Shown: piece by piece, positions 1 through 64,000 of the stretch | Layout of the letters: every line of letters begins with the position of its first letter | How positions within the stretch are numbered: position 1 is the first letter of the stretch | Source of the DNA: Candidatus Multivoradales bacterium | GTDB lineage: Bacteria; Acidobacteriota; Thermoanaerobaculia; Multivoradales; J023 | Direction of reading: 5' to 3' | Length of the DNA stretch: 64,000 nt | NCBI GenBank assembly: GCA_965248925.1 | Contig: CBDFLE010000006.1 | Coordinates: forward strand, 3,264,001 to 3,328,000 | Made by a program: the position numbers and the translations under genes | The notes under the pieces: generated by a model | Database searches by the model: none | Told to the model about the DNA's origin: nothing | What the model saw: only the letters and a program-made list of their open reading frames with translations

Positions 1-316
1 CTGGCACTTTGGCGCGCCGTGCCGCCAGCCGGCCCACGACGCAGGGCTTGGTGTCGAAGCAATGCACGATCGCTGGCGCCCAGTGGCTGATCAATGGACT
101 CAACGCACTCATCGAGCGCCGATCGGCAGGCAGATCGAAGCCGCGCGCCAGGGGATAGTCGAAGTAGGGGTAGCGACCACGAAAGCGCTTCGCCAGACGT
201 GGCTCGCTGCCGACCGCGGCGAGCTCGAACTGGCTGGCCAGGCAGGTCATCAGCTCCAAGCGCGAGTCGACATCTGGGCCGCCGATCAACATTAGCCTTG
301 GCTTGACCTGGCTCAT
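1..316 (-). CDS. Glycosyltransferase (GT4-like) N-terminal part, truncated by window edge
   Basis: Not in ORF track. Manual translation from ATG 316: MSQVKPRLMLIGGPDVDSRLELM...YPLARG...WAPAIVHCFDTKPCVVGRLAARRAKVP, a typical GT4 N-domain 'PxIVHxxxxKPxxxGRLAA' pattern. Confidence 0.75.
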   Translation of the reverse strand, partial: MSQVKPRLMLIGGPDVDSRLELMTCLASQFELAAVGSEPRLAKRFRGRYPYFDYPLARGFDLPADRRSMSALSPLISHWAPAIVHCFDTKPCVVGRLAARRAKVP

Positions 317-329
317 TGCAGTGGGCTCA

Positions 330-1220
330 TCATTGCAGTGGCACGGTGTTAGTCGCCGCAACTCTCGAGTGGCCTAGGCGACGCAGACCGTACAGTTCTA
401 GCAGCTCGGCCAGGCGCCGCAGGTCTCGTCTTAGCACCCGCGGCTCGCTACGCCATTCGAAGAGCGGGCCAACGCCGCCATACTCCAGCGCTACGGCCCA
501 GGGCCGGCGCCAGCGGCCGGCGGCGATCGCGCCTAGCGCCAACTCGAGCAACTGCCAGGCGCGTGGGTCCATCGGCATGTGGTCGCGTCGTCGACCCTCG
601 GCATCGTTGCCCAAGCCGGTGACATGAAGCTCGGCCAGGTGACGGTTGGGGTGGGCGTAGAGATGATCTTCAGCGGCCACTCCGAGTTCCTCGGCGGCCA
701 GGCGAGAGTGAGCCAGGTCGAGCAGCAGGCCGCAGCCGGTGGTCTCGACCACCGTGCTCAGCAGCAGCGGGTCGGCGGCGACGCGGTCAATCGGATAGTC
801 GCTGCGGCGTTCCCAAGGGACGTTCTCCACCACCACCGTGGCAGGACCAAAACGCTTGCCGAGCACTTCAATGTCGCTCACCGCTTGGCGCAGGGTGCGT
901 TCCGTCGCGGTGCCAACGGACTCTCCATCGACTGTCGGTGGCGCCAGATGGGTGTTGACCCAATAGGTCGAGGTGCGCTCTATCCAGTCCGCGGCCGCTG
1001 CGAGGTCGGCGGCTGTTGGCGACCCTTGGCCGGCTTGGAAATCGAAATGAACCATCACCGGCCGCCAGCGCTTGGCGGCGGCGATCAACCCTGGCCAAGG
1101 TGGGCACTTGAACAGATCGATCTCGACCTCGCCGGCTGCCAACAAGCGCTCGGCCTGCGGCGAGTAGTTCACTGCGAGATGCAATGGCGGCGGGGCAGTG
1201 GATGGGTCTGAGGATGACAC
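330..1220 (-). CDS. DUF692/UPF0276-like multinuclear non-heme iron TIM-barrel protein
   Basis: Ordered metal-ligand motifs NTHL, VENVP, LLLDLAH, ELHVTG, RDHMP, ALEYGG. Confidence 0.7.
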   Translation of the reverse strand: MSSSDPSTAPPPLHLAVNYSPQAERLLAAGEVEIDLFKCPPWPGLIAAAKRWRPVMVHFDFQAGQGSPTAADLAAAADWIERTSTYWVNTHLAPPTVDGESVGTATERTLRQAVSDIEVLGKRFGPATVVVENVPWERRSDYPIDRVAADPLLLSTVVETTGCGLLLDLAHSRLAAEELGVAAEDHLYAHPNRHLAELHVTGLGNDAEGRRRDHMPMDPRAWQLLELALGAIAAGRWRRPWAVALEYGGVGPLFEWRSEPRVLRRDLRRLAELLELYGLRRLGHSRVAATNTVPLQ

Positions 1221-1707
1221 CGCTCAAGCTTAACCCGGAGATGCTGAGCAAGCTCTTGCCTCGGTCTCCGATGCGCTGAGCCGCATATACCGAGGGCGAC
1301 TGGCGTTTGTCGGGTTGGGCCAGGTTGCCACAATATGGCTACTTGAATGGCTAAATCTGCAATTGGCTAGGTCGTCAGGCCACTTTTAAGGTGAGTCTTA
1401 GTTCAATCTTCTGCGCCATTTGACCTCGGCCAATTTCCCTCCCTTAAGGTCGAGTGAGTTTCGCTATTAACGGCGAGCGTACTCAAGGAGCGCGTGATGA
1501 CCTTCTCTTCCCAGCATCAGCATCAGACCCCCAACCACACCCAAGACCAGACCTTTCCTTTCGCTGAGCCGACTCATCTTCCGGTGGGCCGGCAAGGGAT
1601 GATGGTCGACCCGCTGGCTTGAGACTGGAGGTGAATGTCGGCCCGCAGCCTTGATCTAGCGCCAAATCACTCGCTCTCGCCTGCGTCTGGCTTTCACCCA
1701 GGGGCTT

Positions 1708-3462
1708 CTAGACGCCCGCTGGGTGGCGGGCTGGGTTCTGCAGTCCCTCGGCCGACGAACGAATTCGCCGTAGGAGCCGCAAGCTGACTTGCTCGCTACG
1801 CAACGCCTGTTTCAACAGTGTCAGGCCGACCAAGGCCTGCGGATGAATCTTGAGGGCGTCGAAGAGGGGTACGACCTGGGAAACCATGGCAACCACATCG
1901 GCGCCACGGTTCTCCTTGGCGTAGATGATTGCCAGATCTAGGGAGACCGTAGCGGCCTCGCCGGCCCGACCCAGGTCGAGGAAGCCGTTGCGGACTTCCT
2001 CGTAGAGCGACTCGGCGACCGCCAGCTGGTCACCGCGATCAGCGATGACCGCTTCGACCCACTTAAGATGCAGCAGCATGCCGTGATTGCTGGTTGCAGT
2101 GGCCAAGGCTCGTGCTGGCGATAGCAGTGGGATGGCCTCCTCGAGGCGATCCAGCCGAGCTAGGGTCAGAGCGAGGTTGTGGTACGTGGTCATCTTCAGG
2201 GCGAGATCCTTCTTGGGATCAAGCAAGTTCAAGGCCAGGCGTAAGTCCTGATACACAAGATTCGGATCTTGGTGAAAATGTGCGCGCATTAGGCTGGCTT
2301 GGGCCAGCTTTTGCGGATCGTTGGCCTGCTCAAAGATTGGCAACACCCGATTCATCATCTTCAATGCGTCGGCCGGTCGGTGCTGAAAGAACAACAAACC
2401 CGCCTTGTGCAAGGTCAGCATTGCCTCGGGCAAGGCGCCATGATCCTCCTCCGGTAGGAGCTGGTTGGCACGGGCCAAGGCTCTGGCGGCGCCGCCGAGA
2501 TCCCAGTTGAGCCGGCGAGCGTTGCCGAGAGTCATCCAGGCTTTCATCTCCAGGAGCGCGTGCTGACGAGGGTCCAGGCAGTCCGCCTCAATGGCGCCTA
2601 TCGACTGCAGGGCCAGCTCTGCGTAGTGGATGCCCAGTTGGCGATCTTCGCGGCCGATCTCGACGCTCTTTCGGCGCAGCAGATTGCAAAAACCTGGGCC
2701 TGGCAGTTCGAGCGACTTGCCGACCAGCCGTCGCTGATCGTCCGCTGGGCGCTCGCGCAGCGACTTCCACAAAGCCTCGGCTTGAATCTCCTCCAGGGTG
2801 CATTCATCGAGCTGGTGATTGCCGTGCGAAGTCGGTTGAGTAGACGATTCCTGGGGAGCCAGATCGCTTTTCTCGACGGATTGATGCAAGGCGCTTGGGT
2901 ACAACGTCAGCAGATGCTGAATCAGCGCCTCTGCCTTGTCCAGTCCGAGGGTGCCTTGAACAGCCTTCTTGAGCAGCAATTCGTTACAGGCAATGTGTCG
3001 AGCGATCTGTAAGCGCTCTTCAGGAGTTGGCTCCTGGCTACTGGGTCGGGCATCGGGATTGGCCACCCGGTGTTTGCGGCGGTACGCGGTGGGGCGTAGT
3101 CCCGACCATTGCAGGAATGCTCGGCTGAAGACTTGGATGCCGGAGTAGCCGACCAGCGTACAAACCTGCCAGATCTTGAGATCGGTGTCGCACAGCAGGC
3201 GCGCCGCGGTCTCCATCCGGCAGTCCTTGATGTAGGCGTAGGGCGGCAGTCCGACCGCGGTGTGGAACTGAATCGGCAGAGTGTTGTCCCGCAGCTGACA
3301 GGCGCGTTTGAGCTGCTGAAAATCGAGATCTGGCTCGAACAAGTGGGCCTTGATGTAGGCCAGGATCGGCTGTAGCCGAGGTGGCGCTTGTTCCAGGTCC
3401 TTGCCAATGCGCTCCAGCGTTTTGGTAGCGGCGGTGTCAAACAGACTGTGCTTCTGGTCCAC
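1708..3462 (-). CDS. AraC-family HTH (N-terminal) fused to TPR-like helical repeats
   Basis: AraC signature RMETAARLL..TDLKIWQVCTLVGYSGIQVFSRAF...GLRPTAYR, followed by TPR-like helices (LGNARRL, YHNLALTL). GTG start with GGAGG RBS. Confidence 0.85.
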   Translation of the reverse strand: MDQKHSLFDTAATKTLERIGKDLEQAPPRLQPILAYIKAHLFEPDLDFQQLKRACQLRDNTLPIQFHTAVGLPPYAYIKDCRMETAARLLCDTDLKIWQVCTLVGYSGIQVFSRAFLQWSGLRPTAYRRKHRVANPDARPSSQEPTPEERLQIARHIACNELLLKKAVQGTLGLDKAEALIQHLLTLYPSALHQSVEKSDLAPQESSTQPTSHGNHQLDECTLEEIQAEALWKSLRERPADDQRRLVGKSLELPGPGFCNLLRRKSVEIGREDRQLGIHYAELALQSIGAIEADCLDPRQHALLEMKAWMTLGNARRLNWDLGGAARALARANQLLPEEDHGALPEAMLTLHKAGLLFFQHRPADALKMMNRVLPIFEQANDPQKLAQASLMRAHFHQDPNLVYQDLRLALNLLDPKKDLALKMTTYHNLALTLARLDRLEEAIPLLSPARALATATSNHGMLLHLKWVEAVIADRGDQLAVAESLYEEVRNGFLDLGRAGEAATVSLDLAIIYAKENRGADVVAMVSQVVPLFDALKIHPQALVGLTLLKQALRSEQVSLRLLRRIRSSAEGLQNPARHPAGV

Positions 3463-4046
3463 GGTTAAACCTCCGAGTCTTACTTTGTTCCTATGATAAT
3501 TATCAGAATCTCTGTCGATCGCGATCGAAGTTTCTTAGATCGGCCCACATTGGGTGAGGGACACCCTGAAGACTCTCTGGAAAGTGCCATTCTGGCATCA
3601 AACATCGTCTCTGTCGAGAGCGAAGGGCAGGCTGATGCCTCGGAATATTTAGGCAAATTTTCTGTGTTTTCCTACCAGGAGCGATTAGGCTCTACCTAGG
3701 CGGTGAGTGCTGTCATGTAGATGGGCGCGACAGTCCGCCAGAAAGGAGCTTTGAGATGTTTACTTTTTTTTGGAAGGGAAGAAGTACGGTGCGTTACTGC
3801 CAGAAGTACTTCCCAAAGGGACCGGGAGGGCTGCCGTCACTGCGGCGAGAGGCGCGACTAAGGGTCAGTCCAGGCATCGACCCATTCGGCTCACAGATTC
3901 CACCGACCCTTGGTGGATGATCTAGCATAGGTCCCTGAGAGCCTCGCGCCACTGCTGAGCCGGCGCGGGGCTACATTGATCAAGCGGCTGGGGGATTGGC
4001 CGCCAAGAGTTGAGAACCTGACGATGACAAGGCCATCGCTTCTCTA

Positions 4047-5801
4047 TCAGGTCGTCAAGCCCGGTTCCCACTGCAACCGCACCAGGGTTGCTCGCGATTG
4101 CTCCAGCGACACCGCGGTTACGTTGCGGTTGTCGAGCGCGTTCTGTAGCAGCTTCAAAGCGATCATCGCAGTCTCGCGATGCTGAAGAGCATCGAAGATC
4201 GGAATGATCTCGGTGACCAACCAAGTCACCTCGTTCGAGCGCCCTTGGCGGGCGCAAAGTAGTGCAAGGTCCAGCGTCACCACAGCTGTCAGCTCTGACA
4301 GATCGAGGTCGATGAACCCAGCGCGGGCTTCTCGGAAAAGCTTCTCTGCCTCCTTGAGGTGCCCCAAACCTTGAGCAATCAGTCCTTCTACCCAGACCAG
4401 CTTCAGCGATATTGGTCGAATGCCGAGCTGTTCGCAGCTGACTCGCAGGGATGGCAGCATCGTTGCGGCGTGGGTGAATTCACCCTTCAGCGTCATCAAG
4501 AAAGCCAAACTTTGGTGGACGCTGAGTTTAAGTAGTGGATTGTCCAAGGAATCGACCAACTGACGAGCTTCGAGAAGACACTCTAGCCCGGTCTCGGCCT
4601 GATCCGTCTGCTGCAGAATAGCCGATTTCATTACCAAGATCTGCACCAACAGGGTGTCCAGCTGAATTCGTCGTCCGAGTACCAGCGCTTGGTTGATCAG
4701 CTGCAAAGCCTCTTGATAACGGCTTTGATACCAGCGCAAGGTGGCTTTCATCGCCAGAAACTCAGACACCTCAGGGTGGTCGCCGGCTTCACCTTCAGGC
4801 AGGTAGTGTTCTGCTTTCAAGAAGGCCTTCTCGGCCTGCAAGAAGTCCAGAGCGAGGCGGTGAGCGTTGCCCAGCCTGGACCAGGCGCGCACAGTCAGGG
4901 CTCTACGATCAATCTCGGGATCTTCGCGGTTCAGCAGCTCCAGGCTGAAAAGTGCGAGTTTTGCCAAAGTAACGCCCCGCTGGCGATTGTCCCGGCCGAG
5001 GGCCAGGCTCTTCTGGCACAGGAAGTCAAAAAACGCGGCAGAACTCAGCCGCACCGTGGTGCGCAAATGGATCCGCTGCTCGATCGGGGAAAGGTCGGCG
5101 ATAGACCGCCAGATCTCTTCCGCGCGGAGGGTTTCGATAGTTGGAATCTCAAGCATTAGCCCGTCGGGTATCGCACTGAGGGGCTCCCGGATCATTGGAT
5201 TTGCAGGGGCCGCCGAAGTCTTGCCGGTGGTTTGCCGCCCTCCTGCTTCACAGCGCGGGTAGAGACGATGCAGTTGCCGGATCAAATGATCCGCTTGACC
5301 GGGCTCCAGCTTGCCTTGAACGGCTCGCCGCAGCAATGCACTGGTCGGCGGTGTCGCGCTCCAGGTAGATTTGTCCGTCCCCTCTCTGCCCTGGGCCGAT
5401 TGGTGCAGCTGTTTTCTGCGATAGGCAGTTGGCCGCAAGCCGGACCACTCGAGGAAGGCGCGGCTGAACACCTGAATCCCGGAGTAACCCACCAGCATGC
5501 AGATCTGCCAGACCTTCAGTTCGGTGTCGCGGAGTAGTCGGGCCGCGGTTTCGAGTCGGCAATGCTTAATGTATGTGTAAGGGGGCATGCCGATCTCGCT
5601 ATGAAATTCGATCGGCACTGTATTATCGCGGATCTTGCATGCGATCCTCAGTTGCTGAAAGTCGAGCCCCGGTTCGTAGAGATGGCTCTCGATATAGGAC
5701 AGGATGGGCTTTAGGCGGGGCGGAGCTGTTGCCAGGTCGCGGCGAATGCGATTCAACGTCTCGGCAGCCGCTGGCTCGAATGAGGCGGGTTGTTGGTTCA
5801 C
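4047..5801 (-). CDS. AraC-HTH/TPR protein, paralog of 1708..3462
   Basis: Same 584-aa length and architecture; N-terminal ~130 aa strongly similar; GGGAGG RBS before GTG. Confidence 0.85.
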   Translation of the reverse strand: MNQQPASFEPAAAETLNRIRRDLATAPPRLKPILSYIESHLYEPGLDFQQLRIACKIRDNTVPIEFHSEIGMPPYTYIKHCRLETAARLLRDTELKVWQICMLVGYSGIQVFSRAFLEWSGLRPTAYRRKQLHQSAQGREGTDKSTWSATPPTSALLRRAVQGKLEPGQADHLIRQLHRLYPRCEAGGRQTTGKTSAAPANPMIREPLSAIPDGLMLEIPTIETLRAEEIWRSIADLSPIEQRIHLRTTVRLSSAAFFDFLCQKSLALGRDNRQRGVTLAKLALFSLELLNREDPEIDRRALTVRAWSRLGNAHRLALDFLQAEKAFLKAEHYLPEGEAGDHPEVSEFLAMKATLRWYQSRYQEALQLINQALVLGRRIQLDTLLVQILVMKSAILQQTDQAETGLECLLEARQLVDSLDNPLLKLSVHQSLAFLMTLKGEFTHAATMLPSLRVSCEQLGIRPISLKLVWVEGLIAQGLGHLKEAEKLFREARAGFIDLDLSELTAVVTLDLALLCARQGRSNEVTWLVTEIIPIFDALQHRETAMIALKLLQNALDNRNVTAVSLEQSRATLVRLQWEPGLTT

Positions 5802-5908
5802 TAGCAGTCCTCCCTATATATCGAGTTGAATTCCAGCATGGTAGCAAAGTCTGGCCGATCTGTCCTGTGATTCCCCTAGGTGTTGATGAAGCTCGCTGGC
5901 GGTGAAGT

Positions 5909-8392
5909 TCACTCCTCGCGTAAGACAGTGGTCGGTCGAGCGCCGATGGCGCGAAGGGCGGGTATCAGGCAGCCGAGTAGGGCGGCGGTTAGCAGTACTG
6001 CCGACAGGGCGAGGAAGACTTTCGGATCCCGAGGAGTGATCTCGTGCAGTTGCTTGGAAACGACCTGCGGCAGAATCATGAAACCCAGCAGCCAGCCCAG
6101 AGCCAAGCCGGCCAAGACCACCCGTGCCCCCTGCAGAAGTACCGAATTCAGCAAACTAGTGCGCCGTGCTCCGATGGCCATGCGGATGGCGAACTCGCGG
6201 CGCCGCTGATTGACCGTGTAGGCCAGGACGGCGTAGACCCCGACCACCGCCAACACCAATGCCAACAGGCCGAAGGCGCTCAGCAAGATTGCCGAGGTGC
6301 GCTCTAGCCACAGAGCTTCGTTGACAAAATGGCGCATCGAGTTCAAGTCGGCGAGCGGTACATTGGTGTCGAGTTGCTGCAACTCGCGTCGTACGGCAGG
6401 AAGCAAGAGCGTTGGCTCGGTGTCGGTGCGAATATGCAGCGTCATCAGTTGGGAGTAGTTTTGGGATTCGGGCAAGTAGACAAAGAATTGCGCCGGTTCC
6501 TGGACTTCTCGATAAGAAGCGTCGGCAACTACGCCGACCACCTCCACCGCTGGCTCGTGGGCATAGTCGAAGTGAAAGACTTGGCCGACAGCGCTCCGGT
6601 TTGGCCACAACTGGCGAGCCATGGTGTCGTTGATGATCGCAATCGGCCGATAGTCGGCCGCATAGTGATCTTCGAAGTCGGTACCGGCGAGCAGCTCGAT
6701 TCCGGTGGTGGCGAAGAAACCTCTGCCGACTGAGTTGATGCGGTGGAACGGGCCGAATGGGCTTTCGCTCGCGTCTTCGGCGCCAGTCAAGAAGATATTG
6801 CGTCGCAACGGGCTGCCGCGTAGCAGCCGGTTGGCGGAAAGTGCTACTTGGCGAACGCCAGGTAGTGCTTCCACCCGCGCTACAGCTTGGCGGTAGTAGT
6901 TGCGAGATTGTTCAGGGCTGTAGCCCTGCTCGCCTGGGGTTACGGTGACCACCGCCAGATTGTCAGGCTTGAATCCTAGATCGAGTTGATTGGCCCGTTG
7001 CAGGCTGCGCAAGAACAGGCCCGCGCCGACCAACGCCACCAAGGCCAAGGCAATCTGCGACATGACTAGCAAATTGCGCGGCCGCAACCACCACCGAGGT
7101 GCCCGTCCACGGACCGTCGAGGTGTTTTCTTTGAGGTGCGAGACCAGGTCGGGATTGGCGGCCCTCAAGGCAGGCAAGAGGCCGAAAATGAGGCCGCCGA
7201 CAAAGGTGACGAGTAGCGAGAAAACCATCATCCGGCTTTCAAGCTCCATGCCGGCGGTCTGGCCGGCGAAGGCCGGCGGGCGAAAGCGCCACAGTAGCTG
7301 TAGGCCCCACTGGGCAACTGGCAAGCTGATCAGGCCACCGATCGAGAAAAGCACCATGGTCTCGGTGATCAATTGGGCGGTAATGCGGCCTGGGGTAGCT
7401 CCGACCGCGCGACGGATGGCGACTTCTCTGCCGCGCTCAATACCGCGCACGATGAGCAGATTGGCAATATTCAAGAAGGTGATCAACAAGATTGTCAGCA
7501 CTATCGCCCGGAGAAAATTGACGTACCCCAAGAAGCGAGTGCGGTCGTTGGGGCGGATTGCCGCTTGGGCCAACGGCATGCTGACGATGCCAAGTCCTTC
7601 CATGTCTTTGGGATTTTCGCTCTCTAGTCGCCGCGCCACCGTCATCATTTCTTCGACCGCATGCTGCTGGCTGCGGCCTTCGCGGAGCTTGCCAAAGACC
7701 TTGAACAGGCCGATGCCGGCGACTTCAAAGTAGTCTTTATACGCGCCGATGTCGGGGTACAGCCGAATCGGTAGCCAGAAATCGACCCGGATCCCAACTT
7801 CAGTGCCGTTGAATCCCTGGGGCGCCACGCCGATGACGTCCAGCTGGCGACCGTTGACCATTACCGTGCGGCCGACAACGCTGGGGTCGGCACCGAACAG
7901 GCGGGTCCAGCAGCCGTGGCTCAACACCGTCATGGCAGGCGATTCGTTGGGCTTGTCCTGCTCCGTGGAGTAGAAGTTCCCCAGCGCTGGTCGGATGCCG
8001 AGGGTTGAGAAGTAGTTGCCGCTGGTGAAAGTGCCGACCGCGCGGGCGGAAGTGTCGTTGCCGGTCAGGTTGACCGGGTGCCACTGGAAGAGGACGAGTT
8101 CCTCCACGGTATTGGTGGAGCCATCTCTGAAGTTCTTGTAGTTCTCCCAGGAGAACGGGATGTGGCCCTCGTAGGTTCCCCCGTCGGTGCGCAGAGCGAT
8201 GTAGAACGCCGCCAGCTGCTCGGGGGTCTCGACTTGCAGGGGATTGCTGAAGAGCTTGTGATGAAGAGTGAAAACCGCGGTATTCGCGCCGACACCCAGC
8301 ACCAAGCAGACCAAGATCGCAATAGAGAAGCCCGGCTTCTTCAATAGCAGGCGTAAGCTAAAGCGAATGTCGCTCCAGAGTTGGCGAATCAC
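5909..8392 (-). CDS. ADOP-type (duplicated MacB/FtsX) ABC transporter permease
   Basis: LWSDIRFSLRLL..KPGF, GANTAVF, REVAIRRAVGA, REFAIRMAIGA, two MacB_PCD/FtsX halves. GGAGGAG RBS supports GTG 8392 over the track start 8518. Confidence 0.9.
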   Translation of the reverse strand: MIRQLWSDIRFSLRLLLKKPGFSIAILVCLVLGVGANTAVFTLHHKLFSNPLQVETPEQLAAFYIALRTDGGTYEGHIPFSWENYKNFRDGSTNTVEELVLFQWHPVNLTGNDTSARAVGTFTSGNYFSTLGIRPALGNFYSTEQDKPNESPAMTVLSHGCWTRLFGADPSVVGRTVMVNGRQLDVIGVAPQGFNGTEVGIRVDFWLPIRLYPDIGAYKDYFEVAGIGLFKVFGKLREGRSQQHAVEEMMTVARRLESENPKDMEGLGIVSMPLAQAAIRPNDRTRFLGYVNFLRAIVLTILLITFLNIANLLIVRGIERGREVAIRRAVGATPGRITAQLITETMVLFSIGGLISLPVAQWGLQLLWRFRPPAFAGQTAGMELESRMMVFSLLVTFVGGLIFGLLPALRAANPDLVSHLKENTSTVRGRAPRWWLRPRNLLVMSQIALALVALVGAGLFLRSLQRANQLDLGFKPDNLAVVTVTPGEQGYSPEQSRNYYRQAVARVEALPGVRQVALSANRLLRGSPLRRNIFLTGAEDASESPFGPFHRINSVGRGFFATTGIELLAGTDFEDHYAADYRPIAIINDTMARQLWPNRSAVGQVFHFDYAHEPAVEVVGVVADASYREVQEPAQFFVYLPESQNYSQLMTLHIRTDTEPTLLLPAVRRELQQLDTNVPLADLNSMRHFVNEALWLERTSAILLSAFGLLALVLAVVGVYAVLAYTVNQRRREFAIRMAIGARRTSLLNSVLLQGARVVLAGLALGWLLGFMILPQVVSKQLHEITPRDPKVFLALSAVLLTAALLGCLIPALRAIGARPTTVLREE

Positions 8393-8677
8393 ATCTCCTC
8401 CCGCGGCACGTAGTGGCGGCTGGGGGATGCCAAGGGCTCTTGGCCCCAAGGGCCAATCCCTTTGCAATTGCCACTTTGACGTGCCATGACTGCTTATCTT
8501 ATATCCAGAGTGTGCCAACCGGGGTGGATTGTTTTGCCCCGCTTGCGCATCGAGTTACCAGCCAAAGCCGTAGGACAGGGCGAATAAGGGCGCCGCGACG
8601 CAGATATACTTTCCGCCAGCCCGGCGGCTGGGCTGCCGTGGGCGGCCAGTAAAGCTCCTTCTGCGAGAGGAAAATTG

Positions 8678-10270
8678 ATGGACCGTGTGGATCTATGGCA
8701 CCGCTATCGGCAGTACCTGTGGGCCGATTCTGAACTCGGCTTGCGCCTCGATATCAGCAGAATGCATTTTGCCGCGGACTTTTTCGACCGCCATCGGCAG
8801 CGGGTCGATCGCGCTTTCGTCGCCATGGCAGCGCTAGAGGGCGGGCAGATAGCCAATCCCGACGAAGATCGCCAAGTTGGACACTATTGGCTGCGGAATC
8901 CGCAGTTGGCCCCGAGTGTCGAGATCCGCGCCGCGATCACCGATTCGTTGACCCAGGTGCGGCAGTTCGCTGCCGCGGTTCATCAGGGGCTACTAGCGCC
9001 CTCGACGGGTGCGAAATTCACCGATCTATTGATCATTGGTATCGGTGGTTCCGCCCTCGGGCCGCAGCTCGCCGCTGATGCCTTGGGCGAGCCGGCGGCA
9101 GATCGACTGCATCCCCATTTCTTCGACAACACCGATCCTGACGGCCAAGCGCGGGTGCTCGGCGGCCTTGGCGCGCGTTTGGCGAGCACTTTGGTGTTGG
9201 TGATCTCCAAGTCAGGCGGAACCGCTGAGACCCGCAACGGCATGCTTGCCGCTCGTGCTGCCTGGGCTGCTCGCGGGCTTGAGTTCGCCCGTCAGGCGGT
9301 GGCGGTGACCGGCGCCGGCTCGCGGCTCGATCAGCTGGCCCAAGAGGAGGGGTGGTTGGAGCGTTTCCCGATGTGGGATTGGGTGGGTGGCCGCACCAGC
9401 GAGACTTGCGTCGTCGGCCTGCTGCCGGCGGCTCTGCAAGGTATCGATATAGATGCCCTGCTGGCCGGAGCGGCTGCCTGCGACCAGCGAACCCGAGTGG
9501 CTGATGCGACTCGCAATCCGGCAGCATTGCTCGCTCTAATGTGGTTGCATGCGACCGGTGGTCGCGGCGAGCGCGACATGGTAGTGCTGCCCTACAAGGA
9601 TCGCCTGCTGCTCTTCAGCCGCTATCTCCAGCAGCTGGTCATGGAGTCCTTGGGCAAGGGTACAGATCTGCAGGGCAACTCGGTCGAGCAAGGTATCGCG
9701 GTCTATGGCAACAAGGGTTCGACCGATCAGCATGCCTACGTGCAGCAATTGCGTGAGGGGGTGAACAACTTCTTCGTCACTTTTATCGAAGTGCTCGAAG
9801 AGGGCGGCGAGCCGCTCGAAGTTGAGCCGGGGGTGACCCGTGGGGACTACCTGCGGGGATTCCTCTACGGCACTCGTCAGGCTTTGAGTGACAATGGCAG
9901 AGAGTCGATCACCCTCACCGTCGATCGGGTCGATGCCTACTCCTTGGGAGTGTTGATCGCTTTGTTCGAGCGCGCCGTGGGGCTCTACGCTAGTCTGGTG
10001 GGGATCAACGCATACCACCAGCCGGGAGTCGAAGCGGGTAAGAAGGCAGCCGCCGAGGTGCTCGACTTGCAGTCTCGCGCGGTGGCTCACCTGCGTGCTG
10101 CCAATGCGTCTCTGACTGTCGAGGAGCTGGCCACGGAGCTCGGCGAGACCGACCGCATCGAGACCCTTTTCCAAGTACTCGAAGCGTTGTGCGCCAACCG
10201 TCGTGAGGTCGCATGCGAGCCTGGCAAGACCTCTTTCGATGGCCGCTTCCGGGCCCTGGCTCGTCGGTGA
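8678..10270 (+). CDS. pgi: Glucose-6-phosphate isomerase
   Basis: [53 protein letters not shown]. Confidence 0.97.
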
Positions 10271-10310
10271 GCGACGCTGCCAAATGCAACGACATAATGC
10301 GAGCAGCGGA

Positions 10311-10628
10311 ATGGATGATCTAGAATTTACCCCGACCGAAGAGAAGTTCTTTAAGGCGTGTTACGCCCCCGCGGTGACTCGACGGCGACAGCGGCGGGTT
10401 CTGATGGCGGGTCTCGTGGCTCTTATATCGCCAGCCGTGATCGGATTCCGCTCACAGTCGTGGCCGTGGGTGGCGGGACTCATGATGAGCTACGTGGTCC
10501 TCACTATTTGGGAAAAGAACGCCTATGGGAATGGCGTTCTGGTTTACAAGTCTGTGGTGCGGAAGATCCAGTCGCGCCTAGAAGAGAGTGAAGCTGCGGC
10601 AACACAATCGCAGAGTAAGGCAGACTAG
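10311..10628 (+). CDS. Small hypothetical membrane protein (2 TM)
   Basis: Two hydrophobic stretches; start uncertain (10284 or 10311). Confidence 0.5.
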   Translation: MDDLEFTPTEEKFFKACYAPAVTRRRQRRVLMAGLVALISPAVIGFRSQSWPWVAGLMMSYVVLTIWEKNAYGNGVLVYKSVVRKIQSRLEESEAAATQSQSKAD

Positions 10629-10918
10629 GGTCTTTCCGCCGGCCTTAGCCGAACACCGGCCGCCATGCCGCAGCGCCGCTCTCTCCAGCTAAGTCAAGAG
10701 GAGGTGCCACGGTCTTCTCGGATGGTAGACTTCCGGCTACCCGCCGATTTCATTCGAGGGGTCAAGTTTGTCGATGGAATCCGAGAAGACAGGATCGCCG
10801 CCTGATGCTCCGTACACAACTCTTGACGATAACTCCCGAGCGGGTGGTAGAGCGCCAGCCTGGCAACAAGCCACCTTTCGACGGCCGCTACCGGGCCTTG
10901 GTCGACGGTTGATCGAAG

Positions 10919-11746
10919 ATGCGGCTCGGCCCTTTGAAGATTCGCTGGTCAGGCGACGTAGTTGCCGAGCCATCGGTCGAGCCCGCCCCCGCCGCTGCCG
11001 GCACCTTGATCTTTCAATGCAACATCTGCGGCACTGAGCAGCATTGCCGGCTCGGGGAGTTGCGCCGCGACCAGGCCTCGTGCTCGGTCTGCGCTTCGAC
11101 CGGTCGTTGGCGGGCGGTGGTCGACACCCTGACCCGTGAGCTATTCGGACAATCGATCAACCTGCCGGAGCTGCCCTCGCGACCCGACCTGCGCGGCCTC
11201 GGCATCGGCGACTGGCCGGGCTATGCCGAGGTTCTGGCGGCCAAGACCGACTACCGCAACACCTTCTTCGAACGGCAACCGCGGCTCGACATTCACCAGG
11301 TCGACGAAAAGCTCTTCCGGCACTTCGACTATCTGGTGTCGAGCGATGTCTTCGAACACGTCGACCCGCCGATCGAGGCAGCCTTCGCCAACGCCTGCCG
11401 GCTGCTACGCCCGGGCGGGGTCTTCGTGCTCACCGTGCCCTACGGACTCGTCGGTCCGACCCTAGAGCACTTTCCCGACCTTCACGACTACTGCCTGGTC
11501 GAGCGCGCCGGCCGCCAAGTGCTCGAGAATCGCACTCGCCAGGGTGAGCTCCAGATCTTTGAAGAGTTGGTTTTCCACGGTGGCTACGGCAACACTTTGG
11601 AGCTGCGCTGCTTCAGCTTGCCGGCGTTGCGCCAGCAGCTCCTGGAGGTTGGCTTCAGCGAAGTCCAGGTCTACGACCGGCCGGTTTTCGAGCACGGCAT
11701 CTACTGGCCGGAAGGCATGTCGCATCCCTTGGTTGCGCGGCGCTAG
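10919..11746 (+). CDS. Class I SAM-dependent methyltransferase-like protein with N-terminal Cys pairs
   Basis: CNIC...CSVC; FDYLVSSDVFEHV; RLLRPGGVFVLTVP. Start uncertain. Confidence 0.75.
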   Translation: MRLGPLKIRWSGDVVAEPSVEPAPAAAGTLIFQCNICGTEQHCRLGELRRDQASCSVCASTGRWRAVVDTLTRELFGQSINLPELPSRPDLRGLGIGDWPGYAEVLAAKTDYRNTFFERQPRLDIHQVDEKLFRHFDYLVSSDVFEHVDPPIEAAFANACRLLRPGGVFVLTVPYGLVGPTLEHFPDLHDYCLVERAGRQVLENRTRQGELQIFEELVFHGGYGNTLELRCFSLPALRQQLLEVGFSEVQVYDRPVFEHGIYWPEGMSHPLVARR

Positions 11747-12477
11747 GTAAGTGTGACGAGGTGTTTCGTAGCGCTTCTTCCGCCCGCCGCTTTCTCCGCC
11801 GCGGCCGGCGGTCCGATCATCAACACAAACTCACCTTTCAGTGATGGGCGCTTTTCGAGGGTCGCTCGCAGCTCACTCAGGCTGGCGCGTAGCACTTCTT
11901 CGTGCAGCTTGGTGAGTTCGCGGGCCACGGCCGCTGGGCGGTCGCCGAAAATGGCCTCGGCGTCGCTCAGGCTGGCGAGCAGGCGGTGGGGTGATTCGTA
12001 AAACACCAAGGTGTGCGGTAGATCGGCGTAGCGAGCATAGAAGCGCTGCCGCTTGCCGCTCTTGGGTGGCGGAAAACCGGCGAAGGTGAAGGCATGGGTC
12101 GGCAAGCCTGAGACCACCAAGGCGGCAAGCAAGGCCGAGGGCCCCGGAATGGGCTCGATGCGGCAGCCGAGTTCGATGGCGGTCTGCACCAGCGGATAGC
12201 CGGGGTCTGAGAGCAGTGGCGTGCCAGCATCACTGAGCAGGGCTATCGTCGAGCCTTGCTCCAACAGACTCCTCAGCTGTGGCAGGCGGCGGCGTTCGTT
12301 GTGCTCGTGCAACGAAACCAGGCGTTGGCGGATACCCAAGTGGGCCAGCAGCCGGCCGCTGTGGCGAGTGTCTTCGCAGGCCACCAAGTCGGCCTGCTTC
12401 AGGGCCTCTTGGGCACGGGGTGAGATGTCGTCGAGATTGCCGATCGGCGAGCTGACGATTAGGAGCTTTCCAGGCAT
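11743..12477 (-). CDS. rsmI: 16S rRNA (cytidine1402-2'-O)-methyltransferase
   Basis: SPIGNLDDIS, ACEDTR, SDAGTPLLSDPG, FYESPHR, ARELTKLHEE, KGEFV. Confidence 0.95.
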   Translation of the reverse strand: MPGKLLIVSSPIGNLDDISPRAQEALKQADLVACEDTRHSGRLLAHLGIRQRLVSLHEHNERRRLPQLRSLLEQGSTIALLSDAGTPLLSDPGYPLVQTAIELGCRIEPIPGPSALLAALVVSGLPTHAFTFAGFPPPKSGKRQRFYARYADLPHTLVFYESPHRLLASLSDAEAIFGDRPAAVARELTKLHEEVLRASLSELRATLEKRPSLKGEFVLMIGPPAAAEKAAGGRSATKHLVTLT

Positions 12478-12509
12478 GGGCGGAGAGGCGGCGATGCTAG
12501 CATGCAAGG

Positions 12510-13217
12510 GTGCGGTGGTTCACACTCATGGTTCTCTCAAGCGCCCTCTGGGTCGGTCTGCCATTGCCTCAGGTGGCTGCTGAGCTAACGCTTCGCGACC
12601 GTATCGTGGCAGTGGTCGATGAAGACCCGATCTACCTTTCGGACATCGAACGGACGCTCAGTCTGAGACTTTTCACAGAGATCGGTGACGAGACACCGCG
12701 CCAGCGTCGCCGCCGGGTTCTCGATTGGCTGATCGAGGTTCGCCTGCGCCAGCACCGGGTCGATCGCTACCGCCTCTCGCCCCTGCCGCCGGAGCGGGTC
12801 GAGCGTTTTTTCGAGCAGCTCAGAAGCGGTTTCGACAGCCCCGAGTCCTTCGCTCTTGCCGTCGAGGAAGGTGGTTTGGACGAGCAAGCGGTGCGGCAGA
12901 TTCTGCTCGGCCTGTTGCGGGTAGAGCAGTACATCGATGAACGGCTGCTGCCGCGGATCTTTGTCGACCTCGACGATATCCGGGCCTACTACGATGGCGA
13001 GCTGACCGCCGAACTCGCTCAGCGTGGTCTCGAGCCAGAGCCGATCGAGGAGGTACGTGAGCGGATTCGTGATCTGCTGCGTGACAAGCGGCTCAACGCC
13101 GAGATCGACGATTGGACTGAGGAGCTGCGTCAAGCGGCGGATATCGAAGACTTTTTTGATCGCCGCTTGGGTGACGATCTGCCGCCGGTCCTGCGCCGGC
13201 TAGAGTCGCCGCGCTGA
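12510..13217 (+). CDS. SurA/PrsA N-terminal-domain-like exported chaperone (no parvulin domain)
   Basis: Signal peptide, DRIVAVVDEDPIYLSDI, EEVRERIR..L, W.EELRQAADI. Confidence 0.7.
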   Translation: MRWFTLMVLSSALWVGLPLPQVAAELTLRDRIVAVVDEDPIYLSDIERTLSLRLFTEIGDETPRQRRRRVLDWLIEVRLRQHRVDRYRLSPLPPERVERFFEQLRSGFDSPESFALAVEEGGLDEQAVRQILLGLLRVEQYIDERLLPRIFVDLDDIRAYYDGELTAELAQRGLEPEPIEEVRERIRDLLRDKRLNAEIDDWTEELRQAADIEDFFDRRLGDDLPPVLRRLESPR

Positions 13218-13238
13218 GCGCCTAGATTTCGGCGGCGA
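13202..13238 (+). repeat. Left copy of 37-bp direct repeat (att-like / target duplication)
   Basis: AGAGTCGCCGCGCTGAGCGCCTAGATTT-C-GGCGGCGA; matches 21583..21619 with one mismatch. Confidence 0.92.
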
Positions 13239-13569
13239 AAGTCTGCCGCCTGAGCACGAGGCCTGAACGGCCTGCGGCGGGGATGCTCCGCCGTCTTCGG
13301 CTGTACCGCTTTTGCGCTCGCCTGTAGCCCCTGCCTCGTACTTGAAGACTCTCCTCAAGCACCTCCGCCGCTCACCACTGGTTGGGTACCGCGGGCTCGG
13401 CAACCAGCGAAGCCTCTCTTGCCGCGATAATCGACGGCGTAGGCGGGCATTGGCGGCAATCACGTCCGTGAGTGACCTGCTGCATGGGAGATCTAAGTGA
13501 ACGACAGGAAGGACATGAAAGACCGCTCGGCGCTGAACTATGGGGCGTTTATCATCCCAGAAGGATAGT

Positions 13570-14894
13570 TCACAGGGATGGGCGGAGACCGAGATGCCGC
13601 CCATCCACAACTTTGGCTCGGATCGAGTCCAACATCTTGAGGGTCATCTTGCCGGACACTGACGCCAGCTGGAGTCGCTTGAGTGCCTCGGCCGTCGCCC
13701 GGTTGGAATCGAGAGAGTCGACGAGGGGGATCGTCTGAGCTGCGGCCCGCACCGCTTGTTCCGTCTTCCCGTCCGTTAGCAGCGTTTCGACTCTATTCAG
13801 AACCAAAAACGCTGAGTCGAATGGGTTGATAGGCGCCAGGATATCGGCACCCTTCTCAAAAAAGGCGGCTGCTTCGGCTCTTTCACCCTTTGCAAGCCAC
13901 CAGCTTCCAATCGCTCCATTGAGCATGCCCATAGAGTACAAGTCTCCGGCCGGCAAGTTCAAAGACACGGTTGTTAGCGCGGACCACGCTTCGTCGATTA
14001 GCCCCTTCTTGATGTAAGCTTTCGCCAACGCGAGATTTGCTGAGGCAGTCAAACGCTTGGGATGAGATCGAAGGCGTGGCAAGACTGACAAGAGCAGCGC
14101 GAGGCCAGAGTCATATTCCTCCGCAAAGAGCATGCCTATTGCTTCGGCGAGATCGAGCCTTGAGTACGCTGAAGCTGGAAGTTCTAGAGATCTCACAGCG
14201 GAGAGGGTCCTTGAGACACTCCCAGACTCATCACAAGTCATCAGCAGGTATATTGATCGGATAGTCAAATCCAACCGTGTCTCGATCTGGAAATCCCTGA
14301 GCACCGAGAAAGCCAACAGTAATGACCGCGCTGCAATGTGCGGTGAGGCGCCAATGCGGCAGCAGGAGCTGAGTACCCCGGTCGCCCGAGAGAAGACTTC
14401 AAGAGCGCCCGGCCCCTGCAGGGTGGGTGCTACATGCAGTGGGCCACTGCCAATGCCTGTCGGGCTGCTGGCCAGGGCTTGCTGTGCCGCAACTCATCGG
14501 CCTCTTTGATCACGCTTAGATGACCAGTGACCGACTCAGCAAAGCCGGTGTCCCCAGGCCGGCTCACTAACCTGTGGGCAACCCCTTTCAAGTCTGAGAT
14601 TTCCGGCGGATCCGACATGCCAGGTGGCAGCAATGCTTCGAGGTAGCCCTCCACGCCTCCGCCCGCGCACCTATTGGCCAGCTCGCTGAAGCTCAGATTG
14701 ATGGTGCCAAGAATCTCCAGTAGTTGCTTGAACGAGGGGTTCATCTTGCCAGCTAGTAGCTTTGGCAAATAGGACCGCGAAACTCCCATTCTGTGCCCAA
14801 GTTCGCGCACGCTGAGCGGATGTCTCCGGATGTGCGCTCTCAGCGCGTCGAGAACTCGTAGATACTCTTCGTTGGCGCGGTTTCCCATGATCAT
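13570..14894 (-). pseudogene. XRE-family HTH + TPR regulator split by a frameshift near 14440
   Basis: 14430..14894 has an XRE HTH (LSVRELGHRMGVSRSYLPKLLAG.MNPSF). An alternative frame (HVAPTLQG...LLLAFSVLRD) is open across the gap into TPR-like 13570..14316. Confidence 0.7.
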
Positions 14895-15179
14895 CCCTTC
14901 CCAGATGGATAGTTAACCGCACCAGAGTAACTGAAAAAGCCGCTAAATCTCTCTATCTGACCATTTTTCCCGCGCTTTTCTAAAGACTGTCCCCTGTGAG
15001 TCTACTGCTGACCGCAAAAAGTATGACTGAGAGTAGACACTTGACCCTCTCAGGGTATGCCCCAGAGACTTGACGGTATAGCAGGCGGGTACCCAGTGCA
15101 CCGTCAGGGCAAGATTCGCGATTATTGGTCAATTTCACCCACCCTGCCCTAGGCTTCTCCCACCCCAAGTGGAGCCCCG

Positions 15180-15361
15180 ATGACCGACGACCAAATCCAA
15201 GCCGCCTTGAGCCCCCTACGCGGCTGGCGATCACCCCGCGAATCGTCATCGTTGGCCGGCGGCTCAGCGTCCAGATCGGGCCACGACCCCCGGCCAGCCT
15301 GACCCAGCGACATTTCGAATATGCCCACTCCCTCGACCTCCCATGCGGATCCGGCGGATAA
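15180..15361 (+). pseudogene. Degenerate pterin-4a-carbinolamine dehydratase-fold gene relic
   Basis: GGAG RBS, MTDDQIQAALSPLRGW, then in another frame RLAITPRIVIVGRRLSVQIGPRPPASLTQRHFEYAHSLD, which aligns by eye with the C-half of 15463..15774. Confidence 0.45.
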
Positions 15362-15387
15362 ACCCTAAGGCCGCCGGAGCCTTCCCA

Positions 15388-15429
15388 CCTCCGGGCCGGG
15401 CCTCTCTCCCGGCCCGGAGGCTCTTTTTT
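15388..15429 (+). terminator. Intrinsic terminator-like hairpin
   Basis: 13-bp perfect stem CCTCCGGGCCGGG / CCCGGCCCGGAGG, 7-nt loop, followed by CTCTTTTTT. Confidence 0.75.
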
Positions 15430-15462
15430 CACCAGGTCAAGACACTCACCAGGAGAACAGCA

Positions 15463-15774
15463 ATGAAACCAGAACGCATCCAACTCGGCTTAAAGGGCCT
15501 GGTCCGCTGGCGTCAACCCAGTACCGCGGACCAGGTCATCAGCCGCCAGATCGGCCTCGCCAACTTCACCAGCGCCAGCGACCTGCTGCGCAAGAGCCTA
15601 GTGCTGGCCAAGAGGCTGGAGATGCCGCTCGATCTGCACCTCCAAGGCAGCACCTTGAAAGTGCGCCTGCCCTGTGCTCCCGAAACCGAACTCACCGAGC
15701 GCCACCTCTCCCTGGCCCGCGCCATCGAGAGCCTCGCCGCCGAGGTAGAGCAGCGGGCACCCCGCCATGGATAG
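15463..15774 (+). CDS. Pterin-4a-carbinolamine dehydratase (PCD/DCoH)-fold protein lacking the catalytic HHP motif
   Basis: AGGAGA RBS. Pattern ERIQ..L..L..W...ISR...ANF.SA...LA.....L.L....LKV.L......LT.....LA.AIE matches PCD spacing. Confidence 0.55.
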   Translation: MKPERIQLGLKGLVRWRQPSTADQVISRQIGLANFTSASDLLRKSLVLAKRLEMPLDLHLQGSTLKVRLPCAPETELTERHLSLARAIESLAAEVEQRAPRHG

Positions 15775-16186
15775 CGGGACAGAGCAGCTAGACGACCTTG
15801 AGCTGCGCGCGCTGTTGCGCCAGGTCGCCTCTCAAGTCACCGGTGCCTCCCTGCGCTTGGAGCATTCCTGGATCGTGGCGCGGGCCAAGCTCCAAGTGAC
15901 CCCCAGGACCTCCACCGGAGACCTTGCCGGCAGCTTCCTGGCGAGCCTCAACCGCTGCTACCTGGAGCCCGCATCCGCCATTCTCTGGTTCGTCGACAAA
16001 GTTCTCGACTCGGGCCGTGGTGGTCAGCGGCAAGCCGAGCAGTTTCTGCGCACCCTGGCCGAGCGACACCCCATCCCAAGGCACGGGCAGCGCCGCTGCG
16101 AAGCCATGGACCAGCTGGCCAACACCCTCACGCAATGTGCCCTCGAAACAGCTCTGGTCGCCAGCCAAGTCAATGACCGCCGGTGA
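15767..16186 (+). CDS. Hypothetical protein
   Basis: Overlaps stop of upstream ORF; no family recognised. Confidence 0.5.
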   Translation: MDSGTEQLDDLELRALLRQVASQVTGASLRLEHSWIVARAKLQVTPRTSTGDLAGSFLASLNRCYLEPASAILWFVDKVLDSGRGGQRQAEQFLRTLAERHPIPRHGQRRCEAMDQLANTLTQCALETALVASQVNDRR

Positions 16187-16280
16187 GATTTTTCGACGCC
16201 CGTTGTAACGAAGCCATCCCATTTACGCCTATAGATACTGAAGCGACCGAAACCCGTGTCCGCGAAAGGAGCAAACCCCA

Positions 16281-16514
16281 ATGCCGAGCCATCACCTCCC
16301 TCTTGCCCTACCGGTTCTTCTACTCACCGCCCTGCTCACCCTGCCATCCCCAACCCAGGCTCTCGACCTGACCTTCGACAGTCACGCGGCCACCGCCGCC
16401 GGCCTGGCGGCCGACACCCCGGTGGCCGATATCGAGTGCTGGTGGCTATGGGCTGCACCCTCGATCGCGAGGCGTTCACAAGCGCGCACGAAAACACAAC
16501 CCGCTGAACCCTAA
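16281..16514 (+). CDS. Small exported hypothetical protein (possibly truncated)
   Basis: AAGGAG RBS; signal-peptide-like LPLALPVLLLTALLTLPSPTQA. Confidence 0.5.
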   Translation: MPSHHLPLALPVLLLTALLTLPSPTQALDLTFDSHAATAAGLAADTPVADIECWWLWAAPSIARRSQARTKTQPAEP

Positions 16515-16655
16515 GGAGGAAACATGAAATGCGCTGACCAGCCTTAGGCGCTCCTTGTAAGTCCGTAGAAAAGCAAGCCGAGATCTGCTAGCGTTTCCCT
16601 CGCTATCTGATTTCGCGCTAGATGGACCGCGATAAACTCCCAATTGGAGGCATGA

Positions 16656-17297
16656 ATGATGAAAGTACTCCCTACCCTGGCCGCGATCCTCGGCCTTCTC
16701 TTCTCCACGATCGCCGCCGCGCAGCAAGTCGCCGGTGAGCTTCCAGATCTTTCGTACAAGTACGATAAGCAAGAAATCCCCAAGCATATTCTTCTGCATC
16801 AGTTCCTTTTCACTCTTCCAGCTTACTTCGAGCAAAAGGAAACATCTGATCTTTTGCTACAGAAGATCAATCTAGAAGATCCCCGAGCGGCTTCGATTCT
16901 CCGCGCCGCAGCCGACAGATATCTAGACATCGTAACCGGCGGTCACCCATTGATCGTGCGTGACATCCAAGAGGATGATGGCTCAACATCGGTCTTGAAA
17001 TATGGTGATTCCAGCGCACCCAAGCCTGTTGAGTTGGCCGGATTGGAGGGAGCCGCCTTGACGCAAGCCAGTCACGAACTCGAGCTAGACCGGGTGCGAC
17101 ACCTGGCTGAGATCTATGCAAGTCTGGCTCAGGATCTAAGGACCATCGGTCTTGACACTCGTGGGATTGATACCTACCTCGACAAAGAACTGCGGCCTAA
17201 TACTACCATGGTCAGCGACAAGCCTTTTCGCGAGGGCAGCTCGGCGTGGGAAATCGCTCAGACATTCGAACTTCATCTAGCGACCCAAGAGCGCTGA
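16656..17297 (+). CDS. Secreted hypothetical protein
   Basis: GGGAG RBS; signal peptide ending AAA/QQ. Confidence 0.7.
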   Translation: MMKVLPTLAAILGLLFSTIAAAQQVAGELPDLSYKYDKQEIPKHILLHQFLFTLPAYFEQKETSDLLLQKINLEDPRAASILRAAADRYLDIVTGGHPLIVRDIQEDDGSTSVLKYGDSSAPKPVELAGLEGAALTQASHELELDRVRHLAEIYASLAQDLRTIGLDTRGIDTYLDKELRPNTTMVSDKPFREGSSAWEIAQTFELHLATQER

Positions 17298-17313
17298 GAA
17301 AAGGAGAACATCG

Positions 17314-17733
17314 ATGCATAAATTCCTTCTCATTTCTTTGTTGGTTCTTGCTCTCCCGACTGCCTCTCATTCCATCAGTATTGTTGTCACTGCCCATGCA
17401 GTAGCACCAACCTGCTCCATTGCCGTGAGAGTACAGTTCATCTACAGTGTATTCATCTCAGACGCTGACCCAGTGACATGGGAAAACGAGAGAATTAGGT
17501 GGCAGACCACTCACGACCTGTTCTACTGTGTCCCGCACGTAACCAGAAATATTAGCTTCTGTTGTGTAGGTGGTGGCAACAGTTCGTACCTGAACAACTC
17601 CCACGAGAACGTTCCATGCCCGGTTCGGGCCAGCTGCGAAACATTTGCGACGATTGGAGGTGGGCTGTTGCCGATCATCTCGGACTCTGATTTCAGCAGC
17701 TGCAGAGAACCGTGTTTGGATCCATTTTTCTGA
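17314..17733 (+). CDS. Secreted Cys-rich (8 Cys) hypothetical protein
   Basis: AAGGAG RBS; signal peptide; 8 Cys in mature part. Confidence 0.7.
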   Translation: MHKFLLISLLVLALPTASHSISIVVTAHAVAPTCSIAVRVQFIYSVFISDADPVTWENERIRWQTTHDLFYCVPHVTRNISFCCVGGGNSSYLNNSHENVPCPVRASCETFATIGGGLLPIISDSDFSSCREPCLDPFF

Positions 17734-17800
17734 TTCTCTAGCAGACGCGACGCAAGCGGTCGGGCACTTCTTGCTCGGCCGCTGCCCCCGCCAGATGCGA

Positions 17801-17977
17801 TACCCACGATGTGCGGGTGACCTAGGTAGGCGACCGGCGGGTGGTGCGCCGGGGAAGGGTGGGCACCTCGGTGGCTGGCAACGGCAGCGTCAACCAAAGC
17901 CAGTTTGACACCGAGGAGATCTACGATGGCTACGGCCGGCTGGTGGGGGTAGCCGAGCCCACCGGTGGCCTGGTGGC
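17801..17977 (+). repeat. Degenerate copy of RHS-internal segment 19451..19627
   Basis: Ungapped alignment at offset 1650, 19 mismatches in 177 nt by manual count; in-frame TAC->TAG at 17823. Confidence 0.9.
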
Positions 17978-20900
17978 CTGGGCATACGAGGACTACAAGT
18001 TCTACACCAACGGTGAACCGCTGAGCGGTCCGGGGCGTCCGCGGCTGGAGCTTCAGCTCTCCTCAGGGGTCAGCTCGCGGCGCCTGATCAACACCGATGG
18101 TGGCGAGTTGGGCAAGTGGACCTACACCCAGGTGGTGACCTCGGAGAGTGGCAACCCGCCGGTCGAGTCGATCACCACGGTCCGGGCACCCTCGGGTCAG
18201 CGGACGATCCACTTTTTCTCGACCTATCAGGGGGGCACCACCACGGTCGCCACCGCCAACGAACTCGATCTGGGGCTGCCCTTCACGCCGAAGAACCCGG
18301 TGGGTGAGCGGCGCCTGTCGCAGCGGGTACTCTCTGCCGGCGGCACCGACCTGCGCCGGGTCGAGGTCGGCTATCAGCGCGATGCCGCCGCGCCGCTGGG
18401 TGAGGTGCAGATCCGTGGTCAGCTCAACCCCGCGGCGCGCGATCGTAATCAGAGAATGTTCGTCACCCGCACGATCTACAAGGACGACGGCAACCGGTAC
18501 GCCGAGGACCGCATGTCGGGCTATGACGGCGTCGGCCACTATCGGCGCACGGTGCGCAAGGACAATTTCGACGGGGTGAAGACGCGCAATCAGTTCACCC
18601 GCTACCATCCCGGCGGCATGCCCAACACCGGCCAAGCGTGGATCCTCGGCACCTACACTTACCAGACCACCGTCGACACCGGCGGCGCCACCTTGCGCCG
18701 TGACACCTGCTTCGATTCCGCGACTGGCTTTTTGAAAGTGGAGCGGCTGCGCCAGGCCAACCCCTCGCCAAGTTCGGACGACGTGGTGCGCGCGATGACC
18801 TACGTCCGCGATGCCGCGAGGAAGATCGAAACCGTGGTCGAGCGCCATTTCGGCGGAGATACGGGCGCCGTGGCGGCGCCCGGCGACGTCTGCGCGCTGA
18901 ATCCGGCGCACAACACCAGCCACGTTGCCCTGGAGCACAAGTGGCAGTACGGCTCGGGCCGCTCAAGCCAATACTTGAAACTCGATGGCAGCCGCTTCCC
19001 CTTCTTCGAAGTGCTCCAGACGGTGGACCGGAACACCGGCCTGATCAGTGCGAGCACCGACCGCGCGGCCTTAGTCACCGCTCTCAAGTACGACTTTCTT
19101 GGCCGGCTAACCGAGTCCAAACCCTCCGCCGGCCACGGCGCCTGGACGCTCTACGCCTACACCAACACCTTCAACTCGGCCGGCCCCAAGGTCGAGATCC
19201 GTCAGATCGACCGCGATACCAGCGCCGCGTTGGCCAAGCGCGAGCTACGTTTCGACGGTATCGGCCGGTTGATCTTGGAGCGCCAGCGCCAGCCCGGCGG
19301 GCTGTGGGCCAACCGGGTGACCGCCTACAGCGGCGAAGGCTGGACCCAGAGCGAATCCGAGTGGTACCGCTCCGCGGGCACCGTCCACCGCACTTATTTC
19401 GATCACGATGCCTTTGGCCGGGTGACCAAGATCGTGCCGCCAGACGGCGCTACTCACGATGTGCGAGTAACCTACCTCGGCGACCGGCGGGTGGAGCGCC
19501 GGGGAAGGGTGGGCACTTCAGTAGCTGGCAACGGCAGCGTCAACCAAAGCCAGTTTGCCACCGAAGAGATCTACGATGGCTACGGCCGCCTGGTGCGGGT
19601 ATCCGAGCCCGCGGGCGGCCTGCTGGCGACCTACTTCTACGACTCCGGCGATCGGTTGAAACAGGCTAATCTGAAGGGCGGAAGTACCACCCAGATTCGC
19701 ACCTTCGAGTACGATGGTCGAGGCTTTCTCCTCTCCGAGAATCACCCCGAGGCACAGCAGATCAACTACAGCAACTACGATTCTCGCGGCAAGGCCCGCC
19801 GCCGGGTGCAGGCCGGCGTCGACCTGTCCTACACCTACGATCGGGCCGAGCGCCTGACCTTGGTGCGCGAAGGTTCGGCTGGCAATAGGGTGCTCAAAGA
19901 GCTGACCTACGCCACCACCAACGTGGGCAGCAACCGACGCCGCGGCAAGCTAGAGCGGGCGGTGCGCCACAACTACGTCTTCAGTCCCCTCCTCCCCGGC
20001 AAAGTGCTCGACGCGACCGTCACCGAGACCTACACCTACAAAGGCCGCGACGGCCGGGTCTCGGCCCGCCGCACCCGCGCCGAGGTCAACGGTACGCTGG
20101 TGACCGACTTCAACCAATCGTGGACTTTCGACGGCCTCGGCCAGGTGACCCAGCTGGGCTACCCGCGCTGCTCCGGCATCACCAACTGCCCCAATGTGGC
20201 AGCGCCCTCGCCCAACCGCAGCTTCACCCACGCCCAAGGCTACCTGGTGGCGGTGCCGGGCTACGCCAGTTCGCTGACCTACCATCCAAGCGGTATGATC
20301 GCCAACGTCGTGCATAGCAATGGCCTCACCGATGTTTGGGACGAAGATCTAGGCCGGCCCCGGCCGAGCCGGATCAGTGTCACCGGCACGGTAGCCGCCA
20401 GCTTGGGTGACCATAGTAATGACGGATCCGGAAACCTGGTCCGCCGCCGCTTTGCCGGCGTCTTCGACGATCATTACACCTACGACGGCTTGAACCGAAT
20501 CAAGGTCTTTGAAGACTCCGCCGGCGACCAGGGTTATCAATATGATCAGTTCGGCAATCTAACCGGCATCACCGGGGTCAACGGCCGCACCCTGGCCACC
20601 AATCGAGCCACCAACCGGCTCAGCGGCGCGGTGGTCTATCACGGTCGCGGCAACATCCTCGCCTGGGGCTCGCAGCTATACTCCTACGATGCTTTAGGCA
20701 TGATGAACACCCGCAACTATCCCGAAGACACCTACATCTACACCGCCGGCGAAGAGCGCCTGTGGACCTTCCACTGGCAGGGCTCCTTCGAGAGCCTGGT
20801 CGAGACCTGGACCGTCCGCGATCTCGACGCCAAAGTGCTGTCGATCTTCGAGAATCCCAAAGGCACCAATCCCTGGACCTTTCTCAAGGATTACGTCTAT

Positions 20901-21598
20901 CGCGGCGGCCAGCAGCTGGCACCGACACCGACTTGACGAGCCGCCAGTCGCGACAGCACTTCAGCCTCGACCACTTGGGCAGCGCTCGACTGACCACCGA
21001 TCGTAATGGTACGCCGATCTTCAGCCACAACTACTACCCGTATGGCGAGGAAGTTGGTACCGCTTTTGATTCGGAGCAGCTCAGGCTTACTGGCCATGAG
21101 CGGGACTTTGCTGGCGGGACTTATGATCTCGACTACATGCAAGCTCGACATTGCAGTTCGCAGTTGGGGCGGTTCTTGATTGTTGATCCGGCGGCCTCTT
21201 CCAGAAAGGGCATTCCCCAGAGCTGGAATCGGTTTCTCTACGCTCAGAGTAACCCTCTGAACCTAGTTGATCCGGACGGAGGGAGAGTGAAACAACCCAA
21301 AGACAAACGAAGTCAGAGGGCGATTGAGGCGGTCCGATCTACAACTGACGGGGAGGCCGGATTCCAGATCCCGGAGCGCGCCAGTGATATTTACTCTTTC
21401 TCAAGACGAGACTCTGTTATCTCACCAGTTGACCGAATAAGAGCAAGAACTTTCCAGAAAGTTATCCTTAATAAAACAGGTCACTTTTCTCCAGCATACG
21501 AGGTCCAAGATGGGGTCCTTGTTTGGCTATCTGAAGGTGACATGTTTCTCGATTTTGGAGTGGTGGACAGTGCTGATCAAGCAGAGTCGCCGCGCTGA
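17841..21598 (+). pseudogene. RHS/YD-repeat protein with RHS core; 5'-rearranged, frameshifted near 20920, C-terminal tip truncated
   Basis: Many YD repeats (YDGYGRL, YDFLGRL, YDGLNRI, YDQFGNL). Second frame has DHLGSARL, YYPYGE, TGHERD, GRFLIVDP, WNRFLYAQSNPLNLVDPDG. Confidence 0.88.
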
Positions 21599-21619
21599 GC
21601 GCCTAGATTTGGGCGGCGA
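21583..21619 (+). repeat. Right copy of 37-bp direct repeat
   Basis: AGAGTCGCCGCGCTGAGCGCCTAGATTT-G-GGCGGCGA. Confidence 0.92.
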
Positions 21620-23009
21620 TCTCGCGCAGCACTTCCACCGCCAGCAGCACGTCGTCCCGCGTGCAGTCGAACTGCCCCACTTGAAAGCGGATGACGAACT
21701 TCCGGTCGTGGGTTGTTTGGGTGAGGTAGATGCGGCCATCGTCGTTGATGGCGCGTAGTAGGCGTTCGCTGGCGATGTCGGCGTTCTCCCCCGTGGGGGC
21801 GTACTGAAAAGTGAAGAGGGAGAAGCGGCAGTCGGTGATCAGCCGGAAATTGTCGAGAGCAGCGATGGCTTGGGCCGCTTCGCGACTCCACGCTAGATGA
21901 TTGCGGATCCGCTGGCGCAAGCCTTCGAGGCCGTGGGCGCGGAGCAGGAACCACAATTTCAGAGCGCGAAAACGACGGCCCAGGGGCACTGTCCACTCGT
22001 TGTAGTTGATCACCACATCGTCTCGGCCGAGGGTCTTCAAGTAGTCGGGGCGCAGCCCCAGAGTGCGCACCTGTGGGCCAGGGTCGGCGAGAAACTGGAC
22101 CGAGCAATCGAATTGGGCGCCGAGCCATTTGTGGGGATTGAAGACAATGCTATCGGCATCCTCGATGCCGTCCCAGACCTCGCGCAGCTCAGGACAGATC
22201 ATCGCCGATCCGGCCCAAGCCGCGTCGACATGCACGTAAAGATCCTCGGCGCGGGCCACGGCGATCGCCGCCCGCAGTCGGTCTGAAGCTCCGATCGAGG
22301 TGCCGCCGATGCACAGCACCACCCCGGCGGGCACCCGTCCGGCGGCTCGGTCTTCGGCGATCGCTTGCTGCAAGGCGGCTGGGTCGAGGGCCCAATCGTC
22401 ATCGGTCGCCACTTTGACCAGATTCTGCTGGCCGATGCCGGCGATGCGGATGGATTTGTCGATCGAGGAATGGGCCTGGTCCGAGGCATAGATCCGCAGC
22501 GGCGCTTCGCCCGCCAAGCCGGACTCAAGCCCGCGCCAGGCCAGTGCCCGCTCGCGCATGGTCAGCACCGCCGACAGGGTTGCCGAGGTCGCCGTGTCTT
22601 GGATCACGCCGGAGAACCCCGCCGGCAGACCCAGAGCCTGGCGTAGCCAATCGACCATTCGGGTCTCGATCTCGGTCGCCGCTGGAGAGGTCTGCCACAG
22701 CATGCATTGGGCGGCGATGGTATTTGCCAGCTGCTCGGCAATCATCGATACCGGGGCGGCGTTGGCGGCGAAGTAGGCGAAAAACCGAGGGTGTTGCCAG
22801 TGGGTCATGGCGTCGGGCACGATGCGCTCGAAATCAGCGAAGATGGTCTCCATGTCGACCGGCTGCTCCGGGGGCTCGCTGGGTAGCTTGGCGGCGGTGG
22901 CGCCGGGCTCGGTCTGGGCTCGCACCGGTCGGTCGCGCAAGGTCGCCAGGTAGTCCGCGCTCCACTGGGCCGCGCGACGCGCCCACTCGAGGTAATCCTC
23001 TCGCTTCAT
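21603..23009 (-). CDS. PLP-dependent group II (aromatic-L-amino-acid-type) decarboxylase
   Basis: HWQHPRFFAYF, SPAATEIE, HVDAAWAG, FNPHKWL, LGRRFRALKLW. Confidence 0.93.
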   Translation of the reverse strand: MKREDYLEWARRAAQWSADYLATLRDRPVRAQTEPGATAAKLPSEPPEQPVDMETIFADFERIVPDAMTHWQHPRFFAYFAANAAPVSMIAEQLANTIAAQCMLWQTSPAATEIETRMVDWLRQALGLPAGFSGVIQDTATSATLSAVLTMRERALAWRGLESGLAGEAPLRIYASDQAHSSIDKSIRIAGIGQQNLVKVATDDDWALDPAALQQAIAEDRAAGRVPAGVVLCIGGTSIGASDRLRAAIAVARAEDLYVHVDAAWAGSAMICPELREVWDGIEDADSIVFNPHKWLGAQFDCSVQFLADPGPQVRTLGLRPDYLKTLGRDDVVINYNEWTVPLGRRFRALKLWFLLRAHGLEGLRQRIRNHLAWSREAAQAIAALDNFRLITDCRFSLFTFQYAPTGENADIASERLLRAINDDGRIYLTQTTHDRKFVIRFQVGQFDCTRDDVLLAVEVLREIAAQI

Positions 23010-23019
23010 ACGCTTTAGT

Positions 23020-25392
23020 TTAGCGCCGGCTTTGGGCTGCTGAACCGACGGCGTAGAGGTCGCGGTAGTGGTTGCGGCTGGTCAGCACTTTGGTGAGGTA
23101 GTTGCGGGTTTCCTGGAAGGCCACCTTGGTGAGGTATTCTTCGGGCTCGTTCGACAGGCAATAGCGCTGCCATAGGGCCGCCTGGAGTTCGCCAGCGTTG
23201 TAGGCCGCTATGGCGGGCTCGGTCGAACCAGCGAAAAGCTTGCCGAGTTCAGCGAGGTAGGCGGCGCCGAGGGCGATGGCGACCTCTGGCCGATCGAGAT
23301 CGGCGGGCAGCAGATCGTCGATGCCGATCTTGGGAGCGATCCGCCGTGCCGTCGGGAAAACGAATTGGGTCAGGCCACGGGCGGCGGCGGCGGAGAAAGC
23401 GTTGGGGTCGAAACGGCTCTCTTCGCGAATCACCCCGGCCAGCAGCAGCGGGTCGATGCCGTGACGCTCGGCTTCGCGCAGCAGCGGCAGGCTGTAGCTT
23501 AGCGGGTAGAGCAGCCGCCGGTAGGCGACCGGCATCAGTTGCTGTGGAATGCGTTTGGGAATGCGCTTGGCCAGCACCTCGGCGACGTAGAGCGAGCGGT
23601 GGGTGTTGCCAGCCTGGGCGAGGATCAGACTGCCGGTGTAGGCCAATTCAGGGTCGGCGACCGGGAAGTGGCGCAGTAGCACCGAGGCGCCCTCTTCGAA
23701 AACCCCGAGGGCGAGCAACATCTCTTCGGGCTGCTGCAAGGCCGCCTGCCACAGCGGCCAGCTGGCGGTGGGCCGCAGCTCGAATTTCAAGTAGGGAGCG
23801 AGCTGACGATCCGCGGCTAACAACGCCTCGAGGCGGCGGCGGGTCGCGGCGCCGCGAGGGTGTTCGTCGCCGAGCAGCAACCATGCACGGTAGAGATCCT
23901 CGGCTCGGCTCGAGGCCGCTAGTGCCAAGCCGGAGCGCGCCGCCTGGGCGGCTAGCACCGGTCCTTTCAGGCGGCTGCGCGCGGCTTCGGCGAAGGGGTC
24001 CAGGGGGCGCTGGCGAAGGACTTTCAAATAGCGCTCGACGGCCTCGATCGGCAGACCGGCGGTTTCGGCTCGGCGGCCCTGCCAATAACTCAGCTCCGGG
24101 TCTTTAATTCCCAAGCTAGCGGCCTCGCCGAGCCAGCCGCTAGCTCGATCGGTCCGACCGGTGGCCAAGTCCGAGGTCGCCAGAAAAAGCGCCGCCCGGC
24201 CTTGGGTGCCGCGCCAGCGGCGTTCGCCTAGGGCGGCATAGGCTTGCAATGCTTGATTTTCATTGGCCTGTAGCCATTGCAAGCGCATGAACGACATCAG
24301 CGCCGCGCCGGCCCAGCCGCTGGTCGGGTCGGCCTGGTAGACCAGCTGATACACTGCCCCCGCCTTGGGCCACTGGTCGGCGAGTTCCAGCGAGCGGCCT
24401 TGTTGGTAGAGAGCCTGGGCGCGTCGCCGGGGATCGGCGGTCTTGGCCGCCACCAAGCCGAAAGCGCGGGCCGCGGTCTCGTGGCGCCCTTCCCAGAAGT
24501 GGCTGCGGGCGACCGCGTAGCGACACTCGAAAACCTCGTTTCGAGAGATGTTGTTGGCGCTCGAAAGCTGACCGAGGGTGCGCTGGAGATGGCGCATGGC
24601 ACTGTCGAACTCTCGGTGGCGATAGAAGGCCAGGCCGATCAAGAGATGATCGCGGGCGCTGCCGCCATCGATGCTTAGCGTCTGCAAGCGCTCGGCGGCG
24701 CCACGGGCCACCGGATCACCGCGTTCGGTTTCGAGCAGCTCTTTCAGCAGTTCGCGGGCGCGCTCCGCTTGGTCGCCGCGCAGCGCGCAATCGGCCTGCA
24801 CCAGCTCCAGGCGCCGGCGTTCGGCGACTTTCCAGCCACGGCTTTCCAAATTGCGCAACACCCGGCAATCTCCGCCTTGCTTGAGGGAACGGTGCAGCAG
24901 ATCGACCGAGGGTCTGATCAACACTCGCGGCACTTCGCCGGCCAGCAGAGTGGCGACGAGGCCGGCCGCTACTTCCGGGTGGCCGAGGCGGTCCTGCTCG
25001 ACCGCCAAGCGATAGCGACTGTAGGAACCGAGCTGGGGAGCACTGCTCATAGTGCTGGCGAAGGCTTGCAGAGCTTCGCTGTGGCGCTCCAAGCGCAGCA
25101 GCAGGTGGCCGCGCAAATACTCCAGGCCGAGGCGGCGGGCTTGGTCCGGGTCGCTGCTCAGCCGGGCTTCGACGACCTCCAGAGCGCCGCGGTGATCGCG
25201 CACGATTTGCAGTTCGACCGCCTGGATCCGCAGGTCGAGGTCTTCCGCGGCGCCAAGCTCAACCAGCACCAGGGCGACGGCGCCGGCCACGGCTGTCCAT
25301 CGCCAGTGACGGTGGCTGTGGGGCGGCTGTTGGATGATGGGGCGCATGGTGGCTTTGGCTGTTGGCTCCGCGGCCGCCGCTGCGTGACTCAA
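23020..25392 (-). CDS. Soluble lytic transglycosylase (Slt70-like, TPR + SLT domain)
   Basis: IREESRF, ARGLTQF, AAYNAG, ETRNYL, with N-terminal TPR helices. Confidence 0.9.
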   Translation of the reverse strand: MSHAAAAAEPTAKATMRPIIQQPPHSHRHWRWTAVAGAVALVLVELGAAEDLDLRIQAVELQIVRDHRGALEVVEARLSSDPDQARRLGLEYLRGHLLLRLERHSEALQAFASTMSSAPQLGSYSRYRLAVEQDRLGHPEVAAGLVATLLAGEVPRVLIRPSVDLLHRSLKQGGDCRVLRNLESRGWKVAERRRLELVQADCALRGDQAERARELLKELLETERGDPVARGAAERLQTLSIDGGSARDHLLIGLAFYRHREFDSAMRHLQRTLGQLSSANNISRNEVFECRYAVARSHFWEGRHETAARAFGLVAAKTADPRRRAQALYQQGRSLELADQWPKAGAVYQLVYQADPTSGWAGAALMSFMRLQWLQANENQALQAYAALGERRWRGTQGRAALFLATSDLATGRTDRASGWLGEAASLGIKDPELSYWQGRRAETAGLPIEAVERYLKVLRQRPLDPFAEAARSRLKGPVLAAQAARSGLALAASSRAEDLYRAWLLLGDEHPRGAATRRRLEALLAADRQLAPYLKFELRPTASWPLWQAALQQPEEMLLALGVFEEGASVLLRHFPVADPELAYTGSLILAQAGNTHRSLYVAEVLAKRIPKRIPQQLMPVAYRRLLYPLSYSLPLLREAERHGIDPLLLAGVIREESRFDPNAFSAAAARGLTQFVFPTARRIAPKIGIDDLLPADLDRPEVAIALGAAYLAELGKLFAGSTEPAIAAYNAGELQAALWQRYCLSNEPEEYLTKVAFQETRNYLTKVLTSRNHYRDLYAVGSAAQSRR

Positions 25393-26645
25393 CCTGGCAG
25401 ACGTTCGACCTGGGCACCCAGAGCGTGCAAATTCGATTCCATCGCCTCATAGCCACGGTCGAGGTGGTAGATCCGATCGACCTCGGTGTCGCCGTGGGCC
25501 ACCAGGCCGGCCAACACCAGACTGGCCGAGGCGCGTAGATCGGTGGCCATCACCTTGGCGCCAGAGAGTCTGCTAGAGCCCTTGACGATGGCGTCGGCGC
25601 CCTCGATGTGGATCTCCGCCCCCATGCGATTGAGTTCTGGGACGTGCTGAAAGCGGTTTTCGAACACCGTTTCGCAAATCCGTGACACTCCTTCCGCCTG
25701 GGTCATCAGCGCCATGTACTGGGCTTGCAAGTCTGTGGGGAAGCCAGGATGGGGAGCGGTGGCGGCGTCTCGCGCCTTGATCGGCCCGCGGTGGCGGACG
25801 CGGATGCCATGGGCGTTTACTTCGACCGTCGCGCCGATTTCGCTCAGCAGATCGAGCAGAGGTGCCAGATCGGCGGGCTCGGCGCCGGCCACGGTGACGT
25901 CGCCACGGGTCATTACGGCGCCGATCAAGTAGGTTCCAGTCTGGATCCGATCGGTGCATACGGTATGGCGGGTGCCGTGCAGCTGATCGACTCCCTCAAT
26001 GGTCATGGTGGACTCACCAGCGCCTTTGATTTGGCCACCCATGGCATTCAGGAGTTCGGCCAGATTGACGATCTCCGGCTCGCGGGCGCAATTCTCCAGC
26101 AGCGTCGTGCCGCTGGCCAGGCTGGCGGCCATCATCAAGTTCTCGGTGCCGCCGACAGTCGGCATGGCGAACCGATAGCGGGCGCCGCGCAGTCGTTGGC
26201 AGCGAGCTTCGACATAACCGTGGCTAAGCTCGACTTTGGCGCCGAGGGCCTCCAGCCCGGCTAGGTGTTGGTCGATCGGTCGCACGCCGATGGCGCAGCC
26301 GCCAGGGAGTGAGACCCGCGCCCGGCCGTGGCGGGCGAGCAGCGGCCCGAGCACCAGAACACTAGCGCGCATGGTCTTGACCAGCTCATAGGGGGCCTCG
26401 GGTGGTAGCCCTCTGTCGCTCGGCCGCAGTTCCAGCACGTCGTTCCGGCGTTCGCTGTCGATGCCCAGGTGGGCCAGCAAGCGGCACATGGTGTGGATAT
26501 CTCGGACCTCGGGCACCCGTTCCAAGTGGAGCGAATCGTCGCTGAGCAGGGCGGCGGTCAACACTGGCAGGGCAGCGTTCTTGGCCCCGCTGGCCTCTAG
26601 CGTGCCGGCCAAACGGGCCGGTCCGGTGATGCGTAGTTTCTCCAT
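25389..26645 (-). CDS. murA: UDP-N-acetylglucosamine 1-carboxyvinyltransferase
   Basis: [56 protein letters not shown]. Confidence 0.97.
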
Positions 26646-26846
26646 GGCAGCAGAATCCTCCCGTGGCTTGTTTGCTACTACACCCTGCCGTGTAACCATG
26701 GCCTGGATAAGGCAGAGTGGTGACAAATCGGCAACAGGTGAGATCGATGCGTCAGGGTTCTTGACACCCCTGTCGGCGCGTCGCTATCCTTCCGCCGCGT
26801 TAATAACAGAATTGCCCTGTCACGCGGGGCAACGGGAGAGCCTCTT

Positions 26847-27494
26847 TTGGCGCAGATCTTCCCGCAATGGGTCAACCGGGTGCCGTTGGTCGGCATCGGG
26901 TCTGTAGGAGTGCTGGCGCTGGTGGCGACAGCTGGCATTTGGTATTTCTTTTCGCCTGAGTTCACCGATGTGGGCTACCAGCCGGAGCAGCCGGTGCCCT
27001 ATAGCCATGCCCTGCATGTCGGTGAGTTGGGGTTGGACTGCCGCTATTGCCATTCCAACGTGGAGCGCGCCGCGATTGCCTCGGTGCCGCCCACCCAGGT
27101 GTGCATGAATTGCCACCAGTTGGTGGCGCGCGACAGCGAGAAGTTGGCGGTGATTCGCGATAGCTTCGCCACCGGCAAACCGGTCGAGTGGGTGCGAATC
27201 CACAATGTTCCGGACTATGCCTACTTCGATCACAGCATCCACATTGGTGCCGGCGTGGGCTGCTCGTCCTGCCACGGCGACATCGCCGAGATGGAAGTGG
27301 TGCGGCAGGTCAAACCGCTGAGCATGGGCTGGTGCCTCGACTGCCACCGCGATCCCGCACCCCATCTGCGGCCCCGCGACCAGATCACCAACACCAGCTG
27401 GACGGCACCAAGAGATCAGGCCCAATTTGCCGCCCAAGCGATCGACCAGCAGCAGCTGGCGCCGCCGGAGGATTGCAGCGCATGTCACCGTTGA
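26847..27494 (+). CDS. actA: Alternative complex III pentaheme cytochrome c
   Basis: MAQIFP start, TM anchor, QPVPYSHALH, five CxxCH motifs. Confidence 0.9.
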   Translation: MAQIFPQWVNRVPLVGIGSVGVLALVATAGIWYFFSPEFTDVGYQPEQPVPYSHALHVGELGLDCRYCHSNVERAAIASVPPTQVCMNCHQLVARDSEKLAVIRDSFATGKPVEWVRIHNVPDYAYFDHSIHIGAGVGCSSCHGDIAEMEVVRQVKPLSMGWCLDCHRDPAPHLRPRDQITNTSWTAPRDQAQFAAQAIDQQQLAPPEDCSACHR

Positions 27495-30400
27495 GCGATC
27501 GTGAGCGGCCGGCCGCTCAGCAGCAGAGCAGTCCGGAAGCAATCGCCTCCGGCGCCAGCAAGCACTTCGGCCCGGAGGCGGTCGCCTCTGGCAGCAGCAA
27601 GCACTATTGGCGCAGCCTGGGTCGGCTACTCGATTCACCGGCTACCGATCCTGCCAGCTGGCCTCCCGGACACGAGTTCCCTGAGGGCGCCTCCGAGCCG
27701 CCCGACGCGCTGAGTCGGCGCACCATGCTGGGTCTGATGGGTTCCTCCTTCGCCCTGGCTGGCTTGGCGGCCTGCCGGCGGCCAGTGGAGACCATTGTAC
27801 CTTACGTGCAGGCGCCGGAGACGGTGATCCCAGGCATCGCTCGCCATTTCGCCACCACCCTGACCTCGGGCAATAACGCCGTCGGCGTGGTGGTCGAGAG
27901 TCACGAGGGGAGGCCGACGAAGATCGAGGGCAACGAACTCTACCCGGGATCAGCTGGGGCGGCGGATGCGTGGACTCAAGCCTCGGTGCTGGGGCTCTAC
28001 GATCCGGATCGATCGCGGGTGGTACGCCACCGCGGTGCGGCCCCGGCCGCTGGCGATCACGGTGCGGACAGTCATGGCGCCGACTCCGCGTCGCCCAAGG
28101 ACGATAGTCTGCAGCTGTCGACCTGGCAGGACTTCGAGACTTTTTGGGCCGAGCGAGCGGCTGAGTTCGAGCGCACGGGGGGCGCCGGTTTGGCGGTGCT
28201 GAGCGCTGCCTACTCGTCGCCGACCCTGGCGCGGTTGCGCGGTCGCTTCAGCGCCCGTTTCCCCCAAGCTCTGTGGGTGACCTACGAACCCGCCGGTGAC
28301 GACAACAGTTTTGCCGGGGCCAAACTGGCCACCGGCACCGACGCACGGCCGGTTTATCACCTGGAGCGGGCACGGGTGGTGGTCACCCTCGACGCCGACT
28401 TGCTGGGTACCGAAAGCGGTGCGGTGGGCCACGCCAAAGGTTTCGCCGCCGGGCGGCGGATGGGCAGTCCCGAGGACGAGATGAACCGCCTTTTTGCGGT
28501 CGAAGGCGTCTTGTCGCTGACCGGTTCGATGGCCGATCATCGGCTGCGGCTGAGGAGCAGTCAGATCGGGGGTTTCGCTGCCGCCCTGGCCGCTGCCGTC
28601 GGCGCCGACGTGACGGCGCCGCAGCTCGCTGGTGAGCCGGCGGCGCGGTTGGCAACCATGGCGGCCGACCTGCGCCGCGCTGGCAGCGCCGCACTGGTGG
28701 TGGCCGGTCGTCGGCAGCCACCAGCGGTCCATGCCTGGGCTCTGCTGATCAATCAGACCTTGGGTTCATTGGGCAACACGGTAGAGCTGTTTGGGCTCAA
28801 AGATTCGGCTTATGGGGGTCCATTGGCCCTCGCTCCGCTGGCTACCGCGATGCAGGCTGGTGAGATCGACACGCTGGTGATGCTGGATAGCAATCCAGCT
28901 TACGACGCACCGGCGGATCTCGGTTTTGCCGCGGCGCTCGCAGCGGTTCCCCATGCCGTTCACCTGGGGCTCCATGTTGACGAGACCGCTCGGGCCTGTG
29001 AATGGCAGCTACCGCAGAGTCATTATTTGGAGGCTTGGGGCGACGCGCGCGGGGCCGAGGGCACCCGCTCGGTAGTGCAGCCGTTGATCGCGCCGTTGCA
29101 TGACAGCCGCAGTGCGGTCGAGCTGTTGGCGTTGCTGGCCGGTGAGTCCGAAACCGTGGGCTACACCCTGGTGCGGGCCAGTTGGAGTGAGGCCGGGGTC
29201 GGTGATGTTGCTTGGCGCAAGCTGTTGCACGATGGTCTCGACAGCGCCGCCGGTGGTGCCGCCTTGAGTGCCACGGTCACGGTCGCTGATGGCGCCCTGG
29301 ACGAGACGGTCTCCAGCGCCGGGTTGGAAGTTGATTTCCTGGTCTCCCTCAGCGTGGCTGATGGCCGCTTCGCCAACAACGCCTGGTTGCAAGAGCTGCC
29401 CGATCCGGTGTCCAAACTGGTCTGGGACAACGCCCTCTTCATCAGCCCCGGAACTGCTGCTGAGCAGGATTTGGCAACGGGTGACCGAGTCCGAGTTAGC
29501 CAGGGCGATCTGGCCATCGAGGCGCCGATCTTCGTCCTGCCGGGTCTGGCCGATGGCACCTTGGCGATCGAACTTGGCTTCGGCCGTCAGGCCGCTGGGC
29601 GGGTCGGCGACGGGGTCGGAGTCGATGCTTATGCTCTGCGCACGGTGGCGGCACCGTGGACTGTCGGCGGAGTACAGCTGAAGAAGATCAGCGGCCACCA
29701 AGAATTGGTCCAGACCCAGGAGCACGGCTCGATGGAGGGGCGCCCGCTGGTGCGCGAGAGCACCCTCGATGAATACCGAGCCCATCCCCATTTCGCCAGG
29801 GAGATGGTCGAGAGGCTGCCGCGGTCGCAGCTGTTCCCAGATTTTGACTACAGCGAAGGTCCCCAATGGGGCATGTCGATCGACCTCAACTCCTGCACCG
29901 GTTGCAACGCTTGTGTGGTGGCTTGTCAGGCGGAGAACAACATTCCGGTGGTCGGCCGCGACCAGATCAACCGTGGCCGGGAAATGCACTGGCTGCGGAT
30001 CGACCGCTATTTCGCTGGAGATCTCAGCGATCCCGAGGTGGTGTTCCAGCCGATTCCTTGCATGCACTGCGAGAATGCCCCCTGCGAGCAAGTCTGCCCG
30101 GTGGCCGCCACTGTGCACGATCGCAATGGCATCAACGCGATGGTCTACAACCGCTGTATCGGCACTCGCTACTGTTCGAACAACTGTCCTTATAAAGTGC
30201 GTCGATTCAATTTCTTCAACTACACCAAGGACACCCCCGAGCTGGTCAAGATGGCGATGAATCCGGATGTCTCGGTACGCTCGCGCGGGGTGATGGAGAA
30301 GTGCTCCTACTGCAACCAGCGGATCAATGAGGCGCAGATCGTCGCCAAACGTGCCGGACGGCCGCTGGTCGATGGCGATATCCAGACCGCTTGTCAGCAG

Positions 30401-30574
30401 ACCTGTCCCACCGACGCGATCGTCTTTGGCGATATTCGCGACGCTAACAGCCAGGTGACGGCGCGCAAGGCTCAGGAGCGTGACTACACGGTGCTCGAGG
30501 AACTCAACAATCGGCCGCGCACCACCTACTTGGCCAAGCTGCGCGACCCGAACCCCGATTGGGGCACGGCTTGA
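27482..30574 (+). CDS. actB: Alternative complex III subunit B (molybdopterin-oxidoreductase-like + FeS domain)
   Basis: YWRSL, Tat motif SRRTML, EGRPTKIEGN, FANNAWLQELPDP, CTGCNACVVAC, CMHCENAPCEQVCP, CIGTRYCSNNCP. Track start 27188 overlaps actA. Confidence 0.93.
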   Translation: MSPLSDRERPAAQQQSSPEAIASGASKHFGPEAVASGSSKHYWRSLGRLLDSPATDPASWPPGHEFPEGASEPPDALSRRTMLGLMGSSFALAGLAACRRPVETIVPYVQAPETVIPGIARHFATTLTSGNNAVGVVVESHEGRPTKIEGNELYPGSAGAADAWTQASVLGLYDPDRSRVVRHRGAAPAAGDHGADSHGADSASPKDDSLQLSTWQDFETFWAERAAEFERTGGAGLAVLSAAYSSPTLARLRGRFSARFPQALWVTYEPAGDDNSFAGAKLATGTDARPVYHLERARVVVTLDADLLGTESGAVGHAKGFAAGRRMGSPEDEMNRLFAVEGVLSLTGSMADHRLRLRSSQIGGFAAALAAAVGADVTAPQLAGEPAARLATMAADLRRAGSAALVVAGRRQPPAVHAWALLINQTLGSLGNTVELFGLKDSAYGGPLALAPLATAMQAGEIDTLVMLDSNPAYDAPADLGFAAALAAVPHAVHLGLHVDETARACEWQLPQSHYLEAWGDARGAEGTRSVVQPLIAPLHDSRSAVELLALLAGESETVGYTLVRASWSEAGVGDVAWRKLLHDGLDSAAGGAALSATVTVADGALDETVSSAGLEVDFLVSLSVADGRFANNAWLQELPDPVSKLVWDNALFISPGTAAEQDLATGDRVRVSQGDLAIEAPIFVLPGLADGTLAIELGFGRQAAGRVGDGVGVDAYALRTVAAPWTVGGVQLKKISGHQELVQTQEHGSMEGRPLVRESTLDEYRAHPHFAREMVERLPRSQLFPDFDYSEGPQWGMSIDLNSCTGCNACVVACQAENNIPVVGRDQINRGREMHWLRIDRYFAGDLSDPEVVFQPIPCMHCENAPCEQVCPVAATVHDRNGINAMVYNRCIGTRYCSNNCPYKVRRFNFFNYTKDTPELVKMAMNPDVSVRSRGVMEKCSYCNQRINEAQIVAKRAGRPLVDGDIQTACQQTCPTDAIVFGDIRDANSQVTARKAQERDYTVLEELNNRPRTTYLAKLRDPNPDWGTA

Positions 30575-30630
30575 GCAGCTCGCGACGGTCGAACTAGACT
30601 GGCGAACATAGGTTGATCGAGGAAGACTCC

Positions 30631-31218
30631 GTGGTGCGAAAACTGACCCTCAATTTCGTTGTTTTGGCTTTGCTGCTCGGTTCGCTGAGCGGTTGTATGC
30701 GTGGCAGTACGTCTCCACGGGCGCCGATCCATCCGAATCCGAACATGGACCTGCAGCCCAAATATCGGGCGCAGGCGGCCAGCGCCTTCTTCTACGATGG
30801 GGCCACAATGCGACCGCAGGTGGCCCACACCGTGGCCCGTGGCGAATTGCGTGAGGACACCGCATTGTGGGATGGGGTCGATGCCGAGGGTAGTTTCGTG
30901 ACCACCAACCCCTTGCCTGTCGATGCCGAAATCCTGGCCCGCGGTGTCGAGCGGTATCAGATTTACTGCACTCCGTGTCATGGCGACAATGGCAAGGGTC
31001 GGGGAGCGCTTTACGACCGCGCTGGGGTGGAAGCCGGCGACCTTCATGAACCGCGGATTGTCGAAATGCCCGCCGGGCAACTCTTCGATGTGATCACCAA
31101 TGGCGTTGGCCTGATGGCGGGCTATCGCTATCCGATCCCTTCCGAGGACCGCTGGGCGATCATCGCCTATGTGCGGCAGTTGCAGGGTGCGCAGCCGCAG
31201 AGTGAAGGTGGATCCTAG
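30631..31218 (+). CDS. actE: Alternative complex III monoheme lipoprotein
   Basis: Lipobox LSGC, NMDLQPKY, TVARG, CTPCHG, DRWAIIAYVRQLQ. Confidence 0.85.
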   Translation: MVRKLTLNFVVLALLLGSLSGCMRGSTSPRAPIHPNPNMDLQPKYRAQAASAFFYDGATMRPQVAHTVARGELREDTALWDGVDAEGSFVTTNPLPVDAEILARGVERYQIYCTPCHGDNGKGRGALYDRAGVEAGDLHEPRIVEMPAGQLFDVITNGVGLMAGYRYPIPSEDRWAIIAYVRQLQGAQPQSEGGS

Positions 31219-31263
31219 ATCCGGCTCCCGCGACTTTGGGGAGCCATCAAACGAGGTGAGGAC

Positions 31264-33120
31264 TTGAGCAAGAAGCCGCCGCTGATCCTGGTACTGCTGG
31301 CCGCCGTGTCGCTGGTCGCTGTCGTCGTGGGAATCGGCAAGTTGGCACTCAGCGCCGACCAAAAGCTGTCCTACAAGTCGCCGCTCAAGGAGCGGACGGC
31401 GATCGAAGTGCCGACGCCGCACGAAGTTGCTCAGCAGGAGCAGGCCGAGGCCGAGACCGAGCGCCTTCTGACCCAGTCCTATGAGGAAGACGAATACCGC
31501 GCCTTCCCGGTGATCGGTAGCCGCACCGCGATCTGGGTGGTGGCGCAGCTGCACCTGCTCTTCGCCGCCTTCGTGCTGGCGGTGCCGATTTTCGCCGTCA
31601 TCATCGAGTTCATTGGCTACAAGAACGGCGATCCGCGCTACGACAAGCTGGCCTACGAGTTCACCAAGCTGCTGTCGGTATCGTTTTCCTTCACCGCCAG
31701 TCTTGGGGCGATGCTGCTCTTCATGCTGGTCGCTCTGTACCCGAAGTTGACCGGCTATTTGGGGCACGTGTTCTCGCCGACCTTCCTGCCCTATGTGTTG
31801 TTGTTCTTCGCCGAGGCCGGCTTCCTCTACAGCTACTACTACGGCTGGGGCAAGTTCTCGCCGCGCACTCATCTCTTCCTCGGCGTGATGCTCAACGTCG
31901 TCGGCACCTGCATCATGCTGATCGCCAATGCCTGGCTGACCTTCATGATGACCCCGGCCGGGGTGGCCGAGTCGGGAGCGCTGATCAGCACCTGGGACGC
32001 GGTGACCAACTACACCTGGATGCCGATCAACATCCACCGAGTGATCGCCAATATTGCCTATGGCGGCTCGATCGCGGCGGCTTACGCGGCGTTCAAGTTC
32101 TTGTCGGCGAAGACCGATGAGGAACGAGCACGGTACGACTGGATGGGCTACATCGGCAACTTCGTCGCCATCTGTGGCCTGCTGCCGCTGCCCTTCGCCG
32201 GTTATTGGCTGGCGTCTGAGATCTACGCCTACTCACAGACCATGGGCCTGACCATGATGGGTGGCGCCTTTTCCTGGTTGTTCATCATTCAGGCGGTTCT
32301 GATCGGCGCCCTCTTCTTGTTTGCCAACTGGTACCTGTGGACCGGCATGAAGAGGATTCCCGGTGCCGAGCGTTTCCGCCCCTACATCAAGTATCTGCTG
32401 ATCGTCATCACCCTCTGCTTCCTGGTCTGGGCGACACCGCGTTCACCGATCACCACTGGTGAGGAAGTGCAGGCGATGGGCGGCTCGTCCCATCCGGCCC
32501 TCGGTTACCTGGGGGTGATGTCGGCCAAGAACACTGCCGTCAACCTGCTGATCTTGACCACCTTCATCAGTTTCTTGCTCTACCGTCGCAGTGGTCGCAT
32601 GCCGACCGTCAAGTGGGCCAAACGGGGCAACCAGGTGCAATCGGCGATCTTTATCGCCGCGGCGGGAGCAGTGTTGTTCATCGGCGTCTTGGGTTACTTC
32701 GTCGAAGCCAAGGTGAGGATCGGTCTGTCGCGGCCGCAAGTCGGTTCGGTTTTGCTCGCCATGCTGTTGGTCACCCTGATCGACGTGTTCATGATGCGCA
32801 AGGCGAAGACCACCGAGACCGATTGGGGCAAGATCTCGCCAATCTCCCAGTATCTGCTGATCGGCTTGGCAGTGACCTTCACTTGGCTGATGGGCCTGAT
32901 GGGCTATTTGCGGGCAGGATTGAAGCAGCACTGGCATGTCTACGGCATCGTCCGCGACACTTCGCCCGACGCCTTCACGCCGACCTTGGGCTACGCCACC
33001 CAAGTGGTGTCGGCGACGGTGTTGATCTTCTTCGCCATGATCGGTTTCATTTTCTGGCTGGCTAGCCTGTCGGAGAAGAGACCCTGGGCGCCAGCGTCAA
33101 TATCTGGTACCAAGAGTTAG
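31264..33120 (+). CDS. Cytochrome bd-like oxidase subunit I (CydA-like, extended)
   Basis: AQLHLLFAAF, FFAEAGF, INIHRVIAN and a C-terminal GYLR...WHVYG motif; many TM helices; no cydB beside it. Confidence 0.8.
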   Translation: MSKKPPLILVLLAAVSLVAVVVGIGKLALSADQKLSYKSPLKERTAIEVPTPHEVAQQEQAEAETERLLTQSYEEDEYRAFPVIGSRTAIWVVAQLHLLFAAFVLAVPIFAVIIEFIGYKNGDPRYDKLAYEFTKLLSVSFSFTASLGAMLLFMLVALYPKLTGYLGHVFSPTFLPYVLLFFAEAGFLYSYYYGWGKFSPRTHLFLGVMLNVVGTCIMLIANAWLTFMMTPAGVAESGALISTWDAVTNYTWMPINIHRVIANIAYGGSIAAAYAAFKFLSAKTDEERARYDWMGYIGNFVAICGLLPLPFAGYWLASEIYAYSQTMGLTMMGGAFSWLFIIQAVLIGALFLFANWYLWTGMKRIPGAERFRPYIKYLLIVITLCFLVWATPRSPITTGEEVQAMGGSSHPALGYLGVMSAKNTAVNLLILTTFISFLLYRRSGRMPTVKWAKRGNQVQSAIFIAAAGAVLFIGVLGYFVEAKVRIGLSRPQVGSVLLAMLLVTLIDVFMMRKAKTTETDWGKISPISQYLLIGLAVTFTWLMGLMGYLRAGLKQHWHVYGIVRDTSPDAFTPTLGYATQVVSATVLIFFAMIGFIFWLASLSEKRPWAPASISGTKS

Positions 33121-33148
33121 CGCAAGCGAACTGGAAAGCTCAGAAACC

Positions 33149-33880
33149 ATGAAGATACCGCTCACAGTGCAGATGCTGCTGATCGCCGTCGGCCTGACCA
33201 GCTTCTACATGATGCTCGGCCAGGCGGTGCCGCAGAACGAAGTCCATCCGCCGGAAGTCATCGAGTTGGCCGACGATCTGTCGACCGCCGAGATGGTCGA
33301 CATCGGCAAGGGGATTTTCGACGGCAAGGGAATCTGCGTTACTTGCCACAATGGCTCGGCCCGATTTCCCGACCTGGCGGGCATCGCCACCCGCGCCGGC
33401 AGCCGCATTCCCGGCTACACCGCCCTCGACTATCTGGCCGAAACCCTGTACGAGCCCGACATCTTCATCGTCGAGGGCTTCACCAAGGGCATGCCAAAGA
33501 TCAACAAACCGCCCATCGGTCTGACCGACGACGAGATCTTGGCGGTCATCGCTTATCTGCAAACTCTCGGTGGCCAGGCAACTGTGACCATGGAGACTTT
33601 GACCGCCTACAACGGCGGCGTCCGTGGCGGTGGCGAGGCGGTGGCGGCTGGCGAAGAAGCGCTGGTGACTGCCGCCGATAGCGCTCCACCCTCGCCGTTG
33701 GATACCCACGGCTGTGCCAGTTGTCACGATGGCTCGCAGGCCAGCCCATTCGATGGGATCTCCGGCCGTTTGGACCGCTCACAGCTGCTGTTGGCGATCG
33801 CCGATCACCCGCCGGGTGGCAACACCGAGAACGTGACCGTGGCGCAGGCGCAAACCCTGGCCGACTTCCTAGCGCAATGA
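33149..33880 (+). CDS. Membrane-anchored diheme c-type cytochrome
   Basis: CVTCH and CASCH; YLAETLYEP..FIVEGF. Confidence 0.85.
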   Translation: MKIPLTVQMLLIAVGLTSFYMMLGQAVPQNEVHPPEVIELADDLSTAEMVDIGKGIFDGKGICVTCHNGSARFPDLAGIATRAGSRIPGYTALDYLAETLYEPDIFIVEGFTKGMPKINKPPIGLTDDEILAVIAYLQTLGGQATVTMETLTAYNGGVRGGGEAVAAGEEALVTAADSAPPSPLDTHGCASCHDGSQASPFDGISGRLDRSQLLLAIADHPPGGNTENVTVAQAQTLADFLAQ

Positions 33881-33890
33881 GAGGCGTCGG

Positions 33891-34700
33891 ATGAATTGGA
33901 TTGTCTTATTGCTGTTCGCCGCCTCCCTGGTGGTTCTGCGTTTCCTGCGGGTGAAGATGCTGGTGTGGTTGGCTGCCTGGTGGGTCGGCACCTTCATCGT
34001 TTTCCGCTATGGCTTCACAGTGCCTATTCCGGTTTCGGTGCTGAAGATCTACATGGGGATCATCACCTTTTCGTTGCTGGCCTACGTGCTCGCCGATGGT
34101 GAACGCATCGATAGCGTTTTTGGTCCGGTCACCGCCTTCATGACCGAGCGTCGCTTTGCTCCCCACCTGGCATTGGTGGTGTTGGCGCTGCCGGCGCTGG
34201 CGGCGTTTCAGATCTACGGTCAGATGACCTCCACGCCGCTAGCCCCGAGCTTTGGACGTACGGTGCACCCGGCGCCGCCGGAAGATATCGACGTCCATGG
34301 CACCACCTACCCGGTGTCGACCATGGACAATCCCTTCCGTGGGCTCGAAACCAGCGATCCCGAGGCCTTCAAACTCCGGGTCGAGCACGGTCGCGAGGTC
34401 TACTACAGCAATTGCCTGTGGTGCCACGGTGATTTGATGGCCGGCGCCGGCATGTTCGCCCACGGGCTAAATCCAATCCCGACCAGTTTCGAAGATCCCA
34501 ACACCATCGCTGCGCTGCGCGAAGCCTTCCTTTTCTGGCGTATCGCCAAGGGCGCTCCTGGGCTACCGGAGGAAGGCGGACCTTGGGATTCGGCGATGCC
34601 GGCGTGGGAAAACTTCCTCAGCGAAGAGGAAATTTGGGACGTAATCATCTTCCTCTACGACTTCACCGAGTACCGCCCACGGGCAGTGGGGCTGCACTGA
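33891..34700 (+). CDS. Membrane c-type cytochrome (N-terminal TMs + monoheme)
   Basis: CLWCHG, FLFWRIAKG, SAMPAWE. Confidence 0.85.
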   Translation: MNWIVLLLFAASLVVLRFLRVKMLVWLAAWWVGTFIVFRYGFTVPIPVSVLKIYMGIITFSLLAYVLADGERIDSVFGPVTAFMTERRFAPHLALVVLALPALAAFQIYGQMTSTPLAPSFGRTVHPAPPEDIDVHGTTYPVSTMDNPFRGLETSDPEAFKLRVEHGREVYYSNCLWCHGDLMAGAGMFAHGLNPIPTSFEDPNTIAALREAFLFWRIAKGAPGLPEEGGPWDSAMPAWENFLSEEEIWDVIIFLYDFTEYRPRAVGLH

Positions 34701-36469
34701 TGCGCTGGCGTGTGGTGCTTACCTTCGCTCTGCTGCTGGTTGCCCTGGCTGGATCGGCGAGCGCCGACCTGGAGCAGGGCAAAGCGGTCTATGACAAGTA
34801 CTGCGGCCACTGTCACGGCGCCGAGGGTGACGGCCAGGGGGTGGCGGCGCCTTTCCTGAAGCCGGCGCCGCGCAATTTCACCAGCGGCAAGTACAAGATC
34901 CGGCACACCCCGACTGGCTACATGCCCACCGATGAGGATCTGATTCGCTCGGTTGCGGTCGGCTTACCTTACACCTCGATGCCAGGTTTTGCGGACGCCT
35001 TGAGCGACGCCGAGATCGCCTCGGTGGTGGAATATCTCAAGACCTTTTCTGCCGACTTCGAAGATCCCGAAGCCTTCGCCGAGCCAATTCCGATCCCTGA
35101 GCCGCCGCCCTTGACCGCCGAGTCGGTAGAGCGTGGCACGGAACTCTACGTCGAGACCGGCTGTGGCGCCTGTCATGGCGAGGTCGGCTTGGGCGATGGT
35201 AGCTCGGCTCCGACCCTGGTCGACGATTGGGGTGTACACATCAAGGTGGCCGACCTGTCGCTGCCGTGGACCTTCCGTGGTGGCAGCACCCGCAAAGACA
35301 TTTTCCGTACCATGTCGAGTGGCTTCAACGGCACCCCGATGCCAGGCTTTCACGGCGCCCTGCCGCCGGAGGATATCTGGGGCATTGTCGACTACATCGT
35401 GTCCTTGTCCGACGGCGCCAGCGAAGCGGCCTACGACAATCTGGTGCGAGCGGTGGGCTACGATGGTGACCTCGACCTCGCCTTGGGCGATGAGCTATTC
35501 GCCGCTGCGCCGCCGGCAATATTCGCGGTCATTGGCCAGATCATCGAGCCTGGGCGAAACTTCTATCCGGCGACCACCGCGGTGCAAGTTCAGGCGGTCT
35601 ACACACCGTCCGAGATCGCCTTCCGCATCAGCTGGCACGACATGCGTGCCGAGACCTCGGGTAGCAACGCACCAGACCTGCCGGCACCCGCTTGGCTCGA
35701 AGAACTCGCCGGCCAAAGTGCGGGCGGCGCCACAGATGCCGACGATGAAGGCGGTGACTTCTGGGGCGAAGAAGAGTCAGCCGACGATGAAGGCGGTGGC
35801 TTCTGGGGCGAGGAAGAGGTCGGCGGCGACGATGGTGATGCCGACTTCTGGGGTGAAGAAGAGGAGGGTGGCGAAGGTGACTTCTGGGGCGATGACGACG
35901 ACTCGAGCGGCACCCCGGCTGTCACGGGCCCCAGCAACGAGTTTTCCGATGCCATAGCCATCCAGTTCCCACAGACTCTGCCAGAGGGGATTCGCAAGCC
36001 GTACTTCTTGTTCGGCGACGCGCAGAACCCGGTCGAGCTGTGGTTTGCCGACCTGGGTAAGGCTAGCGGTCAGACTTACGTCGGACGGGGTAGTGTCGCC
36101 GTTACTCCGAGCGACGGGATTCAGCCCCAAGTTAATGCCAAATACGAGCAGGGCGAGTGGTCGGTGATTTTCAAACGCCAGCGCGAGGTGCGCGGCGGTA
36201 TTTCTTTCGCCCCCGATACGTTTGTACCGATCGCCCTGTCGGTGTGGGATGGGTTCAACCGCGAGCGGGGCAATCGCCGCGGCCTGACCCGTTGGTACTA
36301 CCTCTACATGGAGCCGCTTGAGCGGCCTTCTCCGTTAGGCCCGATGGCCAAGGCTGCCTTGGGCGTGTTGATTTTCGAGCTGCTACTCATCGGCCTGGTG
36401 CGTTTCGTGCGCCGGCGCCGTCAACAAGACTTCACCCTGGACGGTGATGCCGTCCCGTCCACCAGCTAG
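34700..36469 (+). CDS. Diheme cytochrome c + ethylbenzene-dehydrogenase-gamma/DOMON-like domain, C-terminal TM
   Basis: CGHCHG, CGACHG; FRISWHD, FSDAIAIQFP, KPYFLFGD, WSVIFKR, VWDG..RERG; TGATG coupling at 34700. Confidence 0.8.
   Translation: MRWRVVLTFALLLVALAGSASADLEQGKAVYDKYCGHCHGAEGDGQGVAAPFLKPAPRNFTSGKYKIRHTPTGYMPTDEDLIRSVAVGLPYTSMPGFADALSDAEIASVVEYLKTFSADFEDPEAFAEPIPIPEPPPLTAESVERGTELYVETGCGACHGEVGLGDGSSAPTLVDDWGVHIKVADLSLPWTFRGGSTRKDIFRTMSSGFNGTPMPGFHGALPPEDIWGIVDYIVSLSDGASEAAYDNLVRAVGYDGDLDLALGDELFAAAPPAIFAVIGQIIEPGRNFYPATTAVQVQAVYTPSEIAFRISWHDMRAETSGSNAPDLPAPAWLEELAGQSAGGATDADDEGGDFWGEEESADDEGGGFWGEEEVGGDDGDADFWGEEEEGGEGDFWGDDDDSSGTPAVTGPSNEFSDAIAIQFPQTLPEGIRKPYFLFGDAQNPVELWFADLGKASGQTYVGRGSVAVTPSDGIQPQVNAKYEQGEWSVIFKRQREVRGGISFAPDTFVPIALSVWDGFNRERGNRRGLTRWYYLYMEPLERPSPLGPMAKAALGVLIFELLLIGLVRFVRRRRQQDFTLDGDAVPSTS
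35735..35905 (+). repeat. Four in-frame acidic (D/G)FWG(E/D)x repeats
   Basis: DDEGGDFWGEEES ADDEGGGFWGEEEV GGDDGDADFWGEEEE GGEGDFWGDDDD; first two units are a 42-bp tandem duplication. Confidence 0.9.
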
Positions 36470-36484
36470 AGCTGGGAGAAACGA

Positions 36485-38620
36485 ATGTACGACAACATTT
36501 ACGTACCCGTCGATAACTCGGACTTTTCAAATCGGGCGGTGCACAATGCCCTGGCTCTCGGCAAGTCTTTCGACTCCAAGCTCACCGGTTGCCACGTCTA
36601 CGCGGCGCGGATGCACGACTACCGTTTCAAGCAAATGGAGTTCACCTTGCCCGAGGAGTACCTCGAAGAGAACGAGCTTGAGCGCCAGCGCAAAATCCAC
36701 GACAGCCTGATTACCATGGGGCTGGAGTTGATCTCCGACTGCTACCTCTCCAGCATGGAGCAGCTGTGCCAGGCACAGCAAGTGGCGTTCGAGAAGAAGA
36801 TGATGGATGGCAAGCACTCGACCGAGATCTTGAAAGATCTGGCCGACTCCGACTACGACTTGGTGGTGATGGGAGTGCTAGGCATCGGTCGCACCCGCGA
36901 CAGCCAGATCGGCTCGGTGTGCCAGCGAGTCACCCGCGAGGTTGATCGCGACATCTGGGTGGTGAAGCACCTGCCAGAGAAGGGCGAGTCCGAGCGCGAC
37001 ACCATCTTGGTGGGGGTCGATGGCAGCCCTCAATCCTTCGGCGCTTTGCACACCGCGATCGACCTGGCCAAGCGTTTCGACAAGAAGATCGAGCTGATTT
37101 CGGTCTACGACCCCTACCTGCACTACGCTGTGTTCAAGGGCATTGTCGAGGTTTTGACCGACAAGGCGGCCAAGGTGTTCCGCTTCGAAGAGCAGAATCA
37201 GCTGCACGAAGAAGTCATCGACACCGGCCTGGCCGAGATCTACCAGTCGCACCTCAACGTCGCCGAGAAGATGGCGCGGGAAGCCGGTGTCGAGGCCACC
37301 AAGACTCTGCTCGACGGCAAGGCGTTCCAGAAAGTGCTCGACCATGTGCGCAAAGTCGAGCCCTGGCTGTTGGTGGTGGGCCGCAAAGGCGTGCACGCTG
37401 AAGAAGACGAGACTGGCCTCGGTTCGAACACCGACAACCTGTTGCGTTTGTGTCCTTGCGACATCCTGCTGTCGACCCGTGAAGAGGTGCCGGAACTCGA
37501 CATCAAGGCCGAAGAATCGATCCATTGGACCGACGAAGCCGAAGCGCGGATGGGCCGGGTGCCGCAGCAGGCCAAGGGCATAGCCCGCACCGCCATCCTG
37601 CGCTTGGCGATCGAAAAAGGCCACTCGGTGGTGACCAGCGACCTGGTGACCGAGGCGATGGACCGCTTCATGCCCAAGAATGCCGCCGCGCGCACCGAGA
37701 AGCTGGCCGAAGCCTTGGCCTTCGAACGGGCGCGTGAGACCTCCGCCGCAATTTGCAAGAAGTGTGGGGTTACCGCCAAAGATGCCAAACCGGTCAAATG
37801 CACCGTCTGTGACGGCACTGAATTCGAGGCCATTACTTCCGAGATGATCGATCAGATCGTCGCTGCCGAGGGCGGCGCGGAAGAGGAAACCACCTACGAT
37901 GGCCGCAAGCTGCGCTGGACCCAGGAATCGCGCAAGGCCCTGCGAATGCTGACCGACGCCTACCAGCGCCGCCGCGCCAAGGCGCGGATCGAGAAGTCGG
38001 CCCGCGGCAACAAGCTGAACACCATAACCCTCGAATTCGCTCGTCGCTTCATCGAGGAAGAAGGCGGCGTGCTCTACGAGGTCGCCGATGCTCCGGTGCC
38101 GAACGCGGCCGACAAGGCCCGCGCCACCGCCGCGCCTGAAGCTGAAGCCGTGGTCGACGATCCCGAGCTCAAGATGCTCGGCCGCGACCGCAAGAACGTG
38201 CCTCTGCTATCGCGCCTCGACTATAGCGAGCGCGCCATCGAGAGGATCTTGCGAGTGCCCGGTGGCTTCATGCGCGACCGCACCCAAAAGCGAATCGAAG
38301 AACTCGCCAGCGAGCGCGGTTCGACACGAATCGACTTCGCTCTGATCGAAGAGGGCATCAAATTCGGCATGCAGCAGATGGAAGCCATGCTCGGCCAGCA
38401 CGGCGGCGCCTCGCCGGAGATGAAGAAGCACGACGCCGGGGTGGCGGCGCAGGGCAAGGAAGCCAACGGCCAGCAGGCGGCGAGTGGCGAATGCCCGGTC
38501 GATCTCGAAGCCGAGGCCAAGGCCAACGGCTCCGCTGAGCTGGCCCTCAACGAGGTCGGCGTGATGTCCGAGTTGGAGAAGAAGCGGCGTCAGCTAGGTG
38601 CCGAGCCTAGCGATGCCTGA
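36485..38620 (+). CDS. Tandem universal-stress-protein domains + PCP_red-like repeats + rubredoxin-like Cys motif
   Basis: IYVPVDNS / ILVGVDGS, LVVMG..G, LGSNTDNL; WTDEAEARM.RVP, WTQES, YSERAIERI.RVP.GFMR; CKKC...CTVC. Confidence 0.85.
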   Translation: MYDNIYVPVDNSDFSNRAVHNALALGKSFDSKLTGCHVYAARMHDYRFKQMEFTLPEEYLEENELERQRKIHDSLITMGLELISDCYLSSMEQLCQAQQVAFEKKMMDGKHSTEILKDLADSDYDLVVMGVLGIGRTRDSQIGSVCQRVTREVDRDIWVVKHLPEKGESERDTILVGVDGSPQSFGALHTAIDLAKRFDKKIELISVYDPYLHYAVFKGIVEVLTDKAAKVFRFEEQNQLHEEVIDTGLAEIYQSHLNVAEKMAREAGVEATKTLLDGKAFQKVLDHVRKVEPWLLVVGRKGVHAEEDETGLGSNTDNLLRLCPCDILLSTREEVPELDIKAEESIHWTDEAEARMGRVPQQAKGIARTAILRLAIEKGHSVVTSDLVTEAMDRFMPKNAAARTEKLAEALAFERARETSAAICKKCGVTAKDAKPVKCTVCDGTEFEAITSEMIDQIVAAEGGAEEETTYDGRKLRWTQESRKALRMLTDAYQRRRAKARIEKSARGNKLNTITLEFARRFIEEEGGVLYEVADAPVPNAADKARATAAPEAEAVVDDPELKMLGRDRKNVPLLSRLDYSERAIERILRVPGGFMRDRTQKRIEELASERGSTRIDFALIEEGIKFGMQQMEAMLGQHGGASPEMKKHDAGVAAQGKEANGQQAASGECPVDLEAEAKANGSAELALNEVGVMSELEKKRRQLGAEPSDA

Positions 38621-38638
38621 ACTCTGGGTAGAGAGGCG

Positions 38639-39171
38639 CTAGGCGGCGGGATCGAAAGCGCTGCGGATCCTGCCGCGCCGGTCGCGGTTCTCATCGTCAC
38701 AAGGTGAGAGCAACGAGAAACAGTGTCCAGCTCCGTCGACTAGAAGCAGTAAACCGTGACGAGTGAGAACGTCGCGACCGAGCAACATGTCTTCTAGTCC
38801 CGGTATCCATGGCAGCTGAAGACCTTCGACCCGATCATCCTTCTCTTGCATGCCGAGTCCGATCGAGTCGTTCGGATTCAGCTTCTTGCCGGCAATTTCC
38901 AGGCTAATGCCCTCGCGGATGACTCCGCGGTTGGATAGCAGTGGCCTGGTGTAGCAGCCTTCTCGGTCTGCTACACCCTGGAGCCAGCGCATACTGAGCA
39001 TAGTCCTGTCGGCGCCAGGATCTACAAAAGCCTCGGCCTTGATCCGCCGATTGTCGAGCCAGCGCTCGAATTGGATGCCGACAGTCAGGACAAGTCCTTG
39101 AGCATTCGGTTCTGCGGCACTCTGAGGATCTACGGATCGGTGGTATTCGGATACCCCAAGGGGGTGCTCAT
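38639..39171 (-). CDS. Retropepsin-like (clan AA) aspartic protease; 5' end apparently frameshifted
   Basis: AFVDPGADRTML and LLGRDVL motifs. ATG 39171 (ATGA-coupled) joins the main frame only if the G4 run near 39154-39157 had one more G. Confidence 0.65.
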
Positions 39172-39692
39172 GGGCGAGGATCAAGATCGCTACCCTCCGC
39201 CAGCGGGCTGCGAGCCAGGGACCGGCCTCGCATGATTCCGGCACCGGCAGCCGCTCCCCCAGGCTCCACGATCACCGGATAGCACCCGCCGTCCGGTGAA
39301 AAGGCGAGATCGTAGGGCTCCAGGATCTCCTCTAGATGAGGAGAGTGGCAGACTACTTCCATGCCGGAGAAGACGACATGCTCGCCTGGGAACTCGGAAT
39401 GAGCCAGTGCTTCCTGGCGATCCGCCAGAGTCGGCCGACCGGTTTCTTTTGCGGCGGTGAGTGTATTCGAGTCGACCAGCCTACCTATCAGCGCTTGTGG
39501 AGCTTGCAGACCAAGCGCGAGATCACCGCAGCGCAACGATCCGGGGGATAGGCCCAGCGTTTTCTCGACTGCCGCTTCGGAGTGTCCGCAAGAGCAGGCC
39601 TGCTCGTGCTCTTCCAAGCGAGCGAAATCGGCTACCGACGGCTCCTGCTCTTCCAAGCGAGCGACCCAATCATCGTAGGCCTTGCAGCTCAT
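39168..39692 (-). CDS. Zn-finger anti-sigma-like N-terminus + DUF5678-like domain
   Basis: MSC...LEEHEQACSC (zf-HC2-like); FPGEHVVFSGMEVVCHS..LEE (DUF5678-like). Confidence 0.5.
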   Translation of the reverse strand: MSCKAYDDWVARLEEQEPSVADFARLEEHEQACSCGHSEAAVEKTLGLSPGSLRCGDLALGLQAPQALIGRLVDSNTLTAAKETGRPTLADRQEALAHSEFPGEHVVFSGMEVVCHSPHLEEILEPYDLAFSPDGGCYPVIVEPGGAAAGAGIMRGRSLARSPLAEGSDLDPRP

Positions 39693-39851
39693 GAAGTCGG
39701 ATTCTTGTGCCGGTGCGATTCGTGGGCGATGGTCAACTAATAGGCTCATACTAATTAAAGCGAGGCAAACGGCCAAAGCGTAACCAAGATCGAGATGCAG
39801 CTGCTAGATAGACCTCCAAGGCTGACCTCCAGTAGAGTACAAGGCGTAGAC

Positions 39852-40457
39852 ATGTCTGATATCAATACGATGGGGCAGCTGGAGGATTGCCTGCGCCGAG
39901 CCGAGGGGACGGAGCGGCGTGAGTTGTTCTCGAAGCTGAGTCAAGCGTACGCCCAGGAGCTTTCTGCCAGCGCGATCAAATGGGCGGTCGCCCGGCGCAC
40001 CGCAGAGCCGATAGCAGATGGTCAGGAGGCTTTCAGTCGGGCCTTCATACTCTTGGCGGAAAAGCTGCATGAACTTGATTTCAGCAGAAAAACACTCTTG
40101 TACCTCTTCAAGGGCAAGATTTGGTCTGAGCTGGGCCATCTGAAGGCGCAGCGCCATCGGGATAACCAACGTCTGAAGAGCTTCCAGATAGACGATTCGC
40201 CTGCAAGTGACCGAAGACCAAACCAGGGGATTGAGCTGAGCGAGCAGCTCGCCAAGTTGCGCAATGCCACCCACAGTGCCAAGGAACGCCGCCTGCTACA
40301 AGCTTGGCTGTTACAGAAGAGCGGCTGGACCTGGACCGAAGCTGCCGAGACGGTGAGCTGGCCTGGGTCACGGGAGAGCCTGAGAGTTTCTTGCTCGAGA
40401 CTAATAGTCAAGCTGAAAACTAGGGGGCGGGGGCGACCGAGTGGGATTCAGCGATAG
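39852..40457 (+). CDS. Divergent ECF sigma-factor-like protein
   Basis: Region-2-like ADGQEAFSRAFILL; region-4-like KERRLL....GWTWTEAAETV...ESLRV..SRL..KLK. Confidence 0.55.
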   Translation: MSDINTMGQLEDCLRRAEGTERRELFSKLSQAYAQELSASAIKWAVARRTAEPIADGQEAFSRAFILLAEKLHELDFSRKTLLYLFKGKIWSELGHLKAQRHRDNQRLKSFQIDDSPASDRRPNQGIELSEQLAKLRNATHSAKERRLLQAWLLQKSGWTWTEAAETVSWPGSRESLRVSCSRLIVKLKTRGRGRPSGIQR

Positions 40458-40675
40458 GCGTGGCTGTGGTGGGCTATGCGGACTTCCTCCCAGTCCAAGA
40501 CCGGGTCGCCAGGATCTTGCAGTCGTTCCTGGGCTATCCGCAGATCTTCGTGGTCGTCCAGGTAGGCTTCGATGGCTTGCCGAATCACTTGGGCGCGCCG
40601 GCGCATGAGGCGCCGCGCGGCAGCGTCGAGTTCATGGACGAGTTGATCTGGGATGCGGGCGGTGATTTGAGACAT
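40448..40675 (-). CDS. Ribbon-helix-helix (CopG/RelB-like) antitoxin, orphan
   Basis: ITARIPDQLVHELD...RAQVIRQAIEAYLDD.EDL..A.ERL.DP..LDWEEV; GGAG RBS. Confidence 0.75.
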   Translation of the reverse strand: MSQITARIPDQLVHELDAAARRLMRRRAQVIRQAIEAYLDDHEDLRIAQERLQDPGDPVLDWEEVRIAHHSHAYR

Positions 40676-40769
40676 GATTACTCCGAGGGTCACACTAACA
40701 CGGCAGGTATTTCCGGGATCACTGAGCCGCGGGTGTCGCCTACTCAGACCGAACTTCGACTTCGCTCGC

Positions 40770-41636
40770 TCAAGAAGACTCGCCGAGCTGCCTCAGCCGG
40801 CGATACAGCTCACGCAGGGGCTGGTCGGGCTGGTGGAAGTCGAGGAAGCGGTCGAGGTGGTCGAGGGCGGGGGTCAGCCGCACCACCTTGCACCATTCGA
40901 GGAACGGCACCAGCAGGGGAGTGGCGTTCTGCAACTCCAGGCGTAACAGCTGGGCGGTGATGCCGCCTTCTTCCAGGAAGCCCGAGCTGCTATAGATCGC
41001 TAGGATCTCGCCTAGTTCGTAGGGCACTTGCCGGGGCTCGATCTGCCAGCTGTCGCCATCCCGTTCGAGAATGGCGTATTGGGCGCGGTGGTCGCGATTG
41101 AAGGGTAGGCCAACCGAGCCGACGTTGACCACTCGCCCCGCCGTGGTGTCGCGGATCAGCGGCCGGTGGGTGTGGGCGCAGACTAGCAGCGGTTCGGGAA
41201 TCGACTGCAAATGGCCGTGAAGCTCTTGGTCATCGGTCCAGGGGCCAATGCCGTCGCGGTTGGATCGTGGTGTGCCATGCACTATTCGCAGGGCTGGGCG
41301 GGTCAGTGCCAGGGGCAGAGCGGCGATGTATTCGATGTCTTGGGTGCTGAGATCGGCGGCCATGAATCGCGCTGCCGCCCATTCTTCGGTCGCCAACCAG
41401 TCGTCGGGAATCTCGCCGCGGCGAAAATCCAGCAAGTAATCTTCGTGGTTGCCTCGCAGAGCCGCGCAGCCGAGCCGACGAATCCGCTGTACCACCCGGC
41501 TTCCTTGGGGGCCGCGGCCGACCAGGTCTCCTGCCACCAGCAGCTCGTCGATCGCCTGCTGGTCGATATCGCGCAACACGGCGTCCAGAGCCGGCATGTT
41601 GCCGTGGATGTCGGCGATGATCGCGAGACGGGACAT
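40770..41636 (-). CDS. Calcineurin-like metallophosphoesterase
   Basis: DIHGN, GDLVGRGP, GNHE, HGTP, HTH, NVGSVG. Confidence 0.92.
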   Translation of the reverse strand: MSRLAIIADIHGNMPALDAVLRDIDQQAIDELLVAGDLVGRGPQGSRVVQRIRRLGCAALRGNHEDYLLDFRRGEIPDDWLATEEWAAARFMAADLSTQDIEYIAALPLALTRPALRIVHGTPRSNRDGIGPWTDDQELHGHLQSIPEPLLVCAHTHRPLIRDTTAGRVVNVGSVGLPFNRDHRAQYAILERDGDSWQIEPRQVPYELGEILAIYSSSGFLEEGGITAQLLRLELQNATPLLVPFLEWCKVVRLTPALDHLDRFLDFHQPDQPLRELYRRLRQLGESS

Positions 41637-41793
41637 GACCCGCCCAGGCTACCGTCCGCCATGCTGTCGGGCAAGCACCGCGACTCATTACCCACAGTAG
41701 ATTGCCAGGGCGTCACCTCCTGGGATAGCCTACCAAGAAAGATCTTGGGATGTTCCACGCCACATTCTCTAGCTAATACTCACCTGGGTTCCG

Positions 41794-43560
41794 ATGACAC
41801 AAAAGAAGGCAATCTTCAGGCGGTGTGTTCCTCTCCTGCTAACGGCATTCTTCTTGGCCAGCGCTGTTTTTGCAGTCTCGGCCAGCTACCGTGTCGCGGA
41901 TCTCTTGGTTCTCGCCCTGCTCTACTTTTTCTTGAGCTACGCTCTCTATACCGGAGCCGGACTTCTAGCCCGCTACGGATGGGTGACGGGCATGGCCGGC
42001 GCCTTTCTCTTTGCCTTCGTTCCTGTGTGGCATTTCAGGGAACAGACTTTCCTACCCGGTTCGATCCTCAGCGCGGTGCTCCTCGCCGCGTTGCTGGCGG
42101 TGCCTTGCTATCGGTTCGAGGGGCGACTGTTTGGCGGCCAGGGTGGTGGTCGCGGCTGGCGTGGCTTCATGCTTTCGACCCTGGCTGCGCTGGTGGTTTG
42201 GATGGGTGCTTATCAGGCGTCGCCGATGCTGCGCTGGCATCTACTGCGCCACAACACAATGCTCGGAACGCCCGCTTATTATTTGCTGGACGAACCGGTT
42301 CTGTCGCGTCAAGAGGACCTTTTCGCACGGCAGCAGATGATCAGTGGCCCACCACCAACCCTGGTCCAGCCTCTTCCCCCGCCGATCGAGGGCAACAATC
42401 CCAACATTGTCTTTGTTCTGCTCGACACTTTGCGGGCGGATGCGCTGGCGGTTCACGGCGGCGACCCCTCTCTCATGCCGCGTCTCAACAGATTCTTCGC
42501 CGACTCCTATCGCTTTACCGATGTCGTTTCCAGTGCCGGTTGGACCAGGCCCTCGGTGGCGTCATTCTTCACCGGCCTCTTATCAGAAGAGCACGGAGCC
42601 CGGCTGATCACCGACCCTCTAACGGCTGACAACATCACTCTAGCCGAGATTCTTAAGCAGCGTGGCTATCGTACGGCGGCCTTTGTCGCCAACGTTGCCG
42701 CGGTGAATCGAGACTTCGGATTCGCCCAGGGATTCGACACCTTCAAGGAATTCGATACCTTGCCGTACGCGCGGGCGGAAGAGGTCAAGAGGTACCTGCT
42801 GCGCTGGCTTGCCGCGACGCCAACCGCCGGTGCCAGCTGGTTTCTCTATCTGCATTTTCTCGATCCGCATGAGCCCTATCTCAGCGGCAAGGAACCGAGA
42901 GTCAAGACCCGGCAGAGCTATCTGAGAGCCTATCGGGAAGAACTCAAATATCTCGACCGGGAGTTGGGGGAAGTGCTGGATGCATTGCAGCGTTCGCTCC
43001 GAGGGCCAACGCTGATCTTCATCACTTCCGACCACGGTGAGGAATTCTTCGAGCACGAGCTTTTTGGACACGCCTACACCCTCTACGATGAGGTGCTGCG
43101 AATTCCAGCGGCTCTCTATGGCGTAGAAGGAGTGGGTGGCGAGATCACGGTACCCCTCGAGAGCCGTGACTTCTTCGATCTGCTGGTAGGCTCCGCCGCC
43201 GGTGAGCTGGCGGTCGACGACTGGTCACGCCGCAAGGCTCGTGATCGACGCTACTCCTCACTCTATTTTGGTTCCGAGGGTCGCCTGTTCTTGCGCCCCT
43301 ACCTGCGGCATGTGTGTACCCGGACTTTGGAAGAAGAAGGCTTCAAGCTCATTTGGTCGGCCTATGGTGACACCTACGAACTCTACGATCTCAGGCACGA
43401 CCCTGGAGAGCGGCACAATCTGGCGGCGGTGGAGCCCGAGCGGGTGGCGAGAATGGCTACCGCCTTTGATGCCCAGGTACGGTTCTGGACCCAACCCGGC
43501 CCAGTCGAGCTTTCCGACCAGGCCGCCGAACGGTTGAGGGCGCTGGGCTATCTGGATTGA
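41794..43560 (+). CDS. Membrane-anchored sulfatase-superfamily protein
   Basis: N-terminal TMs; DTLRAD, WTRPS, DPHEPY, SDHGEEF, ELYDL..DPGE, LRALGY. Confidence 0.88.
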   Translation: MTQKKAIFRRCVPLLLTAFFLASAVFAVSASYRVADLLVLALLYFFLSYALYTGAGLLARYGWVTGMAGAFLFAFVPVWHFREQTFLPGSILSAVLLAALLAVPCYRFEGRLFGGQGGGRGWRGFMLSTLAALVVWMGAYQASPMLRWHLLRHNTMLGTPAYYLLDEPVLSRQEDLFARQQMISGPPPTLVQPLPPPIEGNNPNIVFVLLDTLRADALAVHGGDPSLMPRLNRFFADSYRFTDVVSSAGWTRPSVASFFTGLLSEEHGARLITDPLTADNITLAEILKQRGYRTAAFVANVAAVNRDFGFAQGFDTFKEFDTLPYARAEEVKRYLLRWLAATPTAGASWFLYLHFLDPHEPYLSGKEPRVKTRQSYLRAYREELKYLDRELGEVLDALQRSLRGPTLIFITSDHGEEFFEHELFGHAYTLYDEVLRIPAALYGVEGVGGEITVPLESRDFFDLLVGSAAGELAVDDWSRRKARDRRYSSLYFGSEGRLFLRPYLRHVCTRTLEEEGFKLIWSAYGDTYELYDLRHDPGERHNLAAVEPERVARMATAFDAQVRFWTQPGPVELSDQAAERLRALGYLD

Positions 43561-43615
43561 TGGCTGGACACTGACTGAGGAACAAGAACCGGCCGCGCCG
43601 GTTAGCTTACCTATC

Positions 43616-44470
43616 ATGGCTTCGTATCGATTCTGTCGACCCGACGATATTCCGCGCCTGGTGCAGGCGATCAACGATTGCTACTTGCCACATTTTTCTG
43701 GCTGTGAGGAGTTCACGGTCGAGGATTTTCGCCGCGAGATGCTCGAACTCAGCGTCTGGCCGAGCAACTGCATGATGGCGATTGGCGGCGAGGATCCGAT
43801 CGCGGTGATGATCGGTACCAAGCGCCAGCATGAAGTGCTGGTGCTGCGGCTGGCGGCGGCGCCGGGGCACCAGCGCCGGGGTCATTGTGGCCACATGCTC
43901 AACTCTCTGAGCCAGAAGCTGGCGGTGCTCGGACCGCCACGATTGATTGCCGAAGTGCCAGCCGAGCTGGCAGGGGTCAACGAGGTTTTCACTGCTTTGG
44001 GGTATCAGGCCGAAGAGTCCTATTACGACTATCAGCGAACACCAGTGGACAGCGCGGCGGTGCCAGCCGAGCTGGTGTTCCCTATTTCGGTTGAAGAGCT
44101 GGTCGCAGGCGGCGAGCTGCTGCCTGCGGAGCACGGGGTTGCCTGGCAGCGTTGCCGGCAGACTCTGGAGCAGCGGGGGGGGACACAAGGACTTGCCATC
44201 GCTTCACCTGAACGCCTCGAAGCGGTGCTGGTCTATGGTCAGCCGCGTCGCCAAAGCGCTATCGAAGTGCTGTCCCTGGCGGTCGCCGACGGTAACCGCC
44301 AGGAACTTTTCGCCGATCTGCTGATTCGGGCGTTGGCGGCAACCACCGATCAGCCTTTGCGGCTGCCCAAGTTGGCGGCGGGAGAGCTACCCAGCGAGCT
44401 TTTAGGCCGGCTTGGCTTCGTGCGCGGTCGCCGCTACCAGCGGGTAGCGGTAGTGCCGCAGCCGGGTTAG
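43616..44470 (+). CDS. GNAT-family acetyltransferase
   Basis: PGHQRRGHC acetyl-CoA motif, ALGY / RLGF; tandem GNAT-like halves. Confidence 0.7.
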   Translation: MASYRFCRPDDIPRLVQAINDCYLPHFSGCEEFTVEDFRREMLELSVWPSNCMMAIGGEDPIAVMIGTKRQHEVLVLRLAAAPGHQRRGHCGHMLNSLSQKLAVLGPPRLIAEVPAELAGVNEVFTALGYQAEESYYDYQRTPVDSAAVPAELVFPISVEELVAGGELLPAEHGVAWQRCRQTLEQRGGTQGLAIASPERLEAVLVYGQPRRQSAIEVLSLAVADGNRQELFADLLIRALAATTDQPLRLPKLAAGELPSELLGRLGFVRGRRYQRVAVVPQPG

Positions 44471-44528
44471 GAATCGAGGACAGGAGCCAGCGACCGGGGC
44501 AAGCCCGGCCGCTGCTGGTTGCTGAGGA

Positions 44529-46490
44529 TCAGAGGCAGACGTCGACCGCGGGTGGGAAGCCGAAGTCGGCGCCGACGTTGTCGGTGCAGGTCAGTCCTGG
44601 TTGGCACTCATTGTCGTTGTCACAATCGCCCTGGCCAGCGGCACAAGGTCCGCACTCGGTGCAGAAACGACCGTTTCCCGCGGGTAGCGGGCAGCTGCCA
44701 CCACCCCCACCGGGTTGGGTGCAGACATCGATGTTGGGATTGAAGCCGAAATCGGCACCGACGTTGTCGCTGCACACCAGTCCCGGCTGGCACTGAGCAT
44801 CGTTGTCGCAATCACCTTGGCCGACGGCACAGGGTCCACAATCGACACAGAAACGGCCATGTCCGGCCGGAAGCGGGCAGCTACCGCCTCCGCCGCCACC
44901 ACCGCCGCCTCCCGCTTGGGTGCAAACGTCGATGTTGGGGTTGAAGCCGAAGTCGGCGCCGACATCGTTGGTGCAGACCAACCCCGCTTGGCATTCGCTG
45001 TCGCGGTCACAATCGCCCTCGCCGGCGGCACAAGGTCCGCAATCGGTGCAGAAGCGGCCGCTGCCCAGGGCGACTGGACAGCTGCCTCCTCCGCCTCCTC
45101 CGCCTCCCCCAGCTAGTGCCGCCTTGATCAGAGCACCATCCGCCATGGTGACACTCACTGTGGGGATGACGATGCTGTTGTCGGTGCCGCTCATTCCGGG
45201 CGGGCCGCCAGCGACGTTGTTGACGATGATCACGCCGCGGGCGCCAGCGGCCTGGGCGTTGGCCACTTTGACCGTGAAGTTGCAGGCGCCACGGTCGATC
45301 AGCGCCAGGCGGCCGTTGACCTGTCCTGGGTTGACGACGGCGCCGCAAGCCTGGTTGGGGTTGGCCGAATTGTCACGGGCCAGGGCGATGTTGCCGCTGA
45401 TCGGAACCGCGGACAGCGGTGGGCCGAAGGATGCCGTGCCCACCACGTAGGCGCCCGCGATCGAGGCCGGTGAGTTGATCCGCAGGGTGGGCGCGGAGGT
45501 CAACAGGTTGCGGGCGTTGGCGGTGACCCGGTTGCCGACCCAGGCCACCTGGCCGTCGTTGGTGGCTGACTGCACGCGCTCGCTGTCGCTCATGTTGCTC
45601 CAGCGCTTGCGGATCTGGTTGTCGAAGACGAAACGGTCGTAGATATCCGGCGTGTTCATGAACTGCGCGCCGGTGGTGACGTTGGTGAAGTTCGAGAAGC
45701 CCAAGCCGTGCGCGATCTCGTGCATGGCCACGTTGACAAAGCTGATCGTGCTGGCCGGTACATTGCCGTTCAAGTCGTAGGTGTAGCGCGAGCTGCCGCC
45801 GAGGCAGTTCTCGTCGATTGCGCTATTGAAGGTCACGCCGACGTCGGCGGCGTTGGCATTGCTGGTGTCTTGGAGGCTGAGATTCTGGCCGCTGAGTGCT
45901 TCCGCCAGCGGCCCGTGATGCCAGTGGCCGGCCACCGGCGCCCCAGGGAAATTGCGAAATAGGAAGTTGGCGCTGGCCTGGGCCAAGGTGCCGCGGTTGT
46001 TGGCGCAGGTCAGGGCGTCGAAGCTGACACCGATATTGATGCGCACCGAGCTGCCTAGCAGCTGCTCCCATTGGTCGGCGACGAACTGGATCGCCGCCCG
46101 CCGCCGAGCACCGAGTGTTGGGTCGTTGAAGCCACTGGTTGAGTTGTCCTCAAAGCGTATGGTCACCTGCGAGGTACCGGGCTGCCAGCCAATGTCGCCC
46201 AGCTGGTGAATCGTCAAGTCGACTCCGGCAAAAGGCAGGCTGCCGGAAATCTGAGGCTCCATCAGCAAATCGGGAGTAGCCCTGAGATCGAAATGAGAAA
46301 TCGAGGAGCCGGGGGCGAGAGGCGAGGGTGCAAAGACCAACACCCGGCCGTCCTGGTCAGTTCCCGCCGGGTTGTTCGGGTCTACCAACAGGCTGCCGTT
46401 GACGGTCTGTGCCGCCACCGACAGGCTGCCGAGCAGCACGATGGTGAGCAGGGCGAGGGCAATTCGGCAGAGCAGGGGATGGCGATGCAT
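44529..46490 (-). CDS. Secreted HEXXH metallopeptidase with PA domain and three Cys-rich repeats
   Basis: Signal peptide, HEIAHGLGF, PA motif IDRGACNFTVKVANAQAAGA; GGAGG RBS before ATG 46490. Confidence 0.85.
   Translation of the reverse strand: MHRHPLLCRIALALLTIVLLGSLSVAAQTVNGSLLVDPNNPAGTDQDGRVLVFAPSPLAPGSSISHFDLRATPDLLMEPQISGSLPFAGVDLTIHQLGDIGWQPGTSQVTIRFEDNSTSGFNDPTLGARRRAAIQFVADQWEQLLGSSVRINIGVSFDALTCANNRGTLAQASANFLFRNFPGAPVAGHWHHGPLAEALSGQNLSLQDTSNANAADVGVTFNSAIDENCLGGSSRYTYDLNGNVPASTISFVNVAMHEIAHGLGFSNFTNVTTGAQFMNTPDIYDRFVFDNQIRKRWSNMSDSERVQSATNDGQVAWVGNRVTANARNLLTSAPTLRINSPASIAGAYVVGTASFGPPLSAVPISGNIALARDNSANPNQACGAVVNPGQVNGRLALIDRGACNFTVKVANAQAAGARGVIIVNNVAGGPPGMSGTDNSIVIPTVSVTMADGALIKAALAGGGGGGGGGSCPVALGSGRFCTDCGPCAAGEGDCDRDSECQAGLVCTNDVGADFGFNPNIDVCTQAGGGGGGGGGGSCPLPAGHGRFCVDCGPCAVGQGDCDNDAQCQPGLVCSDNVGADFGFNPNIDVCTQPGGGGGSCPLPAGNGRFCTECGPCAAGQGDCDNDNECQPGLTCTDNVGADFGFPPAVDVCL
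44532..45084 (-). repeat. Three ~55-aa 8-Cys repeats joined by poly-Gly linkers
   Basis: SCPxxxGxGRFCxxCGPCAxG(E/Q)GDCDxDxxCQxGLxCxxxVGADFGFxPxxDVC x3. Confidence 0.93.
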
Positions 46491-46492
46491 GG

Positions 46493-47017
46493 CTATCTTT
46501 CCTCCTGCTCGGTTGCCGCCGCCGGCGGGTTGGGCGCAGTGGTGGCGCTCAGCGCCGCCTCGGCATGCTCGGGATGGTCGAAGCAAGATGTCGACAAGGT
46601 GCCGTCGGCGTGCAGATGGGCGATCAAAGCGTTGCGAAAACGTCCGCCGAGGTGGACACCGACGCCCCCGTACTGCAACTCGAAGGGTTCTAGCCCGGCG
46701 CTGGAACGGCTCATTGCCTTGGCGGTTGCCGGGTCCAGCTTGTCGAACGACTCGCCTTGCGGCAGGGTGGTGATCTCGCCGCTGACCGGATCGCGATAGG
46801 CGCGCAAATCGGCGGCCGGTGGAGTCGTGTCGCGCCCCGCTTCAGGCTCGCGGGTGACAGCGGTGCTTGGGGTTGCTGCAACCACTGCCGGCTCACTCGG
46901 GGTGACCTCCGGGGTCTGCTGTTGACCAAGCGCAGTGCTAGCGGCGACCCAGCTGAGAATCAGCAAGGCTGCAAGTGGCCATCCATGATGGGTGAAGTTA
47001 GATGTCTTCTTGAGCAT
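46493..47017 (-). CDS. Secreted partner of the PA peptidase (post-PEP-CTERM-1-like domain)
   Basis: Signal peptide; RAYRDPVSGE, SRSSAGL, GGVGVHLGGRF, DGTLSTSC; stop 2 nt before the peptidase start. Confidence 0.7.
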   Translation of the reverse strand: MLKKTSNFTHHGWPLAALLILSWVAASTALGQQQTPEVTPSEPAVVAATPSTAVTREPEAGRDTTPPAADLRAYRDPVSGEITTLPQGESFDKLDPATAKAMSRSSAGLEPFELQYGGVGVHLGGRFRNALIAHLHADGTLSTSCFDHPEHAEAALSATTAPNPPAAATEQEER

Positions 47018-47116
47018 CTCCAGTCTCCTATTTGGCTGGGTGAGCTATGTGCCCTGAGCATAACAGTGTAAGTCCGAGATTCAACGCAAGTGGCATACCG
47101 ATATATCGAAGTGAGC

Positions 47117-48508
47117 TCAAAACGGCTCCTGGCCTTGCCGCCGTCGTTCCCAGGCGGTGGTATCTCCGCTCTCGAAGCCGTCCGCGAACAAGGGCAAATC
47201 ATCGGCCGCTGACCGGTTCACCAGCAGAGGTATCGTCGGGTCGCCGCGCACTGCCAAGTCGCGATAACGACGCCAGCGTGCTTTGGGCACCAGATCCTGG
47301 TCGAGCAGGCCGATTCGGTTAGGCAGCTCGTCGTCGGGTGCTCGGCAGTTGAAGTTCAGGTCGGTGGCCTTGAAATACAGCAAGTGGTCGACGCCGGCAT
47401 TGGCCAGGCAGATCAGCAAGTCGCTAACGATCTGAGTGTGGACCTGCTCGGCCATGGAGTTGAGGTGCGGGCAGCGAGTCACCGAGTCGATCACATGGGT
47501 CTCGCTGACCGCCAGCGGCAGCCGAGCCTTTCCGGCTTGGCCGAGCAGCTGACGAGCGCGGTGGACAATGCGCCTCATGGGCGCCAAATCATTGAAGTAG
47601 AGGTGGATCGACAGCACGTCGAAGCGGCCTTCGCTGACGATCTGTGCCAGCCAAGAATCAGCATTCTCGGTCCAAGGATGGAACAGCAGCGCTGGCGCCC
47701 ACACCCGCGCTTCGGGATCTGAGCGATGGATCTCCTCGCTGGCGACTTCGAGTAGGTCCAGGTACTGTCGCGGTGTGCCTTGGAAGCTGCTGCCCAGGTT
47801 GGGTTCGTTCCAGATTTCCCAATCGTGTACCAGGTCGGAGCCGGCTGCTCCCCAGCGGTTCACCGCCGCGGCGACGAAGCGGCGCCAATGCTCGAGATTT
47901 AAGGCCGGATACCTCTCCGGATGCTCCGGGTCGTTGCCGCTCGACGCCCACAGCGGCGTACCCCTCAGGGTCACTACTGGATGTAGGCCGTGGCGGCCAT
48001 ATGCTTCAAAATGGGGGTCGTACTTGTGCCACTGCCAGCTGCCCGGCTGTTCCTCCAGCACCTCCCAATGGACCTTGGTGCCGACGTAGTACGCCCCGGC
48101 TTCTCGCAAGCGTTCGGCCACCAAATCGTGTCCCGGTGTATCCCAGTGGATTTCCTTGGCAGAGATGCCGAAGAAAGTAGGTGAGATCGGTCGTAGGTGA
48201 TGTCCGTCGAGGCTACAGAAGGGATCCTCGGCAGAATTGGCGGCGGCCAGAGCTTGCCAGTGCTGCGGATCGATGGGTTGCGACCGCCGCGGTCGAGCGA
48301 GGGGCGAGCTGGGTGGTCCGCTGGTGGCACAGCCAACCAGGAAGATGATCGCTACGAGAGCGCTGATCCGACTGAGATTGGCGGCGGTGAGTTGCGTTTT
48401 TGAAGGCCGCAGACACTGAGGTGGGCGTTGGCTGGTAGGCGAATCTGGCAGCTGGATAGCCGGACGCTCGGACCGCGAAAGAGGTTGTGGTTCACTCCGA
48501 CTCGGCAT
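47117..48508 (-). CDS. Clan GH-A glycoside hydrolase (GH5/GH39-like), probable lipoprotein
   Basis: Lipobox LVGC, WEIWNEPN, FDVLSIHLY, AVSETH; C-terminal LFADGFESGDTTAW. Start uncertain. Confidence 0.8.
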   Translation of the reverse strand: MPSRSEPQPLSRSERPAIQLPDSPTSQRPPQCLRPSKTQLTAANLSRISALVAIIFLVGCATSGPPSSPLARPRRSQPIDPQHWQALAAANSAEDPFCSLDGHHLRPISPTFFGISAKEIHWDTPGHDLVAERLREAGAYYVGTKVHWEVLEEQPGSWQWHKYDPHFEAYGRHGLHPVVTLRGTPLWASSGNDPEHPERYPALNLEHWRRFVAAAVNRWGAAGSDLVHDWEIWNEPNLGSSFQGTPRQYLDLLEVASEEIHRSDPEARVWAPALLFHPWTENADSWLAQIVSEGRFDVLSIHLYFNDLAPMRRIVHRARQLLGQAGKARLPLAVSETHVIDSVTRCPHLNSMAEQVHTQIVSDLLICLANAGVDHLLYFKATDLNFNCRAPDDELPNRIGLLDQDLVPKARWRRYRDLAVRGDPTIPLLVNRSAADDLPLFADGFESGDTTAWERRRQGQEPF

Positions 48509-49406
48509 CGCCTTGCTCCGCTAGCTGCATCCTTGCTTCCACCTCACGGTAGTGCTGTTCGATGGCTTCTGCATTGGCCGCCGCCCGGCGCCGTAGTCGG
48601 ATCATCAGCACCAGAAGCAGCACGCTCAGAATGCCGGCGAAGCCGAGCAGGGCGCTTGGCGGCAGCGCAGTAAGCCTGGCTTCGAGCGCGCTGATGGCGC
48701 TGACTAACGCGCCGCCATGCAGCGTGCTGAGCAGCGCTGCGATTGCCAAGGCGGGGCCGAAGGGGCCGTGTTGTTGCTCATGGGTCCACAGCCGGATCAG
48801 GCCGAGGACGACACCGATGGGAAATGACAGGGCCAGCGCCAGGACGGTGGGCAGAGGGCCCAAGAAGGCGCCGATCAGCAGCAGCAGCTTGGCGTCTCCC
48901 ATGCCCATCACTTCGGCTCTGGCCCACAGGCCAAAGATTCGCCGAATCGCTTCGAGGGCGATAAATCCGAGCAGCGCTCCCCACAACGACAAGATCAGAC
49001 CGCCGAGCCAAGCAGGAGAATCTTCCATGCCGATCATCAGCAGCAGACCGTCTTGACCAAAGCTGCTCGCAATGCGGCTGGGCCAGAGGGTGTTGAGCGA
49101 CACCGCCAGCAGGGCGCCCGGGAAGGTCAGTCGATCCGGAATCAGCTGCAACCACAGGTCGGCGGCGGTGGTTGCCAGCAATAAGAGGGCCAGGGCGTAG
49201 GTGGCCAAACACGGTAGCCCACTGCCGCAGCGTAGCGCTACCCAGACGAAGAGCAGCGCGCCCGCCGCCTCCATCCACGGCCGGCGGAAGGGTTTTGGCT
49301 GCCGGCTCATGCCGAGGGTCCGCGGCAGCAAGCGGTGGCTCCAAGCAGCCAACGCGACACCTGCCAGAGCGGCTATCGACAAGCGGAGAAACAAGGCCAT
49401 TTCCAT
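48492..49406 (-). CDS. Prepilin peptidase (A24) without N-terminal Zn domain
   Basis: ADLWLQLIPD, MGMGDAKL, PFGPAL. Confidence 0.85.
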   Translation of the reverse strand: MEMALFLRLSIAALAGVALAAWSHRLLPRTLGMSRQPKPFRRPWMEAAGALLFVWVALRCGSGLPCLATYALALLLLATTAADLWLQLIPDRLTFPGALLAVSLNTLWPSRIASSFGQDGLLLMIGMEDSPAWLGGLILSLWGALLGFIALEAIRRIFGLWARAEVMGMGDAKLLLLIGAFLGPLPTVLALALSFPIGVVLGLIRLWTHEQQHGPFGPALAIAALLSTLHGGALVSAISALEARLTALPPSALLGFAGILSVLLLVLMIRLRRRAAANAEAIEQHYREVEARMQLAEQGDAESE

Positions 49407-49457
49407 ACCCCGAAGCATGGCAGATTTTCACCGTCAACAGCTATGATTGGCTCCTCG

Positions 49458-50330
49458 ATGAAAACTTACTACGACATCGCTGGCGACGGCGGCTCGAACA
49501 TCCTCGCCCAGGTTGAACGACAGCAGCAGGCGATTCGCGATTCGCTGGCTGGAGTGCGCCATATTCTAGCGGTGGGCTCAGGCAAGGGCGGCGTCGGCAA
49601 GAGCACCTTCACCATGTCGTTGGTTTCGGAGTTACACCGCCGCGGCCACCGCCTGGCGATTTTCGATGCCGATTTCAACGGCCCCTGCCAAGCACAACTG
49701 AGCGGCTTGACTCAAGCTCCGTGGGTGCCCAGTGAGCGGGGACTGACCCTGCCGCGCCGCGCCGATGGTATCGGCGTGGTGTCCTTCGGCAGTGTGCTCG
49801 ACCCGGCGCAGCCGGTGGAGTTCGACACCGTTTCGAGCGGCGAGGCCCACACTTGGTGGGCGACCAAGGAGTTGACCGTCTTCGGCCAGCTGTTGGCGAC
49901 GGTCGATTGGGGGGAACTGGATTTTCTGGTTCTCGATTTGCCGCCCGGCACCGAGCGCACCACCCACTTTGCCGACTTCCTTGGCGACGGCGTGTCGTTC
50001 TTGCTGGTGACCATTCCCAGCGACGTTTCGCGGGGAGTGGTGGCGCGGTCGGTCTCGGCCCTGGCGGCCTGCGGTGGGCGGGCGTTGGGCTATGTCGAGA
50101 ATATGGTCGGCTATTACAGCCGCGAACTCGATCGGATCTTGCCCCTTTTTCCGCCCTCGCAAACCGATATTCCCCTGCCCTGTCTGGGGCAAATTCCCTT
50201 CGATCCGGCCCTGGCGGCGCTTTGCGACCAGGGCTGGCCGAGTGACGCGGTGATCGAGCCATCGCCGGCCAGGCAGGCGGTGGCGGGAATCGCCGACCGC
50301 CTGCTCGCAGCCCTGGAGTCTGAGCGATGA
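49458..50330 (+). CDS. Mrp/NBP35 (ApbC-like) P-loop ATPase
   Basis: GSGKGGVGKST, DADFNGP, WGELDFLVLDLPPG, ENM, IPFDP. Confidence 0.9.
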   Translation: MKTYYDIAGDGGSNILAQVERQQQAIRDSLAGVRHILAVGSGKGGVGKSTFTMSLVSELHRRGHRLAIFDADFNGPCQAQLSGLTQAPWVPSERGLTLPRRADGIGVVSFGSVLDPAQPVEFDTVSSGEAHTWWATKELTVFGQLLATVDWGELDFLVLDLPPGTERTTHFADFLGDGVSFLLVTIPSDVSRGVVARSVSALAACGGRALGYVENMVGYYSRELDRILPLFPPSQTDIPLPCLGQIPFDPALAALCDQGWPSDAVIEPSPARQAVAGIADRLLAALESER

Positions 50331-50749
50331 AGTTTCTCTGCGTGAGTTGTGACCAGCCTATGAAGCTGACCTCTGCCGACCACCCCGCCGGTGCCGGTTC
50401 GATCAGCGCCGTTTTCGCCTGTCCGAGCTGCGATCAGCAAATCGCCATGCTGACCAATCCAGCGGAGACTCAGATGGTGCAATCGCTGGGCGTCAAGATC
50501 GGACCCGGCGAGCAAGAAGAGGCCGCGAGTAGCTGCCCCTTCTCCGGCATGCTGGCCGACATGGAAAGCCGCGCCCAGGGGGCGGATGAGGTCACCTGGA
50601 CCGCCGCTGCCTTGTCGCGGCTGAAGAACATCCCCGAGTTTGTCCGACCGATGGCCAAACAGGGGGTCGAGAGCTGGGCCAAAAGCAATGGCCACAGCGT
50701 CGTCGACGAGACGGTGATGGAAGAGGCCCGCGGCAGCTTCGGCATGTAG
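50327..50749 (+). CDS. Zn-ribbon + PCP_red-domain protein
   Basis: MKFLCVSC...CPSC, LTNPAETQ, CPF, WTAAALSRLKNIPEFVRPMAK. Confidence 0.8.
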   Translation: MKFLCVSCDQPMKLTSADHPAGAGSISAVFACPSCDQQIAMLTNPAETQMVQSLGVKIGPGEQEEAASSCPFSGMLADMESRAQGADEVTWTAAALSRLKNIPEFVRPMAKQGVESWAKSNGHSVVDETVMEEARGSFGM

Positions 50750-50823
50750 CTGGATCAGGTGAGCGCGGCGTTGCTGCCGACTGGCTGCGTGAAACCTCCG
50801 GAAACCGGCGGCTTGACGTAATG

Positions 50824-53400
50824 CTAGGAGGAACTTCGGCTTCTCGAGTTGATCAGCAGCCGCAGCATGGCGCTGAGCGACAGGGGAGCAAATCCACGCT
50901 GGTGGTTGCGGTGGCCGATCTCGAAGGCCAGCCGCCACTGCTCGAAGAGGACCCGGTAGGCGGTCCACAAGCTGTTGGTGGGATCATAGATGTGGGTTGC
51001 TTCAGAGGTCACGCCGTTGAGTTCCAGAATCTGAAACTCGCCACGACCCAGGGCTGCCGGCGAGGCAGCGCGCAGATCGTAGCGGCCAAAGTAAAAGCCC
51101 TCGAAGCCACGGCTCAAGCGTTCGATCGCAGCCTCTAGAGTGGGGGTGGCGAGATGGGCGCCATCGAGAAAAATGGCGCCGCGGCAGTGGGTGCCGACAT
51201 CGACCAGTCGTACCCTCTCACCAGCCGCCGGAACTCGCGCCGCGCTGGCGCCTAAAGCCTGCAAGTAGGCCGCCGCCATCGCCACCAAACGCCGATCGCG
51301 CAGCACCAGATGTTCGAGGTCCGCGCCGCCATCGCCGACTACTTCGGGTAACTGCTTGTCGGTAATGGAGAAAATCCGGCCGCGCTCTTCGCCCGGCAAG
51401 GCGAGCCAGAATATCCCCAGCTCAAGTCCGGCGACGTAGCGCTGGACGATGGCCGCTGTTGGATGCTCGCCGAGCCACCGCTCGAGCTCATCGATACTGC
51501 GCACCACCGCCACGCCGCGGCCGCGCTCGCCGATGTCGGGTTTGAGCACCACCGGCAGATCCAGCCCGTTTTGCTGCAAGAACCTCTCGACCCTCGCCCG
51601 TCTGTCGGCGACCTCCTCGCCCGCCGGCAGCAAGGCGTAGCGAGCTACCTTCTCGGCATCCAAGCAGGCGAGAATCTCCGACTTCGACTCGCCAATGAAG
51701 CCACTTCCACGGGCGATGCCGGGATTGGCGGCGGTGAAGAGAGTCAGCGACCGGTAGCGCATTCCGAGCCCCAAGACGTAAAGCATTACCGGTGGATAGA
51801 ACATCCACGGCGGCCAGTACTCCCAGCGAATCTTGCGCCGCCACCAACCCGCCAACAGTCGCCGACCTCGCCAGGTGAGCAGCGAACGGCTGAGCAGGAG
51901 CAGCCCCCAAACGATCGCCGCCAAACCCAGCAGGCCGGGCAGCGCCCAACGGCTGAAGACCTCGAAGGAGTCGAGTAGCTGGCTGCCGAGCACGCTGGCC
52001 AAACCCACCAATAGCGGCGTCCACAATGCCACCGGCAAGAACAAGCAGGCGGCGAACCACCAGAAAGGCGCTCGCAGCGCCCCAGCGCCAACGTAGGTGG
52101 GGATGCGGGTACCGGGGAGAAAGCGACTGGCGAAGATCATCCAAGCACCCCGCTGCTCAAACCAGTTTTCGCCCCGTTCGAGCCCGGCGGGGGAAATCAG
52201 CCATTTCAGCGGTGCTTGGCCGAGCCACGGTCGCCCCAACCAGCGGCCGGCACCGTAGAGCAGTAGGTCGCCGATGAAAATGCCGACGAAGCAAGCCAAC
52301 GCTGCTGCCAGCAAGCTCAATCGTCCCTGGGCCACCAGCAGTCCGGCGGTGATGCAGGTCAGGTCTTCACTCAGCAGAGTCGCGGCGGCTAGCAACACCC
52401 CCCAGACCAGTAGAGTCATGCCGTGGGCCGCGGGCAATCTAGCAGTGAATGGCTCGGCGGCACCTCGCCGGCGCTTTACCGACGCGGTTTGGCGAACCGT
52501 GGCTTGACCACTCTCCACCCGGCGCAGGAAATCACTCAGGGGTGCGGCCAGACGCTCGGCGGCGCGAAAGACCAGGAAGTGGTTGGCGGCGAAGGTCACC
52601 AGCTCGGCTTGGGGCACCAGGCGCTGGTGCTCGACGGCAGCGGCATAGGGCACTAGCACGTCGTCTTGGCCGTGCAGAATCAGCATCGGCCCGGCGTAGG
52701 TTTGCAAGATACCCCGCAGAGGGCGTTGATCGGTGTCGTAGAAGTTGCGCCCGTAGGGCAGGCTCAGCATGCCGCCATCGAGCAGGCCAAAGTGCGGTAC
52801 GGCCTCGAAGAGCAACCACAGGCCGCCGAGCTGCAGGCCGTGCAGCGCATGGTTGGCGTGGTAGTTGCCCAGCAGCTCCAGTTCTTGCACGCCGATCGAA
52901 GAAAGCAGGGTCAGCGAGCGGCTTCGCTCGGGCTCCAGCTCGGCCAGATGCAAAGCCACACCGCCGCCCATGCTGAATCCCACCAGGTGGAAGCTATCGA
53001 GGCGCAGGCGATTGGCGAGCTGCTGCAAGTAGCGGGCATGAGCTGAGATCGAGTAGTCGGGCAACTGCCGGCTCGAAGAGCCGAAGCCTGGCAGACTGGT
53101 GGCGATCACCCGATGGCTCGCGGCCAGCATTGGCCCTAGGTGGTCGAAGTCACCGGCGCTGCCGGGGCTGCCGTGGAGCAGCAGAATCGCTGGCTGCCCC
53201 GGTTTGCTGGTACCCCACTCGCGGTAGCTCAAGCGGACTGTTGCCGCTGGCCGCGTTTGGTGTTGAGCCGGGATGGCCGCCAGGTCGAGGGCTTGCTCAC
53301 CAACAGCCAGCGGTGGGGGTTCGGAGTGTAGAGCACGCCACAGATGCGAAGCGCCGAGCAGGATGCCGTAGCCGATCAGCAGCCGGTGACGTCGCCGCAC
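50824..53400 (-). CDS. Alpha/beta-hydrolase - DedA/VTT - ATP-grasp triple fusion
   Basis: HGSPG, GFSMGG, DVLVP, NHF; SEDLTC, GDLLLY, SRFLPG; KPDIGERGRGV, GRYDL, ELNGV. Confidence 0.88.
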   Translation of the reverse strand: MRRRHRLLIGYGILLGASHLWRALHSEPPPLAVGEQALDLAAIPAQHQTRPAATVRLSYREWGTSKPGQPAILLLHGSPGSAGDFDHLGPMLAASHRVIATSLPGFGSSSRQLPDYSISAHARYLQQLANRLRLDSFHLVGFSMGGGVALHLAELEPERSRSLTLLSSIGVQELELLGNYHANHALHGLQLGGLWLLFEAVPHFGLLDGGMLSLPYGRNFYDTDQRPLRGILQTYAGPMLILHGQDDVLVPYAAAVEHQRLVPQAELVTFAANHFLVFRAAERLAAPLSDFLRRVESGQATVRQTASVKRRRGAAEPFTARLPAAHGMTLLVWGVLLAAATLLSEDLTCITAGLLVAQGRLSLLAAALACFVGIFIGDLLLYGAGRWLGRPWLGQAPLKWLISPAGLERGENWFEQRGAWMIFASRFLPGTRIPTYVGAGALRAPFWWFAACLFLPVALWTPLLVGLASVLGSQLLDSFEVFSRWALPGLLGLAAIVWGLLLLSRSLLTWRGRRLLAGWWRRKIRWEYWPPWMFYPPVMLYVLGLGMRYRSLTLFTAANPGIARGSGFIGESKSEILACLDAEKVARYALLPAGEEVADRRARVERFLQQNGLDLPVVLKPDIGERGRGVAVVRSIDELERWLGEHPTAAIVQRYVAGLELGIFWLALPGEERGRIFSITDKQLPEVVGDGGADLEHLVLRDRRLVAMAAAYLQALGASAARVPAAGERVRLVDVGTHCRGAIFLDGAHLATPTLEAAIERLSRGFEGFYFGRYDLRAASPAALGRGEFQILELNGVTSEATHIYDPTNSLWTAYRVLFEQWRLAFEIGHRNHQRGFAPLSLSAMLRLLINSRSRSSS

Positions 53401-53402
53401 GG

Positions 53403-54140
53403 CTACCTCCGGGCTCGCGCTAGCTCGCGCTTCAAGCTGATCGGTGGGCCGAGTTGGGTAGTCGCTGGAGGACCATCGGCGTAGCGCATGGCGACGGAGT
53501 CGGCGTCTACCTCGACCACCGTGAGACTGACTGTGCGCGCATCCGGCCGCCGCATAGCCGGGGCGAAGGGGCCGGGTTCAGGTAGCTCGCAGCAGTGGTA
53601 GGCAAGGTGGTCTTCGGAGTTAGGGTGGCCGCGGTTCGCCAACAGCTCGTGCCAGACTTGTTGGCGGCTGGCGATGGCGCGGTCAGCGGCGAAGGAAGAC
53701 GAGCAGATGGGCATAGAGCTGGGAGTGGAGACTCTCAAGTCCCGACCGTCCCACTGCCACAGACGGGGCTCACCGAGAGCTGCAAAGGCCAGCAGTGAGA
53801 AGCTGCGCAATCGGCTCTTGTCGGTCTCGTTCAACCGATCAGAGACTGCCCCCAGCCCCGCCGCGCCGGCCAGTAGGCGGACCAATTGGCCGCGGCTTCG
53901 GTAGTTGCCGTTGGCTGGTGGAGCGTCTTGCAGATAGAGGTTGAGCAAGCAGACTGTCAGGCCCAGTTCGTTGACCGCGATCCAGGTGCCGCCGGCATCG
54001 GCGTCGGTCGGTGCTAGATAGCGCCGACCTTTGTGGCAGCCCTCGCTGGGTGCCAAGCCGCGCTGGCGGCTGCGTAATTCGTCGCGGTTAAAGAAGACCT
54101 GGTAGCCGCCGAACTCGATCCGCCAGGTGACGGTGCACAT
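53403..54140 (-). CDS. NRDE/TANGO2-family protein
   Basis: MCT start, FNRDE, GGTWI, SRG, RTVS. Confidence 0.9.
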   Translation of the reverse strand: MCTVTWRIEFGGYQVFFNRDELRSRQRGLAPSEGCHKGRRYLAPTDADAGGTWIAVNELGLTVCLLNLYLQDAPPANGNYRSRGQLVRLLAGAAGLGAVSDRLNETDKSRLRSFSLLAFAALGEPRLWQWDGRDLRVSTPSSMPICSSSFAADRAIASRQQVWHELLANRGHPNSEDHLAYHCCELPEPGPFAPAMRRPDARTVSLTVVEVDADSVAMRYADGPPATTQLGPPISLKRELARARR

Positions 54141-54151
54141 GGGTTGGCTTG

Positions 54152-54679
54152 CTAGAGCCCCATGGGCAAGGGCTGGCGATGAAACGAGAGGGTCGAAGGG
54201 GCGACACCAAACGCGGCATCAGGCTCGATTCCATAGCTGCGCAGAAGCATCGAGATCAGCGCGTAATGGTGGACGGTATGACTGAGCAGAAACTGCAACT
54301 CGCGGCCGAGGGTTGAGCTGCCCCAGCGTAGCGCCGAGCCGCGCCAGGCAGCGGCATCGACCCGAATTCGCAGCGGTGTTTCGATGTCGCGCTCCCCGAG
54401 TTCGTGCAAGTGGCAGATCAGCTCCTCGATCACATCGGTGGCGGCGGCCGTCTCGACCTCCACCCGGGGGTCCCGACCGCGAGCATCGTAGTCCACCCGG
54501 CCGGTGTCGAGGCCGTCGACAAAACAGCGGTAGCAGTCGGCGCAGTGGCGAAAGTGCGCGCCGACACTAGCTCGTGGACCGGCGATGCCGCCGGTGCGGG
54601 CATAGAGTTCTGGGTCGAGGGAACTGATCAGTGCGATCCCTTGGCGCAGGAAGTGGATGTTCTGGCGGGTGATGCTCAA
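54152..54679 (-). CDS. DinB-family metal-binding protein
   Basis: SVGAHFRH, YDARGRD, RELQFLLSHTVHHYALI, FGVAPST. Confidence 0.85.
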   Translation of the reverse strand: MSITRQNIHFLRQGIALISSLDPELYARTGGIAGPRASVGAHFRHCADCYRCFVDGLDTGRVDYDARGRDPRVEVETAAATDVIEELICHLHELGERDIETPLRIRVDAAAWRGSALRWGSSTLGRELQFLLSHTVHHYALISMLLRSYGIEPDAAFGVAPSTLSFHRQPLPMGL

Positions 54680-54715
54680 GGCGAGTCTCCTGGATAGTCC
54701 CTCGTCCGCAAGAGA

Positions 54716-55519
54716 CTATCCGAAGAAGGTGCGAATCTGCCGTCTATCCATGGCTTCTACGTCGAAGATAACCAGATAGTCGATAGTCTTGAATGCCCGG
54801 TCGATCGCTGGCGGGCCGCAGATCTTGGCGTGGTGGCGCAGGTAGATACGGAAGAGCTTGGGGATTTTGACGCGAAACTTAGGGTCCGGTTGCAGCTGAT
54901 CGTCGTAGCACTCCCAGCCGGGCTGCGGTCGCACTTCTAGATCTGGATGCAGGTGCCCTTTCCGATCCAGGTAGGCCAGCACGGCGCGACCTTCGACCGG
55001 ATCTTGGCTAGTCAGCGAGCAGCAGCCGAAAAGAAATCTCTTAGCGGAAGCTTGTACATAGACCGCCATGCCTTTCCACAACAGGAATAGGACTTGCGTA
55101 TTGCGGTGCTTCTCGGCGACGCAAGCGCGGCCCACTTCGAACGAGGCGTCGATGATCGCGGCCGGCAGCTGGCTCAGGTCGAATTCCTGTGCCGAGTAGA
55201 AACCGCGGTACTGGGCCGCCATCTCAGCGGTTTGCATGCGGTAGGTCCCCACCACCTCGCCCGAGCGTCGTTCGAGCACGATCAAGTGGTGACAGACGGC
55301 GTCGAAAGGGTCTTCGTCACGGCCGGTTTGGTGGGACTCTTCGAGGCCCTCTCCGAGTTCTAGATTGAACACCAGGTAGCGCAGCCTGAGTACCGCGTCG
55401 AGTTCGGCCAGAGTATGGGCAAAGCGCACTTCATAGCGCCCCTCTCGCAGCACCGTGTCGGGGATCTCGGTCGCGAAGACCGGAAACCGAATCTCAGACT
55501 CGACGATGGTCTGGCCCAT
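54716..55519 (-). CDS. GNAT N-acyltransferase (OlsB / Acetyltransf_5 type)
   Basis: LRLRYLVF.LEL, D.DPFD..C.HL, VGTYRM, YSAQEF, EVGRACV, LFGCCS, YLR. Confidence 0.85.
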   Translation of the reverse strand: MGQTIVESEIRFPVFATEIPDTVLREGRYEVRFAHTLAELDAVLRLRYLVFNLELGEGLEESHQTGRDEDPFDAVCHHLIVLERRSGEVVGTYRMQTAEMAAQYRGFYSAQEFDLSQLPAAIIDASFEVGRACVAEKHRNTQVLFLLWKGMAVYVQASAKRFLFGCCSLTSQDPVEGRAVLAYLDRKGHLHPDLEVRPQPGWECYDDQLQPDPKFRVKIPKLFRIYLRHHAKICGPPAIDRAFKTIDYLVIFDVEAMDRRQIRTFFG

Positions 55520-55533
55520 GATGCAATCGCTCC

Positions 55534-56304
55534 TCAGTGCAAGCGTCTGAAGCTGGAAGGCTCAGCTTGGAGAATCCACCGCTCCCCTCGGCGTATGACC
55601 TCACCCTCAATCTCCAGCGGCTCAGCCACATAATCGAGAATCTCGCCGTGCATCGCCCGCCCGTCTTCGCCGACCAATTGGAGGTAGGCGGCGGGACCGT
55701 TCTCGTCACGAAGCACGAAGACCGGCGGGATACCGCCGCTGATGCAACGCACGGCACACCCCCGATGGGGTTTGCCGTGGCCGGGCTTCATCAGGCCAAG
55801 ATAGCACTTGGAATCGACGATTTCTCCACGCAAACGTTGCCTGCCATAGGAGCGGTTGAGCGGTGCTGAGATGCTCGCCGGGCCGAGATCCTCAACCGCC
55901 GCGCCTTCTTCCAACTCGAGCATGGTCTGGTTGTCGCGGTAGATCAGTGCTCCGCGCAGCCGCAGGCGATGGCCGTCGAGCCCACGGAGGGCTGCGCCGC
56001 CGCCGTGCTTTCCGAAGCTCACCAGCCAGTATGGAGAGCGCTGGGCAACGCTATCGGTTGCTTGGCCGGGGCGGTCGACCAGCAAAAGCGGGTAGGGCCG
56101 TTCTATCAGGGTGCCTTCGAAGTGGCGGTATTCCAGGTACTCGAAAGTAGCGACCGGGAAAGAATTTTGCGAGGTCACCAGCAGAACCGCGACTGCCGCC
56201 AGCAGCAGCAGCAACAGCACCACGACTCGCCGGATGTGGTGGCCGATGCCGGTGGGCGCCTGGGGTAGGTAGCCGACGTAGAACTCATCCGGTCGCTCAG
56301 CCAT
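55534..56304 (-). CDS. Membrane-anchored hypothetical protein with Cys/His motif
   Basis: EFYVGY, one TM, GEIVDSKCYLGLMKPG.GKPHRGCAVRCISGGIPP. Confidence 0.75.
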   Translation of the reverse strand: MAERPDEFYVGYLPQAPTGIGHHIRRVVVLLLLLLAAVAVLLVTSQNSFPVATFEYLEYRHFEGTLIERPYPLLLVDRPGQATDSVAQRSPYWLVSFGKHGGGAALRGLDGHRLRLRGALIYRDNQTMLELEEGAAVEDLGPASISAPLNRSYGRQRLRGEIVDSKCYLGLMKPGHGKPHRGCAVRCISGGIPPVFVLRDENGPAAYLQLVGEDGRAMHGEILDYVAEPLEIEGEVIRRGERWILQAEPSSFRRLH

Positions 56305-57346
56305 GACGGATCCCCTCGTCGATCAGCGCTGGCTCGACGCGAGTGCCGGCAGGCAGGGGTTGGGGATCGACCCACACCCGCCCCTCGTGTACGGCGATGC
56401 GGAAGGTGGGTACCCGTTCAGCGAATGGCGGCGGCGAGCTGCCGTCCTCGGGTCGGTACTGGTAGCCGTGCCAGGGGCAGACCACACAGCCGTCGACGAT
56501 CTTGCCTTCGCCCAACGGGCCATTCTGGTGCTGACAGACGTTTGAGATGGCCGAGACTCTACCGTCGTAGCGGAATACCGCCACTCGCTCGCCACTGAGG
56601 GGGAAGATCCGGGCACGCTTGTCGTCGATCTCGTCGACTCCGCACAGCTCGACGAACCTATCTCCGGGCATGCCATGGCTTGGCTCCGCGATGCTCTCTC
56701 GCCTGCCAGCCAGCAGGTGCAAGACGATCAGCCATAGCATGCCAAGGGCCAGCAAGCTGGCCAGCAAGGGATGGTTTTCTTGCTGCAGAACGCCGAGGGC
56801 GACGTGCAGGGTGACCGATGCATAGGCTACATAGACCAGCATGTGTAGGGCCTTCCACACCGGCGCGGTCAGGTTGGCGAGCCAAAAATCGTGGCTGGTG
56901 GCGGCCATTAGAAACAAGATGCCGAGGGCCATCAGGCCCAGGGGTTGGAAGGGGAACTGGCTTAGGCTATCCCAGCGCGAATTGCCCACCAGCAGGCTAA
57001 CCAGCGGGTTGAGGTCGCCGAAGGCGTGAAACTGCATCAGGGAGAAGGTGCCGTGGCCCAGGGCGAGTAGAAACATCGTCACCCCGAGATGGCGGCGATT
57101 GTAGAGCAGAGGCAAGAAACGGCGGTCGAGTCTGCAAAGGGGCCCGATCGACAGAATGATGTGCAACAGCAGCAGGGCGGCGGTGCCGAGGCCGCGAATC
57201 AGCAACGTTTCTACCGTGGCTTCGGCCTGCAAGGCGCTGCCGAGGCCGATGAAGACTCCAAGGTAGAGGACGACGCCGCCCACCATCAACAGGTCGTAAA
57301 TGCGCTTCTGCCGGTTCCAACCGACGGCTTGGTACGAGACGCTCAT
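56297..57346 (-). CDS. Ferric-reductase-like (MsrQ-type) TM domain fused to Rieske [2Fe-2S] domain
   Basis: RRHLG, LGH, WKALH, LHV; CQHQNG...CPWHG. Confidence 0.9.
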   Translation of the reverse strand: MSVSYQAVGWNRQKRIYDLLMVGGVVLYLGVFIGLGSALQAEATVETLLIRGLGTAALLLLHIILSIGPLCRLDRRFLPLLYNRRHLGVTMFLLALGHGTFSLMQFHAFGDLNPLVSLLVGNSRWDSLSQFPFQPLGLMALGILFLMAATSHDFWLANLTAPVWKALHMLVYVAYASVTLHVALGVLQQENHPLLASLLALGMLWLIVLHLLAGRRESIAEPSHGMPGDRFVELCGVDEIDDKRARIFPLSGERVAVFRYDGRVSAISNVCQHQNGPLGEGKIVDGCVVCPWHGYQYRPEDGSSPPPFAERVPTFRIAVHEGRVWVDPQPLPAGTRVEPALIDEGIRHG

Positions 57347-57894
57347 CGATGCTCCTTGCTGTCGTCGGCCAGCGCTGAACTTGTGGCGCTGAACTCCACC
57401 GCGGGTGGCACCGGGCCTCGCGGCAAGGCACCGCTGCCTAGCACCTCGCCATGAGCAAGGCTGAAGAGCACTAGCTGGCCACCACGGTACTGTCTAGCGG
57501 CAGCTGGCAGTCGGAAAACTTGTGGTCGTCGGCCGGCGACCGAGCCCAACATGAAGGCTTGGGGTGGCAAGCTGCTGCTGGTGGTGACCCTGGCCCAGTA
57601 GGCCAAGACGTCCGGCTGCGCCAGCTCTGTCAGAGGCTCGATCGCCAAGAACGTCTCGTCGCCAACGGAGTAGAGCGCTAGGTGAAGGGTGACGCCAGCG
57701 ATGTCGACGGTGCTTTCCGCGGTGCTCTCCGCCAGAGTGGCAGAATTGGCCACTGGCGGACGCAGGGCGGTGGGCAGAGAACTGTTGAAGAGGGCCGCCG
57801 GAGGACGTGACCAGAGGGCCGCCGCCAGGGCAGCGGGGAGCAGACAGAGCGCGATCCAGTACCAGCGGTGGCGACGGCGCAAGGGCGCGATCAT
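57343..57894 (-). CDS. Membrane-anchored hypothetical protein
   Basis: PLRRRHR + TM; 4-nt overlaps with both neighbours. Confidence 0.7.
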   Translation of the reverse strand: MIAPLRRRHRWYWIALCLLPAALAAALWSRPPAALFNSSLPTALRPPVANSATLAESTAESTVDIAGVTLHLALYSVGDETFLAIEPLTELAQPDVLAYWARVTTSSSLPPQAFMLGSVAGRRPQVFRLPAAARQYRGGQLVLFSLAHGEVLGSGALPRGPVPPAVEFSATSSALADDSKEHR

Positions 57895-58166
57895 CGTTCA
57901 CCCCGGCTAGCTGCGCGGTGGGGGTTGTTTTCCGTCGGCGGTCCGGTACCGCGCAGCCAGCGGCCCAACAGCAGCGGCCACAGAGCGGCCGCGCCGGGTA
58001 GGATCAGGATGCGAAAACCGAGGCTGCCTCGCCGTGCGGCTGGGTCCACTCGGCCAACGCCAAGAGCGACGAAGGCTAGAGCGAAACCAAGGCCCAAGGC
58101 AACATAGATAGTCAAGCCTGTAGTCAGCCAGTTCGCTAGGGTGATCGTCAAGGGTTCGGTTCCCAT
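57891..58166 (-). CDS. Small membrane protein
   Basis: Two TMs, RVDPAA...FRILILPG..LWPLL; first gene of the operon. Confidence 0.7.
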   Translation of the reverse strand: MGTEPLTITLANWLTTGLTIYVALGLGFALAFVALGVGRVDPAARRGSLGFRILILPGAAALWPLLLGRWLRGTGPPTENNPHRAASRGER

Positions 58167-58354
58167 CGTGCTAGAGCGTTCGTTCCAAGACCGCAATCGG
58201 ATCAATTTCGGAACGAAATTAGTCGACTATTTCTGAGTCTTACCAGCTCCCGACTATACATCCAGTTGGATCCCGCTCCGGAATGCCACCGTGGGCGAAC
58301 CATTTTCCCGCCAGGGGCGTAGGATTGGAAGCAACAACTTAGGAGAAATGAGCC

Positions 58355-58831
58355 ATGCCCCCACAATCCCAGTTTGGAATACGCTATTTCGGCCGCGTCG
58401 TCATCACCGCGACCTTGCTTCTGCTCTTGGCTTGGCCGTTGGCCGCTGTCGAGCCGGTCAACAAGACCCTTTTCGGCGGCGTCGCCATCGAGGGCTACGA
58501 TCCCGTAGCTTACTTTCAGGACGGCGCACCGCGCAAGGGTGCCAAGAAGCATGTCTACGACTGGCGGGGAGCCACTTGGCGCTTCGCCAGCACCGCCAAC
58601 CGGCAGCTATTTGTTGCTGATCCCGAGAAATACGCGCCGCAGTACGGCGGCTACTGTGCTTTCGCCGTCAGCCAAGGCAAGACCGCCGGCATCGACCCGG
58701 ACTCGTGGTCGATTGTCGACGACAAGCTCTACTTGAACTACAACCAGAAAATCCAAACCAAGTGGCGAGCTGATATCCCCGGCTACATCAGCAGCGCCGA
58801 CGCCGCCTGGCCGAGGCTGCTCGCTGAGTGA
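58355..58831 (+). CDS. Exported YHS-domain protein
   Basis: Signal peptide; GYDPVAYF, PEKYAPQYGGYCAF, KLYLN. Confidence 0.88.
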   Translation: MPPQSQFGIRYFGRVVITATLLLLLAWPLAAVEPVNKTLFGGVAIEGYDPVAYFQDGAPRKGAKKHVYDWRGATWRFASTANRQLFVADPEKYAPQYGGYCAFAVSQGKTAGIDPDSWSIVDDKLYLNYNQKIQTKWRADIPGYISSADAAWPRLLAE

Positions 58832-60102
58832 TGCTGTCGCGTTGCTCGTTGGCCTGTCGCTCTGGTTGGCTGGTTTTGCTCGCCTTCGTCTGCCCCTGGT
58901 CAGCTAGCTTTGCCGACGTCGAGGGTTGGATCTCCAGCCGTGGGGTCGCGGTCGAGAGTTCGACTTCCTGGCTCGAAGGCGGCTTTGGACGTTTGCGGCT
59001 TGGTGGCGAAGGGAACAGCGACGAGCGTGAGACCCACTTCCTCGCCAACGCCACGCTGCTGGTCGACTGGCGATCCGACCGAGCGTTTGGCGCTTTTTTC
59101 CAGGCGTTGGCTCGGAGCGAGCCCGGCGAGGTTGGCGGCCGTTCGTGGGGATTTGTCGAGGCCTATGCGCGGTTCGAGCGCACCCTGCGCAAGGATGACT
59201 TTTTGCGGCTACGTTTGGGCCAGTTTCTGCTACCGACCTCGCGCGAGAACGTTGATTATGGATGGTCGTCGCCCTACACCTTGACTCTCTCGGCGCTCAA
59301 TAGCTGGGTGGCTGAAGAGTTGCGGCCGATCGGCTGGTGGAGCGACTATCAAGTGGCGTTCGCGAGCGGCTCGAAACTCCGCTTTGGCGGCAGTATGTTC
59401 GGCGGCAACGACACCGCGGGAGCCCTATTGGGTTTTCGAGGATGGAGCATGGGAGATCGTCTGACGGTATTCGGTGAGACCCTACCTCTACCCCCGACTC
59501 GGAGTCTGCGGTCCGGCGGAGTGTTTTCCGGCCTCCAACAAGACACCGGTACCGAGCCGATTGGCGACGATCTAGACGATCGTCTGGGTTGGGCTAGTTG
59601 GTTGCGTTGGTCGTGGTCGAAAAGGGCGCTAGTGCAGGTCACCCGGTTCGACAATCGGGCAGATCGAGATTTGCACGACGGTCAGTATGCCTGGCACACC
59701 CAATTCGATATCTACGCCGTCGAACTCCATCCGACCGCTTCGTGGTCGCTGGTGGGCGAGCTGGTGCAGGGCCGGACCGGCATGGGCTTGATGGCGCAAC
59801 CGATCGTGGAACTCGATTTCGAAGCGGCCTACTTACTGACCTCATGGACCCGTGGGCCTTTACGAATCAGCTTGCGCTACGACAGCTTCGAGACCATCGA
59901 TCGAGATCTTGGTTTGGCCGACATCGAAGACGAAGACGGTGATTCCTGGACGCTAGCGGTTTTTTGGCAGCCGGGGGAAAGCTGGCGGCTGGGACTTGAG
60001 GCTGTCGAATTAGAGGCGGCTCGGGCCGCGGCTAGCGAGGCCGGCTTGGGTCCGGATCTCAACGCTCGCAGCCTCACCGTCGATCTGCGCTACTACTTCT
60101 GA
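58828..60102 (+). CDS. Outer-membrane beta-barrel / porin-like protein
   Basis: Signal peptide, amphipathic strands, terminal LRYYF. Confidence 0.7.
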   Translation: MMLSRCSLACRSGWLVLLAFVCPWSASFADVEGWISSRGVAVESSTSWLEGGFGRLRLGGEGNSDERETHFLANATLLVDWRSDRAFGAFFQALARSEPGEVGGRSWGFVEAYARFERTLRKDDFLRLRLGQFLLPTSRENVDYGWSSPYTLTLSALNSWVAEELRPIGWWSDYQVAFASGSKLRFGGSMFGGNDTAGALLGFRGWSMGDRLTVFGETLPLPPTRSLRSGGVFSGLQQDTGTEPIGDDLDDRLGWASWLRWSWSKRALVQVTRFDNRADRDLHDGQYAWHTQFDIYAVELHPTASWSLVGELVQGRTGMGLMAQPIVELDFEAAYLLTSWTRGPLRISLRYDSFETIDRDLGLADIEDEDGDSWTLAVFWQPGESWRLGLEAVELEAARAAASEAGLGPDLNARSLTVDLRYYF

Positions 60103-60128
60103 GCGGCCTAGAAGCAGGATATGGACTC

Positions 60129-60569
60129 CTAGCAGCGCTGGTAATCAGGCCGCCACTCACGGATCTTCTTCTTGATCTCCGTCCGCTGGTGAATTCCCTG
60201 GTCGAGGACCTCACGTACCAAGTCGGCGAGTTCGCCGTCGCTGGCGAAGCGTAGGGCCACCATTTGGCTGACCGACAGTTCGTCGATTCTGCCGCGTAGA
60301 TCCTCGGGGAAGAGGGCGGCCATGCGTTGGCGCTCTTCGAGGCGAATCAGGCGATCTTGAACCTTGAGGGCGAAAACCCGCGCATAGTAAGTGGTGCCGG
60401 CAACAGCGATCACGAATAGCACGGCGATCGCAGTGCTCAAATCCGGCCGTCGTATCAAGTTCCACGCCGCCCACAGGAGAGTGACGACGATCAGGCCCGG
60501 AGTCAGGTAGTGGTAGCCTGGGACCATCTTCGAGTGATTGGCAAGAGTTTGGGTGCGTTTTTCCGACAA
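60129..60569 (-). CDS. DUF6526-like membrane protein
   Basis: Q..ANH....YH, QDRLIRLEE, ALRFASD.EL, IK..I..W..D..R. Confidence 0.7.
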   Translation of the reverse strand: MSEKRTQTLANHSKMVPGYHYLTPGLIVVTLLWAAWNLIRRPDLSTAIAVLFVIAVAGTTYYARVFALKVQDRLIRLEERQRMAALFPEDLRGRIDELSVSQMVALRFASDGELADLVREVLDQGIHQRTEIKKKIREWRPDYQRC

Positions 60570-60664
60570 AGTGCTCGTCTCCGTTTAAATGTAATGAAGG
60601 GATGGCCGAGCCTAGCATTGTCGAGCTAACCTGCGGCAGCTCTGCTTGGTTCCAGTGGGCAAGA

Positions 60665-60694
60665 GAAAAGCCCCGGATCCGACCGGGGCTTTTC
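60665..60694. terminator. Intrinsic terminator of the oxidase operon (potentially bidirectional)
   Basis: GAAAAGCCCCGG-ATCCGA-CCGGGGCTTTTC, 21 nt after the coxB stop. Confidence 0.85.
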
Positions 60695-60715
60695 TTGCCA
60701 GCGGACACCGAGCGA

Positions 60716-61525
60716 TCAGCCCCAGAAGTCGTCCTCTTCACCAGCCTCAAGCAGCGCTTCTTGCTGCTCGGTCATCCAAGCGTCGTATTCATCCTGCTCG
60801 TGAATGGTGACAAAACCGCGCATCCGGTAGTGACCCAGACCGCAAAGCTGGGAGCAGTTGATCTCGTAGGTGTAGGTGTCGTTGCCTTTGATCTCGCGCA
60901 TCTCGGCGGTGGTGACCGTCGGCACGAACCACACCGGGAAGCGCATCCCAGGCATCGCGTCTTGCTTGACCCGCATCTCGGAGATAGCGAACGAGTGGAT
61001 CACGTCCTTGGTCGACAAATGGATCAGCACTGGCTTGTCGACCGGCAGGTGTAGCTGATTGATGGTGGTGACGTCGTCGGCTGCCGCCGGGTCGTCACGG
61101 TCCAGGCCCAGAGGGTTGGACTCCTCGTCGACCAGCTCCGGCGCGGTGCGTCCGAACTCGCCATCGGGGCCGGGATAGTGGATGTTCCAAGCAAACTGCT
61201 GCGCCACCACCCGCACCACTTCGGCCTCATCCTCAGAGGGCAGGGCATCGACCCGTTCTGAGTAGAGCGGGATGGAGAAGCCGATCAGGATGACTACCTC
61301 GACAATCGCCACACCAACTTCGGCGTAGCTCGAGAGGTGGCTTTGCAGACCCTTGTAGTCGGCCTTCGGCTGCCGCTTCTGGCGAAAACGGAGCAGGATG
61401 TAGACAAAAAGGGCACCCCAAACGATGAATAGAGTGAACATCAGCCAATGCACCAGGACGTTGACTTGGTCGAGAGCCGCGCCGTGTTCCGAGGCTACGT
61501 GGGGAAGTCCGAGAAACCGGTTCAT
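60716..61525 (-). CDS. coxB: Cytochrome c oxidase subunit II
   Basis: QQFAW, DVIHSF, KQDAMPG, CuA motif CSQLCGLGHYRM. Confidence 0.95.
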   Translation of the reverse strand: MNRFLGLPHVASEHGAALDQVNVLVHWLMFTLFIVWGALFVYILLRFRQKRQPKADYKGLQSHLSSYAEVGVAIVEVVILIGFSIPLYSERVDALPSEDEAEVVRVVAQQFAWNIHYPGPDGEFGRTAPELVDEESNPLGLDRDDPAAADDVTTINQLHLPVDKPVLIHLSTKDVIHSFAISEMRVKQDAMPGMRFPVWFVPTVTTAEMREIKGNDTYTYEINCSQLCGLGHYRMRGFVTIHEQDEYDAWMTEQQEALLEAGEEDDFWG

Positions 61526-61542
61526 GGGTTGCGAACGCTCCT

Positions 61543-61806
61543 TCAGCTATGCGGTGCGGGATCGCTGTCCGGCGCGGGAGATTCCGCCCGGCGCAGTTGG
61601 CGTCGCCGCAGGACGACGACGGCCGCCAGGCCCCCGCCGATGGTCAGATAGGTCAAGCCAGCCATGAACAGAATCGACAGATTGACGCCCTGCGCCATCG
61701 GCGAGTCGCTCTCGCCAAAGCACACAGGGCAGCCCATTGCCGGCGCCGCGAGGGTCGCCAGCAGTAGGCAGAGGGTCAGCCGGATTGCAAGTCGTGGGTG
61801 GCTCAT
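61543..61806 (-). CDS. Small exported/membrane protein with CPVC motif
   Basis: Signal peptide, CPVCFG, one TM; inside the cox operon. Confidence 0.65.
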   Translation of the reverse strand: MSHPRLAIRLTLCLLLATLAAPAMGCPVCFGESDSPMAQGVNLSILFMAGLTYLTIGGGLAAVVVLRRRQLRRAESPAPDSDPAPHS

Positions 61807-62012
61807 AAATAGCTCACATCCTTCATCTTGACGAGGAACGCCCGGCCGTAGATCAGCAGCCCGACAGCGCCGATCAAAGACAGCAGGGCCAGTGCCCAGT
61901 CGAGGCCGCCGCCGCCGACGGTCGTTAGCTGGCGCAGGGTCCACAGGCCGAAGCCGGCCAGAACGATCGTCGCCACGACGATGAAGAAGATGTGGAAGGC
62001 TTTGAGAGACAT
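61803..62012 (-). CDS. Small 2-TM protein
   Basis: MSLKAFHIFFI; coupled to the next gene. Confidence 0.65.
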   Translation of the reverse strand: MSLKAFHIFFIVVATIVLAGFGLWTLRQLTTVGGGGLDWALALLSLIGAVGLLIYGRAFLVKMKDVSYL

Positions 62013-62031
62013 GGTGTTGCTTCGCCGTCGG

Positions 62032-62334
62032 CTAGGTCAGGTTGATGCTGTTGCCCTCGAAGATCACCGGAATCACCAGCTCGAAGAAGAAGAAGACAAC
62101 CGACAGGGCCATGACCCACAGGATCAGCTTCTTCTCCGAGATCAGGTGCATGAAGTAGCAGGCCACCAGGCCGGCTTTCACCGTGGCGATGAACAATCCC
62201 AGGGTAATGGCCAGCGGTACGCTGAGTTCCAGGTGGCTCACCGCGACGGTGACGACGGTCAGAACCATCAAGGTGGCGAAGACCCGCATGTAGATCTTGA
62301 CGTGATGGTCGATATCGGCGTGATCGTGACTCAT
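62032..62334 (-). CDS. Cytochrome c oxidase subunit IV family protein
   Basis: YMRVF..L..LT, KAGLVACYFMHL..E. Confidence 0.88.
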   Translation of the reverse strand: MSHDHADIDHHVKIYMRVFATLMVLTVVTVAVSHLELSVPLAITLGLFIATVKAGLVACYFMHLISEKKLILWVMALSVVFFFFELVIPVIFEGNSINLT

Positions 62335-62354
62335 TCTCTCGCTCTCCTTCACGT

Positions 62355-62957
62355 CTAGGTCAGCAGGTAGAACACCGGGAAGAGGAAGATCCACACCAAG
62401 TCGACAAAGTGCCAGAACAGGCCTGATGCCTCGACCCGGTTGATGAATTGCTGTGGCTCGGTCTTCCACATCTTCGATCCCGGTCCCAGCAGGTAGGCGT
62501 TGTAGAGCGCCCCAGCGACAACGTGCAAGCCGTGCAGTCCGGTGAGGGTGAAGTAGAGCGCCAGGAAGGTGTTAGTGCTCGGGTACTCGTGGAGGTGGAA
62601 CTTGTGACTGTACTCAAAGCCCTTGATCACCATGAAGACGCCAGCCAGCAGGATCGTGGCGCTCTGGTAGAGCTTGAACTTGTCGTACTGATTGCGCATC
62701 AGCGAGGCCCAGGCCATCACCATGGTCACTGATGAGGTGATCAGCACTACGGTGTTGGCGAAGGCCATGCGCCAGTCGAGGATGTGCGCCCACTGGTGAA
62801 ATTGGCCGTCGGAGCCCACTCGCAGCAGGATGTAGCTGGCAAAGAGTGCTCCGAAGAGCATCACCTCTGACGACAGGAACAGCCACAGGCCGATCTTGAC
62901 GTTGCTGAGGCCGGTCTGCGGGTGCGGATCGACGGTATACGGAATCGCTGTCGACAT
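62355..62957 (-). CDS. coxC: Cytochrome c oxidase subunit III
   Basis: WLFLSSEVMLF, TGLHGLHV, FWHFVDLVW. Confidence 0.95.
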   Translation of the reverse strand: MSTAIPYTVDPHPQTGLSNVKIGLWLFLSSEVMLFGALFASYILLRVGSDGQFHQWAHILDWRMAFANTVVLITSSVTMVMAWASLMRNQYDKFKLYQSATILLAGVFMVIKGFEYSHKFHLHEYPSTNTFLALYFTLTGLHGLHVVAGALYNAYLLGPGSKMWKTEPQQFINRVEASGLFWHFVDLVWIFLFPVFYLLT

Positions 62958-62978
62958 CTGTAATCTCCTCTCTCCGCT

Positions 62979-64000
62979 TCAGCGTTCGAACTGCGGGTAG
63001 TAGTCCTTCGAGTGACCAGGCACGCTGTACTCGTAGGGGTCGCGGTAGACCACCGGCTCGGTGGCGAAGTTGCCGTGTGGCGGTGGTGACGGTGCCGCCC
63101 ACTCGAGGGTGGTGGCATCCCAAGGATTCTCTTCCGCGGTGCGCGGCTTGCGCAGGCTGAGGAAGAAGTTGAGGATGAAGGGGATCTGCGCCAGCGCCAG
63201 GCCCCAGGCCCCCCATGACATCACCTTGTTCCAATGCAGCACATGCTGGGTGTGGGCGTAGATCTCGCCGCCGTCGAACAGCCGCCGGTTCATTCCTGCC
63301 AGACCCTGGATCAGCATCGGGAAGAAGATCAGGTTCATGAACACCAGGCTGGGCCAGAAGTGCAGCTTGCCCAGCAGCTCGCTCATCCGTCGGCCGGTGG
63401 CCTTGGGATACCAGTAGTAGATCCCGGCAAAGAGCGCGAAGATGGTGCCCGGCGCCACCACGTAGTGGAAGTGGCCGATGACGTAGTAGGTGTCGTGCAA
63501 GTGGATGTCAGAAGCTGTCAAGCCGAGGGGCAGGCCGGTGAGGCCGCCGATGCCGAACATCGGGATGAAGGCCATGGCGAAGAGCATCGGTGTGTTGAAG
63601 CGAATCGAGCCCCCCCACAGCGACAGCAGTAGTGCTGTCAGGATGATCACCGAGGGAATCGAGATGATCATCGTCGTGGTCTGGAAGAAGGCCGACATGG
63701 CGGTGCCCATGCCGGTCAGGAACATGTGGTGTGCCCAGACGATGAACGACATGAAGCCGAGGAAGATCACCGAGTAGACCATCGACTTGTAGCCCCACAG
63801 CGGCTTGCGGGTGTTGTTGGCGATGATCTCGGCGATGATGCCCAGGGCCGGCAGGATCAGCACGTAGACCTCCGGGTGAGCCAAGAACCAGAACAGGTGC
63901 TGCCAGAGGATCGGGCTACCGGCGCCAGAAACCTCCAAGACCTGACCGCTGACCACTAGCCCCGAGGGCATGAAGAAGCTGGTACCGGCAACCCGGTCCA
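62979..64000 (-). CDS. coxA: Cytochrome c oxidase subunit I (5' part outside window)
   Basis: QHLFWFLAHPEVY, WAHHM, LHDTYYVIGHFHY; frame open to the window edge. Confidence 0.97.
   Translation of the reverse strand, partial: DRVAGTSFFMPSGLVVSGQVLEVSGAGSPILWQHLFWFLAHPEVYVLILPALGIIAEIIANNTRKPLWGYKSMVYSVIFLGFMSFIVWAHHMFLTGMGTAMSAFFQTTTMIISIPSVIILTALLLSLWGGSIRFNTPMLFAMAFIPMFGIGGLTGLPLGLTASDIHLHDTYYVIGHFHYVVAPGTIFALFAGIYYWYPKATGRRMSELLGKLHFWPSLVFMNLIFFPMLIQGLAGMNRRLFDGGEIYAHTQHVLHWNKVMSWGAWGLALAQIPFILNFFLSLRKPRTAEENPWDATTLEWAAPSPPPHGNFATEPVVYRDPYEYSVPGHSKDYYPQFER

Follow-up and report, generated by a model that had tools for sequence, protein, structure and literature searches.

An acidic-aromatic peptide shared by a cytochrome and the CuA subunit of an oxidase looks like a docking tag that wires two respiratory complexes together

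The window analysed here, a 64,000-nucleotide stretch of the genome of a Candidatus Multivoradales bacterium (Acidobacteriota), holds two respiratory modules on opposite strands. On the forward strand, an operon opens with a gene for an ActB-like subunit (27188..30574, Pfam Fer4 families), in which a cofactor-less molybdopterin-like part is fused to a 4Fe-4S part; the molybdopterin-like part has a weak Molydop_binding match, and the subunit is QrcC/QrcB-like in NCBIfam, below the cut-offs. The genes that follow encode an ActE-like monohaem cytochrome c lipoprotein (30613..31218, PF13442), which shares 45% identity with the cytochrome encoded next to the ACIII/caa3 cluster of this genome, a 618-aa cytochrome bd-like (CydA-like) membrane subunit (31264..33120), matched by PF01654 over residues 86-333 and the sole PF01654 match found in the genome, a membrane-anchored cytochrome c of 243 aa (33149..33880, PF13442/PF00034), a membrane cytochrome c of 269 aa (33891..34700, PF13442) and a cytochrome of 589 aa (34700..36469). 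The second module, on the reverse strand, comprises coxB, the CuA subunit II of an A-type haem-copper oxidase without a fused cytochrome c domain (60716..61525, PF00116), a gene for a small conserved membrane protein with a CPVC motif and one helix (61543..61944), which lies between CoxD and CoxB in many of 80 related loci, coxD (subunit IV, 62032..62469, PF03626), coxC (subunit III, 62355..62957, PF00510) and coxA (subunit I, 62979..64000, PF00115), which runs off the window end.

Reading the cox side beyond the window (locus L196, G000:C6:3327001-3343000) added a cupredoxin gene, p259, a regulator, two genes without a family match, ActD (PF11821) and ActC (PF03916). One of the two unmatched genes, p400, encodes an ActF-like protein of 400 aa that has no Pfam match. 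The parts of an ACIII-like complex are divided over two operons 25 kb apart, with ActB-like and ActE-like genes in the operon of the 589-aa cytochrome and ActC, ActD and ActF-like genes in the cox operon. Neither operon encodes the pentahaem ActA subunit; three other cytochromes and the bd-like subunit stand in its place. The genome carries several ACIII-like modules and two oxidases. In 7 of 80 related loci coxB and the operon of the cytochrome are convergent and no more than 10 kb apart.

The 589-aa cytochrome consists of a signal peptide, two class-I haem-c domains (two matches of PF00034/PF13442), an EB_dh (haem-b type) beta-sandwich and a C-terminal membrane helix. The EB_dh assignment follows from PF09459 (E 1e-11, 45.8 bits against a cut-off of 33.3); the NCBIfam profile TIGR03477, 'DMSO reductase type II haem b subunit', reached 71.6 bits, below its cut-off of 169.85. 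An AlphaFold2 model with a mean pLDDT of 83.3 places the helix at residues 546-581 and beta-strands at 248-313 and 418-537. Between these two sets of strands, inside the EB_dh domain, is a 68-residue acidic insert (residues 345-412, 35732..35935) with a net charge of about -28 and a predicted disorder that is nearly continuous (pLDDT below 50 over residues 345-395 and 397-412). The insert carries the four (D/G)FWG units that the original prediction had read there: DFWG at D353-G356 (35756..35767), GFWG at G367-G370 (35798..35809), DFWG at D382-G385 (35843..35854) and DFWG at D394-G397 (35879..35890). The prediction had further proposed that the units were expanded in part by a 42-bp tandem duplication, and Tandem Repeats Finder indeed reports an array at 35738..35863 (period 42 bp or 14 aa, 2.9 copies, 81% matches, score 155) that is the source of units 1-3.

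Comparison with homologues shows that these units are maintained while what surrounds them is not. The 120 best homologues of the cytochrome have 0-7 [FIVL]W units in acidic context (mode 4), and 118 of them have at least one; the count takes in a few units that lie outside the insert, such as EEDIWxIVDY around residue 230 and VDLWF around residue 465. These homologues differ in how long the insert is and in how many units they have. Across 56 aligned sequences W355, G356 and W396 never change, F395 and G397 are conserved to 90% or more, and the flanks are variable. A phmmer search of a 76-aa insert query against 1.84 billion representative proteins gave no matches, an uninformative outcome as the query is short and of low complexity.

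CoxB belongs to the COX2 family (PF00116, E 6.4e-10, 39.4 bits against a cut-off of 22) and scores 129.7 bits with the TIGR02866 CoxB profile, under the equivalog cut-off of 147.7. Its translation contains the CuA ligand pattern H...CxxxCGxxHxxM as HSF...CSQLCGLGHYRM, and C224, C228, H232 and M235 are invariant in 52 sequences. We found neither a CxxCH motif nor a cytochrome c Pfam match in the CoxB translation, so this is not a caa3-type subunit II; the genome's other CoxB (C6:2.427 Mb) is of the fused cytochrome c type, with CNTCH, and lacks the tag. The protein terminates 20 residues past its last helix, and its final residues are EAGEEDDFWG (60719..60748, reverse strand), exactly as predicted from the DNA. 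This ending is a conserved one: a tryptophan lies within the last three residues of 119 of the 120 best CoxB homologues, 53 of which end in FWG, the remaining homologue ends in DPFR, and W268 is invariant in 52 sequences.

Tail-bearing CoxB proteins have a second distinguishing feature, an extra loop of 12-13 residues (TVTTAEMRE..G..) directly before the CuA Cys loop. In the present protein it reads TVTTAEMREIKGNDT (about residues 203-217, 60875..60919, reverse strand) and includes R210, an arginine that 89% of the CoxB with a tail and 2% of those without one have in a phylum sample. By hand count in an alignment of the 80 loci, 63 of 65 CoxB with the tail and 1 of 14 without it have the loop. 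The exceptions are two loci with the tail and no loop (L043, L079) and one with the loop and no tail (L021); three further tail-less CoxB in this alignment have a different, Cys-containing loop.

The original prediction proposed a proteome-wide pattern search, and its outcome lies above background. Across 92,947 six-frame ORFs of at least 50 aa from the 7.98-Mb genome, the pattern [DE]{2,}.{0,3}FWG has 7 matches, 3 of them in the cytochrome and CoxB; a looser pattern (acidic context plus [FIVLM]WG) has 9 matches, 5 of them in these two proteins. Plain FWG tripeptides number 121 in 4.65 million residues (ORFs of at least 150 aa). By these counts the acidic FWG motif of the cytochrome and CoxB exceeds chance occurrence in the genome and, judged from the six-frame pattern matches, it is restricted within this genome to these two proteins. 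Neither outcome that the original prediction would have taken as refuting it, loss of the motif from close orthologues or a merely background frequency, was obtained. In the loose-pattern search a 90-aa ORF (C6:2173123-2173396) was seen to end in DQDFWQ. Elsewhere, two DUF1801 ORFs ending in REDDSFW (L033) and REDDAFW (L038) were set aside as chance matches, as this domain is unrelated to respiration. Among the papers listed by text searches for the tag peptides none concerns respiration, and nothing on the tag was found in print.

The two tags also occur together. Among 77 CoxB sequences fetched from a 401-genome phylum sample, the cytochrome and the CoxB tail were both present in 23 cases, the cytochrome only in 2, the tail only in 1 and neither in 51, counts in which kinship is not factored in. 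The three discordant genomes are borderline cases: the two cytochrome-positive CoxB scored as lacking the tail end in SNPFM and ADPFQ, and the genome with a tail and no cytochrome (G282) has a weaker cytochrome-like gene with a DDWG/DDFGDFF insert. Two GTDB families (f6 and f81) each contain both states. Tag-bearing genomes were found in the Acidobacteriota, Binatia-type bacteria, Hydrogenedentota and Marinimicrobia.

The endings that score as deviant in CoxB tend to have their counterpart in the cytochrome of the same genome. Nine genomes of one genus have CoxB ending in DDFF(N/D/Q)(F) and a cytochrome with several (G/D)FFG units. The CoxB and cytochrome peptides are SNPFM and QNPFAEE in G359, PDPFR and DNPFG plus EDPFA in G298, ADPFQ and ANPFG plus ADPFA in G146, and DADVWGS and GDVWGD plus DDVWGD in L025, while the genome studied here (G000) and three others (G005, G129, G372) have FW in CoxB and FWG in the cytochrome. 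Mismatched flavours also occur, with DFW in CoxB against DPFA in the cytochrome (G345, G124, G180), DDIFN against DVWG (G266) and SDIFR against SPFG plus DPFA (G238). On these alignments the flavour varies in parallel in the two proteins (FW with FW, FF with FF, (N/D)PF with (N/D)PF), kinship again not being factored in. Co-occurrence, parallel flavours and the neighbouring operons of some related loci all bear out the link between two respiratory modules that the original prediction had drawn from the repeated motif, and the 589-aa cytochrome probably feeds electrons to the tag-bearing oxidase.

A third carrier of the tag is an 8-haem cytochrome c of roughly 1000 aa, unrelated to the 589-aa cytochrome, whose gene neighbours p259 and the cox genes. 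Its tail is the same as the CoxB tail of that locus in 10 Marinimicrobia-type loci and one from the Hydrogenedentota (L023), examples of such pairs being EEDDWGDDW with DDDDWGDDW, EEDDWGDDEW with DDDWGDDEW, and AAEDDFWGD with ASDDFWGD, so that lineage-specific endings (DDWGDDDW, DDFWGD) are shared by the 8-haem cytochrome and CoxB. In the Hydrogenedentota locus the gene comes after split cytochrome b genes. The tag is present in only about 10 of 120 homologues of this cytochrome family. The peptide recurs in unrelated proteins (the CoxB tail, the EB_dh loop and the 8-haem cytochrome tail), in a predicted disordered segment or at the extreme C-terminus, with few conserved core positions and with variable flanks and copy number; it behaves like the short linear motif that the original prediction took it for. 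We consider that it is likely to be a docking tag of some kind, a putative function that we read from its sequence distribution.

Three accounts would dispense with specific docking. That acidic, low-complexity segments merely resemble one another by chance is conceivable insofar as replication slippage readily yields acidic, Gly-rich segments, but conservation in 119 of 120 and 118 of 120 homologues (the orthologue check that had been proposed at the outset), the co-occurrence counts, and recurrence of the tails in a third protein family and in other phyla make this explanation next to impossible. The segments might instead act through charge as a non-specific polyanionic antenna, a cation-binding segment or an entropic spacer, with no specific pocket. 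Their high charge (about -28 in the cytochrome insert, -8 to -10 in the Marinimicrobia tails) and the free variation of copy number and spacing suit such a role; however, the aromatic is the most conserved position (W355 and W396 in the cytochrome, W268 in CoxB), and charge alone does not explain why FF or NPF flavours are copied in both proteins. A kinship with RTX-type Ca2+-binding repeats, which are tandem 9-residue GGxGxD units, is not seen either, as the period here is 14 aa and the conserved core is aromatic. We regard a purely electrostatic role as quite improbable. Finally, the tag might be a biogenesis or quality-control signal for a periplasmic chaperone, a cofactor-insertion factor or a C-terminal processing protease. 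Periplasmic PDZ proteases and sensors do read C-terminal aromatic tails, and in some bacteria subunit II undergoes C-terminal processing. Against this, the internal units have further acidic residues behind them and offer no free C-terminus, the tag-bearing proteins differ in their cofactors (CuA versus haems b and c), and the genome's caa3-type CoxB needs the same maturation yet has no tag; a maturation signal seems to us very doubtful.

If the tag docks, something has to read it. The original prediction named a basic partner, such as a soluble cytochrome c, and this part was not borne out: no strongly basic periplasmic protein is encoded in either operon, and the best candidate, p259, is near-neutral (pI 7.85), with a short basic C-terminal tail. 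p259 (G000:C6:3328851-3329552) starts 0.85 kb past the window end and is an amicyanin-like cupredoxin. It matches the amicyanin profile over residues 81-170 (E 5.7e-6), and its invariant ligand-type residues H124, H127, C162, H165 and M168, with the spacing C-x2-H-x2-M, are those of a type 1 copper site; Pfam and NCBIfam gave no copper-protein family match for it. Its AlphaFold2 model (pLDDT 91.6) has amicyanin, pseudoazurin and plastocyanin as best Foldseek matches (probability 1.00, TM (target) 0.55-0.73). The protein also has an extra C-terminal beta-sandwich (CarboxypepD_reg-like).

The gene is present in 51 of the 80 loci, in most of them directly upstream of coxA (on the opposite strand in several Marinimicrobia-type loci), and in 5 of 5 genomes searched because their cox locus lacked p259 it was found elsewhere, in one of them as fragments only. 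The more acidic the CoxB tail is by net charge, the more basic are the last 8 residues of p259 (Spearman 0.67, n=48, kinship not factored in). A complex prediction for CoxB 88-269 with p259 23-234 scored 0.40, the best control scoring 0.00. Among 157 solved complexes 116 reached the mark used for such scores, as did 2 of 215 mismatched pairs, and those that passed at a score of 0.60 or less include only 18 of the 157 solved complexes yet both of the mismatched pairs. Runs agreed in at least 78% of contacts, with a partner pLDDT of at least 90. The score is a whole-domain score that came without contacts and thus gives no evidence of tail involvement, and it could be inflated by likeness to solved cupredoxin complexes. 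In six loci (L026, L047, L051, L054, L070, L081) p259 lies beside a tail-less CoxB, and the tag is therefore not required for p259 to be beside the oxidase.

Other nearby proteins were considered as partners and rejected. DUF6526, encoded downstream of coxB, was found in none of the 80 related loci; a small protein, p133, was dropped as a tail-specific partner, as tail-less loci have it too. A receptor inside the bd-like operon is unlikely, as Marinimicrobia-type genomes are tagged without a bd-like gene (found in 0 of 5 incomplete genomes). One of these five genomes has an EB_dh protein, without the acidic insert.

Two alternative receptors have to be weighed against p259. The first is the oxidase itself: donor tags might dock, as a supercomplex, in a pocket of CoxB, for example on its cupredoxin domain near CuA, with CoxB's own tail filling the same pocket as a placeholder or gate when the donor is absent. 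A pocket shared by both tags would lead them to evolve in parallel, only two parties are required, tail-bearing CoxB does have the extra loop and R210 before its CuA Cys loop, and the oxidase is the constant element in the Acidobacteriota, Hydrogenedentota and Marinimicrobia as the donor changes. On the other hand, the three loci in which tail and loop are uncoupled do not fit, and there is no obvious benefit in a tail that blocks the site of electron entry; we think this arrangement rather unlikely. The second alternative is some other periplasmic protein from outside both operons, such as a soluble cytochrome c or a scaffold. Parallel flavours require a shared receptor without naming one, and the complex prediction lends p259 weak support, but no candidate for it was found, the periplasmic proteins of the two operons are acidic or neutral, and the gene of such a receptor would need to follow the tag from lineage to lineage across several phyla. 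This we rate as improbable.

The reading we prefer, tentatively, is that p259 is the receptor; we would put it at somewhat short of an even chance. It would operate as follows. Each DFWG unit would be one copy of a portable short linear motif of acidic-aromatic type, whose consensus is an acidic stretch followed by D/G/N, a hydrophobic residue or Pro, W/F and, last, G/A or the C-terminus. Two members of a single electron-transfer chain would display it on flexible segments in the periplasm. One partner would be the cytochrome through which the quinol-side complex hands on its electrons, in this genome the dihaem-c/haem-b subunit of the ActB-like and bd-like complex and, in two other phyla, the 8-haem cytochrome c encoded beside the oxidase. 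The other would be subunit II of an A-type oxidase without a fused cytochrome c domain. Both tags would bind p259, a mobile periplasmic carrier encoded between the two modules, and would hold it near donor and acceptor alike; multiple donor copies would raise capture of the carrier, and the single terminal copy on CoxB would deliver it to CuA. We infer both the binding by the tag and the identity of its receptor. That donor complex and oxidase share one docking tag and that p259 reads it is a model on which we place the same guarded, less than even confidence.

A broader and still more speculative view, possible but to be held loosely, is that the tag serves as a general periplasmic 'address code' for electron transfer. 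A cytochrome that gained the tag in a disordered tail or loop would be wired to the tag-reading carrier and thence to the tag-bearing oxidase, receptor and tags would drift together in each lineage (the FW, FF, NPF and DDWGDDDW dialects), and chains would be rewired by gain or loss of a 4-8-residue peptide rather than by folded docking surfaces. When a respiratory complex meets its carrier, the contact is usually described in terms of patches of charge on folded domains; in the present case the job appears to fall to a transferable peptide, copied on donor and acceptor and variable between lineages. The phyla that bear it are abundant in soils and oceans and mostly uncultured. If the tag does dock donor and oxidase, sequence alone could suffice to predict which quinol-oxidising complex is paired with which terminal oxidase, a help in genomes that have, like this one, more than one candidate on either side, and the function of bd-like/ActB-like complexes could be approached through a small, testable system made up of a peptide and one cupredoxin.

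The tag looks like an apparently undescribed docking signal that wires two respiratory complexes together, and several known systems resemble it in part. Mitochondrial cytochrome c is docked by complex III, through cytochrome c1 and the acidic 'hinge' protein QCR6, a highly acidic and partly flexible accessory, and by an acidic surface of COX2. There as here, donor complex and oxidase would both offer acidic elements to one mobile carrier; the present system differs in that its acidic element is a short linear motif, which sits in a disordered loop or tail and cannot do without its aromatic anchor, in having an identical peptide on both complexes, and in that the candidate carrier is a cupredoxin rather than a basic cytochrome c. 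Two further parallels come from outside respiration. The C-terminal tail of bacterial SSB, an acidic run with a hydrophobic or aromatic end that docks many partners, is likewise an acidic disordered tail with a terminal hydrophobic or aromatic residue and a free carboxylate as docking handle, and it can also fold back on its own protein. SSB is cytoplasmic and acts in DNA metabolism; in contrast, the tag here would be periplasmic, is also internal and in tandem copies, and is found on different proteins rather than on one hub. The TolB box of group A colicins, an Asp/Gly/Ser-rich disordered peptide that binds a periplasmic protein through a Trp anchor, is similar as a disordered Gly/Asp-rich linear motif with a Trp anchor in the periplasm, but the colicin motif serves toxin import and the tag here is respiratory, with no sign of Tol proteins in this setting.

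Closer to the present system are oxidases supplied by an ACIII-type complex. In caa3-type oxidases a cytochrome c domain is fused to subunit II, and ACIII and aa3 form a fixed supercomplex. As in those, electrons would pass here from an ACIII-type quinol:acceptor oxidoreductase to CuA without a freely diffusing carrier; unlike them, CoxB lacks the cytochrome domain and has a tag of 7-10 residues. The ACIII-cytochrome aa3 supercomplex reported for Flavobacterium johnsoniae is an example (PMC8552683, PMC8361435). Auracyanin is reported to be the periplasmic acceptor of ACIII in Chloroflexus and Roseiflexus (PMC10873879, PMC7439408). p259 is similar in being a blue copper protein encoded with an ACIII-type complex, insofar as it sits with ActC/ActD-like and cox genes, and differs in its extra beta-sandwich and short basic tail; the partners of auracyanin are not known to share a peptide tag. 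The bd-like subunit has a possible precedent of its own in the OR-N family, outlined in passages of a preprint (bioRxiv 10.1101/2021.01.16.426971) as CydA-like subunits of about 14 helices that lack the quinol site and are encoded in operons with electron-transfer modules. The 618-aa subunit agrees with that outline in matching PF01654 over its first 250 residues only; the dihaem/EB_dh subunit, its acidic insert and a link to CoxB do not figure in those passages.

The cytochrome encoded at 34700..36469 (+) is 589 residues long; besides a signal peptide and a C-terminal membrane helix, it comprises two class-I haem-c domains (PF00034/PF13442) and one EB_dh domain (PF09459). It carries four units of an acidic-aromatic tag: DFWG at 35756..35767, 35843..35854 and 35879..35890, and GFWG at 35798..35809, all on the + strand in the cytochrome frame. 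Tandem Repeats Finder reports an array at 35738..35863 (+) with a 42-bp period, 2.9 copies and 81% matches. The units lie in a loop of about 68 residues that interrupts the EB_dh beta-sandwich and has a net charge of roughly -28. Overall confidence in an AlphaFold2 model built with 56 homologues is good (mean pLDDT 83.3), with residues 345-395 and 397-412 falling below pLDDT 50, so the loop that holds the tag units is disordered by prediction. A paralogue of the dihaem-c part, with 44% identity across 222 aa, lies at G000:C6:2014842-2015507 (-) of the source genome, within an open frame of 577 aa.

The same tag ends CoxB (60716..61525, -), a 269-aa CuA subunit II that lacks a fused cytochrome domain and has EAGEEDDFWG as its C-terminus. 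It is established for these families that c-type haems, like the CuA domain, lie on the periplasmic side, and both tags should therefore face the periplasm. The original prediction had taken the cytochrome repeats and the CoxB C-terminus for a linear motif linking two respiratory modules, and the motif withstood both a genome-wide pattern search and a check of conservation. When the whole 7.98-Mb genome was translated in six frames, the 92,947 ORFs reaching 50 aa contained seven matches to [DE]{2,}.{0,3}FWG, three of them in the cytochrome and CoxB; a looser pattern, [FIVLM]WG in acidic context, gave nine matches, five in these two proteins. Elsewhere in the genome, just one ORF has an acidic C-terminus of the FW type: a 90-aa frame, a putative gene, at G000:C6:2173123-2173396 (-), ending ...EKIDQDFWQ.

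Among the best 120 CoxB homologues, 119 have W in the last three residues (the sole exception ends DPFR); FWG is the ending of 53. At least one acidic-context unit is present in 118 of the best 120 cytochrome homologues (mode 4, range 0-7, counting a few units outside the insert). W355, G356 and W396 of the cytochrome are invariant between variable flanks in a 56-sequence alignment, as is W268 of CoxB in 52 sequences. The CoxB frame of a Binatia-type MAG (L032, about 8684-9566) runs 26 residues beyond ...DVWG (DVWGLGRAG...), which suggests that, precisely where the tag lies, the stop codon was lost or the assembly is wrong.

Where the tag changes flavour, it often does so in both proteins. Nine genomes of one genus pair CoxB DDFF(N/D/Q)(F) with several (G/D)FFG units in the cytochrome. 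Further matches are SNPFM with QNPFAEE (G359), PDPFR with DNPFG and EDPFA (G298), ADPFQ with ANPFG and ADPFA (G146), TNPFQ with ADPFA (G178), (D/A)AWN with DEWG and DVWG (G284, G364, G340), DADVWGS with GDVWGD and DDVWGD (L025), and FW with FWG (G000, G005, G129, G372), CoxB being given first. Mismatches were found in G345, G124 and G180 (DFW with DPFA), G266 (DDIFN with DVWG) and G238 (SDIFR with SPFG and DPFA).

In a 401-genome sample of the phylum, full-length cytochrome matches (E < 1e-100, or both halves matched) occur in 28 genomes besides the source genome, and CoxB-family matches at E <= 1e-73 in about 80. From 78 CoxB regions, yielding 77 readable genes, and 32 cytochrome regions, with G049 and G152 left out, the cytochrome and the CoxB tail were both present in 23 genomes and both absent in 51, as raw counts uncorrected for shared ancestry. 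Two genomes have the cytochrome without the tail, their CoxB endings (SNPFM, ADPFQ) being aromatic with one acidic residue only; one (G282) has the tail without the cytochrome, and carries a weaker cytochrome-like gene with a DDWG/DDFGDFF insert. Both states are found within each of families f6 and f81.

The cytochrome gene is the last of its operon, which begins with an ActB-like protein having 4Fe-4S domains and a weak molybdopterin-like match (27188..30574, +), followed by an ActE-like monohaem lipoprotein (30613..31218, +), a cytochrome bd-like membrane subunit (31264..33120, +) matching PF01654 across its first 250 residues, the only such match found in the genome, and two further cytochromes c. 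The bd-like subunit resembles the 'OR-N' type described in bioRxiv 2021.01.16.426971, a subfamily to which it may belong. After the cytochrome gene comes a 711-aa protein (36485..38620, +) with two universal-stress-protein and two PCP_red domains, a position kept in L007, L013, L018, L025 and L032.

The oxidase operon, in which coxB is the last gene, extends beyond the window end. Read 5' to 3' on the - strand, it encodes ActC (NrfD), ActD (PF11821) and a 400-aa ActF-like protein (p400); next stand a 431-aa gene of opposite orientation and a regulator, and finally p259 (234 aa, secreted), CoxA, CoxC, CoxD, a small CPVC membrane protein (p133) and CoxB. Related loci have the order ActC-ActD-p400-p259-CoxA-CoxC-CoxD-p133-CoxB. 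The 431-aa ORF, beyond the window between the regulator and the ActF-like gene (L196:4403-5698, +; G000:C6:3331403-3332698), has no Pfam match and a Cys-rich C-terminus with a run of about 20 glycines (...GGGGGGGGFGGGGGGGGGGIGC...). Upstream of ActC, within this operon, lies a radical-SAM/SPASM protein (L196:10613-11872, -) that shares a PCP_red domain with the 711-aa protein behind the cytochrome. A DUF6526 membrane protein (60129..60569, -) adjoins coxB downstream; as none of the 80 related loci was found to carry it, it probably does not belong to the system. A 1031-aa RHS-repeat protein at 17841..20936 (+) is unrelated to the tag.

In seven of the 80 CoxB-retrieved loci (L007, L010, L012, L013, L018, L025, L032) the cytochrome operon lies convergently within 10 kb downstream of coxB, and two additional loci have a neighbour gene of that operon at their edge. 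Elsewhere the genome has a third ActB-like copy at 2.14 Mb and a canonical ACIII adjoining a caa3-type oxidase. The CoxB of the latter (L001, G000:C6:2425321-2428527), beside an SCO-like gene, has a fused cytochrome c (CNTCH) and no acidic-aromatic tail; its open frame stops only about 15 residues past the haem motif, and this may be a short domain or a frameshift.

The tag recurs on an unrelated cytochrome. In a Hydrogenedentota MAG (L023), split cytochrome b genes (PF13631/PF00033, then PF00032) are followed by the gene for an 8-haem cytochrome c of 1015 aa, and p259 and the cox genes come after that. The C-terminus of this cytochrome reads ...EEDFWADE...AAEDDFWGD, and CoxB there ends ...SAASDDFWGD. 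In ten Marinimicrobia-type loci (L040, L042, L044, L050, L058, L063, L069, L071, L074, L078) a cytochrome of this family ends in the bipartite tail of the local CoxB, for example, with the cytochrome given first, EEDDWGDDW and DDDDWGDDW (L050), EEDDWGDDEW and DDDWGDDEW (L058), or EEDWGDEDW and EEDDWGDEDF (L078). Only about 10 of 120 homologues of the 8-haem cytochrome have a tag-like motif, as expected if disordered tails acquire and lose it. In five Marinimicrobia-type genomes, all incomplete MAGs, the bd-like subunit had no match; the tag therefore goes with the cytochrome that accompanies this type of oxidase, whichever that is, and not with the bd-like complex itself. A second cox cluster (CoxB-CoxA-CoxC-CoxC) lies near the tag-bearing one in six Marinimicrobia-type loci, about 2-6 kb downstream of coxB in L037, L044, L050, L059 and L078 and upstream in L049, and directly follows it in five of the six.

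Two elements stay constant in every tag-bearing lineage: the oxidase and p259 (G000:C6:3328851-3329552). By profile match (E 5.7e-6) and model, p259 is a predicted secreted, amicyanin-like blue copper protein: its ligand-type residues H124, H127, C162, H165 and M168 are invariant, and its AlphaFold2 model (pLDDT 91.6) has amicyanin, pseudoazurin and plastocyanin as best Foldseek hits (probability 1.00), with a CarboxypepD_reg-like beta-sandwich as C-terminal part. The gene is found in 51 of 80 loci, directly upstream of coxA in most of these and on the opposite strand in several Marinimicrobia-type loci; in 5 of 5 genomes whose cox locus lacks p259 it was located elsewhere, as fragments only in one.

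As CoxB tails become more acidic, the last eight residues of p259 become more basic (Spearman 0.67, n=48 after removal of two frameshifted loci, uncorrected), the extremes being ...RPKKKKK beside DDWGDDDW tails and ...KAAGAT beside tail-less CoxB. Complex prediction for CoxB 88-269 and p259 23-234 gives weak support, with a score of 0.40 (best control 0.00), runs sharing at least 78% of contacts and partner pLDDT of at least 90; of 157 solved complexes 116 pass the mark used, as do 2 of 215 mismatched pairs; at scores up to 0.60 only 18 of the 157 pass, along with both of those mismatches. The prediction reported no contacts, so the score does not imply involvement of the tail. Against p259 as receptor, it is also present in six tail-less loci and is near neutral overall. 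The next most likely reading, which we hold to be doubtful, is that the donor tags dock directly on CoxB, whose own tail would be a mimic in cis. Most tail-bearing CoxB have an extra loop, TVTTAEMRE..G.. (residues 203-217), immediately ahead of the CuA cysteines (63 of 65 tail-bearing and 1 of 14 tail-less loci, counted from the alignment), and R210 occurs in 89% of tail-bearing vs 2% of tail-less CoxB. Given this association the oxidase itself, the second candidate receptor, could bind the tags.

We take the tag to be, most probably, a docking handle that oxidase subunit II shares with the quinol-side complex's output cytochrome. Tentatively, we favour as likeliest that it would tether p259, holding the cupredoxin near both its donor and its acceptor, with multiple copies on the donor providing avidity. 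The tag's presence, predicted disorder, conservation, co-occurrence, parallel flavours and recurrence in unrelated cytochromes, and the linkage of the operons, are observed; each binding step, and the direction of electron flow, we infer. Were binding confirmed, the tag would be a categorically new 'address code'. Published full texts searched for the motif strings contained nothing relevant to it. Acidic docking or tethering of electron carriers is a known kind of interaction, of which we rate the tag a variant, new in form. The closest analogues are mitochondrial cytochrome c, bound by the acidic hinge subunit and the COX2 surface, the fused cytochrome c domains of caa3 oxidases, ACIII-aa3 supercomplexes, auracyanin with ACIII, and acidic docking tails such as that of SSB; to our knowledge, in no such case does one peptide motif recur on donor and acceptor alike.
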